Assembly (NCBI GenBank): GCA_004431415.1
Contig: QPMI01000010.1
Span: 186,001 to 250,000, forward strand
Length of the DNA: 64,000 bases
Reading direction: 5' to 3'
Source of the DNA: Cyanophora paradoxa CCMP329
Taxonomy: Eukaryota; Plantae; Glaucophyta
A program made the translations under genes and the position numbers. This document shows positions 1 through 64,000 of this stretch, one piece after another. Every line of letters starts with the position of its first letter. The first letter of the stretch is position 1. The notes under the pieces are model-generated. The model ran no database searches and was not told where the DNA came from. It saw only the letters and a list, made by a program, of their open reading frames with translations.

Positions 1-33
1 TTCCTCGCCCGGCCCGAGCCGTCGGTCGCGCAG

Positions 34-815
34 GGCCACGTCAAGCAGGTCATCTCTGTCGACTTCAACCCGATGGGGTACCCCCTCGGCCTTCCCCCCC
101 CCCGCCGCTGCAAGCTCGCCCCCGACGCGACGCGTACCCCCCCGCAGGTGGTTGCTGGCCAGCGCCTCGGATGACCACACCGTACGCATCTGGGACCTCC
201 GCAAGCAGGTGCCGCCTGTACCCCCCGCTGCCGCACCCTGTACCCCGGCTGACGTTCGGGGGTACGCAGAAAGCGAAGTACACGATCGCGGCGCACACGG
301 CCCTCATCTCGAAGGTCAAGTTCCAGGTTCGGGTCCCCGCGGCCGCCCTTTCCGCGCCCCGGCTAGCTAAGGGCCCGCCCGCCCAGCCCGAGCACGGCCA
401 GTACCTCGCGTCCTCCTCCTACGACGGGACCGTGAAGACCTGGTACCCTTCTTTCTTCCCCCCTCCTCCTCCCGGCCCCGCCCGGCCCGAGGTCCTTCCG
501 CAGGGCGCCCGATCACCTTTACGACAATTGGACCCTCCTCCGGACCCTGGCCGGGCACGAAGGGAAGGCGCGTACCCCCCCCCCCGCTCTCTGCCCGCTT
601 TTCGCGGTTTTGAATAGCTTACCCCCCCCCCCCTTCCACAGGTCATGTCCGTGGACGTGGCGCGGAGTGCGGCCGCCCCCCAACTCGCCTTCCCGTACCC
701 CTCCGCCGCCACTGACGCGCGTGTACCCCTCCCAGGGACGGACCACGTGGTGTCGTGCTCGTGGGACCGGACGTGGAAGATCTGGGCGCACGAGGCGGAG
801 TTTCTCAAGGCGTAG
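34..815 (+). CDS. PRP4: U4/U6 snRNP protein Prp4 (WD40), 3' part; about 7 exons in window, 5' end outside window
   Basis: Hand-spliced exons give GHVKQVISVDFNPMG|WLLASASDDHTVRIWDLRKQ|KAKYTIAAHTALISKVKFQ|PEHGQYLASSSYDGTVKTW|..WTLLRTLAGHEGK|VMSVDV..|DHVVSCSWDRTWKIWAHEAEFLKA*. The YTIxAH..V.F.P.HG..L and TLAGHEGKVM motifs match the Prp4 C-terminal WD repeats. TAG at 813-815. Confidence 0.9.
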
Positions 816-1656
816 GGGTACAAGATATGCTGTGGAGGCGGAGCGGCGGCCCCCTACCCCACCTCCTACCCCTGCTCCGCCAGCTTCGGCTCTGTCGCGA
901 CCAATGGAAGGGAAGGCGGGCAAAGCGAAAGCCTTGCGAGCCGCGCGCGCTAGAGCGGCCATCGCCGGCTTCCAGTGGGAAGCTCATGCCCGGAGGTAGC
1001 CAGCCCCCGGCCCCGCGGCCTGCGCGCGTCCACGCTATGCGAGCGTGTGTCGAGCGGGATTGGCGAGCACGTGCACCTGGGCGGCTAGGCCCCGTGACGC
1101 GGCGCACGGGGCGAGACCGCGAGGGTCCGATCACGAAGGGGGCACGCGGCACGCCGGCGGCGCCGCGGCGCCGGATCGGACTCCGGGACACCGACTCCCA
1201 CGGAGTCCCACCTCCGATTCCCTTCACTGCCCCCGCTGACGTGATCATCATTCATGACTGACCGCCATTGACCGGCCCACCGGGGGCTCGAAATTTCATT
1301 GCTGGAATAACCGAGGCGGCTGCGCTGCCTGCGCACCGTGGCACGCGAGCGTGCACGTGCGCGTGCGGTGCTAGCTACTAGGGGCTATAGCGCTGCACGC
1401 GCGGGCCGCGCCGGCGAGGCGGTTCAACTTTGGCAATTGCGCCGCGGTTGTGCACACTGCACAGAGATCGTCAACGTCGATCGTCGACGTCGACCAAATC
1501 GATTCCCGCGCGGTCGCAGACGGGTACGCCGATTCGGAGCATTGCGATAGGGGAACTTGGTGCATCGTTCCGCTGGCAGCTGCGCAAGCCTGCAGCCGCC
1601 GCGCCGCGTCGATCCGGTCCGCGAGCTGCTGGTTACAATGGCTTTCGGCCGGTTGC

Positions 1657-3694
1657 ATGCACGCGGATGAGCTGTTGGCTCGATCAGATCTTTCGGAAAT
1701 CTATCTTCAAGAGCTCGAGTTGAGCGCACGCGCGCACGCGGCAGCAGCGGCGCGTACGCTCTGTCACAGTGTGAATCGTCACTTAGCTGGCGCTCGCACA
1801 CGGCACGCGCATTCGTAACCGCAGTCGCGTGTCAGATAGCAGCAGCTCGCGGCGGGCCGCGGCCTGAACAGCAACCGCATTGTCGGAGCTCAGCAATTCC
1901 GACGCGGCGGCAGTGGCGCGAGCCGCGATAGCAACTCGTGACGACGGCGCGCTCGCTCCAAGATGTGCCGCGGGTCGGATTTCGCCTCCGCCGCTTTCGT
2001 GTTCCGGAGCTGCGACAGCGCCAGCACCAGCGCCAGCTCCTCGGGACTGCCGGATGTGCCCACGACGGCTTTCCTCTGCGGCCAGCCCCCCGCGAGCGCC
2101 TCCGGCCCTTCGCAGGCCAGCAAGCACGCAGCGGGGGCCTTTTCCCCTCCCCACGGCCAACCGCAGCCGAACTGGCCGCCCCTGAACAAGAACAGCAATT
2201 CTCAGGCTTCCCCGAGGCCCCCGCCAGCCGCCAGCGAGCAGCGCCTCCCGCCGCCCCCTCTCACCAAGAGCGCCACTGTCCACGTGGCCGCTGGCGGACC
2301 TGTCCGCGCGCGGGCCACCACCGATGTCGCCGCGGCCGCGATCCCCCCCGCGACCTCGGTCTCCCGCCCCGCAAGCGCGGGATCCCTGGGCCGCGCCCCC
2401 GCTCCCGCGGCGCTGGCCGCCCGGCGCCGCCGGCCCGTTCATCTGGTGGCCGTCCCGAGTGCCGCCTCGACCCCCCTCCTTTGCGTCCCTTCGTCCTGCG
2501 GCTGCGTTGCCCGCGCATCGGGCGCCGGCGCCCGCCGGCGGTCCCTGTCGGCCCCTCCCGCCCCCGAGCACTCGGCGTCTGCCGGCGCCCGCCCCTCTGC
2601 CTCCTGCCCCCCCTCCTCGTCCTCCTCCTCCTCCGGGCCATCGACGGCCCCTTCGAAGCCGTCCGCTGTCGTCGCGGCCGCGGCGGCCGCCGCTCCAGCC
2701 GCCGGCGCCCGCCCGCGGGCGGCGACGACCTGCGAGCTCCCGCTCTCGCGGTCGGCGCCGGCCTCGTGCTCCCGGCTCGCGTGCACGTGCTCCCTCCGCA
2801 TTCTGGTGGCTGACGACGAGGTGAGCTCCTTTTTCAACTTTTCAAATTCAAATTTTCAAATTTTCGAATTGTAAGGGGTACTGCAGCCGCTGAACCGGGC
2901 GCTGGCGAGGCGCGCCTTCGGCCACCTCTGCCCCAACGCCCGCGTCGACGCCGTGCAGGATGGACGGGTACGTCATTTTCGTTCCAACATTGGATTCGAT
3001 CGCTTATCTTTCCCGGTACCCCAGGCCGCTGTGGAGGCGTTCTGTCAGGCCGAGCGCGAGGGAGGGTACGACGCCGCCGTCCTCGACTTCGAGGTCCGCA
3101 ATGCTGTACCCCCCGCTCCATCCCCCTTTTTCGCCTCTGACCTTCTACCCCGCAGATGCCCCGCCTGAACGGCGCTGAGGTCCGGCCCATTGCTGTACCC
3201 CCCGGGCTGCCCCGCCTTGACAGAGCGGTACCCCCGCAGGCTGCGGAGGAGATCCGCCGCGGGGAGGCCGGCGCAGGCGGCCGCGCCGGCGGCCGCCCGG
3301 GCAGTCGTACCCGCCTCGTCGCCTGGACGTCCCTAGTCGCCGCCCCGCCGGTGCGCCCCCCGAAATTTGAACGCGCGCTCCGCTTTGAATTTGATCTGAC
3401 GCGGGGGCGGGGCGCGCGCGCGCAGGCGGCGGCGTCCCCGACCGTCGACCGCTGCACCGCGGCGGGCTTCGATCAGGTCCTGGTGCGCGAACGCAGCCGT
3501 CCCCCCCCCCCCCACCCCATCGGCGCTCCTCAATTTCTTTTTCGCCGCAGCCGAAGCCGTGCCCGGCGGCTACGGTCGTGAACGGGGCGCTGGCGTCTCT
3601 CCAGCACGCGCCCCTCTGCCCTTTCCTCGCTTCCCTGAGCCTGGGCCCTGCCCCGGCCGCCTGCTGCGAGACCCCCACCCCGCGGGCAGCCTAA
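1657..3694 (+). CDS. Response-regulator receiver (REC) domain protein with long Ser/Pro/Ala-rich N-terminal region
   Basis: Spliced C-terminus LRILVADDE|PLNRALARRAFGHLCPNARVDAVQDGR|AAVEAF..YDAAVLDFE|MPRLNGAE|AAEEIRR..LVAWTS..|..CTAAGFDQVL|PKP contains the DD pocket, phospho-Asp (VLDFEMP), Thr and KP. TAA at 3692-3694. Start codon uncertain. Confidence 0.8.
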
Positions 3695-5162
3695 GCCGCC
3701 GGCCGAGTCAGCACTGAGCAGTGGGCGATCTTGTACAGTACCCCTCCAGGCCACGGCCCGCCGTCGCTCCTCCCTTCAGCCTTTCACTCACAGCTGCAGC
3801 TCTCAGCTTCGTACATGGCAGATCCAGCTGCCCAGCGGCCGGCGCCGCCGCGTCACCCCGCGGCGGTGGCCGTGCATTTCCAGATGCAGTTTTCCATTTT
3901 CCCAGTTTTCCATTTTGCAGACCGTCGGACGTTATGCAAGACGATGATGCATGTCGCAGTGCCTGCTTATTGTGAAGTAAGCACTGTATTTCCTCGCCCG
4001 GAGCCTCTCTCGGCTCATTAACATGTTAGCTGAGGTAGCTAAGCTAGTTTCAAGTTCTTGGCTGATTTCGCGGGCCCCGCTCATTTGAAGCGGATTTCCC
4101 GGAGTTTGAATGGGATTTAGTCTGCACGTGGTTGTGCACCTAGCTTTGGAGCTTAAAGACCTGTATACCTGTGTGTGTAGCGGTATCTGCGCATTTTCGA
4201 TGCATATTCAGATTCATTTGCGATCTTGACTCCGATCGCGAGGCGATAATTATATAAGCTCGCCGGAGACAACCAAGTACCTTTCGGACTCTAGCTTTCA
4301 AGCCTGAAAGTACCTTTCCAATTCGCAACTGTAGGCCACGTGTACACACCATTTCTTTCTCCTACATTTTCGCTGGCTTGGCAATTCGATCTTAAACTCA
4401 CATTTTCAAGGCAAATTTGCTGGACCGTGGTCGTCGATCCAATTTCGCGATTGGTCGTATAATGACCTAAATTTTGCGCTGTTGTTGAGTGTAGGGCTTA
4501 CAGTAGGAGTGTGTAGGAGTCTGCGATGGGCTCCAGGGCTTTCGAGTAGCGGTAGGGCTCAAGTGAAACGAGCTTCGCAGCTTTCTTATGTTGTGCCTTA
4601 GTGAGCTTAAGCTTTGATTTGTTGTTCCTTTTCGCTTGCTTCAAATTCGTAAATATTGAAGGCTCCTTTGCTTCGAATTCTTGTTGATTTTCGGTCCCTT
4701 AAGCTTGGCTCGGTCGAGGTCTTAGTTAGTTCCGTCTGCCCTCGGATCGGAGGCCATAGCTTCCAGGCTTTGTATAGCTCGGTGTGCTTAGCGGTTCTGT
4801 ATCTGTGTAGTTGCATATACATAGGAATAGCGGCCGGGAAGCGGAGGGGGCGCGCGTGCGCGGGGCACTCGGCACGGTGAGCCTCGGAGGCCCTAATGTA
4901 TATTTAAGAGCGGATCATCGGATCCCCCGGAGCCATGTGCATATGCATGAGCCTCGGAGTGACCTTGCGACAGTCCGATCCTTGCCGGCAAGTGCGCGCA
5001 AGCTCGGGCTTCAAAGTTCCCAAGTCAGTTCAGATTATACGGTTACTGGTACAGGTTGTCCTAAAGCTGTGCAGGTACTAATCGAGGGAATGCAAGTATA
5101 AATGCTGCAGCTAGTCGTCAAGTACTAGTACTAGTTGATCGAAATTCAATTTGCGTGCACGA

Positions 5163-6884
5163 TTAGTACGGCCTCATTCCGACGTAGTTTCCCGGGGGGT
5201 AGTAATTGCAGACGATAATCTGGGAAGGGGCGCGCGGTCAGCGGGGCGGGCGCACGAAAACAGGACGGAGAACTTTATTCAATATTTAAGGATCCAGAGC
5301 CGGGAATGACCTCCTGGCCTCCGGTGCCGAAGCTGCAGCGCGCGTAGCCGCACCCGAGCTCTCGCGTGGTCTTCCAAACCACCTGCGTGTCTGCCCCGCG
5401 CGTCAGAAGAAGCGGAAAGGAGAAGAAAGAAATTCTGGAAGGCGCACAGTGCCCGCACATCTGGCCGGCGGCGCAGGTCGCGCGTGCGTAGTCGTAGTAC
5501 GCGCGCTCCGCGACCCACGACTTCACCGTCTCGCTCGCCGGCGGGTAGATGTTCATGTACCTTCGCGTTCAAGGAGCAATTAAATTTCGCGCCGCAAAAA
5601 TCGGATTTGCGCTGCAAAAACCGGTGCCGGTACAAAATTGATCTCACCAGGCCTGGTTCTCGCCATACTGGCCATTAAGGTTGGTACGGTGGCTGCGGTC
5701 GAATGGCGATCAATGACGATCAGGATCTATATATAGATAAGAAGTCGACGAAGCGCCGAAGCTTTAGCAGGCCGCATGCAGGCGAAATGACAAGAAGCGC
5801 GGACCGCATCGGGAGTTTCCCACAGGCGGTGCACTGCGACTGCAGGTAGTTCGCCCACTCCTGAGCGATGGCCGCCAGGCGCGGATTCCAGGCGAGCGGG
5901 GCGGTGTTCCCGTAGACTGCGAAAAAAGAAGTCAGTGCGTTCGAAAATTCGACGCGGACTCCAGTGGGCATGATGCGAGCGGCGGCCACTCACGGGACGC
6001 GCGAGCGGAGTTGTGGGCGGAGGTGATTCCGGCAAGGCGCGGAGGCTCGCCCTGACTCGCGGGGACGGCGATGGCGGCGAGTTTCTCGATCGGGAGACGC
6101 TCCACGAAACCTGCGAAAATTTGAAAATGGGCCGACGTCGACCGCCGCGAAAGATAGAATGCTAACGGCCCCGTCGATAAAGCGCACCTTGCCCGCAGAT
6201 AGGAGTTTGGGTGACGCTTGCTTGCGTGGGCGGCGGGGCGGTCGCGGCGACGACGAAGCGCTCGATCTCAAGACGGACTTCCCGAGCCGACTGCATCGCA
6301 ACTTGGACGGAGAGGACGCCGTTGGAGAGGAGCTTCGAGTAGTCGGCGTTCGCGTTGGAAGAGAGAGTCACCGCGCGCCAGACCGACCCGACGCTGCAAG
6401 AGATCGCACGTGAATGAGAACCGGCACGTAATTAGGCCGATCTAGGACCGCGGCCGATCTAGACTTGATTTAAATTTAAATTTCAATTGATCATGACGCA
6501 CCCGGCAGAGCAAGGGAAGGAGCCCAAGGCTTGGACTCCGCCGCCCGGCTTGAGGATCTGAAGCACGGCGCGGCAGATCGAGGACGGCTCGGCGAGGCCT
6601 GTCTTCGCGAGGCGGATGTTCATGACAATTTGCGTCGGCACGTAGCCAGTCGGGGCGCGAAATCCGACGGTAATGGAGTACGCCGTGCTCCCGCTGGGGT
6701 CCACAACGACGAATTTGCCGTCGTTCGTCGCGCGGGTGGCGCCCACGAAATCGGTGCCTCCAATAACCTGGAGGCGGGCGCTTGCGACCGATGCCGACGC
6801 AGGAGAAAGGTCTGCAGCTGCAGAAAAGGCCAGGAAGGAGGCAAGAAGGGCGAAGGAAACGAGGAATGACGACTTCGGCTGCAT
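5163..6884 (-). CDS. Secreted CAP/SCP (PR-1-like) protein with an extra N-terminal domain
   Basis: Signal peptide MQPKSSFLVSFALLASFLAFSAAA. CAP motifs HNSAR, LAWNPRLAAIAQEWA, YGENQAW, VKSWVAE, CGHYTQVVWKTTRELGCG and IVCNYYPPGNYVGMRPY*. Confidence 0.9.
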
Positions 6885-7185
6885 GGTTCGAGGTTTTGAA
6901 AATTCGAGCGCTCTGCTGGCGCTGCTGGTGCTCAGGTGACGGTTCCGATCGGTTCGGGTGGCTTTCGCGGCGGTCCTGGCGCTCTGCTGGCGCCGGCTCG
7001 GACGTCTACGCGGTAAGCCTGTTGAGGGGTACTGGGAGTCAACGTGGGGGGAAGAAGGACGAGGGGTGGAGAGCTCGAGGGCTTTTTCATATTCGAGGCC
7101 TAGGGGGGTGGGGAGATCTAGAGGAGAGGGCTTCGATGGGGGGTGGCTTCTCGTGGAGGGGGGATCGATGGGGGAGGGGAGATTT

Positions 7186-7213
<28 letters not shown>
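7186..7213. repeat. Poly-G tract in the G-rich divergent promoter between the CAP and ENT genes
   Basis: About 28 consecutive G within a ~425-bp head-to-head intergenic region. Confidence 0.85.
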
Positions 7214-7216
<3 letters not shown>

Positions 7217-7308
7217 GTGAGCCCCGAGCTAGAGAAAGCTACATTTTGAAAGAAGCTTTTAGAAATTCGCTCTCAAGGCGCGTCTGCTTCACCGGCCGGC
7301 AGGGCGAA

Positions 7309-10300
7309 ATGGCGGTCGAAGAGGTCGCCCCGATCGACGTGTCGGCTGTCGAGAATCAGCCCCGGGACAGCGCAGGCGCGCCGCCGTACGCATGGCGCGA
7401 GCGCGAGTGGAGCGATATCGATGCGAAACAGGAGCGGAGCGAAGCGGGGGCCGTCAAAGTCGACGCAGCGCACAGACGCAGCTCCGCGAGCGCGCGAGCT
7501 GCGTCTGCTGCCGAGCCGCTGAGCCGCCTCGCTTATGGGATCTTCATCCTTTTGGGAGTGCGCATATGCATACGCGCACCTGTTGTCGCGCTACTTCCCT
7601 AGGCCTGAGGCGCTTCTGCTCGCCTTGTATCAGAGCGGCTTTCTACTGCCCATCAACGCATTCCTCGCCGGTGCGCCGCCTCGCCCCGTAGACTGGCCAT
7701 GGGCCGCTATGACTGACGCGCGCCCTTTCGATTCGTGCAGCAATCGATTTCTATGCGGTGCGCATGCGCTGCAGTTTACGCTCGTTTCTTCCTAATGAAG
7801 TACTAGTCTGATGTAGAAGCCGCGCCCAGCTCATCTTCCCAGGTCGTCACGTAGAGGCCGCGTTCACTTTCGTTTTCAACCCCACCGAGCTCGTCTGCCT
7901 TCTCTTCATGAAGCGGCTCCTCGCCCGCTTCGATTTCGCGCCCCGCTGCTACCTCTCGTTCGCCGTGTGCGCCGGCGCCCCGCGCGCAGAGCGCGAAATT
8001 GCGTTTTTGCGCGAAATTTGATGCAAACGCAGACTCTTCCTCGTCATGCTCGTCGCCTCCTCCGTGGGTCCCCTGTTGGACTGCAAAATCCTCTCCCCGA
8101 CGCCCGTTCGTCCCCGCCCGATCGATTGCGCTCGCATCACCAAATTCTAATTCGTACCGCGCCTTCGAATTCGCCGCAGGCGTTCGCGGCGCTGCTCGCG
8201 GCCGTCGCCGCCTCGGGCGTTTGCTGCGCGGTCCTGGAGGCCTCGCTCTTCGGATTCGCGGGGCTCTTCCCGCCTCCGTACACCGACGTGCGCTTTAAAT
8301 TCGATTCGAGCCGGGCCGCGGACGGGCTCAACCTCGCTCGGTCCAATTCAGAGCTCCTTTAATCTAATAAAATGGATGCTAGTGTCAAGCTGGAAGGCAC
8401 GATCTGGTTTGCATTGCAATCGATCGATCCAGTCTAACTCACAGTTTATAAAGCTGATCATGAAGCTAAGAGGGCGCGCATCTAGTCTAGCTCGCAGCAG
8501 CTCGCATTTCATTTTATAAAGCTGAAGCTAAGCCTAAGAGGGCGCGCAGGCGGTGTTCATCGGGACGGGCTCCTCGGCGCTCGCCCTCTGCCTCGTCCGC
8601 ATCGCGACGAAGGCCGCCGTGGGGGGTACGTGCACGATTGCTGCTGCAGAAAAGCAATTTGCTCGGATCGGTCCGGCCAGGCAGGAAGCGGGTCGCCCCC
8701 CTCCCCACGCGCCGCCATTTCCAGCGGCTCGACCGGACCGTACGGTTACTGCTACAAAGGGACCAAAGGCTCTAGGCCTAGGTATCTGGCCTTCTAGATC
8801 TTTAATTCGATGTGCGCCAGCTGCAGGCACGCCGCAGCGTGAGGCCCGACATGTACATGCTGCAGAGTGATGCCGGCCGGGCTGGCTCTAGATCTCTGAT
8901 CATGACCCCTTTAATTTCATGTGCGCCAGGCACGCCGCAGCGCGAGGCGACGTGGTACATGCTCATCGCGACCTCCTCCCTCCTCGCCTGCGTCCTCGGT
9001 GCCCGTACCCCCCTCAAGTTCCCCCTTTCCGAATTCTCGTACCCCTTTCGATATCGATCGCGCAGGCCTGGCCGTTTTGATGCGGACGGGCGTCGCGCGG
9101 CGCTACGCGGGAGGGGGCGCCCGCGCGCGCTCCGTCCTTGAAGAGGGGGGAGGGGGTACAGGCACGGGCTCCGAGGAGCAGGAGGCCCTCCTGGCGGGGT
9201 ACCGCGATTCCGTCTCCGAGGAGGCGGACCGTGAGGCGGCGGAGGAGGCGGGGGCGGGTCTGCGGAGCCCGGTACCCCTCCCCGTGACACGCCACGCGAC
9301 GGAGCCGCCCCCGGACGGGTACCCCGACCGCCTCCCCCACTCCGAGGTCCTCCGTCGCGTCTGGCCGTGCATGCTGGCGCGTGTACCCCCTCCTCTCCGT
9401 TTCGTGTCCCGAGAATCGCGTGTCCTCCCCAGCTTGTGCTTCTCTGCTTCACGGTATCCCTCTCCGCCTTCCCCGCCCTCCTCGTTCGGGGCCTCGGCTC
9501 CTGGAAGACGGGTACGCATGTCTCGCGCTCTAAGCTCCCAAATACCAATTGCAAGCCAAGTCTCGCGCGCGTCTTGTATATATGATTCTCCTTTGCTTCC
9601 TTCTACATACTTCGATCTGATCAGCAGCTTTCATTTCGCAGTGGCGATGCTGACGCTGTCGGCGTCGGCGGACCTAGCCGGCCGCCTCCTCCCGCGGGCC
9701 CTCCCGAGCCTCCCCCTCCCCCCGCTCCTCGCCCTCGCCGGTGCGACCTCCCTGCAATTGGCGCCTAGGCCTTCGCGATTTTTCGCGGTGGCAGTCTAAG
9801 CTATGATCTACGATCTACGTGCGTTCTCCTTATAATTGGATAGATTAGACGTTTCCTCGTGATCCTAAATTCAAGCTTGGGATCATATGCATATCGTGAT
9901 CATAAATTCAAGCTTGGGCCCGCCCGAGCCTCGATGCGTACGGCGCGACTTCTTTGCGATTGAGCTTAACTAAATTGTAACTTGTAAGTAAATCTAATTG
10001 TAAATATTAGCTAGATTTCCTCGGCGTCGTAGCTACAGCTCCGGATCCAGAAGCGCTGACAGTCTCCGGCTCGGCAGCGGGGCGGGTGGCCTTCGTGCCG
10101 CTGCTGCTGCTGCGCCACCGGGGGGCGGCGACGGCCTCCTTCGCCTTCGGCGCCGCCGTCGCCGTCGCCCTCGGCCTCTCCAACGGCTACGTCGCGGTGC
10201 GCTGGCTGGCGTGAATTACAATAAGGGAAAAGCATCTATCTAGAGAGCGTCTATCTAGACCAAGATCAAGATTAGGAGACCAAGATATAGGATTCGAAGT

Positions 10301-10798
10301 TAGAGAGCGTCGCCCTCGGCGCGCTGGCATAAAATTAGGATCCCGGAGCAATTGCGCACCGACAAAACAGTAAATGCTTAGGCGACGCCGAATTTGTTAA
10401 TTATAACGTTCTGGTTGTCTTTCGCGATTGAGAGCTCTGTAAGCGTCGACCTCTTTGCGCGCCAGCTCCTGGGGATGCGCTACGGGCCCGCGCGCCTCTC
10501 CAAGCCCCCCGACCGGTGCGGGTCACTTCCCTCCCCCCCTCCCCTCCCCCTCCCCCTCCTCCTCACCCTGCCACCGCCTTAGCTATATGTAGCTCTCATT
10601 ATTACCTATTAGAAATTTTATTCTTAGTATTCTTAGGCTCCTGTTAGAATGTAACTTAGCAATGCGAGCAAGCTTTAGAAGCTTACCCTGCGACCGCCGG
10701 GCAGGGAGACGGCGGGGCACTTGATGGCGTACTCGCTGATCGCCGGCCTCGCCCTCGGCTCCGTCGCCGGCTTCGCCCTCTCCTACGTCCGCCTTTAA
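7309..10798 (+). CDS. Equilibrative nucleoside transporter (ENT/SLC29 family), multi-exon
   Basis: Exons give LAYGIFILLG|SGFLLPINAFLA, ASLFGFAGLFPPPYT|..AVFIGTGSSA, CFTVSLSAFPA, DLAGRLLP, RVAFVPLLL, GLSNGYVA and ETAGHLMAYSLIAGLALGSVAGF, the ENT transmembrane signatures. TAA at 10796-10798. Confidence 0.9.
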
Positions 10799-12089
10799 AT
10801 TGGAGGGCCTCATGATCAGCTTCGAACTAATGTACGATGCGATTTCGGAGGCGGAATCAGATCAGTACGCAGGCTGTATTAGATATATATAGCGCCCGCT
10901 CTCTTAACTAGGTCTTCGACTCGCCCCCGCCTCCGCTCGTCTCAGGAGGTGCAAGGTGGGGTCTAAAGTAGAGGCGCTGACAGAATACAACAATCTAAGT
11001 AATGCTCAGCTGCTATCTTTACAACTAAGTAAAATGCTAGGCGTAGGTGGCTATAGCCTAGTAGCTAGGCCTGGACCTGCGCGCAGCGCCGCCCGGCGGC
11101 CGCCCACCCGGTGTCCATGCCTCCGCCCCGCCCGGCGAACCGCACCGCCGCCCGCACCTCAGGGTCTCCCGGAGTCCGCCCCGCGCGCCGGTGCCCGGAG
11201 AGCTGCCAGGCTGCGCCGCCGCCTGCCGCGTAGCTGAGCTGCCACGCGCGCGTCGCGATCGCACCTCCGAGGCTCCGTCCAGCTTGGCGAGCCGCCCCGC
11301 CCGTCATATGCATGGCGCCGGCCTCGCGTCGCGCGCGCAGCCGGCCTCTGCGCGCACTCCCGCGTGCCGCGCCCGGTTAGCCGAGCATGCGCAGCGGAGG
11401 GCGATATGTCCAGCTAGGACCGCGCGGCCGCGGGCCAGGCGCGGGGACCGTCGGGTCCGGACACGGGAGCTCGAGGGCGGTGGCCATGGCCATGGCGCAC
11501 GCGGCTCGCGCGCCGGCAGAGCGGAGCGCGCGCGCGCGCGCGGCGCGACGCCCCGGCCGCGCGCGGAGATCTAGACGCGGCGGGCGGCGGCGCGATTATG
11601 CTTAGCTGCGCTCTGCAAGCAGTGCATGCTGCAGCTGCGCATGCAGGCTGGCAATTGCGTGGGCGGCATTGGCGGCAAGGATCGAGGCTTGAAGGAGCCT
11701 TGCGCGGGATACAGCAAAAAGAGACGTCCGGCGGCGCCGGCCTTATCCACAGCGGGGTACCGCAAAAAGACTTATCGCCGACGGAAAAAAGACCGACTTG
11801 CGAACTGGCCGACTTGGACAGCGTGACAGACAATCCGACGGGTAGCAAGGGGGGTTTGAGCAGCTGACCCCCCCTTGCAACCATCGTCGCGATCGATCGG
11901 CGTGACCATCAACCAAGGGGCCCCGGCGAAGGCGCTGCACCCAGGCGCGCGGCACAGGCTCTGCTGGGGCCAGGAAAGCGACAAACGAAAGCTATTTGAG
12001 TGCTTCACATGCTATACAAGGCAGCAGGCGCCGGTCGGGCCGGGCCGGCAGGGGTGGGGCCCCTCAAACGCCCGCCCCCCTGCCACCCC

Positions 12090-13200
12090 TGCGCCGGCGC
12101 CCCGCGAGCCTACAGCTGCCCGCACGCCGGCGCCCCGCGAGCCGACGGCTGCCCGCGCGCCGGCGCCCCGCGAGCCGATGGCTGCCCGCCGGAGAGCCCG
12201 CCGCACCCGGAGCTGGCGAGCCCGCCGAGCCTCCCCCCTATCCGGCGAGCCGCGCCACCGCCCGACGCGCCCCCGCCGGGCAAGCCTCCGCCGCGCCGGT
12301 CCCCGTCCGGCGAGCCGGCGCCGCGCCGCTGCCCGCCGAGCCTCCGCCCGTCCGATAAACCGCGCCGCCGCCCGCCGCGCCCCCGTCGGGCCCGTCTGGC
12401 GAGCCGCGCCGTCGCCCGCCGCGTACCCGCCTCGCCCGAAGAGCCGCGCCGCCGCCCGCCGCGCCTCCGCCCCGCCCGACGAGCCGCACCGCCGCCCGCC
12501 GCGCCGCCGCCCGCCGCGCCCCCGCCGCGCCCCGTCCAGCGAGCCGCGCCGCCGCCCGCCGCGCCCCCGCCGCGCACCGTGCGGCGAGCCGCGCCGTCGC
12601 CCGCCGCGCCCCCGCCGCGCACCCGCCGGGCCCCGTCCAGCGAGCCACGCCACCGCCCGCCGCGCCTCCGCCCCGCCCGACGAGCCGCGCCGCCGCCTGC
12701 CGCGCCCCCGCCGGGCCGGCCTCCGCCGCGCGGGTCCCCGTACGGCGTGCCGGCGCCGCGCCACTGCCCGCCGAACCTCCGCCCCGTCCGACGAGCCGCG
12801 CCGCCGCCCGCCGCGCCCCCGCCGCGCACCGTGCGGCGAGCCGCGCCGTCGCCCGCCGCGCCCCCGCCGCGCACCCGCCGGGCCCCGTCCAGCGAACCAC
12901 GCCACCGCCCGCCGCGCCTCCGCCCCGTCCGACGAGCCGCACCGCCGCCCGCCGCGCCCCCGTCGGGCCCCGTCTGGAGAACCGCGCCGCCGCCCGCCGC
13001 GCCTCCGCCCCGCCCGACGAGCCGCACCGCCGCCCGCCACGCCGCCCGCCGCGCACCCGCCCCGCCCGACGAGCCGCGCTGCCGCCCGCCGCGCCCCGCC
13101 GGGCCCCGTCCGGCGAGCCGCGCAGCCGCCCGCCGCGCCTCCGCCCCGTCCGACGAGCCGCGCCACCGCCCGCCGCGCCACCGTCGGGACCCGTCCGGAG
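12090..13200. repeat. GC-rich compound minisatellite
   Basis: Three 33-nt units (gccggcgccccgcgagccNacNgctgcccgc..) followed by many degenerate ~36-45-nt units built on gagccgcgccgccgcccgccgcgcc, with a higher-order duplication (about 12540-12700 vs 12790-12950). Stop-free in most frames. Confidence 0.85.
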
Positions 13201-14687
13201 AACCGCGCCCGCCTTATCGGCGATCTGAAGAGGGCTCGTAAGCTGTGGGCGGGGCGCGGCGGGTGAAGGGAAGCACACGCGCTCGCCTCGCGTTCGAAGA
13301 GGTGGACGAGGTGGACCGGCACGGCGGGGTGCTCTCGGCGGCAGCGCACGCGTTCCCGCGGGCGTCGTGAAAGAAGGCACGATGCCGCGACCGCGCCGTG
13401 CAGGGCCCAGCGCCGGCAGCAACGAGCTCGAGGCGTCTACCGCGACACGATGTTCAACTCCTTCTGGAGCGGGTGAGGCGCCCACCAGCCTCGGCCTCGC
13501 CGGCGCCCGGCCTGAGGCGTACGACTTGCTAGCTTGCTGCTGGGGCTGAGCATCGGCCGCGGTGTCCGACTACTTGGCCACAGGCCACAGTGGCCAGTTC
13601 AGGGGGGGTACGTATACGTTTGCTCGCCAACCATCCTGCAGCGTGCAGGAGAGCACATCGTCTCGCGCCGCACCTTCGCACAGACAGCTAGCAAACCTCC
13701 AGCATCATCGTTTGACGCCAGCTTGGCCGCCCGGAGCGACGCCTGCGAGCGGCGCGACATCGCCCTTCCACGTGGCGCAAGAACGCAGGTCAGCGCACAC
13801 GGAACCATCGCGGATCGCTCGTAGCTAACGTTTAGAGCGCAGAAGACCGCCGCACCCAGCCGGCAGGTCGCGGCCTGTAGGTTCCAGGTCGAGCACGGTG
13901 CTAGGGGCTCGCAGCTTGAGCCTATGTGCGTCCAGTATGTGCTCATAAGTACAATGATTGGTTCCGGAACGTTTGGCGTCGAGTGCCGCGCGCGGATCGC
14001 TTAGCCATGGCCCTGCAGTACTAGTACTAGCTATAGTACTAGTGCATCATCCCTCATCTGCCCGAACTCCCAGCGTCCTAGCGCGCGGTTCCGGCGCGCG
14101 GTTCTGGCGGAGCGAACCGTACTTGTTGGGCGCTCGTCCGCTCTGGCACGTCAGAACCTAGATTTCGGATGCGCATGCCCTGGAACAGAAGATTCGGGCA
14201 CTTCGCTGTGATCTGCCCTAATCGATTTCGGATTGTCCGAAGTTCTCGTTCTGTGCGTTGGAACAAGAGCAGAAGCGCGCTTCCGCGAGCCGTTCCGTCC
14301 GTCGGAACGGACCCCCCCTTCCACCTGTACGTACATGCGTTAAGCTTCTGATGAAAGAAGCTTGGAGAGCGCTGAATCCAGATCGCTTATTAATAATCAT
14401 TCAATTGCAATCACATCGATATCGTTTTCACGTGGTAATTATATAAGCGTTGCATTTGCTGAGGAGGCCTTCGGGAGGGGCCTTCGTCACTTGAGCGCGC
14501 CCCCCGGCCCGCGCCCCCTGCAGCTGCCTCGCCCAACCTCTTGATCCGAGCTCGAAGTTTATTCTATTTTATTTCAAAGTGGCCCCGCGGCCGCTGAAAA
14601 GGGGCAGCGGTCTCTGCGTATACTTGCAAAGCGAAAGCGAAAGCGAAAGGTGAAAATTAAAGTCACTGAGTGTCACAGTGTCCTAAA

Positions 14688-19372
<4,685 letters not shown>

Positions 19373-19600
19373 ATGCATGATGCCGGATCGTGAGGGCTTC
19401 CGGTTTGCCGCGACGCCCGCCTGCGAATGCAAGCTTAAGCTGATCATCCACATCAGCACGGGACGTCGTCAAAATCTGCCAGGCTGCAGGCTGCCCGACT
19501 GCACTGCTGGTGGACTCTGGGAGTCTGCTAGCTCTGCTGCTTCAAGGCTTGCAAAGTTGCACTGCCGCATGCGCAGTGCAGCAATCGCCACTGATTCGCC

Positions 19601-19764
19601 AGTACTAGTGATTCGCCAAGTACTAAACTGCTACTACTAGGCTAGTCAATGAGTAGCAGTGAGTACCGTGTTACACAAAATTAGTACTAGTGATTCGCCA
19701 AGTACTAAACTGCTACTACTAGGCTAGTCAATGAGTAGCAGTGAGTACCGTGTTACACAAAATT
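19601..19764. repeat. 82-bp direct tandem duplication spanning a MITE left end
   Basis: agtactagtgattcgcc...gtaccgtgttacacaaaatt occurs at 19601-19682 and 19683-19764. Confidence 0.95.
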
Positions 19765-19964
19765 AACAGCCCGTTAATTAACAGATTATAAAATCCGGCC
19801 CTCCCTTCACCGAAATAACAGAGCCCCAAATTAACAGACTATGAAAATTTGGGCTTGTATATGGGGCGGTAATGTCGGGGGGGTAGATTGTATGGGACGA
19901 CTGCACGGCAGCGAATTAGCAGAGCTCTAAATTAACAGACTATGTCAAAATTTCGGTCTGTTAA

Positions 19965-21105
19965 TTTTTTTTTGAGAGACTACGGTGGGGCGAACCCCCC
20001 GTAGGTAGTGATATTAAAGACAACAAAGCAATCACAAATCAAAGATACAGTAAACTAGCACAAAATATATACAGAATCAAGAGGGATCACGAGAAGGGAC
20101 ACGATCAGAAGAACGCAAAAAATAAGGAGAACGAGCACGAGGAGAAGGAGTAGAAGAGCTCAAGGGCGTCGACGCAGAAGTACTAGTCACACTAGAACGA
20201 CGAGGAGCACGGGGACGCAGCAAATACTGGAGAACCAGAAATATTTAGTGGGCTGCATATTTATAGTACTAAAAAGTTTTGAGCGAAGTAACAAAGTTTT
20301 ATCGCTCACTAAAGAGGCGGGGAGGGGGGGGTACCGTTCGAAAAGGCCTTGAGCCGCCGCCGCCGAGCTCCAGCGATGAAAGGCCGGCGCCCGGCCAGCC
20401 GAGCAGCCGGCGCCACGCCTTGGCCCGAGCCCGACACGACGACGGTCTATCAGAAGGCGCGGCCGCTGGCGGGCGCCTGGTCGTTCTTTAATTTGGCAGA
20501 GTAGGCGAGAAGGCGAGCGAGTCGAGCGCATGCGCACGAACGCGTCGATCTGCCGGAGAAGCAGATGCATATGCCGCCCAGCCGCAGCGCCGTGGCGCTG
20601 AACGACCCCGCGACGTCGACGTCGACGCTGCGCGCGCGGGCTGCCCGACCCATCGAAAGCGTCACGGCGTCCAGCGTGAAGGAGGCGGAGGAGATCGTGG
20701 CTGTGAATGCTGCCGTGCTCGCAGAGGAAGCTAAGCCGGTCCGCTCGCCCGCTCGCCGGCCGGCGCACGTCGCTAACTGCGCCCGCGCTCAGCTGCAGAC
20801 CCCGGCCGCCGCGTCCGGTCTTGCCGACAAGGGCAAGAAGCACCAGACGTACACGGCGGAGGTGGCAACAGAGATCGGTGGCAACAGCAGCGATCTGCAG
20901 CGGCGGGGGCGCGGGGGGGGCGGGGGGGGGCCTCCGCTGACGCCCCCGGCCCTAGGGAGCGGTTTGGCCGGACCTACCAAATATTTCCCGCCCACTAAAA
21001 TGACCAAAATCGCGAAGTACTAATTATTTTCCTGTACTAAATTAACCAGTTCTACAGTAAGGAGAACGAGCACGAGGAACTACAGTCGAAGACGAAGATC
21101 TAGAC
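19965..21105 (-). mobile_element. 5'-truncated non-LTR retroelement, family A, copy 1 (itself interrupted at 20227-21057)
   Basis: Poly-T at 19965-19973, then a near-exact reverse complement of about 26805-27112. The sequence resumes at 21060 after the inserted element. Confidence 0.85.
20227..21057 (+). mobile_element. Internally deleted pogo/Tc1-like DNA transposon
   Basis: TA duplication (20225-26 and 21058-59), confirmed by the uninterrupted site in retroelement copy 2. Imperfect TIRs ctggagaacc.. / ..gttctacag. Residual ORF containing KGKKHQTYTAE resembles the start of a pogo HTH domain (inference). Confidence 0.8.
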
Positions 21106-21877
21106 TTGAGACTCTGTTAATTGAGTGAGTCCAGTATTTATGTGTTACACTGGCGCCGTGACGCCGAGTTGCCGTCGACCGTCGGACTCGCCGACTCGAC
21201 CCTGCGCATGCGACGGCGGCTCCCCAGTGAGTCCCCACTGGGCCAGGAGTCCGTGACTTACTGAGTCACGGACTCCGGTCACGTGCACAGACTCTGAGAG
21301 TCCGGTGAGTCGGCGGTGACTCCGACTCCGAAGCCTTGTACGTGTTCGGAACTTCGGAAGGTCGACGTCCGCGGCAGCGGCCGGACTTCCGGTCCAGTGC
21401 CGGAGCTCGAGTCCGGGATCCGCGCCGCGTCTGGCCCGGGAGTCAGGGAGGACCGGCCCGGCCGCGGCCCCGGCGGGACAGTGGCGGGACTCCCGCCGGC
21501 GCCCGGCCGCATGCGCAGTCTCCCGGCCGCGGCCGCGCGGACTCGTCCACGGTCAACCGCTAATTTTAATTTATAATCATGATCATTTATACTTAATTCG
21601 AATCTCCGGAACTGCGGGCAGTCTGAGTCTGCGGCACCCCCGGCAGTCGAAAAACAAATTAAAACTGACACTACTAGCCTAGTAGTAGTCAGTGCCACGG
21701 TGTAGTAGTAGTCGCTGTCGTGACTAACTTAGTAACTGAGTTACTGCACTGGCATTTGGTAACTTCAAGAGTAAGATCTAGAACACATGTACAGCACATG
21801 AGAACATTCACAGCTGCGCAGAACGGCAATTTACGGCAATTCAATGATTTAAAACATCGGCTAAAAAAGCATCAGTC

Positions 21878-22078
21878 AGCCAAGTTGCCGAAATTAAAAT
21901 TGAAAAGTTAGGGTTAGCGTATAGTAGTTCCGGGGGAGCCTCTATAGGTCCGAGTCTGGGAGGCCGAACCGTCAGGTTGACGTTGTGCAAGAACGAATTC
22001 GAACCGTTGTTTTGTTTTGACAATTTGATTCGATCATAGCTTTTCGTCACGTCACGGCGTTTATATATATATAGCATA
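21878..22078. repeat. Unclassified repeat; a second, fragmented copy lies at 23608-23671 + 25220-25322 + 26253-26291
   Basis: Shared blocks gccaagttgc, gccgaaccgtcaggtt(g/a)acgtt, gaaccgtt..ttt(g)acaatttgattcgatca and cgtcacggcg(TA)nGCATA. Confidence 0.7.
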
Positions 22079-22189
22079 TACCCGCCGGGCCGTGCCACGG
22101 TGAGTCCGTGACCCTAGTACGTAGTACGTACTACTAGTCTACTACTACGGTACTACGTATCATAGTATACGTAGTAGTACGGTAGACTT

Positions 22190-22733
22190 CAGGGATGGGA
22201 AAATTTTTGGGGGTCCCCCAAGGGTCCAAAAAGTTTTGCAAAACTTTTTGCCTTGTATGTAAAATTTTTGCGAAATTTTTTGAAAATTTTTGCCCCGAAT
22301 TAAGAATCGAAACCGTCGTCTAAAGTGCTTCAAATCGCGTTCAAACACGTCTAAAACATTGTTTAACTCATGTTTATCGATCGCAGGCTTGCGAGAGATG
22401 CTATCTGCACATGAAATCGATATCCGCCTGCTCGTGTTTCAAGGCCAAGCTTAAGTACCCCCCTCCCCAACAGGAGCCAGAATTCGAAGCTCAAGAACTC
22501 GCCTTCCACGCTCAGAATAGCCTCAGATTACCTTCTATGTCGTTTATATCTTCATTTAACATCGCCTGAGCCGCCGCAAACGATATATTTCGGAGGATGA
22601 GGGGGGGGTGGGGTGCAAAAGTTTTTCCAAAAATTTTGGAGGGCCGAAACGGGGACCAAAACGTTTCTGAAAAGTTTTGCAAAACTTTCAAGTTTTTGCA
22701 TTCTTTTTCCAAAAGTTTTGGGCGGCGAACCCT
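22190..22733. mobile_element. Probable non-autonomous DNA element (hAT-like ends)
   Basis: caggg...ccctg ends and multiple aaaagttttg/caaaactttt subterminal repeats at both ends. No TSD found. Confidence 0.4.
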
Positions 22734-23447
22734 GCCTATGGCGCAGTTTCCGCCATACAAACTTTTTCGAGTCAAGTCGATTGACTAAACTCGGCCGAGT
22801 TTGCAGACTGGGGCCACCTTTTGACTAGGGCTGGGCCGGTGGCGGCCGGTGGCAGTGGCAGCCTGCCGCAGCCTGGCAGTGCCACCGACCGACCGGGTGG
22901 AAAGTCCGGCCCACCGCCATACAAGTTGATACAACGCCCGGACGTACCATACAAATAAAAATTCTAGGGGGGGTAGGCTAGGCTGAGCGCGGGCGGGGTC
23001 CAAACGTTAACGTTAACGGCGCCGGCTGCACATGACGTCGACAGGCCACATGACCGCGCTCTAGATCTCTTGCTGCGCTCAGCACGTCGACGTCTCCGAG
23101 GCTCCGAAATCGAGTTTATACCGCAGAACCGCGCCGGCGCGTGCACGTGCCACGGTGCGCCGCGGCCGCTGTCCGCAGCCGAGCACGCCGGCCGGGCCGG
23201 GTGCTCTTAATTATAAGCTTGTTGCGCTCGGCACTGGCCATGGGCTGGGGTCGTTCTGCCGCGCGCATGTGCCACGCGTACGGTGCGTGCCACTAGTACT
23301 CTTTCATTAGATCCCGGTTCCCCCCTCAGGGCTTTGCACCCCCGGCGCGAAAATCGCGGCCGGGCCACTAGTTACTATGATATCGATCGGGCCCCGGGCC
23401 CGGGGGTCCGGGTCTAAAAACGCACTAATATCGTGGGAATTAATATC

Positions 23448-23484
23448 TTTTTTTTGTGAATTACCGGCCACAGCCTCTAGTCTA
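23448..23484 (-). mobile_element. Ultra-short (37-nt) retro-insertion, family B 3' tail
   Basis: Poly-T plus gtgaattaccggccacag, flanked by a perfect 15-bp TSD gtgggaattaatatc (23433-23447 and 23485-23499). Confidence 0.85.
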
Positions 23485-23671
23485 GTGGGAATTAATATCG
23501 TGTTTTAGGCCTAAAGGGCATAAAGACAAAAAAAAGCAAAATAACTAAGACAAGAGCTCGAGAGGGCTCAGCAGCGGCCGGACTCGGCTTTTCAAACGAC
23601 ATAAATTTGCCAAGTTGCATCATGGCATGACATAATATTGTGTTCTACAACTTCTACGATATGCCCAGGCG

Positions 23672-25073
23672 TAGGCCTGATGCTTGACCCCCCCCGGCTT
23701 CAAGCCAAGCCAAGCCAAATTTTGGCCTTCCGGAGTCAAGCCAAGCCAAGCACCCGAGCCGGCCGGCTCAAATGCTTGGCCCCTCGGCTAGGTCAAATAT
23801 TTGTCAAATGCTTGAGGGGGGGGTACCCCATGTACGCCCCTCTTCCCCTAGGCCTCTAGATCTAGCTATAGATCTTCCCTAAGGCGCGCGCTAGCTAGCT
23901 ACGCACGTACGTATACGATCTTGCTCAAATTGACTCAGTGAAACATAAACAACTAACTCGACTTCCGCTTCTTTCCATCTGGAGACCCTTCAGGTCGCCC
24001 TACTGCCTTCTTAATCTGGCCTGCCAACTCGAAAATGGGAACACCAGCAAGGTATACGTACAGCTCATACAGATTAACGAGAGCAGCAATGGAATCATCG
24101 TTAAGAGAAGCCCTATTCTCTACAACGATCTGGCCAGCATGCGACCAGACACGCTCAGAATAAGTAGAAGAACCGGGGCAAGAGCCATAGCGGCGGTACA
24201 GGGCAGAAACGTAAGGAAAATCTAGCATATGCTCGCGAAACCAAACAAGGGGGTCCTGGCCCCAAGAGAGAGCTACAAGGGCGTCCCACTCAGCTATCTC
24301 TGTGAGGTAGCTCTTAAGCTGCGGCTCTAGGGGGTTGCCGGGGGCGGCGGGAGGAAGGGGCCCCGCGCCGCGCGCGGGGCCTTCAGCGCCCCGGGCCCGC
24401 GCCAGTGACACCCGCGAGCTTGCGCTCGAGGCTAGAGACCACGCGCCCCTCCTGAGGGGCGGGGGCGGGGGCGGGCGCACGGGTTCAGGGCCAAGGCCCA
24501 GCCGCGCATCCAGTGCGCGCTTGCCACGCTGAAAGGCAACATGCCGGTAACGATTGCGCGAGCCAGCGCGTGGTGCTTCGCCAGGTTATCTTCATCCGAG
24601 AGCGGCTTCACGGCCTCAAAGGCTGGGCCGAGCGTCGCCTGCCCTGCCGCGTGCTGAGCGGATTCGCCATCTGTCGGCGCGAACAGCCCGTGCTGCGTGT
24701 TGAAATGGCTGTCGATGCTCGATGTCGCGCTGATGTTTTTGAACACTGTCTTACAAGCGAACTGCCGCAGTGCCGGCCGTGCTTCTCCTTGTTGAGCAGG
24801 CACATCGCTGCTTTCTTCCCGTGCAGCTTCCCCTGGATGATCTTGTCGCCCTGCCAGACCCACGAAGTGAGAATGTGGATCTGCCGCTTAAGCCAGAGGT
24901 GGCTGTCCATCGGCTCGAAGTCGTCCGCGTCCGTGCGCGGCCCTTGCGCTGCTGCAGGCGCCCCTGGCGCAGCTGCAGCTGCAGGCGCATCGCTGGAGCC
25001 GGCGATGGGCTGCGCGGGGGCACGGAATGAGATGTTGCCGGACGCGTCCTTGCCGATGACTTGCCGGACGCGT

Positions 25074-25104
<31 letters not shown>

Positions 25105-25211
25105 ATAATATTTGCAAGTATCTTCAAGCACGGCTTTCTGGCTCAAATGCTTGGCGCTAGAGGTCAAGCCAAGTGCTTGAGGCAAATGCTTGACCCCAAG
25201 CAGCAGGCCTA
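23672..25211 (-). mobile_element. Internally deleted hAT transposon
   Basis: TIR taggcctg(a/c)tgcttg and 8-bp TSD cccaggcg (23664-71 and 25212-19). caagcc/tgcttg subterminal repeats. Remnant transposase has a BED-like C..C..H..H, LARAIVTGMLPFSV, and the hAT dimerisation motif DPLVWF..FPYVSAL..CPGSSTYSERVWS..RASL. The catalytic core is deleted. Confidence 0.93.
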
Positions 25212-25322
25212 CCCAGGCGGGGAAGCCGAACCGTCAGGTTAACGTTTCGAAAACTATCCGGTACCCCTCCAGTGCGAGGACGAACCGTTTTTTGTTTTAC
25301 AATTTGATTCGATCACAGCCTC

Positions 25323-26240
25323 TTTTTGTTTTGGTGAATTACCGGCCACAGTCTCTAGACACCAGCACTGCGGGGGCTGCCCAGCAGTGATGTTAACCTT
25401 ACCAGTAATATTCTGTAATATACATTATAATAATGCATTATAATAATATTATTGTAATAGTGCCACTTTCCGGGGTTACCGGTAAGGTGTATTACAGGTT
25501 GGAAAGACCCCCTTATTTCACGAGCAGCAGCGCTCTGCGACGTACCTACACAGTATTTAACAACATATAAGCTATATTTGACAGTTCTGATGACCAGGAA
25601 GCTCTTTAACAGCCCCGTTCGACCTTGCTTGATGGGGTACCCCTGTAGTGTGCCTCAAAAGGCCTCAGGGCCTCTTAAACCATGTTAGCAATAAGCTTAA
25701 AGTCACATCTTGCATGTTTCACGTGATAAGAGAGTGTTTCGGACAGATTAGCATCAAGAATAAGCAGCGCAGGGCTGCGGGAATGGGGTTTCTATGAGGT
25801 ATTACAGGTAATATGGTATAACATTAGTAAGGTTTATTATAATACCATTAAACATAATCGGTAATAGTGCGTTTTTGGGATTAATTAGTAATAACATCAC
25901 TGCTGCCCAGGGGGCATAAAGACAAAAAAGCAAAATATTTTTTACTAAGACAAGAGCACGAAGAAAGATAAGACAAAGAGCCAAAATCGACAATTAGAAA
26001 GGAAAGACACAGAGCTCGAGACAGATCGATAGCGAGAAGAGACAATAAATCGAGCAGATCTAGGGACAGAGGATAACTGACACGAAGAAGAGCCAGAGCT
26101 AGAGATACCATCAATATCAGAAGAAATTACATCACTAAGAAGCGGGGGACAAAATTAAGAAAGATAAATAACAGGAAGAAGACAAGTAAGAGGAACAACA
26201 AGACGACATGGAGGCGGAGGCGAAGCAGGACGATGCGAAA
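25323..26240 (-). mobile_element. 5'-truncated non-LTR retroelement, family B (interrupted by a hAT MITE)
   Basis: T-rich tail, then gtgaattaccggccacagtc. 12-bp TSD gatcacagcctc (25311-22 and 26241-52). Pyrimidine-rich 3' UTR on the - strand. The equivalent empty site is visible near 22032. Confidence 0.85.
25385..25902. mobile_element. hAT-type MITE
   Basis: 11-bp TIR cagtgatgtta/taacatcactg with 8-bp TSD ctgcccag (25377-84 and 25903-10). AT-rich and non-coding. Confidence 0.92.
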
Positions 26241-26320
26241 GATCACAGCCTCACAGGTTATACGTCACGGCGTATATATATATATAGCATACAATTTAAC
26301 TAGTAATTTACTACTGTAGT

Positions 26321-27112
26321 TAGCTCTGCCTCTTCCTCCTCCATCTCTCACTGTTAGCCCTCAGGCAGTTCCGCCTCTTTATCTTCAGCGACCGTCAGAC
26401 CGTATAGTTTTTGGCAGCGAGTATTTTGTGTATGGTGACGTTCCTCGTGTGTACCCTTCTCTCTCTTCTACTTCGCTATATTTGCCTCTCCCGCCTGGTT
26501 CAGCCCCATCGTCTGCCTTCCCTGTCACTACTGGCTTGCGTTTCGCCCCTCCTCTTATACTGCCGATTCCGAGTCTGCACCCGAGCTCTGCCCCTTTCCT
26601 CGTGTCGTCCCCAGTTCCTCAGATTAGTCTTCAGCCGTCCATTGTTTTACCAACTCTACAATCTCGATTCCGTTTAGACACTCCGCCAGCTTCGACTTTC
26701 CCCTCTAGTGGTGTCCTACGTTTCGCCTCTCCTACTGTTCTACCGCCTTTGCCTCCTGCGACTACGTCTTCTAGTTCTGCTGTTAGCTCTGTCTTGTCGT
26801 CTTCGTCTAGATCTTCGTCTTCGACTGTAGTTCCTCGTGCTCGTTCTCCTTATTTGCTGCGTCCCCGTGCTCCTCGTCGTTCTAGTGTGACTAGTACTTC
26901 TGCATCGACGCCCTTGAGCTCTTCTACTCCTTCTCTTCGTGCTCGTTCTCCTTATCTTTTGCGTTCTTCTGATCGTGTCCCTTCTCGTGATCCCTCTTGA
27001 TTCTGTATATATTTTGTGCTAGTTTACTGTATCTTTGATTTGTGATTGCTTTGTTGTCTTTAATATCACTACCTACGGGGGGTTCGCCCCACCGTAGTCT
27101 CTCAAAAAAAAA
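26321..27112 (+). mobile_element. 5'-truncated non-LTR retroelement, family A, copy 2
   Basis: Ser/Pro/Arg-rich ORF C-terminus ending TGA at 27000, U-rich 3' UTR, stem-loop ctacgggggg-TTCG-ccccaccgtag, A9 tail, and 9-bp TSD tactgtagt (26312-20 and 27113-21). Confidence 0.88.
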
Positions 27113-27639
27113 TACTGTAGTAAGCCGCCGATTGCCAATGCCTACGACTTTTTTTTCAAAAAGCCCACCCGGGCAATATTCGTATTAAAAGGACAACAAT
27201 TACCGCCCCGTCGACGTCATGGAAGTTTGACTGGGGGGGCACCGTCCGACTGCTATCTGCTCTGCGGCATAGAGGGAAGACGTCGTGCTACCCTGCCCTA
27301 GCTAGCTGCGAGCTATGATGAAGGAGCGGTGTGGCCATGGAGTCGAGTCGGTCCTTGCAATTGGCCCTGCAAGAGGGGGGGGGAGGGGGGGGGGGAAGGC
27401 TCTGTCTGCCCTAGCTATAGCTAGGAGCTATCTGTCGGAGTCTAGATCTCGGCCCTGGGGAGGGGGGCGGAGCTCGAGGGAATTCGAAGACGGGGCACAC
27501 GGGGCGTGGGGGGGTGGCGGGGGCGGGGCGGAGGGAGGGGAATTCGCAACGGGGCGGGGGCGGGGTGCACAGCGGGGTGCACGTGGGGGGCGGCGGGGCG
27601 GGGCGCTGAAGGGCGGCCAGGGCGGGGCGCCGGAGCCAA

Positions 27640-27815
27640 AGGCGCGGGCGCGGAGCCGAGGCGGGGGCGGGGCGCTGGAGCCGGAGGGCGGGGCGGGGCG
27701 CTGGAGCCGGAGGGCGGGGGCGGGCGCTGGAGCCGGAGGGCGGGGGCGGGCGCTGGAGCCGGAGGGCGGGGCGGGGCGCTGGAGCCGGAGGGCGGGGGCG
27801 GGGCGCTGGCGCCGC
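27640..27815. repeat. G-rich minisatellite
   Basis: About 5-6 copies of ggggcgg(g)gcgctggagccggagggcg (25-29 nt). Confidence 0.85.
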
Positions 27816-27879
27816 GGCCGGCGGCAGGGGCCGGCTTGGAAGCCGGGTCCGGGCCGAGCTTATTCGGGGGGCACATTCC

Positions 27880-29330
27880 GCAGTTTTCTTAGCGTTGCGA
27901 TATTAATGCGCCCCCGAATTAATGCGTTTTGCCATGGCCAGCGGAAAACGCATTAATTGCAAGGGGGGGTACCCCCTCCCTTGCGCATGCTCCCCTGGTG
28001 AGTTGGTGCGGCGTACTTTCTGTGTCAGCAATTTTTGTAAGATGCGATTCTTTGCATGCGCTCTCGTATAGGTGTGATCGCATCATAGCCGCTGGAAGCG
28101 GCCGAAAAAAATGCAGGGGCGGGGCTGCGCATGCGCAAACATGTCGACGTCGAGGTCGCGCCTCACCTGCTATTGCTATACGCGCCGGACCACGTGCTCC
28201 TGATTGCTCTCAATGAGCTCTACAAACTTTGTCATACATGCCCGGGCTCGAGATCTAGAAGCGGCGCGTTGCGCGCTAGGCCGCCTCAAGTACCTTTTGT
28301 ACCGGGCGCCGTAAAAAAGCGCTCCGGATCCTGCGAGTTGGATTTTTTCGAGACTCGAGCAGGGGGGGAATGGATGCCGATATCGTGTTGCATGCGCGCG
28401 CAGTACCCGGAGTGGTCGTACTGCTGCAGCACTGGTGCTGGTCGTACCACTTGGCCGCGCCGTCACGGCGTGAGAGAGTGCAGAAAGAAGCGGGCGCCTT
28501 CTTCACTTCTTTCTCCGGTGCGCACCCGGGCCGCGGCGTTTCGCCCACCCTCCAGGCGGACTCCGATGTCAAGCCCTTCAAGCGCAAGTACGGGGCGGAT
28601 CACCACTCGCACGCCTCGGCCCGCGGCCGGACCGGATGCGTGGCTTGACCCGCGGCCGCGGCCGGCGCTCCGTACTAGCTGTACTACGGTAGCGGAGGGT
28701 GGCGGCGTCGCAGTATTCGCAGCTGCTCCTAGTTCGCCGCGCCGGGCTGCTTCCCTGCCCGCTGCTCCCAGCTGCTCCGCGCGCCCGCTGCTTCAGCAGC
28801 TGCTCCCTGCCCGTCGCCCCGCCCGCTGCTTCAGCTTCGTCGACTCCAGGTTCGCCCCGCCGGCGCCGCTGCTGCCGCGCGCGTCACCCGGCCGCCCCCG
28901 CTGGGCCCCGCCCCCGCACGGCCGCTGTCCGGGGCGAGCTGACGCCTCGGTTCTGCGCATGTGCAGGCTACGCGAAGGGCCCGGTGCCACCTGTCTCTCC
29001 TCCGGATCCCGCTTTCCCGCCCGCCGCCGCCGCCGCCAGCGTCGCCACCCCACCTACCCGCCTCGCCACCCCGCCCGCCTCGCCCGGCCGCCCGCCTTGC
29101 CTTTCTAGCTGCCCCCTCCGCCCCCCTCCCCTGCGCCCCCCGCCTCCCCCCCAAGTACCCTGCAATGTGTACCAGAACCCCCCATTGCACCTCCGCGCGC
29201 GGCCCGCACTTGCCGCACTTGCACAGGGCAGGGCGCGGTCTGCTAGTTAGGGGGCGCATTATTAGCCATACGAGGGGTTCGGGTCCAAAAACGCATTAAT
29301 ATCGGGCGTATTAATTAAGTGTTTTACGAG
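27880..29330 (+). mobile_element. Degenerate pogo-like transposon remnant
   Basis: Right end gtgttttacgag|TA and gcattaat repeats shared with the MITE at 47060. ORF 28370-28648 (VVLLQHWCWSYHL...PGRGVSPTLQADSDVKPFKRKY) resembles the pogo/DDE_1 motif P..T..LQP.D...KPFK..Y. Left end uncertain. Confidence 0.55.
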
Positions 29331-29549
29331 TAACTCGTAGCGCACAGCCTCCGACTAGTCCTCGAGGCTCCGAGGCTCAGGGGATTCAGCCGCTGAGCCT
29401 CATTCAGGGCCTGCCGGCGGGCTGCCCGCCGGGCCGGCCGCCGGCCGCGGCGAGTCTGTGAGTCGAGACTGTGACTCCTGCCGCGATCGCGAGGCAGTGC
29501 GAGCACGAGCAGCACATGGCGCGCGTAGATAACCAGCGAAAGGCCTCTA

Positions 29550-29733
29550 CCGTGTGGCACTAAATTACCGCGGCATAAATTACCGCGTTAGAAACTCCGG
29601 CCCGAGGGTGGCCAAAATACCGCGGTACCAAATTACCGCGTTTTAACAAATTCTCGACGCGGTAATTTGGTACCGCGGTATACGTAATTAAGTGAGCGCG
29701 GTATTATAGTGCCCGGCCAGTGCGGCCACACGG
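29550..29733. mobile_element. pogo/Tc1-type MITE (aattaccgcg subfamily)
   Basis: TA|ccgtgtggc...gccacacgg|TA with repeated aattaccgcg. Confidence 0.85.
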
Positions 29734-30303
29734 TAGTACTACCGACTTTATCTGTAACCAATTGCAAGATGTTTATGTTTCGGATTAATGACAACTCAAC
29801 ATGACGTCGACTGAATGTGATAGTATACGATGTTATGTGCTTAGTACGCAACGTGGGGACGCCAGGGAACGCGAGCTAGCTCGACTCGAGTCGAGAACTG
29901 TGAGAAAACGCGATTCTGACCGCGGGAAGACATCATGATTGATCATGATCGATCATTAATATTATTTCATTATCACACCATCATGAATCATGATGCGTCG
30001 ACGTCGACGCCGCTACTCGACGGCCGTGAGACTCCTGTCACGTGCACAGTGTGTATACATCATAGTATTCTCGATAACAACATCGATACTGGTGCACGCT
30101 ATGAAGCTATTCGATACAGCATAGACGATAGATCAATAAGCGTTAAGCTTGCCGCGCCGGAACTTGCGCCGCAAGTTGCGCGCCATGACAAATACTCCAC
30201 AGTTTTGCGATAGTATATATATAACGGACAACCGATCGCGAGCTCACGCCGGCCGCCGCTTCATTCATGGAAGCCTCTCCCTTGAAAGGCTTCGAATTCG
30301 CCC

Positions 30304-33300
30304 CTATTTCTTCGCGTATCGGATCTTGGTCGCCGCCGCCATCGCCAGCGCCTGCCGTGGTCGGCCGCCCGCGGGGCGCGCGGCGGCGATAAGCGGGGTG
30401 CGAATGCTTTAAATAGATGGGCCCCGGGGGTACGGGCGCCGGCTCGCCTTGAACGCGACGAAGAAGAGCATCATGATCCCGACGTCGCGCCAGCGCAGGT
30501 CGAAGTCGAAGCCGTACCCGTTCCCCACCTGCGGGGGGGGGGGGGGGAAGGAGCGGGGTCGGTCGAAAGAGGGAGGGTGGTCGGACTTCGTATCAGCGGT
30601 TCATATAATAGCGGGCTCTTCTCATCGATTCGGAACAGATCAGATACATAGAGTCCTTTCGTTGAAATCTCAAGCTTAAGGACGGGCGTCGTTTAAATGT
30701 GGGGGGATGTAATAATATAATGGGATGGTAGGCACCTGCTACGGCCGCCCTCTATATATATAATTCCGGTGGCCGCCCTCTTCTAAATTCTAGATCTAAA
30801 CAGCCTAAAGGGTGGATATATTAGGCACCTGCTCGCCGCGGACGACGACAGAGCCGTACTGCTGCACGCACGCCGCCGCCTCGCTGCGGGGCCGGGGCTC
30901 AGCTCAGTTCGGCTCAGCTGAGCCCACGAGACTTAGAGCCGCCGCCCGCGCTCTTAGAGCGAGACTTAGGTAGTCTTAGGGAGCTCAGCATCCTTAGCTA
31001 CGCATCCTTAGCAACTTGAATTGATGAAAGCAAAGCTCAGCCGAAGCTAAGCTCATTAAGCTAATTATAGAGGCCTCGAGCCTCGAGCCCCGCGCAGCGC
31101 ACTTGGGGGCGCATGCGAGGGAGAGGCCCTGGAGCTCGTTGATGGAGAGGGACTGCAGCGGGTACTTCAGGAACGACGCGTAGTGCTGCGGGGTGCGCGG
31201 CCCGTGGATCAGGGCGGGAGGTGGGAGGGGGGGGGGGGGGGGGGGGGGGGGTGCGCGGCGGCGGGGCTTTAGCTGTGAGATTGAGGTTCGATCGCGAGGG
31301 ACTAGTGCTCGCAAGGTGTGGCCGAAGGGGCGGGCGAGCCGGCGCCGGGTTCCGGTGGGCCCGGGGCGGGGGCGGGGGCGGGGGCGGGGGCGGGGCACCA
31401 TCCAGATCCAGTAGTTGGGTATGCTGGGCCCCGAGATGATGAACCCCGCGAAGACCGACCTGCGCGCGCGCGCGCGAGCGGGACGGGGGCCCAGAGATCA
31501 AACCGAGAGACAGTTGCAAGGGCGAGATGGCGAAGGGAGGAAGGCACCAGCCGTGCGCGGGAGGGAGATAGGAGGGGGGAAATATAGGGGTTTATTATTA
31601 CTATTTGGGATCATAACAATGGGCTCAGGGCGGGGCGGGGGCGGGGCGGGGCGGGGCGGGGGGCGGACATGGGCATGATGACGGCGACGAAGGCCTGGCT
31701 CGCCACCTCCTGGCTCGGCAGCACCTGCCCGCCCCGCCCCGCCCACGTCAGCGCCGGCGTCAGACTCTGCGACGTGCGAGCGCTCTACCCTCTCTGCCCC
31801 TCTATCCTTCTATAATTCGAGTTACTAGTGCCCGGCGCTCTGCAGGCGCTGGGCGGGGCGGGGGGCGGGACGGGGCGGGGCGGACGAGGGCAAAGAGCTC
31901 CGCGAAGGAGTACATGACCTGGCAGAAGACCCACGTCGCCACCGCGAAGTACAGCACCCGCGCCCCTGCCGATGCCGGGAAGCGCGGCGGTATCAGCAAG
32001 AGCGGCCCGGAGCTCACGTGCTAGCTGGATCAAATGCGGGGCGGGCGCGGAGGGCGGGAGGGGCGGACCGGAGTCGGCGGTGGTGAGGCCGGAGAAGGAG
32101 TAGTAGACCACGTCGAAGAGGGCGACCTCGGCCGTCTGGCGGGGGGCGAGAGTCAGTTGGACGTTGGTTATTCAGAAGGATCTAGATGGCCATTCTGTCT
32201 GTAAGTTAATATGAGAGAGGGAGGCGCTCGGGCGCGCCTGGAGGACGAATTCGACGAGGGTCCACGCGATCGACGCCGCCAGCGGGTGGTACGCCCCTGC
32301 GCGAGACACGACACGACACGCGCGTTAGGCTCGTCTTCGCGTCTTGCATGTTGTCTGGCCTCGCGATTCGACATCGATTCGATTCGACTGGACGCTCTCC
32401 TTGTACATCTAGTCTAGATCCCATTTTGAATCCATTTTAGGTCTTTTAAAGTTTTGGTCTAGTTCTGGACTAGACCTAAATCCCTAGAACGCACCCTGGA
32501 CGCTCTCCTTGTACATGATGGCGCGCTCGAAGACCTTCGTCGGGATCGCCGAGAGGCACCCGATCGCTGCGTGGCGGGCGCGTCAGCTCCAGAGAGGGGC
32601 AGAGGCTAGCTATAGGGGCGAAGCCGCGTCCCAAGGCGACGCTGCGACGCTGCCAGCGACCAAGGCCTCACCGAAGGCGATGACGGCGTAAAAAGCCCCC
32701 GAGATGCGCATCCGCCCCGCCGCTGCGGGCGCCGCGGCGCGCGTCAGACGCGCTCGAAGGACCCGCCCGCGTCGGTCGTTCCTCCGGCGCCAGCCCGCCG
32801 TTCCCCCGCACCGAGGTCGTCGGCGCATATTCGCTGATTACAATTATATTATGCAACTTATTAGCTTATAATGTACAGCTCGGCAGCTTCCTCGCGCACC
32901 GAGGTTCTTAGCTTATCAGCTCATAAGCTTATTAGCTCATTAGCTTAGCTTAGCTTAGCTTAGCTTAGCTTAGCTTAGCTTAGCTTAGCTTAGCTTAGCT
33001 TAGCTTAGCTTAGCTTAGCTTAGCCTCCTCGCGCAAAAGAGGCTCTTAGCTTATCAGCCTATGAGCTTATGAGCTTTTTGGTTTATAATCAGCTTCCCCG
33101 CGCACCGAGGTTGTTGGCGCGGTTGTGGTAGAACATGGAGCCCCCCACGAAAGACAGGAAGAGCGCCCTGCAGCAGGAATAATGTGAGCCTTATTGGAAA
33201 CGAGGCCGGGGCTCAAGAAGACGAGGCCTTGAGAGCGCTATCAACATTCCGATACTGTAATCAGTTGTGGATTATGTGGATTACGTTACGTTAACTTCGA

Positions 33301-36300
33301 TACTATTCACATTTACGTTAGTTGTGGATTATGTAATTAGAGGGCCCGCACCGTACGAGGAGGGCCTTGAGGACCTCGGGCCTGCGGAGGACGGCGCGCG
33401 CGTACCGCCGCGTGCACGCCGCCGCCTGCGCCCCGAACGACGCCGCGAAGCGCGCCGAGAAGGGGCGCTCGAGCCCGCCCGCCGCGTTCTTCTGGGACTG
33501 CGGCAAGTGTTTCAATCTTGGCTTACGTAGTTTTAGTTTTAGATTGGTTTACTTTAGTGCTTTAGCGCTTTGGTTTTAGAGAGGACGCGGAGCGGGGCGG
33601 AGCGGAGCGGGGCGGAGCTGGCGGACCAGCTCCTGTTCGAGGGCGGACTGCGCCGCCTCGGCCCCCGCGCGGCGCGGGCAGGCGCGCCAGCGCTCGGCGA
33701 CATCGGCGGCGGGGCCCGCGCCGGGGCCCGCGCCGAGCCGGGCGCCCTCGCGCTTGCCCCCGCACACCTCCAGCACCTGACAGCCCCGAGAATCAAAGAA
33801 GGGAGGGGGGGGGGGATTAGGGGGGTAGGACGCACGAAGTCGGCGGGGTTGTGGCCCTTCGGGCACTCGTACCCCAGCGACGCGAAGTGGGCCAGCACCT
33901 GCCGCCCCGTGCACGCGACCGCCGGGTCAGGAGGCTCGGCGGCTACGATTTGAGCGCCGCGGGGTTCCTAAGGTGTTCTAAGATGGATCCAATCTTCTCC
34001 TTGGTCCAATATTAATGTTCTTCTTCTGAGGATCCAAGTGCACTAACAAGAGCCTATAGCTAGTGCAACCGAAACCCAGGGGCCAGCGCAGCAATCAACC
34101 CAACCCAATCCGCCCCATCTTTTAACGTCGGGCACGCGGGAACGCCCGCCGCACCTCGAAGGAGGGGGGGCCGAGGGCCCCGAAGTAGGCCGCCTCGAAT
34201 TCTAAATTATACTCTAGATCCTAACTCTTAGTTGCCCAGGAACCTAAGGTGGATCTAATCTAAGGTGGATCTAATCTAAGGTGGATCTAATCTAAAGAGA
34301 TCCACTCTCACTATAGATCCGCGCACCTCGGAGGAGGCGGGGCCGAGGGGCCCGAAGTAGGCGGCCTCGCCGCCGGCGCGGAGGAGGAGCATCCAGTCGA
34401 AGAGCTCGAAGAGCTTCGCCGACGGCTGGTGCACCGTGCTGCGGGGGGCCGGGCGGGGCGAGAAGGTCAGGCAAGGCGGAGGGGGCTCGGGGTTCGTGAC
34501 GCATTGGGGCTCGGTGCCGATGGGCCACGGCCGCACTAGTACCTCTAGCTCGCTCCTCTAACTCTGCCCCCGTTGCTCCTGGCGTCGTTAACGTTCGCGC
34601 ACCAGACGACGGCCTGGCCGGCGCGGGCGAGGGCCTTCACGGCGCGGAGGACGTGGAGCGCCGCCACCGCGTCCAGCCCCGACGTCGGCTCGTCTGCCGC
34701 CGGCCGGCGGGTCAGACCAGTCGGAATCAGAAGTACCGGGAAGTTAGGGAGGAGGGGCGCCGGTGCTCTAGCATAATGCTCTAGCATAAGGCAGGTCAGA
34801 AGTTGCGGTTGCGGAGTTGCGTAGAGGCGGCGTGAACGTTAGCGGGTGGGAGGTTAGGACAGGTCAGCAAGCTACGGTTGCAGGCGTTGGATTGGGATTA
34901 GAAGCGTGTGCAGGAGGCGGCGGCGGGCGGGTCACATTGGCGGGGGCGGAGGCCCAGATCTAAAGTACAAGGCTTCAGCCTCGAAGCTTACGGTGGCGCA
35001 GTGAATTGCGATTAGCGTAAAAGAGATAGGTCTCTTATTAGGCTTAAGCATTTTGAGTTACTTAGGAGGTTTCTGATAGACCGCACCGAGGAAGAGGATG
35101 GCGGGGCGGGCGACGAGCTCGACGGCGATGGAGACGCGCTTCCGCAGCTCCGGCGAGTGCGCCGCCCTGCCGAAATAGAAATGAGAGACCCTCGGAAATC
35201 TATAAGAGACCTCTAGCTATATAGAAATCTATATTGGCTCTCGCGGCCGGGGCGCCGCTCAGGCTCAGGCGAGTCGACCGCGGTCCGGTGGAGCGGGGGC
35301 GCGGGCCGCGAAGCATCCGAGGAGGAGGTCGGCTAGATATAGCTAGATATAATGGCCCCTAGAAAACCTTCTTCTTCTTCTTAAGAGACCCGATTGCAAG
35401 ATTCCATTCCAGACCCGACGCACCCGAGGAGGAGGTCGGCGTGGGGGCGCAGCGCGAGCTCCTCCATCGTCTCCTCCGCCTGGCCCCGCGCCGGGCCCGT
35501 CAGAAGGCGCGGGGACCAGGCCGAGGCCGGGGCCGGGGACAACAGAGATTCGAGGGTACTACTCTAAGTTTAGTTTCTCCTTGAGGAAAAGGAGGGGCGG
35601 GGCCGAGGAGAGCGACTGGCGGGGGCGGGGCTACTTTTCGAGAGTACTACTTTTAATTTAGTTTCAACTTGAGTAAAATGAGGGGCGGGGGTGGGGCGCA
35701 CGGCCTGGAGCTTGGCGGCGCGGGAGAGGGAGCCCGGGAGCCGCAGCAGCGCCGAGAAGACCACCGCCTCCCGCACCGTCTGAGGCAAACGAGTTGGAGG
35801 GCGGGGTGGATGGGAGACGGCATAGACGGCTTGGACTCGAACGGCGTACGGCGGCCGGCCGGCGGAAGGGGTACACAAGGCGGCCGGCCGGTTTAGATCT
35901 AGTGCGATGGGAGCGGGGACCTGCTCGGGGATGAGGAGGTCGAACTGCTCGACGTAGCCGGCGAGGCGGTGGAAGAACCGGTCCCGCGGCCGCCCGTTGA
36001 TCCGGATCTCCCCTGCACGTAAACAGGTCAGAGGCAGGACACGCAGGAGAGGCTGAAGCAGAACGCGGGCGCGCCCGTGACCTTGCCCTGCTCCTTGCGG
36101 CCGGCCAGAACGTCCAGGAGCTGCGCGCGCGCGCGCGGGGCGGCGTGAGCGGCCGGGGCGCGAAGCAAAGCACCGCGCGCCGCCCCCAAGCACCGTCGTC
36201 TTTCCCTGCGGGCCGGGCGCGCGCGCCCCGTCAGCGGCGCCGGAGAGCGGGCGAGGAAGCTAAAGGGCGGCGCACGGCGCCGGAGGGGCCCATGAGGGCC

Positions 36301-39300
36301 ATGAGCATGCCGCTCCTGCAGTAGGCCGTCACCCCCGTCAGGACCTGCTTGCCCTGCGGAGCGCACCGCGCGCTCGAGTTTAGGGCAGATTGCATTAGAA
36401 AGACGTAGTAGAGCGGACCTTGATGGAGTACCCCAGGTCGCGCCACGTGATGACGGCTGGCGGGTGGCGCGGCCGCTCCGCCGCCTCGGACGGCATCTCC
36501 ACCGCGACGCTGCGAACGAAGTGAGGGGTACCCGATTCGGAGAGCAGCTACAGGAAGCAGGGCGCACTGCGGGGGCGGGGAGCGGGGCGTGCGGCGCCCG
36601 TTCGCGTCCCCCCCCTCCTTCTTCCCGGTACCCCCCTCGTCCTCGAAGAAGCGGGGTACGACCTCCTCCTCCCTGCGGACGAAGGCCCAGGCGAAGAGGC
36701 CGGCCGCGCCAAGGGCAAGAGCGAAGAGGGCCAGGATGCCTATGTCCCGCCACACCCACTCCGCCTCCGTCCTCAGCGTGAACTGGGGCGGAGATTAAGG
36801 GGAAGGGCGGGGGGAGGGGAGGGGAAGGGGGGTACGGCGCACAAAGTCGAGGGCGGCGACGCCCGGGAGCCCGCCCTCCAGGGGTAGATCCTTCAGCTGC
36901 GGCGAAAGCTCGAAGAGGGCGGGGGGTACGGGAGGGCTCGAAAGCGGGGTACCTCGTTCAGCACGAGGGCTGCGGTGGACCAAAACAGCGGAATCAGGAC
37001 GGGATGGGATGCAACGGGGGTACGCGGATCTAGATCTCGCCTTCGATGGGGTACACGAGGAAGGCCAGGTAGTGCATCCATATCCAGGGCTGCGGGGCGG
37101 ATCGAATCCTCGCGAACGGTCCCCGGCGAGCCCGGAGGGGTACGGGGCGCACGGAGGGGATGAGCTCCTTGGGTACCATGAATCCGCAGAAAACGAGGAC
37201 GCCGGCCAGGCAGCCCGAGATGAGCACGGTACCCTGGCGCGAGATTGGGGGGGGGGGGGACAGATCAGTCATGTGACCTGGTGGGGACCGGCAAGAGGGT
37301 AAGAGTACCTGGGCGGCATTCAAGGACAGGGCAACCACGATCTGAGTGAGGCTGGGGGGGAATGAGTTCCGGGGGGAGAGGGGCGGTTCAAGGATAGGGG
37401 TACGCACCCGTATGATGTGATGAAGACGAGCCAGAGGACGAAGATGAGGGTGGCGTAGCGCCCCCCGCCTGGGGGTACGGGGTGAGAAGGGCGGGAGAGG
37501 CGGAGAAGAGGCGCAGTGGAGTGGGGAGTGGGGGTACGCACTTTCGGCGGAGGAGAAACCGGCGGGCCAGTAGGCTGCGCGGGCGTCAAGCACGCGCATT
37601 CGCTTTAGTTTTTCGGCTTGTGGAATGTATCTAAAATGTTTCAGGTCGTCCTACAATAACAGCGAAGCTCACATAGGGACGTCAGCGCGATGATCTCGAG
37701 GGCCAGCAGCGGCGTCTCCGCGGCCGCCCGCGCGATGTAGTACTGCCGGGGGGCAGAAGTGAGGGGGGAAAGTGTTGAGGGGAGGGGAGAGAAGGGGGCG
37801 CACGGGGGCGGTTCTGTAGTACCCCGCGCGGCTGCGGGTCGGGGAGGGGCACCCGTCAGAACGCGATCTCGAGCTCATAGCGAGCCTCTGACAACGCAAT
37901 TTTGCTTTAAGCTATTTTAGGAGCACGATTCTGCTCACCTCTGTATGTAGAAGATCTTCCTCTCCTCGAAGAAGCGGGGTATGGCGCCCATGACCTCCAA
38001 AAGCAGCGTACCCGCCCACACGAAGCTCTGAGAGGAGGGGGGTGGGGGTAAGGGGAGGAGGCGGGGGGGGGGGGGGGGGGGGTTGGAGGGGGGCACGCGC
38101 GATGGAAACGCGGAGGATGGCGCCGGTGAAGTTTCGGGGGATGGAGAGGAAGAGTGTACCCGTCAAAAAGCCCGCGAAGAGCGCGTGGATGTACCTGGGG
38201 GTTACGAGATAAGAAACTCGAAACAGAGCCGCTTTCAAGCTCAGCGCGCCTGGTCTTGAGCTGGGGCGTGTTGCGGCGCCAGAGGCGGGCTTCCCGCCCG
38301 AGGCAGAGCCAGAGCGCAAGCCACGCAGAGCGAGCAAGGCCGCCCTCGACGGCCGCCGCCGCCGCCCCGGGCGCCGGCCCCGCCTCCACGCTCCGCGCCA
38401 CTTCCGCCTCCGCCTCCTGCGCGGGGGTACGGTGTTTAGGCAGGCAAAGAGGGAGGGAAAGGAAGGGTACGGGTGCGCCGGGGCGGGCCTGCTTCAGGGG
38501 GGACGAATCGTACGCGGCCACCAGCTCCGCCTTCGAGAGGGGCCCGTCGGGGGGTACGCAGTCCAGCGGCAGCGTACCCGACTCGGGTTCCAGCACGTTC
38601 TGTCGGGGGGGAGGGGGGGGTAAGGGGACTCCGGCGGGGGGTGGCTGGGGCGCATGGGAGAGGAAGGGGTACGTTGATAAAGTCGGGCAAGGTCATGTAC
38701 GCGGGCCGCCTGTACCCCGACAGGGCCACGTGCCCCTCGATTCCCGTCCTGGGGCCTGCTTCGAAAATCACGAAAGGATGGAGAGGGGGGGAGCGGGGGG
38801 AGGCGGAGCGGGGGGGTACGCGCGCACCGCAGTAGACGACGCGGCCGGCGGAGAGGAGTACGGCGCTGTCGAAGAGGGCGAACGCCTCCTCGCTGGGTAC
38901 AGGATTGGTCAGAAAAAAAGGTGCCGGAACCTCCGAGAAAGAATTCTGTATCCTCGCCTGGGCTGCAGCAGGCTCATGACGACGGTCCGGCCGTGGGCGG
39001 CCAGCTCACGGCACGCCGTCACGATCTGGGGGGTACCGGTGAGCTGGGAAGCGAGGGGGAGGGAAAGGCGAGGGGGTACAGGGCGCACGTCGAGGGTCAT
39101 GGGGGCGTCGAGGCCCGTCGAGGGCTCGTCCATCTGAGAGGCGAACGAAGCTGAGGAAAAGAAGGCGCCGGGGGTACGGGAATCGCGCACGACGAGAACC
39201 GACGGATTAGATACCATCTCGAGGGCGATCGTCACGCGCTGTGGCGGCGGCGTCGTTCAAACCCCAAGGGGGGGGGTACGGGGGCGGCGCGGACCCGGCG

Positions 39301-40813
39301 CTGGCCGCCCGAGATACCGCCCATCTGGCTGTTGCCCACCAGGTTTCCGGCGACGTGGCTTAGACCCAGTATCGAGAGCGCCGTACCCACCTGGCGGGGG
39401 GCGTGAGAAGGGGTACGTCTTGAAGAAGGGGGAGGGGAGGAGGGACGGGTACCGCCTCATCGACGATCTCCCGATCGGCGGCGGCGGGGAGGCGGCAGCT
39501 TGCCGCGAAGCGAAGGGTCTCCTCGACCGTGAGGTAGGCTGCGGGGGTACAGGGGCGGACGTCAGGGGGGTATACGGCATCGCACGCGTCCCCGCGCACG
39601 GAAGTGAACCTGCGGAGGGCGAATCAGTCGGGGACGGGTGAGAGCTGGCGGGGGGTACGTGTGCGCACGTCCTCAGCGTCGACGAATCCGACGCGGCGGG
39701 TTGCGAGCGTCGCATCGGCTGGGCGCCCGTCGACCTTTGCGGAGGGGTCAGGGAATATGTGGAGGGGAGGTGGGGAGGTGGGGAGGCGCTGGGTACCAGG
39801 AAGTCTCCAGAGGCTTTGACGGCTGCCGGGAGTCGGCCGGAGATCTGAAGGGGGTACGGAATCGGTGAAGGGGCGCTGGACAGGTGGGGGTAGGGTGGAG
39901 GGGGGGGGGGGGGACCAGCTTCAGGAGGGTGCTCTTTCCGGAGGCTCGGCTCCCGAGAACAGCGGTGAGCGTACCCGGCTGAGTTGCACGTCATGCGATG
40001 GAAAAGGAGCCGGGGCGGGGGGGGGGGTACGGGCGCACGCGAAAGGCGCAGGTGACCTGGTCCAGAATAGAGCGCTCGACCCGCTTCGGCCCGGAGAGGC
40101 CGCGAGCCAGCGCTCCGAAGAACGCCCCGCCGGCTGTTCTCGGGGGCTGAGGCGCAGATCGGGAGGGGAGGGGTACGAGGAGCGCACCTGAGCGGGACTC
40201 GTCGTCCCGTTCCGCAGGTACCTTCACGGAGCAGCGCACGTTTTCTGCGGGCCGCGGGCGGTCAGATTGTATCGAAGCGGCCGGCGGTCAGATGGTATCG
40301 AAGCGGCGCACGGAGCGTGAGGGTGCAGCGCCCCGGGGCGAGACCGGCGCCCTCCATGCGCGCCGAGAAGGCGCGAACGAGGGCGGCCGCGTTGCACTTC
40401 GGCCCGGCCTTGGGACTGGTCCCTTCTTCATCCCCTTCGCCTGTGGGGCCCGGCCGGCCGCGAGCTGGAGCGCGTGCAGAGTCAAGAGGCAGCCGCGGAC
40501 CGCGGGATCAAATGTGCAGCGCACAGGCGTCGTCGGAGAGCGGAACCGCGCCACCGGCCGCTGCAGGCAAAGGAGCGACCTTCATGGTCTTGACAATCTT
40601 CACGCGGATGTCGCTGGACGGCGAGAGGCGCTGGCTTCCGCGGCGGCTTCCGGCCCTTGAAGGCGGCTCCGCTGCCGCTGCGGCCGGTGCTGGGCTCTCG
40701 AGTGCTCCGTATTGCGGTGCGCTCGCGGTTTCCCGCGTCTCGCGCGTCAGCTGCAGCGGCTCCGGAACCGCGCTCGAAACGCCAGCTGCAGCGATGGGTG
40801 GCAGCCGCTGCAT
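30304..40813 (-). CDS. Full-size ABCG/PDR-type ABC transporter (NBD-TMD-NBD-TMD), roughly 40 or more exons
   Basis: NBD1: [52 protein letters not shown]1 includes [11 protein letters not shown]2: LMGPSGA|GKTT|[51 protein letters not shown]2 includes [14 protein letters not shown]|[17 protein letters not shown] and ends IRYAKK*. Start uncertain. Confidence 0.93.
32940..33024. repeat. (TTAGC)n microsatellite, intronic
   Basis: About 17 perfect pentamer units. Confidence 0.97.
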
Positions 40814-41156
40814 GCGATGTCTTAGACGCTCGATCTTGCTTCACATGCTCTGCGCTAGGATAAGATCCCGTGTGCTGCCACGTGCATCATGCCCCCGGAG
40901 CTCGTGGGCCCGCGCCGGCTGCAGCTGCGACTGCGGCTTGCGGAAGCGAACTGTACAGCTGCAGCTCCACGCGTACGCAGCTCCCAGCTGGTCTCTGAGC
41001 GCCCGGCACTTTTGTCGACAAAGCCAGCGCGATGTCGACAAAGGGGGATACGCTTTCAAATCGCCGCAGCGGTTCAGTAGGAGACCGCACCGGTGTAGCT
41101 ATAGGGCGGGATGGCGGATCGGGCGCCGAAGCGCGCGAGAACGGAGGCCGGTGCGG

Positions 41157-43007
41157 ATGTTGCTGGTTGTGCCCGCCCGCTCTCCCGCTCAGGCGCCCGT
41201 CGATGTCGCAGAGTCGCCCGCGTCGTCGCCTGCTCCCCCAGCTGCAGCGGCCGCCGCGGCCTCGATCTCCCTTGAGCGCTTGCCGGGCGACGTGCTGTCA
41301 AGGTGGGCGAGCTGGCGCCCCGCGGGCAGTGCGGCCGCTGTTTGACACACCTCCCAGAATCCTGCAGCTCTTGCCGCTGCGAACGGCGTTCGCCGTGCGG
41401 CGGGTGAGCCGCGCCATCCGCGACGCCGTCGAGTCGACTGCGTTCGATGGCGGAACGCTGCACGTCGCATGTCGGGCCGAGGGGCGCTGGAGCGCGGCGC
41501 TCGACAAATTGGAGCACTTCGTGCGTGACGGGCGACTCAAGGGCGGCGATCTCAGCGTCCGCGTCGAGTGCAGCGGGGAGCTCCGCAGCGGCGGCGGCGC
41601 GCAGCCGGCCGGCCTGCTCGCGGCCCTCGCCGGGCGCTGTCGGCGCGTCTGCGTCCGATTCGTATTCGCGGGCGGCGCCGAGCTCGCTTTCGATCGGCAC
41701 GTGCGCGACGTCCTCGGCGCCCTGGCGCCCGGCGGGGCGGCCGGTCCGCTACAGGAGCTCGAGCTGCTGAGCAGCGTGTACCAGACCCGCTTCCCCCACA
41801 CCCTCAAGATCCCGGAGGAGTGCCTCGCGCCCCTTTCCGGCCTTCAGGCCCTCCGCCTCGCCGACGACGCGCCCCCTAGCGCCGAGACGGTGGCCGCCAT
41901 CGCCGCCCGCCTCCCTTCGCTGCGCCGCCTGCGGCTCTGCGTCGACGCCAAGCGCCCAGAGGCGATCGGGCGGCTCGCCCCCCTCCGCAGCTTAGAGCAG
42001 CTCGTCCTCCACACGAGTTCCTTGCAGGCGAGTGCGGTACCCCCCCCCCCCCCCCCCCCCCTGGCCCTGACCGCCCCCTCCGCCTCTGCCGCAGCCCCCG
42101 CCTCACCTCCGCGGCCCGGGCCTTTCTTTTTTCCCCGCTCGCCGGTACCCCCGCGGGCGGCTCGCTGCGCGAGGTCCGATTCGAGTGAGCCGACGTACCT
42201 CCCCATACCTCCCGTACCCCCCTATCCCCCCCCCCCAACCCCCCCCCCGGCAGGCCCCCGGGAGCGGGACAATGGGGCGCGTCCCTCCGACCAGGCGACC
42301 TCGCTGCCCTTGCTCGTATGCCGGAGCTCGAACGCGTGACCGGCTACCCCTCGGTACCTCTTCCCCCCCCCCCCCCAAGCCCGCCGGAGCCCTCTCAGCT
42401 TCGTTCGCAGCTAGACGCGCTGACCTTTGGGGGCGGGTCGGAGTGCCCCGAGCTGGCCGAGTTCCTTCGGGCCCCGCGCCTCGCCGCCGCGGAGCTTTCC
42501 CTCTTCAACCGCTCCGCCCCGGCGCCCCTCGCCGCCGCCCTCGCGGCCCGCGGTTCCGCACTCCAGTCCCTCGGCCTCCGCGTCACCGGTGACGCCCTCG
42601 CCTCCCTCCCGGCGCTCGTCGCGGCCTCCGAGCCGGTTCTGACCGGGCTCGAGCTCGAGCTGCGGGCCGGGTGCTCGTGGGAGGGCATGGCGACGGCCGC
42701 GCTCGCGAGCTGGTCGCTCCGCCCCGCCATGATCGAGCTGGCCGCGAGCCTCGCCCGCTGCCCGCGCTTCGGCCGCCTCGCCATCCGCGCCGACGTCGCT
42801 GCCCCCGTAGCCGTCGCCTTCGCGGCCGACCTCGGCCCGCTGGCCGCCCTGGGCCGCGGAGGATGCGTCCGGCTCGAAGTCTCCGCGCGGCTGCGGCGGC
42901 CGGGCGCCGGCTCCGGCGACGTCGACGAGCACCTGGCGGCCGCCCGCGCGGCGTTCGCGGCGGCCCTGCCGGCCGTTCGCGTCCTCGTCGAGGCTGCCTC
43001 CCCCTAG
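41157..43007 (+). CDS. F-box protein with leucine-rich (LRR-like) C-terminal region
   Basis: SLERLPGDVLSR|ILQLLPLRTAFAVRRVSRAIRDAV is an F-box. It is followed by LxxLxL repeats (LQELELL, LQALRL, LRRLRL, LEQLVL, LQSLGL, LTGLEL). Frame shifts coincide with long poly-C runs at 42040-42380. Confidence 0.75.
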
Positions 43008-43813
43008 CTCTAGCCGGCTAGCTCTAGCCGCCAGCTCGGCCTATCCCCCCACCTCCGGCCTGCAACCCCGCAGCTGCCGCCGACTGCCCGTGCCCGTGCC
43101 CCCCCCGGACCCCCCGCAAGCTGCTCGAGGATACCCGGCTACCTGCCCGCCTCCCGCGCGGCCGCGAGGCGGAGTCCCGCCTGCGCTAGCTTTGCCCTCC
43201 CCCTGCATGCAACTGCCCTCCCCTCCGAGGCCTCGCCGAGTCGGCTCGGAGTAATTAGCCCAGTAGACCGTCGGACATGGTGCGGCCAGGACGGCCCTTG
43301 AGCTTCACCAGACTCTGAAATATGCACGTGCGTGTGCGCCGTGCCACGGTGACGCTGGCATCAGGAGGTCTAAATATAGAGGTCCGTGCGCGTGTTCTGT
43401 CTTAGCTTGCCAATTGAGAGGTGCACGTGCACGTGAATCGAAGTTGGTAGGAAGAGGGAAGGAAAAAGATTGATTAAAGAGAGGATTCGAATTCGAGGGA
43501 TTCGGTCACTCAGACACGGTCCGGCCGCGAGCCGCTGGAAATTAAACAGCGGCTCGTGGGGAGGGGGGCGACCTCCGAGCCCCACCCCCCCTCCCCCACC
43601 CACCCAGATAACCGCGCGCGGTTGCGAGCCCCCGTTTAAAAACAAAGAGCGGCCACCCTCACGCCTTGAAGCCCAAAGACCCCAAGGCCATTCTTGCTCC
43701 GCAGGGACATTGTTAAACGTTGTGAGTTGAGAATTGCTACAGCAGATCTAATTATAAGCTTTAATTTCGCTCAAGCTGATAGCTGGAGCTTAACTACGTA
43801 TACTTGATTGCAC

Positions 43814-45225
43814 CTAAAAACCACCGAAGTCGGCGCCATCAACGTCCGCGGTGGCGGCGGCGGTGTCGGCGGCAAGGTTGGCCTCCTGAAGGTCAAGATC
43901 GTCGTCGTAGTCGTTGCCGTACACGACCTCCTCTTCCGCGACACTCACGTCGGGGACCGCGCCGACAGCCTCCGCGACGGCGGGGGCGGCGATGCTGATC
44001 GCGGTCTTCGCGTCCACGAATGCATATCAGCGACAGAGGAGATTTAAGAGGGCGAATGATAGACCCGCGGACCACCAGTTCTTTGGCGACCACCCGCTGC
44101 TCCTCCGCCGGAAGAGCTTGGTAGGCAAGTCCGACCGTTTTGACGACCTCCTCAATCTGCAGGAGGGAGAAAGATAAGCTGGAATCAAGGATAGATAATT
44201 TATATGATTCGAATCGACATCGATATCGCGATGGGTCGCTTCGTGAACGTTAACGTCAACGGAGCAAGCGAGCTTTCTGATTTGAAGCCTAGCATCGAAG
44301 GATCTACGTATATACGTATATATATACATATGCCGCAGTGCATGCACTTACGTTGGAGGCGTCAATCACTGCCGGAATGTTGACCGTTTTGATCACCTGC
44401 GAAAGTTGACGCGGCTAGAACGCTGACATGTACAGAGTGCATCTCGCAAAAGCACACACCGCGGCACGGTGCGGGAGTGTGTCCACATCGCCCATGTGGT
44501 TCTGAATGAACTTTGCAATCGCGACCTCGAGCGGGGGGAGCGCGCCCACGGTGTCCAGGAGGGCTTGCCCGCTTTCCTCGGACTCGACCATCACGACCTG
44601 CGGAAGAGGTGCTTCCGGAATCAATATATATGTATATATATATAAGCTTATCAATAAAGCGCATTGCACAGATGTTTAATTTCATGACTGCACGCGCCTG
44701 ATCGTCCTGGTCGAGCTTCATAGCCAGAGTGTTGACTGGCGATTTCACGCATCTCCCGCTGCTGAGGTACAAGAAGCTGCCGCCATAGTGATTGCATCTG
44801 CGAGCGATATATAAATGATCAGAATCGAATTCGATGACAGAAGTGTACATATGCATGCAGCAGTGCGCCCAAAGCTGTAAAACACATGTACATAGTAAAC
44901 GCACTGATTAGCGTCGCCCACATACCTGGCGGGGACGATAAGCAGGCGGGAACGAGAAGCAGGCGGGAACAATTTCACACACCAGTAGACAGGAGGCTCC
45001 GATGTGTCAAAGTAACCAGAGCCATCAGGCGCCTGAATGCGTCGAAGTCAGTTTTCCACCCGCGGCATACATAATTACAGCAGCCCTACCATGATAGGGT
45101 TATCGCCCACATTCCAGGTCAGACACCACTCGTTTCCTTCCTCGTAGCAATAACCGTCGAGGCGAACGACCGGCTTCGGGGGCGGAGGGAACCAGTTGCC
45201 CATGTTTCCGAAGTTCTCTGCCACG
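43814..45225 (-). CDS. Hypothetical multi-exon protein with acidic, Ala-rich C-terminal tail; 5' end unresolved
   Basis: In-phase exons with plausible splice sites: ENFGNMGNWFPPPPKPVVRLDGYCYEEGNEWCLTWNVGDNPIM|APDGSGYFDTSEPPVYWCVKLFPPASRSRLLIVPAR|CNHYGGSFLYLSSGRCVKSPVNTLAMKLDQDDQ|VVMVESEESG..|VIKTVNIPAVIDASN|IEEVVKTVG..|..YDDDLDLQEA..DFGGF*. Confidence 0.6.
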
Positions 45226-45823
45226 GTTTGTCACGAGAACGTTAACGCTTTCGTCCGTCATTATTAATGCAACCGCGGGCTGTCGGAGAGGAGCAAGCAG
45301 ATCTATAGCAAGGACTAGGAACGCGACGATGACCCGGCTGCGTGATAATGTTGTACCATTATAAATATCAGACATTCGCATTCCACCACCATGGCCAACA
45401 CCATTAGTATCATATTTAACACTTAGAATATCTCGTGTTCCGTCACAAATTTGGGATATTTCCGTTGGATTAGTTCCAAGATTCTGAATCTTATTGTAAA
45501 TGGTGAAGATCGAACGAACTATTACCATAACATGGAAGGGCTGCACCTTGATGTTGAGAAGGCTCACAACGAATGTCGATCCCCGAAGCCTTGAAGTTTA
45601 AAAATCTACTAGGCTAGGACTTCGGGATCCGGCTCGGGGGCAGGTACCGGTGGACTCCTGCTACCTAGACTCCTAGTAGCTCGTTTGGGGCCGCGCCGCA
45701 CCGCCGCCTCAGTCTACCAAGTCGTTCTGTATACTGCAGTACGGCCACTGTAGCTACCGGTATACATACTGTAGACTTATAGACTATACAGACTACTGTC
45801 GAGTCCGTGTCGACGTCGATTTA

Positions 45824-46083
45824 CCGTGTAACAGGAAAATACCAGATCGGAAATTAGTGGATCGTAAAACTTGGCCCTCCCACAGGCGAAACACTGGAGC
45901 CCGAAATTAGTGGATCGTAAAACTTTCAGGCTTGTATGGGGCGGTAATTTGGGGGGTACTGTATGAGGCCGCGCCCCATCAGGGAATTAGTGGAGCTCGA
46001 AATTAGTGGACTGAGTCAAAAGTTTGGTCCACTAATTTCCAGCTCCACTAATTATCAGCGTCCAGTATTTTCCTGTTACACGG
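45824..46083. mobile_element. Intact pogo/Tc1-type MITE (aattagtgga subfamily), 260 bp
   Basis: Perfect 19-bp TIR ccgtgtaacaggaaaatac with TA on both sides. Confidence 0.95.
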
Positions 46084-46174
46084 TACCGCCGGGCGGCCCG
46101 GCGCGGGCCGCGTGTATTGGCTAGCGGCTTGTCAAACAGACTCACTCTACAGCTGTGAATCTTCACACATTGTA

Positions 46175-46403
46175 CTGTAGGAGGCGGAAAATTGCCGAGG
46201 CGAAAAATTGCCGAATTCGTCCAAAACCGGAATTGCCATGGCGATAAATTGCCGAATCCAGATTCTAGATCTGCTCTATGGCGGGCTAGGCAAATACCTA
46301 CCCCCGGGCCCCAGCAACATTGCCGAGTCGTTAAATTGCCGAATTCAGCGTCTCGTCAATTTTACGGCAATTTTTCGCCTTGGCAATTTTCCGCCTCCTA
46401 CAG
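46175..46403. mobile_element. MITE (aattgccg subfamily)
   Basis: Long TIR ctgtaggaggcggaaaattgcc(g/a)aggcgaaaaattgccg with TA at left. A diverged copy lies at 48859-49074. Confidence 0.92.
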
Positions 46404-47059
46404 CTAGAGCCAGTATTAATATTACCGTGCACATGTACTACGGTACGTAACCGTTCGAGCAACAGAAAAATAGTGGATCGTAAAACGGTTACAACGGTAT
46501 TCTCAGACCGCAGCACCGTAAAACCCGGTATTTTCCAACGTTAACGGTTTTAGTGGATTGTAAAAACCCGACCCTCCCTTTTAGGGCCCGGAGGGTATTT
46601 CGAATTTTCGAATTCGAGTCCGCGTCCGACGCGCTCTTAATTTGCCGTGCGCCCTATCCAAAAAACATTCTAATTTCTGGCACTCCTTCTGACAGCGAAT
46701 TCGGCGGACCAGAACTTGTCTAGCAACGACGTCGACTCGGCGACATCGAGTTGACATCGACACCTCTTAGGCTACCGGTAGCCTGGCAGTCTCCTCAGGG
46801 CCTCTGCATAGGAGCGGCGCGCGCGAATTTGCAATATTAATTGATATTCAGAGTAGAAAGCTTAAGATTAGTGCGGTCTCATGAGTCATCGTACGGGAGT
46901 TCTCTCGATATCGACTCGGCGATCGCGATCGGCGACCTGAAGGCTCGGGCCTGAGTACTACGGTAATGCGACCCGAACTTCCCGACGAACTTCGGAAGCC
47001 CTTAAGTGCCGAACTTCCGAAGTTCAGAAGCAGCAGCCTGGCAGCGCTAGGCGCAGCTA

Positions 47060-47310
47060 CCGTGAAAACGCATTAATTTAATTTGGTACCGCAATAATAT
47101 ATATCAAAACGCTTAGAAACCGCTGGATGTACCCCCTACCGCAGCCAAAAGCTTCAAAACGCATTAATTTGGTGCCGCATTAATAGCTATAATATAATAG
47201 GGCCCCGCGGGGGTCCGGGTCCAAAAACGCATTGAAGACTGTGGCCGGTAATTCACAAAAAAACCGCATTAATATCTGGCGCATTAATGAACTTCGGAAG
47301 TGTTTTACGG
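47060..47310. mobile_element. MITE (gcattaat subfamily) containing a micro retro-insertion
   Basis: TA|ccgtgaaaacgc...gtgttttacgg. Repeated aaaacgcattaat. The block gggggtccgggtccaaaaacgca is shared with 23400 and 29275. Confidence 0.75.
47234..47264 (+). mobile_element. Ultra-short (~31-nt) retro-insertion, family B 3' tail
   Basis: gactgtggccggtaattcac + A7, flanked by duplicated cgcatt. Confidence 0.75.
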
Positions 47311-48199
47311 AAGCTCTACTATAGCTACTGACTCAAGATCAGTACTGAGTTACTTAGTCTGAGTACTGGTAGCCACTGCTAGCCAGTGGTAGGCAGACTA
47401 GGCACTGCTAGGCACTAGTAGGCAGTGGTAGGCTGCGTAGGCACTGGTAGCCTTGTGGTAGGCACTGCTAGGCAGTGGTAGCTGGCCTGGGCATGCGCAG
47501 CCTGGGCTGATCATGAGGCCGCTGAGCTGGCCATGGGCCATGGCCTATGAATCCGGCCAACTTGGCAAGTTAGGGCCAACCGTTGAATCGGAACTGGCAA
47601 TCATTTGAATTGCTCACTCAGTGAGTCGCCACTGACAGTGACGTCGACTGACTCGACAGTGCTCATGATCAGTGCTCAGTGCTCACTGCCAGGCTGCTCA
47701 GTGCTATAACTGCGCACTGAGTCACTGAACTAATCATAGTAATGTAGCCATTATGTAGGACGGCTTGAAAATTGAAATGCCGTGGCGATAAAATGCCGTG
47801 GCCACAGAATAGCACAGATCTGGACTGGGATTCGTTAACGTTAACTGTTGAACCGTTGAACTTTTGGAACGTTAACGTTTGCAAGTGCAATTGCAACTTG
47901 CAACTTCTTGAAAAGTTGCAAGTTTGGAACGTTCTGATACGTTCAACGGTTGCCCTAGTTGCAACCTATTGGTTAACCGACCAATCAGACTTCAGTTGCA
48001 AACCCTTTTTTTACCACCCAATCAGACCGTCGGACGAGAGTATCTTTAGTGACTCTTTACCGAAATCAAAAGCTCAAGAGATGATTCCCGGGCCCCCCAC
48101 CCCCCACGCATGAAGGCTATAGCTACTTCGAGGCTAGTACGAGGCTAGTACGAGGCTACTACGAGCCTACTAGGCTATATATATACATATACATATATA

Positions 48200-48455
48200 C
48201 CGTATAGGGCACTTTATATCTGGATCGAGATCTGGACACAAATTTGGTACCGCGCTAATTCTGTCCTGCGAACTCGCTCCATACCGTACTCCCCTAAAAT
48301 TACCGCCCATACAAGCCTCCAAATTTATAACATGGTAATTCGGTTCCGCGGTATTTCGCTCAACGGAGCGTCGGAGCCTACGGTCCTCTGGCTACGGAGG
48401 GCCGGGTTTTATAATTATATAACGCGGTAATTTATGCTGCGGTAATTTAGTGCCC
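48200..48455. mobile_element. MITE (aattaccgcg subfamily), degenerate
   Basis: Right part is the reverse complement of the 29550 left end (ggcactaaattaccgc.gcataaattaccgcgtt). Contains the core aattaccgcccatacaagcc. Confidence 0.7.
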
Positions 48456-48858
48456 GACGATCGTCAGGCGCCGCGGCGACGTAGCCCCCCGCCACTGGCG
48501 GCCACTGAGTGGGGTGCCAGTGGGGGGGGGCCACCGACTCAGTGGGGTCGGACCGCCACTACGCCCACCCCTACTACTAACCCCACTGGCCGCCGGGCTA
48601 CAGTGGCTAGCAGTGGCTAGCCTGAGTACACTGGCTACTAGCCTACTGAGTTACTCTGAGTAGTACTGGCTCTAGGCTAGTACTAGATTACGTGACCGGT
48701 AAATGGCGGTACTACGGTAATATGTGACGTGCACGGTGCACTAGTACTCAACGTATACGAGTCACTGTACTGATCATAACATTAACACGACTATACTGGT
48801 ACAGTTCATTCAATGATTTGGAACTACTGTATACGAAGGAGGCGTAACTTAACTGTAT

Positions 48859-49074
48859 ATGTAGGAGGCGTAACTTAACTTAGCGTTCTCAAATTGCCAA
48901 ATTCATCAAAAACCGGAATGCCGAGTCGATGAATGGCCGAGGCCAGACCTTCGCTCTATGGCGGCTTAAGAAAATGTGTACCCCAGCAACATTGCCGCGT
49001 CGTTAAATTGCCGAATTCGGCGTCTCGGCAATTTACGGTAATTAATAGACCCGGCAAAATTCCGCCTCCTACAG
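48859..49074. mobile_element. MITE (aattgccg subfamily), second copy
   Basis: tgtaggaggcg...ccgcctcctacag|TA. Internal ccccagcaacattgccg.gtcgttaaattgccgaattc matches 46310-46347. Confidence 0.85.
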
Positions 49075-49506
49075 TACAGTCTCCATAACCCGTGACCAAT
49101 TGCAATTCAATGCACAATGACACTGTGAGTCTGTGACACTGGCGTCTGAGGTACGTATACTAGTAACGGTACTACGGTAACGGCGATCGATATCGCACCG
49201 GTACCGCGATTCGCGCGCGAGTTCTTCAAGAGTCTTTGTCGCAAATTCAGGGTGCGCCCGCCGCCTGCCGCCCGCGGCGCCGCGCGCGCCGCGGCGCGCG
49301 TTAGACAGCTGCGCGCATGCAGGCCCGACTAGACTAGGCTAGGCCTCATGATCAGGGCCTGACGAACTAGATCATCGGAACGTCAAGGGCCCGTTCGATC
49401 TGCTGCTGATGCGACTCCGCCCGGCGGCCGCGGCGAGTTTCATCGTGCTGATTTCGATCCGGGATCCGATCCGCTGAGCGCAGCCGCAACATCCGTTACA
49501 GACGCC

Positions 49507-50428
49507 ATGGCATCCTGCGCCGCGCCCACCAAGTTTTTCGCGGAGCGCTTCGCCGATGCCGTCGCCGCGGACCCCGGCGCGGAGCGGTCGTACCTCGCCT
49601 TCGACGTCCAGGTGAGCGCGCGCTTGCAATTGGCGATATCGATGGATGCTTCGAATTCTGGGCCGCCCCGCTCATTAATATTCATAATAAAACTAACATA
49701 TGCATTCCCCCTCTGCCGCAGACGAAGTGCATGGGCGATGTGATGGCTCACGTGAAGTGCGCCTGCGGGGACCCCGCCGCCCTCGGCATCGACTTCACCA
49801 ACCCTACGTCCCCGGCATTCCAGGCCAGTCACGGCCGGCCGGCACCGGCCGCCGGCAGGGCTAATTTAAAACTTCAGCGCTAATTATAACCAACCCTGGC
49901 CCCTGAAATGACGAAGAGTGACACCCGAACCAGCTTTAGCGAATCTGAACTTTAGCTTTAACCAGCCCTCTAATTATATATATAGTGTACAATGCCGATC
50001 GATATCGTCGAAGAGTGACACCGTGGGACGCAGGCGTGGGACGGGTGCGCGCGGCCGCTGTTGGCGCAGGGCCAGCAGTGCCGCGTCGACTGGGACCTCG
50101 TCAGCGCCCCGCCGAGCTCGGCCCTGGACGCCGACGCGCAGGAGGCCGACGAGGACGAGGCCGCGGCCGAGGCCGAGGCGGTGCGCCCTGCAGCCGTCGA
50201 CGTCACACGCGATGTCCACTTGAAATTTCCCCGTGCCGTGCCTAGATCTAGATCTAGATCTAGACCAATTTTCGGGCCCCGGCGCCGCCCTCATCGCTAT
50301 ATATATATATGACCTCTCCTGAGCTCGCGATCGCGATCGCCCCGCCTGAGCTCGCGCAGGAGGAGGACTTCGCGGAGGCTATCGCCGCCGCCGACGCCGA
50401 AGCCGCCGCCGCCGACCTCGCCGCCTAG
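49507..50428 (+). CDS. Hypothetical ~140-aa protein, 4 exons, CX9C...CX10C motif and acidic tail
   Basis: MASCAAPTKFFAERF..AFDVQ|TKCMGDVMAHVKCACG..PAFQ|(GC donor)AWDGCARPLLAQGQQCRVDW..EAEA|EEDFAEAIAAADAEAAAADLAA*; all phases compatible. Confidence 0.7.
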
Positions 50429-50929
50429 CCGCCTAGCGCTAGCCGCCTAGCCGCCCGCCCGGCCCGCTCGGCAGCGGCCGCGGCGGCTTGTGATTGCGAC
50501 ATCGATCGCCCGCCCCCACACAGTAAGCCGGCTTCGTTGAAATGGCATGTCTAGAGTGGCCGCGGAGCCTTGGGGGTATTGGGGTATGGGGGTATTGGGG
50601 GGGGGGGGGCAGGAGGCGGGGGAGCGGAGAGCGGGGGGGGGGGGGGGGGGGGGGGCCTCCGCGAGTCATGATCAGGAGTCGCGCGACGGCCGCGGGCTTC
50701 AGCTGCCACTTTATTTAATGCAAATCTTTCCAATTTATGCAAGAGAAGGAGCAAGTTGGGGGGCCGAACTCATGATCAGAATCATGCCTATGATCAGGCG
50801 GCGAGCTGCAGCTGGGGGCCGGGGCTGAGGGCGGCGAGGCGGGCAGAGAATCCCTCTATTAGCTATAGGCTAGTTTATCTGAGTATAAGAGCGCATTAAT
50901 TTATCCGAGCTGCAGCTGGGCGGCGGGCG

Positions 50930-53900
50930 TCAGGCGGCGGGCTGCAGCTGGGCGTGGGGACCGGGGCCGAGGGCGGGGCCGAGGGCGGCGAGGCGGGCCT
51001 CGCAGGCGCGCAGCACCCCGAGGCGCCCCCCCAGCTCTCCCCTGCGCGCGGGGGGCGAGAGCGTTTGAGGGGCGGGTGAGCTTGAGAGGCGATTGCGAGC
51101 GATGAAAAGGAGGGATGCGCGGGTGTTTCCATTACGGAAACGAAAAGAAACGGCCGGAAACGGGGTTATCTAGAAGGTCGCGATCGCGATTTAAGGATTG
51201 AAACAATATGGTTATCTATATCTAGATAATTATAAGGGGTTATCTTTCCCCCATATTGATCCCTAAATCAAACGGGGCGCGCGGCTTTATAAATCAAAGC
51301 GGAGGCGGAGGCGCAGGGGCGCGAATGCACCGGCGGCGGGCGGCCTCGGGGGGCTCGCGGAGGAGGAAAGGGGGGCAGGGGCGGTTGTTTAGATGTAGAG
51401 CAGATGCGATACAAGAGGTCGACGTCTTCTCTAGATATTTATATAGGAGGCGCTTTATATGGTCTTTGGCCGGGGCGGCTTCAAGAGGAGGCGAGGCTCG
51501 AGGCTCGCACCGCCGACTTAAGCTTAGATATTACAGAGCTTGGTCTTGGGTCGACTTAAGCTTAGATATTACAGTGGAGGCCCGCAACTATATATAGCGC
51601 AGGGCGCGAATGCACCGGCGGCGGGCGGCCTCGGGGGGCTCGCGGAGGAGGCCGGCGAGCCCGCCCTCCCGCCCCCCCGCAGGCAGCAGCACCTGCGGGG
51701 GCCGTGAGCTTGAGGGGGAAAGGAGATGTAGAGGGGGGGGTCGGAGGCGGCGGGCCTCGGCGAGGAGCCAGTCCTCCAGCTCGTCCTGATCGCGGGAGGA
51801 TAAGCTTAGTAATTTTATAAGGAAACGGTCCTCCGGGGGGGGGGGGGGGGGGGGGAGAAGGGGAAAGGGAAGGGGGTACGGCGCACGGGGAAGTCCTCCA
51901 GCAGCTTCGCGTCGGCGATCTGAAGCGGCGGGCACGCGCAGACTCGAAGGGGAGGCTCGAAGGGGAGGCTCAGGGCCGGGGGGGGGGGGGGAGGGTGGGG
52001 GGGGGGGAGCGCACCTGGGGCACGTCGGCCGCCAGCGTTGTCGTCACCTACGAAGCCCCGTCGTGATTAGCCGAACGAGCGAAAGGGGCACAGCAAGCGC
52101 GCGGCGGGGCTAATCACGAGCTAAAGGCCCCCCTAGGGGCACCTAAAGGCTAATCACAAAGGGATCGAGCGGAGGGGCCTTTGGCTTGATTAAAAATGGA
52201 GGCCTAGGGTGCTTCGGAATCGTCGGGGCGGGCCGGGGCGCGCCTGCTCGACGTGGTCGTGGAGGAGGCCCTCTGCGGGAGGAGAGGGGGGCTTAGAATT
52301 GAGCTGGCCATGGGCGCGGGGGGCGCGGGGCGAGGGGCGGGGCGGAGGGCGGGGGCGCACTGGTGACGCCGAGGGCGTAGGGGTCGTGGTAGTAGCTGTA
52401 CCCCACGATCCGCATCTGCGCGGGGGTCGAATGCGAAAGAAAGAAAGAAAGAAAGAATAAAGAAGCTAGAGCTGGGATCGAATCAGAATCTACTCGATTT
52501 CGGAATTCGAAGCTTAAAGGGCTGGGCAGGGTGGGGTGGGCCTCTCCAGAGAAAAAATAAAGGAATAGGGCGGGGCGGTGCGGGTCGGGTCGTCCCCGGG
52601 CCTGCCTCAGGCAGCCTGGTCGGCCTGGGTGGGGGCCAGCAGGCAGCCTCTAGAAAGAAAGCTACTCTTCTTCTTTTCTCAAGGGGCGGGGCGGGCCTGG
52701 TCGGCCTCGGCATGGGGGGCGACGGAGAGGCGGAGGGCGACGTCGGGGCGCCCCAGCACGCCCGCCTCCACCAGCAGCGCCTCCCGCAGCGCCTCCCGCC
52801 CGTCGATCCGCACCTGTCAAACATAAATAAAGGCTCATAAGGCCTAGGCCTCGAAATCGGCGGGCGCCTAGAGCTAGCTAGGCCTGGCGCGGGGCGGGGC
52901 GCGCGCTTCATATTTGTAAGCTATAATTATAACATAATCTTTAATGCAGTGTAAGACTGCGAGAACTGAGGTCCACGAGCATCGCTGCAGGGGGCGCGGG
53001 CGCGGGGAGGGTTTCCAGCTTGGGGGGCGGCTGTGAATTGGGCCTATGGCTTAGGAAATCCACGGCCTAGGAAGGCCTATGGGGCGGATGTGAGGGGACC
53101 CTATATACCCTAGGAGGAGGGAGGGGAGGAGGGGCTCTGCGGCCCAGGGGGCGGCTGTGGGGGGTGGGGCACACCTGGACGCGGGCGCGCCCGAAGCCGA
53201 CCTCCACCTCCACCGCCACCCGGCCCCCCGCCTGCCCCGCAACACAATTGAAAAATAGATCGGATTTACGCGGGTAGAGGGGCGGAGCCTCGGAGGGGGC
53301 GTAACTTGAGGGGCGGGGGGCAGGGCGAGGCGAGCTGCGGCTGCCGCGGGGCCGGCGACCCCCTCCCCGCCCCGCCCGCGGCCGCGGCCGCCGGCACCGG
53401 GCCCGCCGCCCACTCGGACTGCCCCCGCGCGCGCGTCAGAACGATACATGGGCACAAATTTCGCCTTCAATCCTAAGAAAAAGCTTCTAGATCGCCTCGT
53501 ATATATAATTTCAAAGAGCGTTCGAGCTCGAGGCGGGCTCGAGGGCGGACCTCCTAGATCTCTCTCTCTAGTTCGCCTCTAATAATCGTAGATCGCCTCC
53601 TATAATTTTGAGGGCTCGAGGGCGGACCTGGGCGGCGAGGACGCGGCCGGAGGTGAGGATTAGGACGGCCTTGCCCGCCTCCCAGCGCTCCCCGACCCGC
53701 CTGCGCGCCGGTCGCCGGAAAGCGAAAGCTGAAGAGCTCCGCAGCCGGGGGCGGAGGCGGGGGCGCCGACCGGCAGAAGCGTAGCGTGATGTCAACCTGC
53801 AGATATCGATTAGGCTGCGACTTTAGGTATGGCATGGGTGCGAGACGTCGACTAAATACAGCAGAGCTCGACTGCAAGATCTAGCCAGGTGCGGGGCGGG

Positions 53901-56900
53901 GGCGCGCCTCGGAGGCGAGGCGCTCGGCGAGGAGCTCAACGGCGTGGCGGCCCCGCCCCAGCGCCGGCTCCACGTACCTGGGGGGAGAGAGGGGGGGAGA
54001 GGGGAAAGGGGAGGGGCGGGGCGGGGGTGAAGAGCTGGGGGGTGAAGGACGAAGGAATAGTAGAGAGCGTGCGCACGCGCCGTGGAGGACGGCGGAGGGG
54101 GAGACCACCACCACCGCGTCCCGCGCCTGCGTAAGGCGCCTCAGGTGAGTCCGAGCCATTATAGTTAGAAGCCCTATTAGAAGCCTATTATTACAAGCTC
54201 TTTTAGCAGCCTGGTTTATTAGAGGCTTTATTAGACGACCACCACCGCGTCCCGCGCCTATTATTACAAGCTCTTTTAGAAGCCTATTTTATTAGACGCT
54301 CTATTATGGCGCCTCGGAGGAGCCCGAGCCCGCTCAGATGCGTCTGAGCGCGGGTGGGGGGGGGGGTACCTCGGAGAGGCGGAGGCGGGGGGAGGGCTGG
54401 TCCAGGGAGAACTCGGCCCGCGGGGGGTACCCGTGCCCGTACACCTGCGAGGGGGGCGGCCCAGCGGGACCGGGCAGGTGGCTCATGATCAGCGGCCCTT
54501 CTCTCGGCGGCCCGGCAATGGGCCCGACGGTGCCGGACGAGATTTAAGGTGAGCAAGCTAAGAATAAGCCAAGAACAAGCTAAGAATAAGCTAAGAAGAG
54601 AATAGGCTAGAAGCTAAAAGTAAGCTCAGAATCAGCTAGCGCTAATTGAAGGCTTGAGCGGCGGACCTGGGGCCCGACGATGGGGGCGACGGCGCCGGAC
54701 AAGATTCAAGTGAACAAGCTAAAACTAATCTAAAAAGCTAAAAAGAAGCTAAAAAGAAGCTAAAAAGAATAAGTTTCTTATTAGATTGAAGCGGCGGACC
54801 TGGGGCCCGACGATGGGGGCGACGGCGCCGAGGCCGGCGAGGCGGCAGCTCGCCCGCACCGCCACCAGCTCCCGCACCTGCCGCTCGGAGCCCGTCGAAC
54901 GGAGAGGAGCGGGCCGCGATAGCGCTTTGTTGTATAAGCGCCGGCTTTGATTCCTCTGCCCCTTTGATTCCTCTGCGGGGCGGGGGCGGGGCGGGGCGGG
55001 GCCGGGGGCGGACGAGGGCCTCGGCGCGGGCGGCGGCGGCGGCGAGGGGCCCGCCCTCCGCGAGCAGCCGCCCCAGCACCGCCCCCGCAGCGCCTCGTGC
55101 CGCCCCAGCGCCTGCCGTGAGAAAGTGAGATAAATTATAGAACCGAGGTGGAAAGAGCGGATTTATAGGAGGGAGGGAGGCGGGGCGGGGCGGGTGGGCG
55201 GGGAGGCGCGTGGCGGGAGGGGCGCGGGCGACGCCGCCGACGCCCATCAAGCGACGCCCATTACGAAGCTTATTACGAAGCGAGAGAGGTTAGAGGTGGG
55301 GGAGGGGGGGGGGGGGGGGGGGGGGGGGCAGGGAGAGCGGCGGCCGGGGGGGATGGCGGGGGGGGGGGGGGGGGGGGGATGGCGGGCGCGCGGAGCCGAC
55401 GCTCCTTTAAGCTCATTTGAATTACGGGCGCACGGCCTCTGCGGCGTCGGCGGCGAGGCGGCGGAGGTAGGCGGCCGTTGCCCGCACGAGCTCCGCCGAG
55501 GGCGCCTCCAGCCCCAGCACCGCCTGCCGCGATCCGAATCAAACAACACACGTGCACGGGTCAGATAATTAATATAATAGCGATGTATACGGAGCACGAA
55601 ATGGATCAGCAGCTAGTGAGAAGGAGCGCCGAAATTAATGCTTATTATATGAGCAGTACTAGTCGACGTCCTGACCTTGCGGGCGAGGTAGCGGAAGGCC
55701 TCGTACGGGATGAACTGGTCCGGGCGCCGCCCCTGCCCCACCGCAAGCGCGCGAACGAGAGCTTAAGCCTCAGTCTGGATTACTGGTGTGGCTGAAGTGG
55801 GGCCGGAGGCGGCACCGTCTTGTTCGTCACGAGCGTCGCGATGGCTGCGAGGTCGAGTCGGGTCAGATCGAATTTCGGGCCGGCGCGGGGGCGGGCGCGC
55901 GGGCGCGGGGACAAGTGCGGAGTAAACAACGTGGAGGCGCTAGCTAAATCAAACATACGTTTACAGGCAAGCTTCCTAAGCTCCTCTCGCTTTCATTTCT
56001 GCCAATTATAATGGCGCGGACCGGGGTCGTCGTCGACGAGGCGGGGGAGGGCGCGCAGGCGGCCCGCGAAGGGCTCGAAGACCTCCCGCCGCAGGTGCGC
56101 GCCCCCGTACCTGCGATCAAGGTGCGTCCTTAGAAACTTCGAGGCTTATACATTAGAAGCTTCTGCAGCTTGGGCTAGCGCGAGGGCGGCGCCCGCCCGG
56201 CTTAATTACTCGAGGCTACAAGTTCTCAAGTTAAATCTTTCCTTAAGCTCCGGGGGGCGGGGGGCGGGGGGCGGGGGGCGGACACGGCGTCGGTGCGGTC
56301 GACGCCGGCGCCGTCGATGGCGCCGCGCAGCCGCGTCCGGAAGTCCCGCAGCAGCTCCATCGCCAGCCGCAGCTGCGACCCGTGTTAGAAGCCGATGCTA
56401 TTACAAGATCTATTGCAAGCCGCAGCTGCATGCGCCCAAAGTTAGAAGCCGAGGGTTTATTAGAAGCGATTACAAGCTCTATTAGGAGCTCGAGCCTATT
56501 TTATTTGAAGCTCTACTAGAAGCCATCGCCAGCCGCAGCTGCATGCGCCCAAAGTTAGACGGCGAGTTCTCGCGGCGCTTTCATTCGCAGATGGTCGAGC
56601 TTCATAAATAAAAGAGCGTATGCTCTTTTAAGATGCATGCTTGCGAGAGGACATACCAGATTTAGATCTAGAATCTATGGAAGCCTAAATCCAGCAGCAG
56701 CAGAGCTTAAGATGGGGACGCTACTACGCTTCACTGCGCGCACCTGGGAGGCCTTGTCCTCCGGGACCCCTCTCCCGAGGGTCTGCGGATGCGAACCGAA
56801 TTCGAAAAGTAATTATAAGCAGGTCTAGAGAACGGCGGCTTTGTGCGTATAGAATATGAATTTCAAACAAGGTATATATAAAGGGTCCATTTTCGCGCCT

Positions 56901-59891
56901 TGAGCTCGGCCGTGTCGCGCTGGATCAGCTCCGCGATCTGGCGCAAAAACGCTCGCGGCGCGAAAATCGAGTCTGGGCGGAGCGCGAAAAACGTCGAGGT
57001 GCGCGCCTGGGCCTGGATGTCCGGGATGCAGCGGTCGTACAAAGCGACGATCTCCTGCGCCGCCGTTCAATTTGGTTAATCGCTTTTTCGCGCCGCGAAA
57101 AGTTGCGAAATTTTAATTTATAATGCTCATTATTTACTTAGCTCAAGCAGAATTCAATGAAAACTGCACGAACGAGCACGCGCGCGCATGCGCACGCGCA
57201 TTGATTTGTTAGCAGCTAATGTGTTGTTGGCGGTGATGAGGCGGGGCTTGGGGCGGCATTTAATCTTCTTTACGAAGTTTTAGTTGAAGCTACAATTACA
57301 ATTTTAATCCTCTTTTAGGTGGATGACAATTACAATGAGCAATGGCGCTAGGGCGCACGCGCTGGAGGGCGGCGATGAGGCGGGCGGTGCCGCAGTGGGG
57401 GGCGAGGGCCGCCTCGCCGTAGACGGCGTGGCCCCCGAAGAACGCCTCCTCCGCCTCCAGCGCCGCCTGGGGCCGAGCGCGCGGATCGGATGGGGGATGT
57501 CAGAGTCCGAAGACGGATTTGAGATGAGGGAAAAGAATCTGGAATGCGGCGCGTCTAGCAACTCATTACTAATTAGAATGAACAAGATGCTAGGACGAAT
57601 TAATATTGAGGAAGCAGAGGAAATGAATCGATGCTGAAGCTTAAGGGAGCTCAAGCGGGTGCCTGCGAACCTTGACGGTGCGGCGGGCCTCCACCTCGCG
57701 CTGCGAGCGGTTCTTGACCGCTGCCCGGCCGTAAATCAAACAATTCGTCGCCTAAAAGCTAGCGGCCTCCTTATCGCAAGTTACGATTCGCTGGCGCGCA
57801 CCGAAGTAGCCCTTGGTGAGGCGGTGCTGCCGCCCCAGCAGCACGTCCGACGCGTCCGTCCCCTGCGCGGCGTCGACAGCAGAGATCGGAGGAACTTAAA
57901 CTCGAATTACCGAGGCTGGTATGGGGTATTGGGGGGGGGGGGGGGGGGGGGGGGGGGAGGGGCCGGGGCGGGGACGGACGTCGTCCATGATGTCGACCTT
58001 GGTGAGGACCCCGATCGTCCGCACCCCTGCCCCCGCCGTCGGCGTCGGAGCGGATCGGAGGAAGAAAGCGAGGATACCTAACTGGGTTACCTTCAGGGTC
58101 CACTTCGCGCGCCAGCTGCGCGCCGCGGAGCGCACGTGATCATGAGCGATTGGCGCGAAAGCAAAGGTGCGTAATGACCAGAGGGAAAATCAAAGGGGGG
58201 AGCGGGCCGGGCGTGACGATCCGCGAAATCAAATGGCGCGAAAGGTGCGAATGCGACAGAATAGCAGAACAGGTTAATATATATATATGATCTAGACCGT
58301 CATGTTCAGAGGGAAAATCAAAGGGGGGAGCGGGCGTGCCTGGATGGCGTCGGAGCCGGCTAGGTCGGCGTTGGCGGCCGAGACGGCCAGCACGATCGTC
58401 CGCCCCGGCCCGATGTACCTGCGCCGGTCCCGAGGCAAGGCGCGGGCGGCGCCGGCGTTCAACATTGAAGTGAGCGTTCAAGTGAAAAGCCGGTCGCGGA
58501 TAGATTTGCAGGCGGGGTCGCGCGGCGAAATATGCGAAAATGGGCATTAAAGGCATTAAAGGCATTCAAGGGTGGGGCGTGGGCGGCGCGCTTGCGGGCG
58601 AGGTCCTTGGTGAGCTTCTCGAGGTTCGCCCGCGACCCGGCGCCCTCGGGGTTCGCCGCGTTCTGCGCCCCGCCCAATATATTAATCAGCCGCGTCCCCG
58701 CGCGCCAAAAACCGAGTTATTCGGAGCTGAAGCGAGGCCGGCGCCGCATCCATATCGTTACTGAACGGCATCGGGGGCGCTTGCGGGCGTGGCCGCGGCG
58801 GCAGAAGCGGTGGAGTCTAGATCTAGATATTACAGACTGAACGGGCAGCGATACTAATTTTATGAACGGCAGCTGAACGGCAGCGGGGTGAAGGGGTCGC
58901 CGTCGGCCAGCGCTCGGTCGGCCGCGGGGGGGACGGGGCGGGCGCGCGCGCACGCGGGCGATGCCGGGGAGGTCGATGACGGTGAGGTCGGGGCAGTGCG
59001 CGCACTGCAGCTCCAGCACGACGGGCTCCTCCCGCACAAGCTGCGAAGGCGCGTCGGCCGCGGGCTCGTCTATAATCGAAGTGTTTCGATCAAGAGCAAG
59101 GAGCTCGAGCCGCCCGCGCGCCTTGCCGCCGTTGATGTCGAGGTTCAGGCGAGCGATCTCTTCCCGCACCTGTCGACTCCGGGATCGAATTCAGAGCGGG
59201 ACGGGGAAGAGAGAAATCGAAGCGCGCGCGCGCCTCCTCGACGCGATCCATAGAGATCTCCTGGCCGCCGCCCGACGTGAACCGAGCGAGGATCCCATCC
59301 ACGTCGCCTGCGCGCAGCGAATTACAAGGCGCTGCCCTACTAGCGGGGATGAAGCTTAAGGCCGTACTGGCGTGGATTAGGCGGAGGATGATCGGCCGCC
59401 GCGTGCACATGTCCTGCGTGCGAAATTCGAATTCGAAGCTGAAGTCCGCGAAAAGCGATCGCGTGGCGAAGCTCTAGCTCTCGAAATCGCGCGCCTTGTT
59501 CCGGGGGAAGATGTCGAGGCCGACGATGCTTTCCAGGACGCTGGACTTGCCGGCGCTCTGCCCGCCGACCACCGCGATCCGCGGCAGCTCGACGCTCGCA
59601 AGCTGCGCATGCGCGAGCCGACGAGCCGACTTGGCGCGCGCGAAATCGATTTCGCGCTGCCGACCGCGCGCACCGCGCGGCCGGCCGCGTGGCCGAGATT
59701 CAGGTCGTGCAGGCTGTTGAAGAGCGCAAGGCGCTCCCGAATTCGCCCGTCGAGCAGCCGCATCGCGCTCGTCTCCCGTGCACGGGACTCCGGCGCCGCA
59801 GCCGGCCTCGGAGCGTACGTGTCAGGGAGCGGCGCCGCAAAACCGCATCGAGGCGGCGAGCGCACTCAGCGGTGAGCTTGGAGGCCGCCAT
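50930..59891 (-). CDS. Dynamin-superfamily GTPase (Mx-like) with a SPRY-like insertion between the middle domain and GED; about 35 exons
   Basis: G1 [20 protein letters not shown]2 MCTRRP, G3 [11 protein letters not shown]4 [10 protein letters not shown], then GYFAVKNRSQ. Stalk: [44 protein letters not shown]: [47 protein letters not shown]. Start at 59891 or 59763. One apparent 1-nt poly-G slip near 55085. Confidence 0.92.
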
Positions 59892-60362
59892 CCCGATCTC
59901 CTCCCGTGCCTCAGGATCCTGTTTGCTCTCGATCTCAATTTTCGCAGACCCCCCCCCCCCCCCCCCCCGCCACGGCTCGTGATCTCAAGCTCGTGTACTG
60001 CAGCTTTCTCATGCCTTTGAAAGCTAGCCCAGTGCGCGCGCTCATGCCTCGAGGACCCTGCCAGGCTGAGGCTCCCGCTCGGATCCGGAGCGCCTACATC
60101 ATAAATTGTTCATATCCAACGAAACGCTGTCCGGCGTTCAATCTCAGAGACGCTCTCCCGACCCTGCCAGCTGGCGGCCGCGTGCGAGAAATGGGGCCGG
60201 GAAGGCGCCTCGAATGTGTATGCGCTGGTGCCCCCGCCCGCCGGGCCCCCGGGCCTTTGCCATGTGCAAAACTTTCAATTTAATTATTGCGCGTTCAAAA
60301 AAGAAGCGCAAGCGCTGGGATCAAGCTCGAGAATCTATGCCGAGCTTCTGAACGAAATGCGC

Positions 60363-60825
60363 TCAGGCCTTGTCGGTCGTCTTGCGGCCGAGGGTGTCGC
60401 CGGGGGCGCCCCGGGTGCCCATCGCGGCGCCGATCTCCCCCCCGGCCGCCGCTCCGAGGGCCGCCCCCGGGAGACCGCCTGCGCAGAGAGGACCCGCGAT
60501 CAGCTGCGCATGCGAAAAGCGACTGCGCATGCTCTCTCTCGCGCGCGGAGAACTCCGGAGCCCGACGGGAGAGAATTTCGCACCGATCACGCTGCCGGCG
60601 GCGGCTCCGAGGGCCGCGCCCGCGCCGGTGCTCACGCCGGTTCGCTGCCCGACGAACTCACCCGCGTCGCCGGGCGCCGTCTGCTGAGCGTTGGCCTTGA
60701 CCTTCTCCCGCGCTTCGCCCGCCTGCTGCGCGATCTCTGCGCGCGCGCGGGGATCACTCACGCGCGCACTTTGCGCGCCGACGAAATAAACGTGACCGCG
60801 CACTGCTGCGGTCGCCGGCGTTCAT
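60363..60825 (-). CDS. Small (~95-aa) glycine-zipper protein, 3 exons
   Basis: MNAGDRS|KIAQQAGEAREKVKANAQQTAPGDAGEFVGQRTGVSTGAGAALGAAAGSVI|GGLPGAALGAAAGGEIGAAMGTRGAPGDTLGRKTTDKA*. GT-AG introns in matching phase; two GxxxGxxxG helices. Confidence 0.75.
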
Positions 60826-61537
60826 GGTTTCGGCGTTGAACGTGTAGCGTTTTTGATTTCAAAGAATGCAAGTGCCGTGCACGGGAGACGATATTTATAG
60901 CTCATAATAAGATGCACGGGAGATGCGGTTTGCCTCGAGCTCGTGATCCCCTATATTAATTTCATCTAGCTATAGCTAGCGCCACCATTACTAAGTTAGC
61001 GCTGCTCCTCTCGAGCTGCTTCCCAGCCTAGTAGGCCTCATTATGCATGCTCCTCTCATGACTTGCGCATTCTGAAGTCGAGCTCGAGCTCCGAGGCTCG
61101 CGCGCAGATGAAAAAGGCGGAGGGAGCACTGATCATGACACATTTACTGCAACTGCGGCAACGAGCACCTGATCAGCCACTTGGCCATACATACTATGAC
61201 TCACAGAGATATGGAGCACTCGCGATCGGGCCAGTTTATACTATGATAACTAGACTGATAAACACGGATCATATCATTAACTGATTCGGGACGTCGACAC
61301 TACAGCTAATGCCATCTTTACGACTCGGCGACATCAGATACAGATGATCGGATACTGAGTGAAACAGAGCTAGAAAGGACTTGAAGTTGAACAATGAACC
61401 CCTAACACAAAAATAATAAACGAAGGCCCTGCCGCACTGCGCCGCGGCGGCAAGCCTCTGAGGGTCGCAATCGAGGGCGCCCTATAGCTACACCAAACAA
61501 TACAGGACGCCTCGGTGCCAAGAGAAAAAGTATGGAA

Positions 61538-63790
61538 TCACGACGTGTGCGCGTGCAGCGCAGGGGCAGCTGCAGCGACTGCCGTGCCGCCCGCTCCCGC
61601 GCCCGTGTACAGATCGCCGGCGCCGGCGCCGGCGCCGGCGCCGGAGTGCGCGTCGGCGGCCGCGACCTTGGCGTGGCCGATCTCCTCGTCGGGCTTGGCG
61701 TCCCCTCCGAGCTCCTCCAGGGAGAGGCCCTTGGATTCGGGCACGAAGAACGTGAAGAGCATGCCGATGAAATTCTGACGAGGAGCCCAGAGTCATGATC
61801 ATGATCAGGCGCCGGCGGCGGGACTTTTCCAGCGCGTGCGCGGCGCCTGGGCGCACCGTGATGGCCAGGATGCCCAGGGCGATGCGTAGGCCCAGGCCTG
61901 TGCCGCAGTCCGGGTTTCCCGGGTTGTCGTGCAGCTGGAACGGGTCCTTGGGGTCGTGGCAGTCCGGGCTCGTCGGCTCGCTCGCAGCGTACACGAAGCC
62001 AAAGGCGCCGATGATGGCGCCGAGCTTTCCCATGGCCGCTGCGCGTGACACGAGAGATATACCGATCAGCTTGGATATAGATGAGGATGCATGTGCTGAC
62101 GGACCGGAGATGCCGTGAGCCGTCGAGCGCCACCGTGACGGGAAGATTTCGGCGGGCACAACAAACGTGGTCTTTGGACAAGTCATGATCAGACGTAAGA
62201 CGCAGGGAGGCTGCAGGACGGTGCTCGGGCGCACCGAATTGGGACCCCAGTTCGCGAAGAAGAACGTCAGCGCGTAGAGCTGCGCCCAGATTCAATTAAT
62301 ATAAAGCGAACGCGGAGGCTCATAAATATTCGAGTTCAGAGCGAATTAACATACCACAATGAAGCCGCTCGGGTTTCCGCTATACGACTGAGGCAGGCAC
62401 GGTTATTTCATGGAACGTTCACGCCGATACAGAATTGAACTCGACTCAGATCGAGCGAATTATTGGCGTACCACATATTGGCGCCAGTCGGCGCACGACT
62501 TTACGTTGGCGGCGGTGAAGAGATTGCCGGCCGCGTCCTTGCCCAGCTCGTAGTCCGCCGCCTCGATCTTGGAGAAGAAGTGGTCCATCCTGGCCGGGTT
62601 GACGGAGTACTTGCCGGCCGCGTCGACGAGGTAGGCGGCCGACGTGTCGGTCGGGCCGGTCGGGAGGGCGCCGGCGATCTTGGGAATGACGACGGGCAGG
62701 CCGGCGGCGAAGCAGGAGCGGGCGACGAGGTCGAAGCGGTCCGTCGGAGTCTCGACGAAGCTGTTGTAGGCGCCGGCGATGACGGCCATGAACAGGGTCA
62801 TGAAGAAGAAGCCAAACATCTGCGTCGAGTTTCAGCGAGTTTTAAACGAGAAGAGCACATATCGATCATGAATCGAACAAACCTGGATCCTGCGGAGTAG
62901 GGTAGGAGATGAGAATTCGGAATCAGCCGCAGGGCCTAAAATGAGAATGCGCTTTCGCTCACCACCAGCGGCCGATCTTCTCAATGGTGAAGACGGTGAA
63001 CCAGTAGCCGGGGATGGTGGAGCCGAGTGCGATGATCGCCTGCGCGCGCGCGTTGTACCACGACGACTCCAGCGGGGTCCACCACGTCTTGGCGCCGCCA
63101 CCGACCGCCGGATCCGTGCTGCCGGCCGCGGGCGCCGTTAGTGAGGATCGAGAACCTTCAGCAGCGAAGAAAGCTTCAGAGGATCCAAGAGTACCTGTAC
63201 GCGAGGTTCGAGGGCGGCTCGCCCCACGCTGCCTTGTTCCAGTACGGCGGGATGGCGGCCGTGCGGGTCGGGTAGTACATGTCCCATCGCGGGTTCGAGT
63301 ACACGAAGTGGTTCTTTCCGTCCGCCTTGGGATCTTCGGACGGGAAGCCCAAGCCTGGGGTCCCGGAGCTGAACGGGTTTGTGCTGTAGCCCAGCCACAT
63401 CTTGCGCGGTAAAAGTTGATCGATCAGAATCGAATCGAAATCGAAGTGATTAATATGAATGATTAATATATTAGCAAAGCACACCTTCTGCTGGGCCTGG
63501 GCGCCCTGGACGAGGTACTTGGAGGGGACCCAGTCGACGGTGCGGAAGACGTCGGACTGGAAGAGGCCCTGCGAGTAGAAGGCGACGTCGAGGAGGAACC
63601 AGGTCATCGTCGTCCCCACCAGGTGCTTCCAGTGGCCCTGCGAGTCGCGACCGCGACGCGCGCGTGAGCTCCAATTTCGACCATTTCGTACATGTTCGTA
63701 CCTTGATGAAGTGCTTGAAGGTGTCGACCTTGTCCTGCACCGCGACGTTGCGTACGAAGGTCTCCGAGGCGTGCAGGCGGCGGTGCAGCA
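61538..63790 (-). CDS. Inorganic phosphate:H+ symporter (PHO84/PHT1 family, MFS), C-terminal half; 5' part outside window
   Basis: [39 protein letters not shown]|IQ|[23 protein letters not shown]|[22 protein letters not shown]|[11 protein letters not shown] and [13 protein letters not shown]. Confidence 0.95.
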
Positions 63791-64000
63791 CGTTCTGAGC
63801 TTTGCATGTGAGCGAAGGAGATTAAAGGTCAGCGAGCATGATTTATAAGCGTCGGTTTCACCTCCATGTCCTTCACGGCGGTCGTCGTGTCTTTCTGCGG
63901 AGCGTACGAGGATTACGCATTGTTTACTTTGTATTTTGAAAAAGTCATCGCTTATAAATAATTTGCCATCGATATCGGTATCGGGCAATCGAATTCGGGC

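Follow-up and report, generated by a model that had tools for sequence, protein, structure and literature searches.

What occupies the stalk tip of a dynamin encoded in a 64,000-nucleotide stretch of Cyanophora paradoxa CCMP329 DNA (the window), and to which branch of the dynamin family does this protein belong? To our knowledge, three occupants of the stalk tip are known in dynamins: the PH domain, the variable domain, which is disordered, and loop L4 of Mx. The first-pass annotation of the window had read the gene as an Mx-like dynamin with a PRY/SPRY (B30.2)-like domain at this position and proposed a candidate antiviral sensor-effector fusion. The dynamin gene is real. It lies on the minus strand at 59891-50930, and our model comprises 39 exons encoding 812 aa in which the GTPase motifs G1-G4 are intact. 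A profile of 35 relatives matches residues 233-481 as middle domain (E 8.4e-59), and a profile of 37 relatives matches the GTPase effector domain, or GED (E 3.6e-5, 10 bits). The published C. paradoxa gene model (P0002) corresponds to the front half of ours and matches Pfam Dynamin_N (8e-8) and Dynamin_M (1.8e-30); it ends after exon 22, before the insert, and also omits upstream exons with GC donors. The features of our model are as follows.

57359..59891, minus strand: exons 1-14, N-terminal helix followed by the dynamin GTPase domain, G1-G4 intact; the start codon at 59891 is our choice
54800..57358, minus strand: exons 15-24, middle (stalk) domain, identified by profile match; most exon peptides are identical in P0002
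55014..55111, minus strand: exon 23, 98 nt, phase-0 junction on each side, frame switch at the five-G run 55082-55086
54370..54444, minus strand: exon 25, start of the insert, 25 codons, phase 0
54077..54126, minus strand: exon 26, insert
53908..53977, minus strand: exon 27, insert, carries the G-x-H-x-x-E element, GC donor
53771..53796, minus strand: exon 28, insert, the shortest supported exon, with the lowest codon score
53628..53700, minus strand: exon 29, insert
53398..53418, minus strand: exon 30, insert, 3' end uncertain (53398, 53353 or 53332)
53175..53231, minus strand: exon 31, insert, Val/Glu alternating strand pattern
52697..52813, minus strand: exon 32, insert, phase 0; the best donor, 52697 (GC), is the probable end
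52361..52415, minus strand: exon 33, end of the insert (its last predicted strand) followed by the GED linker
50930..52272, minus strand: exons 34-39, GED and C-terminal helix, stop codon 50932-50930

Exons 25-32 (54444-52697), together with the opening 8 codons of exon 33, separate the middle domain from the GED and encode an insert of about 163-185 aa (~170 aa). GC3 reaches 0.97 in these exons, compared with 0.96 in the homology-supported exons and 0.59 in introns of the same region, and their codon log-odds are 1.07 in frame but fall to -0.48 and -0.83 when the frame is shifted. Fifteen of the 16 insert splice sites fall within the leave-one-out range of the supported exons, and the remaining one was swapped for a better donor at 52697. 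A blind exon-chain search returned the same eight insert exons, though it chose a later donor for exon 30; the chain scored 194, versus 30.5±11.5 (maximum 54) for 30 local shuffles and 110 for the antisense strand. The codon and splice scores and the blind recovery rule out that the insert is intron sequence over-called by eye. Exon scores and flanking profile matches agree on the predicted splicing of eight small exons leading from the middle domain through the insert to the GED, as first annotated, and all the insert peptide pieces quoted in that annotation are present in the sequence. The architecture, an extra coding module at the position of the PH domain, variable domain or L4, holds; in the exon chain, the eight exons stand, but exon 32 probably ends at 52697, and exon 30 has no certain end. 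Phase-0 introns flank the insert, an arrangement compatible with a module gained by shuffling and with skipping of the insert. Four sequencing runs under the same species label, presumed to be RNA, yielded no long pieces across 49000-60500 (the longest listed was 51 nt and GC-rich); the adjacent gene was equally uncovered, which makes these runs uninformative on expression.

Upstream of the insert, the codon log-odds of exon 23 shift from frame 0 to frame 2 at the G run, a break absent from the first-pass annotation. It may reflect a homopolymer assembly error or a true frameshift/pseudogene; we take it to be the former. Were the frameshift real, the locus would be a recent pseudogene or give a truncated product, and no protein with both insert and GED would be made. 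The frame switch in the 98-nt exon and the end of the public model would fit this, as would, weakly, a search of proteins of 129-2000 aa with the exons 26-27 frame, in which none of 4927 candidates scored as a spliced product. This outcome appears improbable, since the break falls within a run of G in a GC-rich genome whose published assembly relies on PacBio data (PMC6704402); it is the sole break in 812 codons; and neither side of exon 23 shows damage to codon bias, splice sites or G1-G4. The end of the public model is itself uninformative, since that model skips the GC-donor exons upstream too.

We then considered the fold of the insert, which likely forms a SPRY-like binding module, as judged by eye. 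Its strand order and spacing fit those of SPSB/Gustavus domains of solved structure, but at four hallmark positions the residue is different, and the by-eye call is an even one (about 50%). The insert contains G-x-H-x-x-E, with 33 residues from the first strand to its His (34 in Gustavus 2fnj) and 20 from His to Cys in both, all by eye; beyond the Cys the order of 2fnj continues, by eye, with a hairpin and a V-x-V-x-V strand, then an I/V-D-G/Q turn followed by a pair of terminal strands. At the Gly (V-G-V), Asp (G-D), Phe and Asn (F-x-x-N) that are invariant in a six-sequence SPRY alignment, the insert has, by eye, Arg, Gly, Val and Asp. Compared with SPRY/B30.2 domains at large (SPSB/Gustavus, RanBP9, TRIM PRY-SPRY), it is thus alike in length and, by eye, in the order and spacing of strand-like elements, but differs in the absence of a profile match, in several replaced hallmark residues and in being embedded in a dynamin stalk.

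Against our own 12- and 3-sequence SPRY profiles, which missed genuine SPRY subtypes, the insert gave -2.9 bits or went unreported, a result no better than that of shuffles. The hhalign probability against SPRY was 0.05%, and pairwise comparison with eight SPRY templates gave a best z of 1.6 (decoy 1.4). As a control of power, a 9-sequence RanBP-type profile gave genuine SOCS-box-type SPRY domains only 5-6.5 bits, and the reverse comparison <=4.9 bits. The SPRY references were four domains from one contaminated MAG and ten proteins (eight used); Pfam SPRY occurred in 1 of 300 (below cut-off, unused), 0 of 301 and 1 of 401 genomes sampled, and viral and metagenome SPRY scans gave 0 and 1 loci, neither used. 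Pfam returned no family for single insert exons and for the intron-containing read-through, as distinct from the spliced insert. The PDB gave the insert proline-rich chance matches only, and among 594 pattern matches in metagenome contigs no relative was confirmed. A crude propensity scan with Chou-Fasman values gave 24% strand and 37% helix, similar to the G domain. No SPRY was found in the 125 dynamin relatives scanned with Pfam (124 of the 147 newly found proteins plus P0283; P0168 is shown with 5 of its 14 families), nor in 120 among the matches listed.

The lack of both profile and pairwise SPRY signal, the replaced hallmark residues and the Ala/Leu/Arg-rich segments with helix propensity would also be expected of a real, folded tip domain of another fold, either a different beta-sandwich or mixed alpha/beta, whose SPRY likeness would be by-eye pattern-matching. 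We regard this as rather unlikely: the SPRY tests have low power, as the cross-subtype scores indicate, and the length and element spacing of the insert fit SPRY. A PH domain was rejected, as a four-sequence PH profile (a weak test) found nothing and the insert is ~60 aa longer than PH.

The GTPase had been called Mx-like, an assignment that the analysis does not support. TRC, TKPD, CR[SG]Q and GRELPGF serve as Mx signatures; the fetched Mx references show TRC, TKPD, CRSQ and GRELPGF, whereas our model shows TRRP, TKVD, NRSQ, GGA-x-L and the Dyn/Drp-type stalk motif G-R-R-x-x-x-F-I-P-x-E-A-F. The traits cited for Mx are common to non-Mx dynamins, since Perkinsus, ciliate-type and Gloeochaete dynamins carry PDLT-x-x-DLPG too, and the L-G-x-x-x-P-E stretch is likewise present in the Perkinsus and Gloeochaete proteins and in P0202. 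Common to Mx/DRP4/MxF and the model are PDLT and an N-terminal helix pattern, and the insert occupies the Mx L4 site; TRC, TKPD, CRSQ/CRGQ and GRELPGF are missing, and L4 is ~40 aa and not a domain, versus ~170 aa for the insert. Among PDB entries, Vps1, dynamin-3 and Drp1 match at E 1e-29 to 1e-26 and MxA at 1e-19.

All three best trees place the model outside Mx, although an Mx grouping is not rejected by the AU tests (p 0.11-0.27); Mx references number only 2-4 in these trees (30/43 rows for the G domain, 23 near full length, 22 for the stalk). The G-domain phylogeny proposed by the first-pass annotation excludes the model from Mx (93/88; AU p 0.111) and joins it to Perkinsus, ciliate-type, Physarum and Gloeochaete dynamins (94/87), a group that we take to be 'DrpB-like'. 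These alveolate-type and Physarum/Gloeochaete dynamins (Perkinsus KAF4674614.1, EP00026 P003925 and EP00276 P017822) have the G-domain motifs ESIVGLD, CPDLT, TKVDIMD and VKNRSQ in common with it. Their group differs by the stalk motif G-x-x-L-P-x-F and is parted from the model in the stalk tree, and the middle-to-GED spacers of Gloeochaete, P0202 and Physarum are short (21, 28 and 31 aa). The near-full-length tree sets the model on the Dyn/Drp side (94), outside Mx (93; AU p 0.274), and the stalk-only tree in the core Dyn/Drp1/Vps1 group (SH-aLRT 97), outside Mx (93; AU p 0.263), its nearest row being C. paradoxa g6871 at 26% identity. The placement by the G domain and those by the stalk and near-full-length alignments disagree. 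The model's branch is long and compositionally biased.

With Dyn/Drp proteins (classical dynamin, Drp1/Dnm1, Vps1, g6871) the model shares the order G domain, middle domain, GED, the motifs TRRP, TKxD, NRSQ and GGA-x-L, the best PDB matches and the stalk tree placement. It differs in its very long branch, in having no proline-rich tail and in a ~170-aa tip that is well coded and strand-rich and is unlike both PH and low-complexity variable domains. These comparisons suggest that the gene probably arose by duplication within the Dyn/Drp fission group and not from Mx. It is not the sole Drp1/Vps1 orthologue, a conserved single-copy state that would have argued against the initial proposal: C. 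paradoxa also has g6871, an ordinary dynamin, and a DRP5A is reported for the species.

In the libraries searched, other glaucophytes included, no orthologue was found, although a Gloeochaete transcriptome protein was retrieved; a search of 1.84 billion representatives gave 37% identity for the best other match. P0002 had no match in viral contigs, and a search with a 20-protein alignment gave 7 giant-virus and 15 MAG loci, none close.

In the best reading of these data, the gene is a Dyn/Drp paralogue restricted to this lineage that has acquired a tip for targeting. More precisely, with a probability of about 0.5, this would be a fast-evolving extra C. paradoxa dynamin, likely a Dyn/Drp duplicate and not an Mx, whose eight added exons between stalk and GED are predicted to form a beta-sandwich, likely SPRY/ConA-like. 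The eight exons would be spliced into the transcript, and the globular, SPRY-like insert would dock on a partner protein, bringing the GTPase polymer to a single membrane or site. The tip would then serve the polymer as a targeting element, in the way that PH serves classical dynamin and the variable domain serves Drp1 (tip roles in dynamin, Drp1 and Mx are described in the part of PMC8565484 available).

Could the tip instead recognise pathogens? TRIM5 acts in recognition, and a SPRY-tipped dynamin polymer might combine Mx-type oligomerisation with TRIM5-type recognition of a viral or microbial structure, which we consider unlikely. The fuller version, a SPRY/B30.2 domain fused into a glaucophyte dynamin tip to give an oligomerising restriction factor for a viral or microbial target, the Mx-plus-TRIM5 logic being reinvented independently from a housekeeping fission dynamin, seems slightly less likely still. 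An extra paralogue on a very long branch with no orthologue found would be consistent with such a role; section 9 of PMC11789081 takes gene turnover as a sign of antiviral dynamins; the possible frameshift would fit turnover too, and the AU tests leave room for Mx. However, the Mx motifs are absent, the best trees lie outside Mx, no paralogue with an exchanged tip came up among the sequences searched, the SPRY nature is a by-eye call, and a literature search (titles and abstract starts) gave nothing on a Cyanophora or glaucophyte antiviral dynamin. What would speak for antiviral function is limited to fast divergence and lineage restriction, and we grade that function as unsupported. An organelle-division specialist, constricting the cyanelle outer envelope from the host side with its tip on an envelope receptor, is very improbable. 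It would suit a species that has no DRP5B and for which an alternative mechanism is proposed, according to the available parts of PMC6704402 and PMC4164004, but it predicts orthologues in other glaucophytes, where none was found; an outer division ring has never been seen, as far as these sources report, and the motifs of the model are not those of the DRP5 family.

If the targeting-tip reading is true, a folded, exon-shuffled tip module would make the dynamin tip a swappable targeting socket, known from one gene in one species, and would offer a natural template for retargeting dynamin polymers. If the protein were antiviral, dynamin-based immunity would extend to glaucophytes, which, like SPRY, the main text of the 2025 Mx survey (PMC11789081) does not mention. 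The gene escaped automatic annotation through its GC donors and frame break; similar architectures may therefore hide in intron-dense protist genomes.

The dynamin gene lies on the minus strand of the window and is dense in introns. Our model, in which we chose the exons and the splice pattern is a predicted one, comprises 39 exons, begins at 59891, ends with the stop codon at 50932-50930 and encodes 812 residues with no internal stop and one frame break. The GTPase motifs G1-G4 are intact, the middle domain spans residues 233-481 (E 8.4e-59, profile from 35 relatives), and a GED is found close to the C-terminus (E 3.6e-5, profile from 37 relatives). Introns measure 60-574 nt and 36 of the 38 end in CAG, while donors are GT in 27 and GC in 11 (window 50930-59891). 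A search with the GTPase frame retrieved a public C. paradoxa protein model, P0002 (EukProt EP00741 Cyanophora paradoxa tig00000057_g82.t1), whose peptides correspond to exons 4-22, several exons being skipped and some intron taken as coding. Since P0002 terminates shortly past exon 22, the public model contains neither the insert nor the GED; the GC donors appear to account for both the skipped exons and the early stop. Near-exact copies of an adjoining exon end with its splice site, or short tandem duplications, occur in several introns and create decoy donors and acceptors; the copied pieces include 41 nt of exon 24, 50 nt of exon 38 and the exon 18 acceptor region. The features concerned are:

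55111-55014, minus strand: exon 23, 98 nt between phase-0 junctions
54657-54697, 51317-51366, 56412-56453 and 54183-54306: intron copies or duplications

In exon 23, the codon score switches to another frame at a stretch of five consecutive G, and the simplest reading of this frame break is a homopolymer assembly error. That the gene, with its four intact GTPase motifs, is a pseudogene is distinctly unlikely.

The insert between the middle domain and the GED (exons 25-32, 54444-52697) has the composition of coding sequence. Its GC3 is 0.97 (153 codons), compared with 0.96 in homology-supported exons (524 codons) and 0.59 in the introns between them, and its codon score is 1.07 in frame versus -0.48 and -0.83 in the shifted frames. 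A blind dynamic-programming search of 54799-52416 recovered the same eight exons, with a different end only for exon 30, at a score of 194, against 30.5±11.5 for local shuffles (n=30, maximum 54) and 110 for the antisense strand; all nine exons of a control region, which belonged to the training set, were recovered as well. The placement proposed in the first-pass annotation stands as a chain of predicted exons, except that the exon 32 donor had to be moved to 52697, with which the splice-site scores fall inside the range of supported exons. If the insert were skipped, the resulting intron would measure 2.4 kb, four times the length of the largest other intron. Both ends are in phase 0, which would allow the insert to have been shuffled in and likewise to be skipped with the frame kept.

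The fold of the insert had been proposed, by eye, to be PRY/SPRY (B30.2)-like. No natural spliced copy was found in protein, representative-sequence and metagenome-contig searches, and neither single exons nor the intron-containing read-through matched any Pfam family. Our own SPRY profiles gave no signal, and pairwise alignment reached a best z of 1.6 with eight SPRY templates versus 1.4 for the best of 12 decoys. Both tests have little power, as genuine SPRY domains of the other subtype reached at most 6.5 bits with the same profiles. Compared by eye with Gustavus (2fnj), a solved SPSB-type SPRY structure, the first strand and the His of G-x-H-x-x-E lie 33 versus 34 residues apart, the His-to-Cys distance is 20 in both, and the elements that follow keep the Gustavus order: first a hairpin, next a strand with alternating V-x-V-x-V, then a D-G turn, and a pair of strands at the end. 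This likeness of layout is notable. By hand count, some 8 of the initial 54 positions are identical. On the other side, the insert has substitutions at four positions that are invariant in a six-sequence SPRY alignment. A crude propensity scan also counts against it, with 24% strand and 37% helix. Taken together, the insert is probably a folded domain of some kind, and we put the probability of a SPRY/ConA-like fold at about 0.5; a different fold is rather unlikely. The earlier observation largely holds, but its basis is a single gene of one species, predicted splicing and a fold assigned by eye.

The N-terminal traits cited for an Mx-like character are not diagnostic, since they are common to non-Mx dynamins: Perkinsus, ciliate-type and Gloeochaete dynamins also have PDLT-x-x-DLPG, and several proteins outside Mx contain the L-G-x-x-x-P-E stretch. 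The Mx-like references examined carry TRC, CRSQ, TKPD and GRELPGF; the Cyanophora protein carries TRRP, NRSQ, TKVD and Dyn/Drp stalk motifs, and its PDB matches to Vps1, dynamin-3 and Drp1 (1e-29 to 1e-26) rank over MxA (1e-19). A G-domain tree (30 rows) placed it as sister to a Perkinsus/ciliate-type/Physarum/Gloeochaete group (94/87) and outside Mx (93/88), an insert-free tree on the Dyn/Drp side (94), and a stalk tree within the core Dyn/Drp1/Vps1 group (97), closest to g6871, the ordinary dynamin of the same species. Motifs, PDB ranking and the three trees point away from Mx, although AU tests, with Mx represented by 2-4 rows only, did not reject such a grouping (p 0.111, 0.274 and 0.263). 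The Cyanophora branch is long and compositionally skewed. We consider that the Mx label should be dropped. Alveolate DrpA and DrpB are put in the Dyn/Drp clade in PMC11789081, whose main text mentions neither SPRY nor glaucophytes. In our trees, dynamins of Gloeochaete (P0170) and Physarum (P0141) and a further one (P0283) grouped with support of 98/95 and were allied to alveolate-type dynamins. Their tip loops are short and their stalk motifs resemble those of Mx; they are possibly a yet-unnamed dynamin lineage.

Among 1.84 billion representatives, the best match after P0002 was 37% identical and no orthologue was found, though a different Gloeochaete dynamin was retrieved. SPRY or PRY was found in 0/125 relatives scanned with Pfam and in 0/120 among the listed matches. 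In line with the first-pass annotation, paper searches in a body of literature excluding most subscription papers showed no dynamin-SPRY/B30.2 fusion, and the architecture appears to be undescribed. Eukaryotic contigs occur in several prokaryote MAG records (L001-L008, L011, L012, L024-L027); they carry ciliate-type dynamins, sponge-type Drp1 and SPRY genes, of which one is identical to a Corticium protein, and a single contig bears two Mx-like genes.

According to PMC8565484, dynamin carries at the stalk tip a PH domain that binds membrane, Drp1 has its recruiting variable domain at this position, and Mx has loop L4. On the most likely reading, a duplicate of a Dyn/Drp gene acquired a protein-binding module there, so that the polymer would assemble at the site of the module's partner and would use GTP for constriction or scaffolding. 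Because the motifs are of the fission type, we would favor a host adaptor over a pathogen as this partner, and the antiviral role first proposed is unlikely. Action in cyanelle division, for which the reported lack of DRP5B in C. paradoxa (PMC6704402 and PMC4164004) could be cited, is barely credible. Further features noted in the window are:

49508-50430, plus strand: small multi-exon gene, tail-to-tail with the dynamin gene, with an Ala/Glu/Asp-rich tail at its end; two frames gave no informative Pfam match
60366-60821, minus strand: frame upstream of the dynamin gene, weak glycine-zipper match (PF13488, E 0.003)
61491-63423, minus strand: exons resembling, by eye, a major-facilitator phosphate transporter; the single frame scanned had no Pfam match
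35570-39100, minus strand: exons resembling, by eye, an ABCG/pleiotropic-drug-resistance transporter; no Pfam support on the one frame scanned
23956-25233, minus strand: hAT transposase remnant (Dimer_Tnp_hAT, E 5.5e-12)
15266-17760, minus strand: long frames with few introns that contain repeated beta-rich units and match a bacterial Ig-like family weakly (E 0.003), possibly a surface protein
11860-13570: long tandem repeat, rich in GC, with each of the six reading frames open
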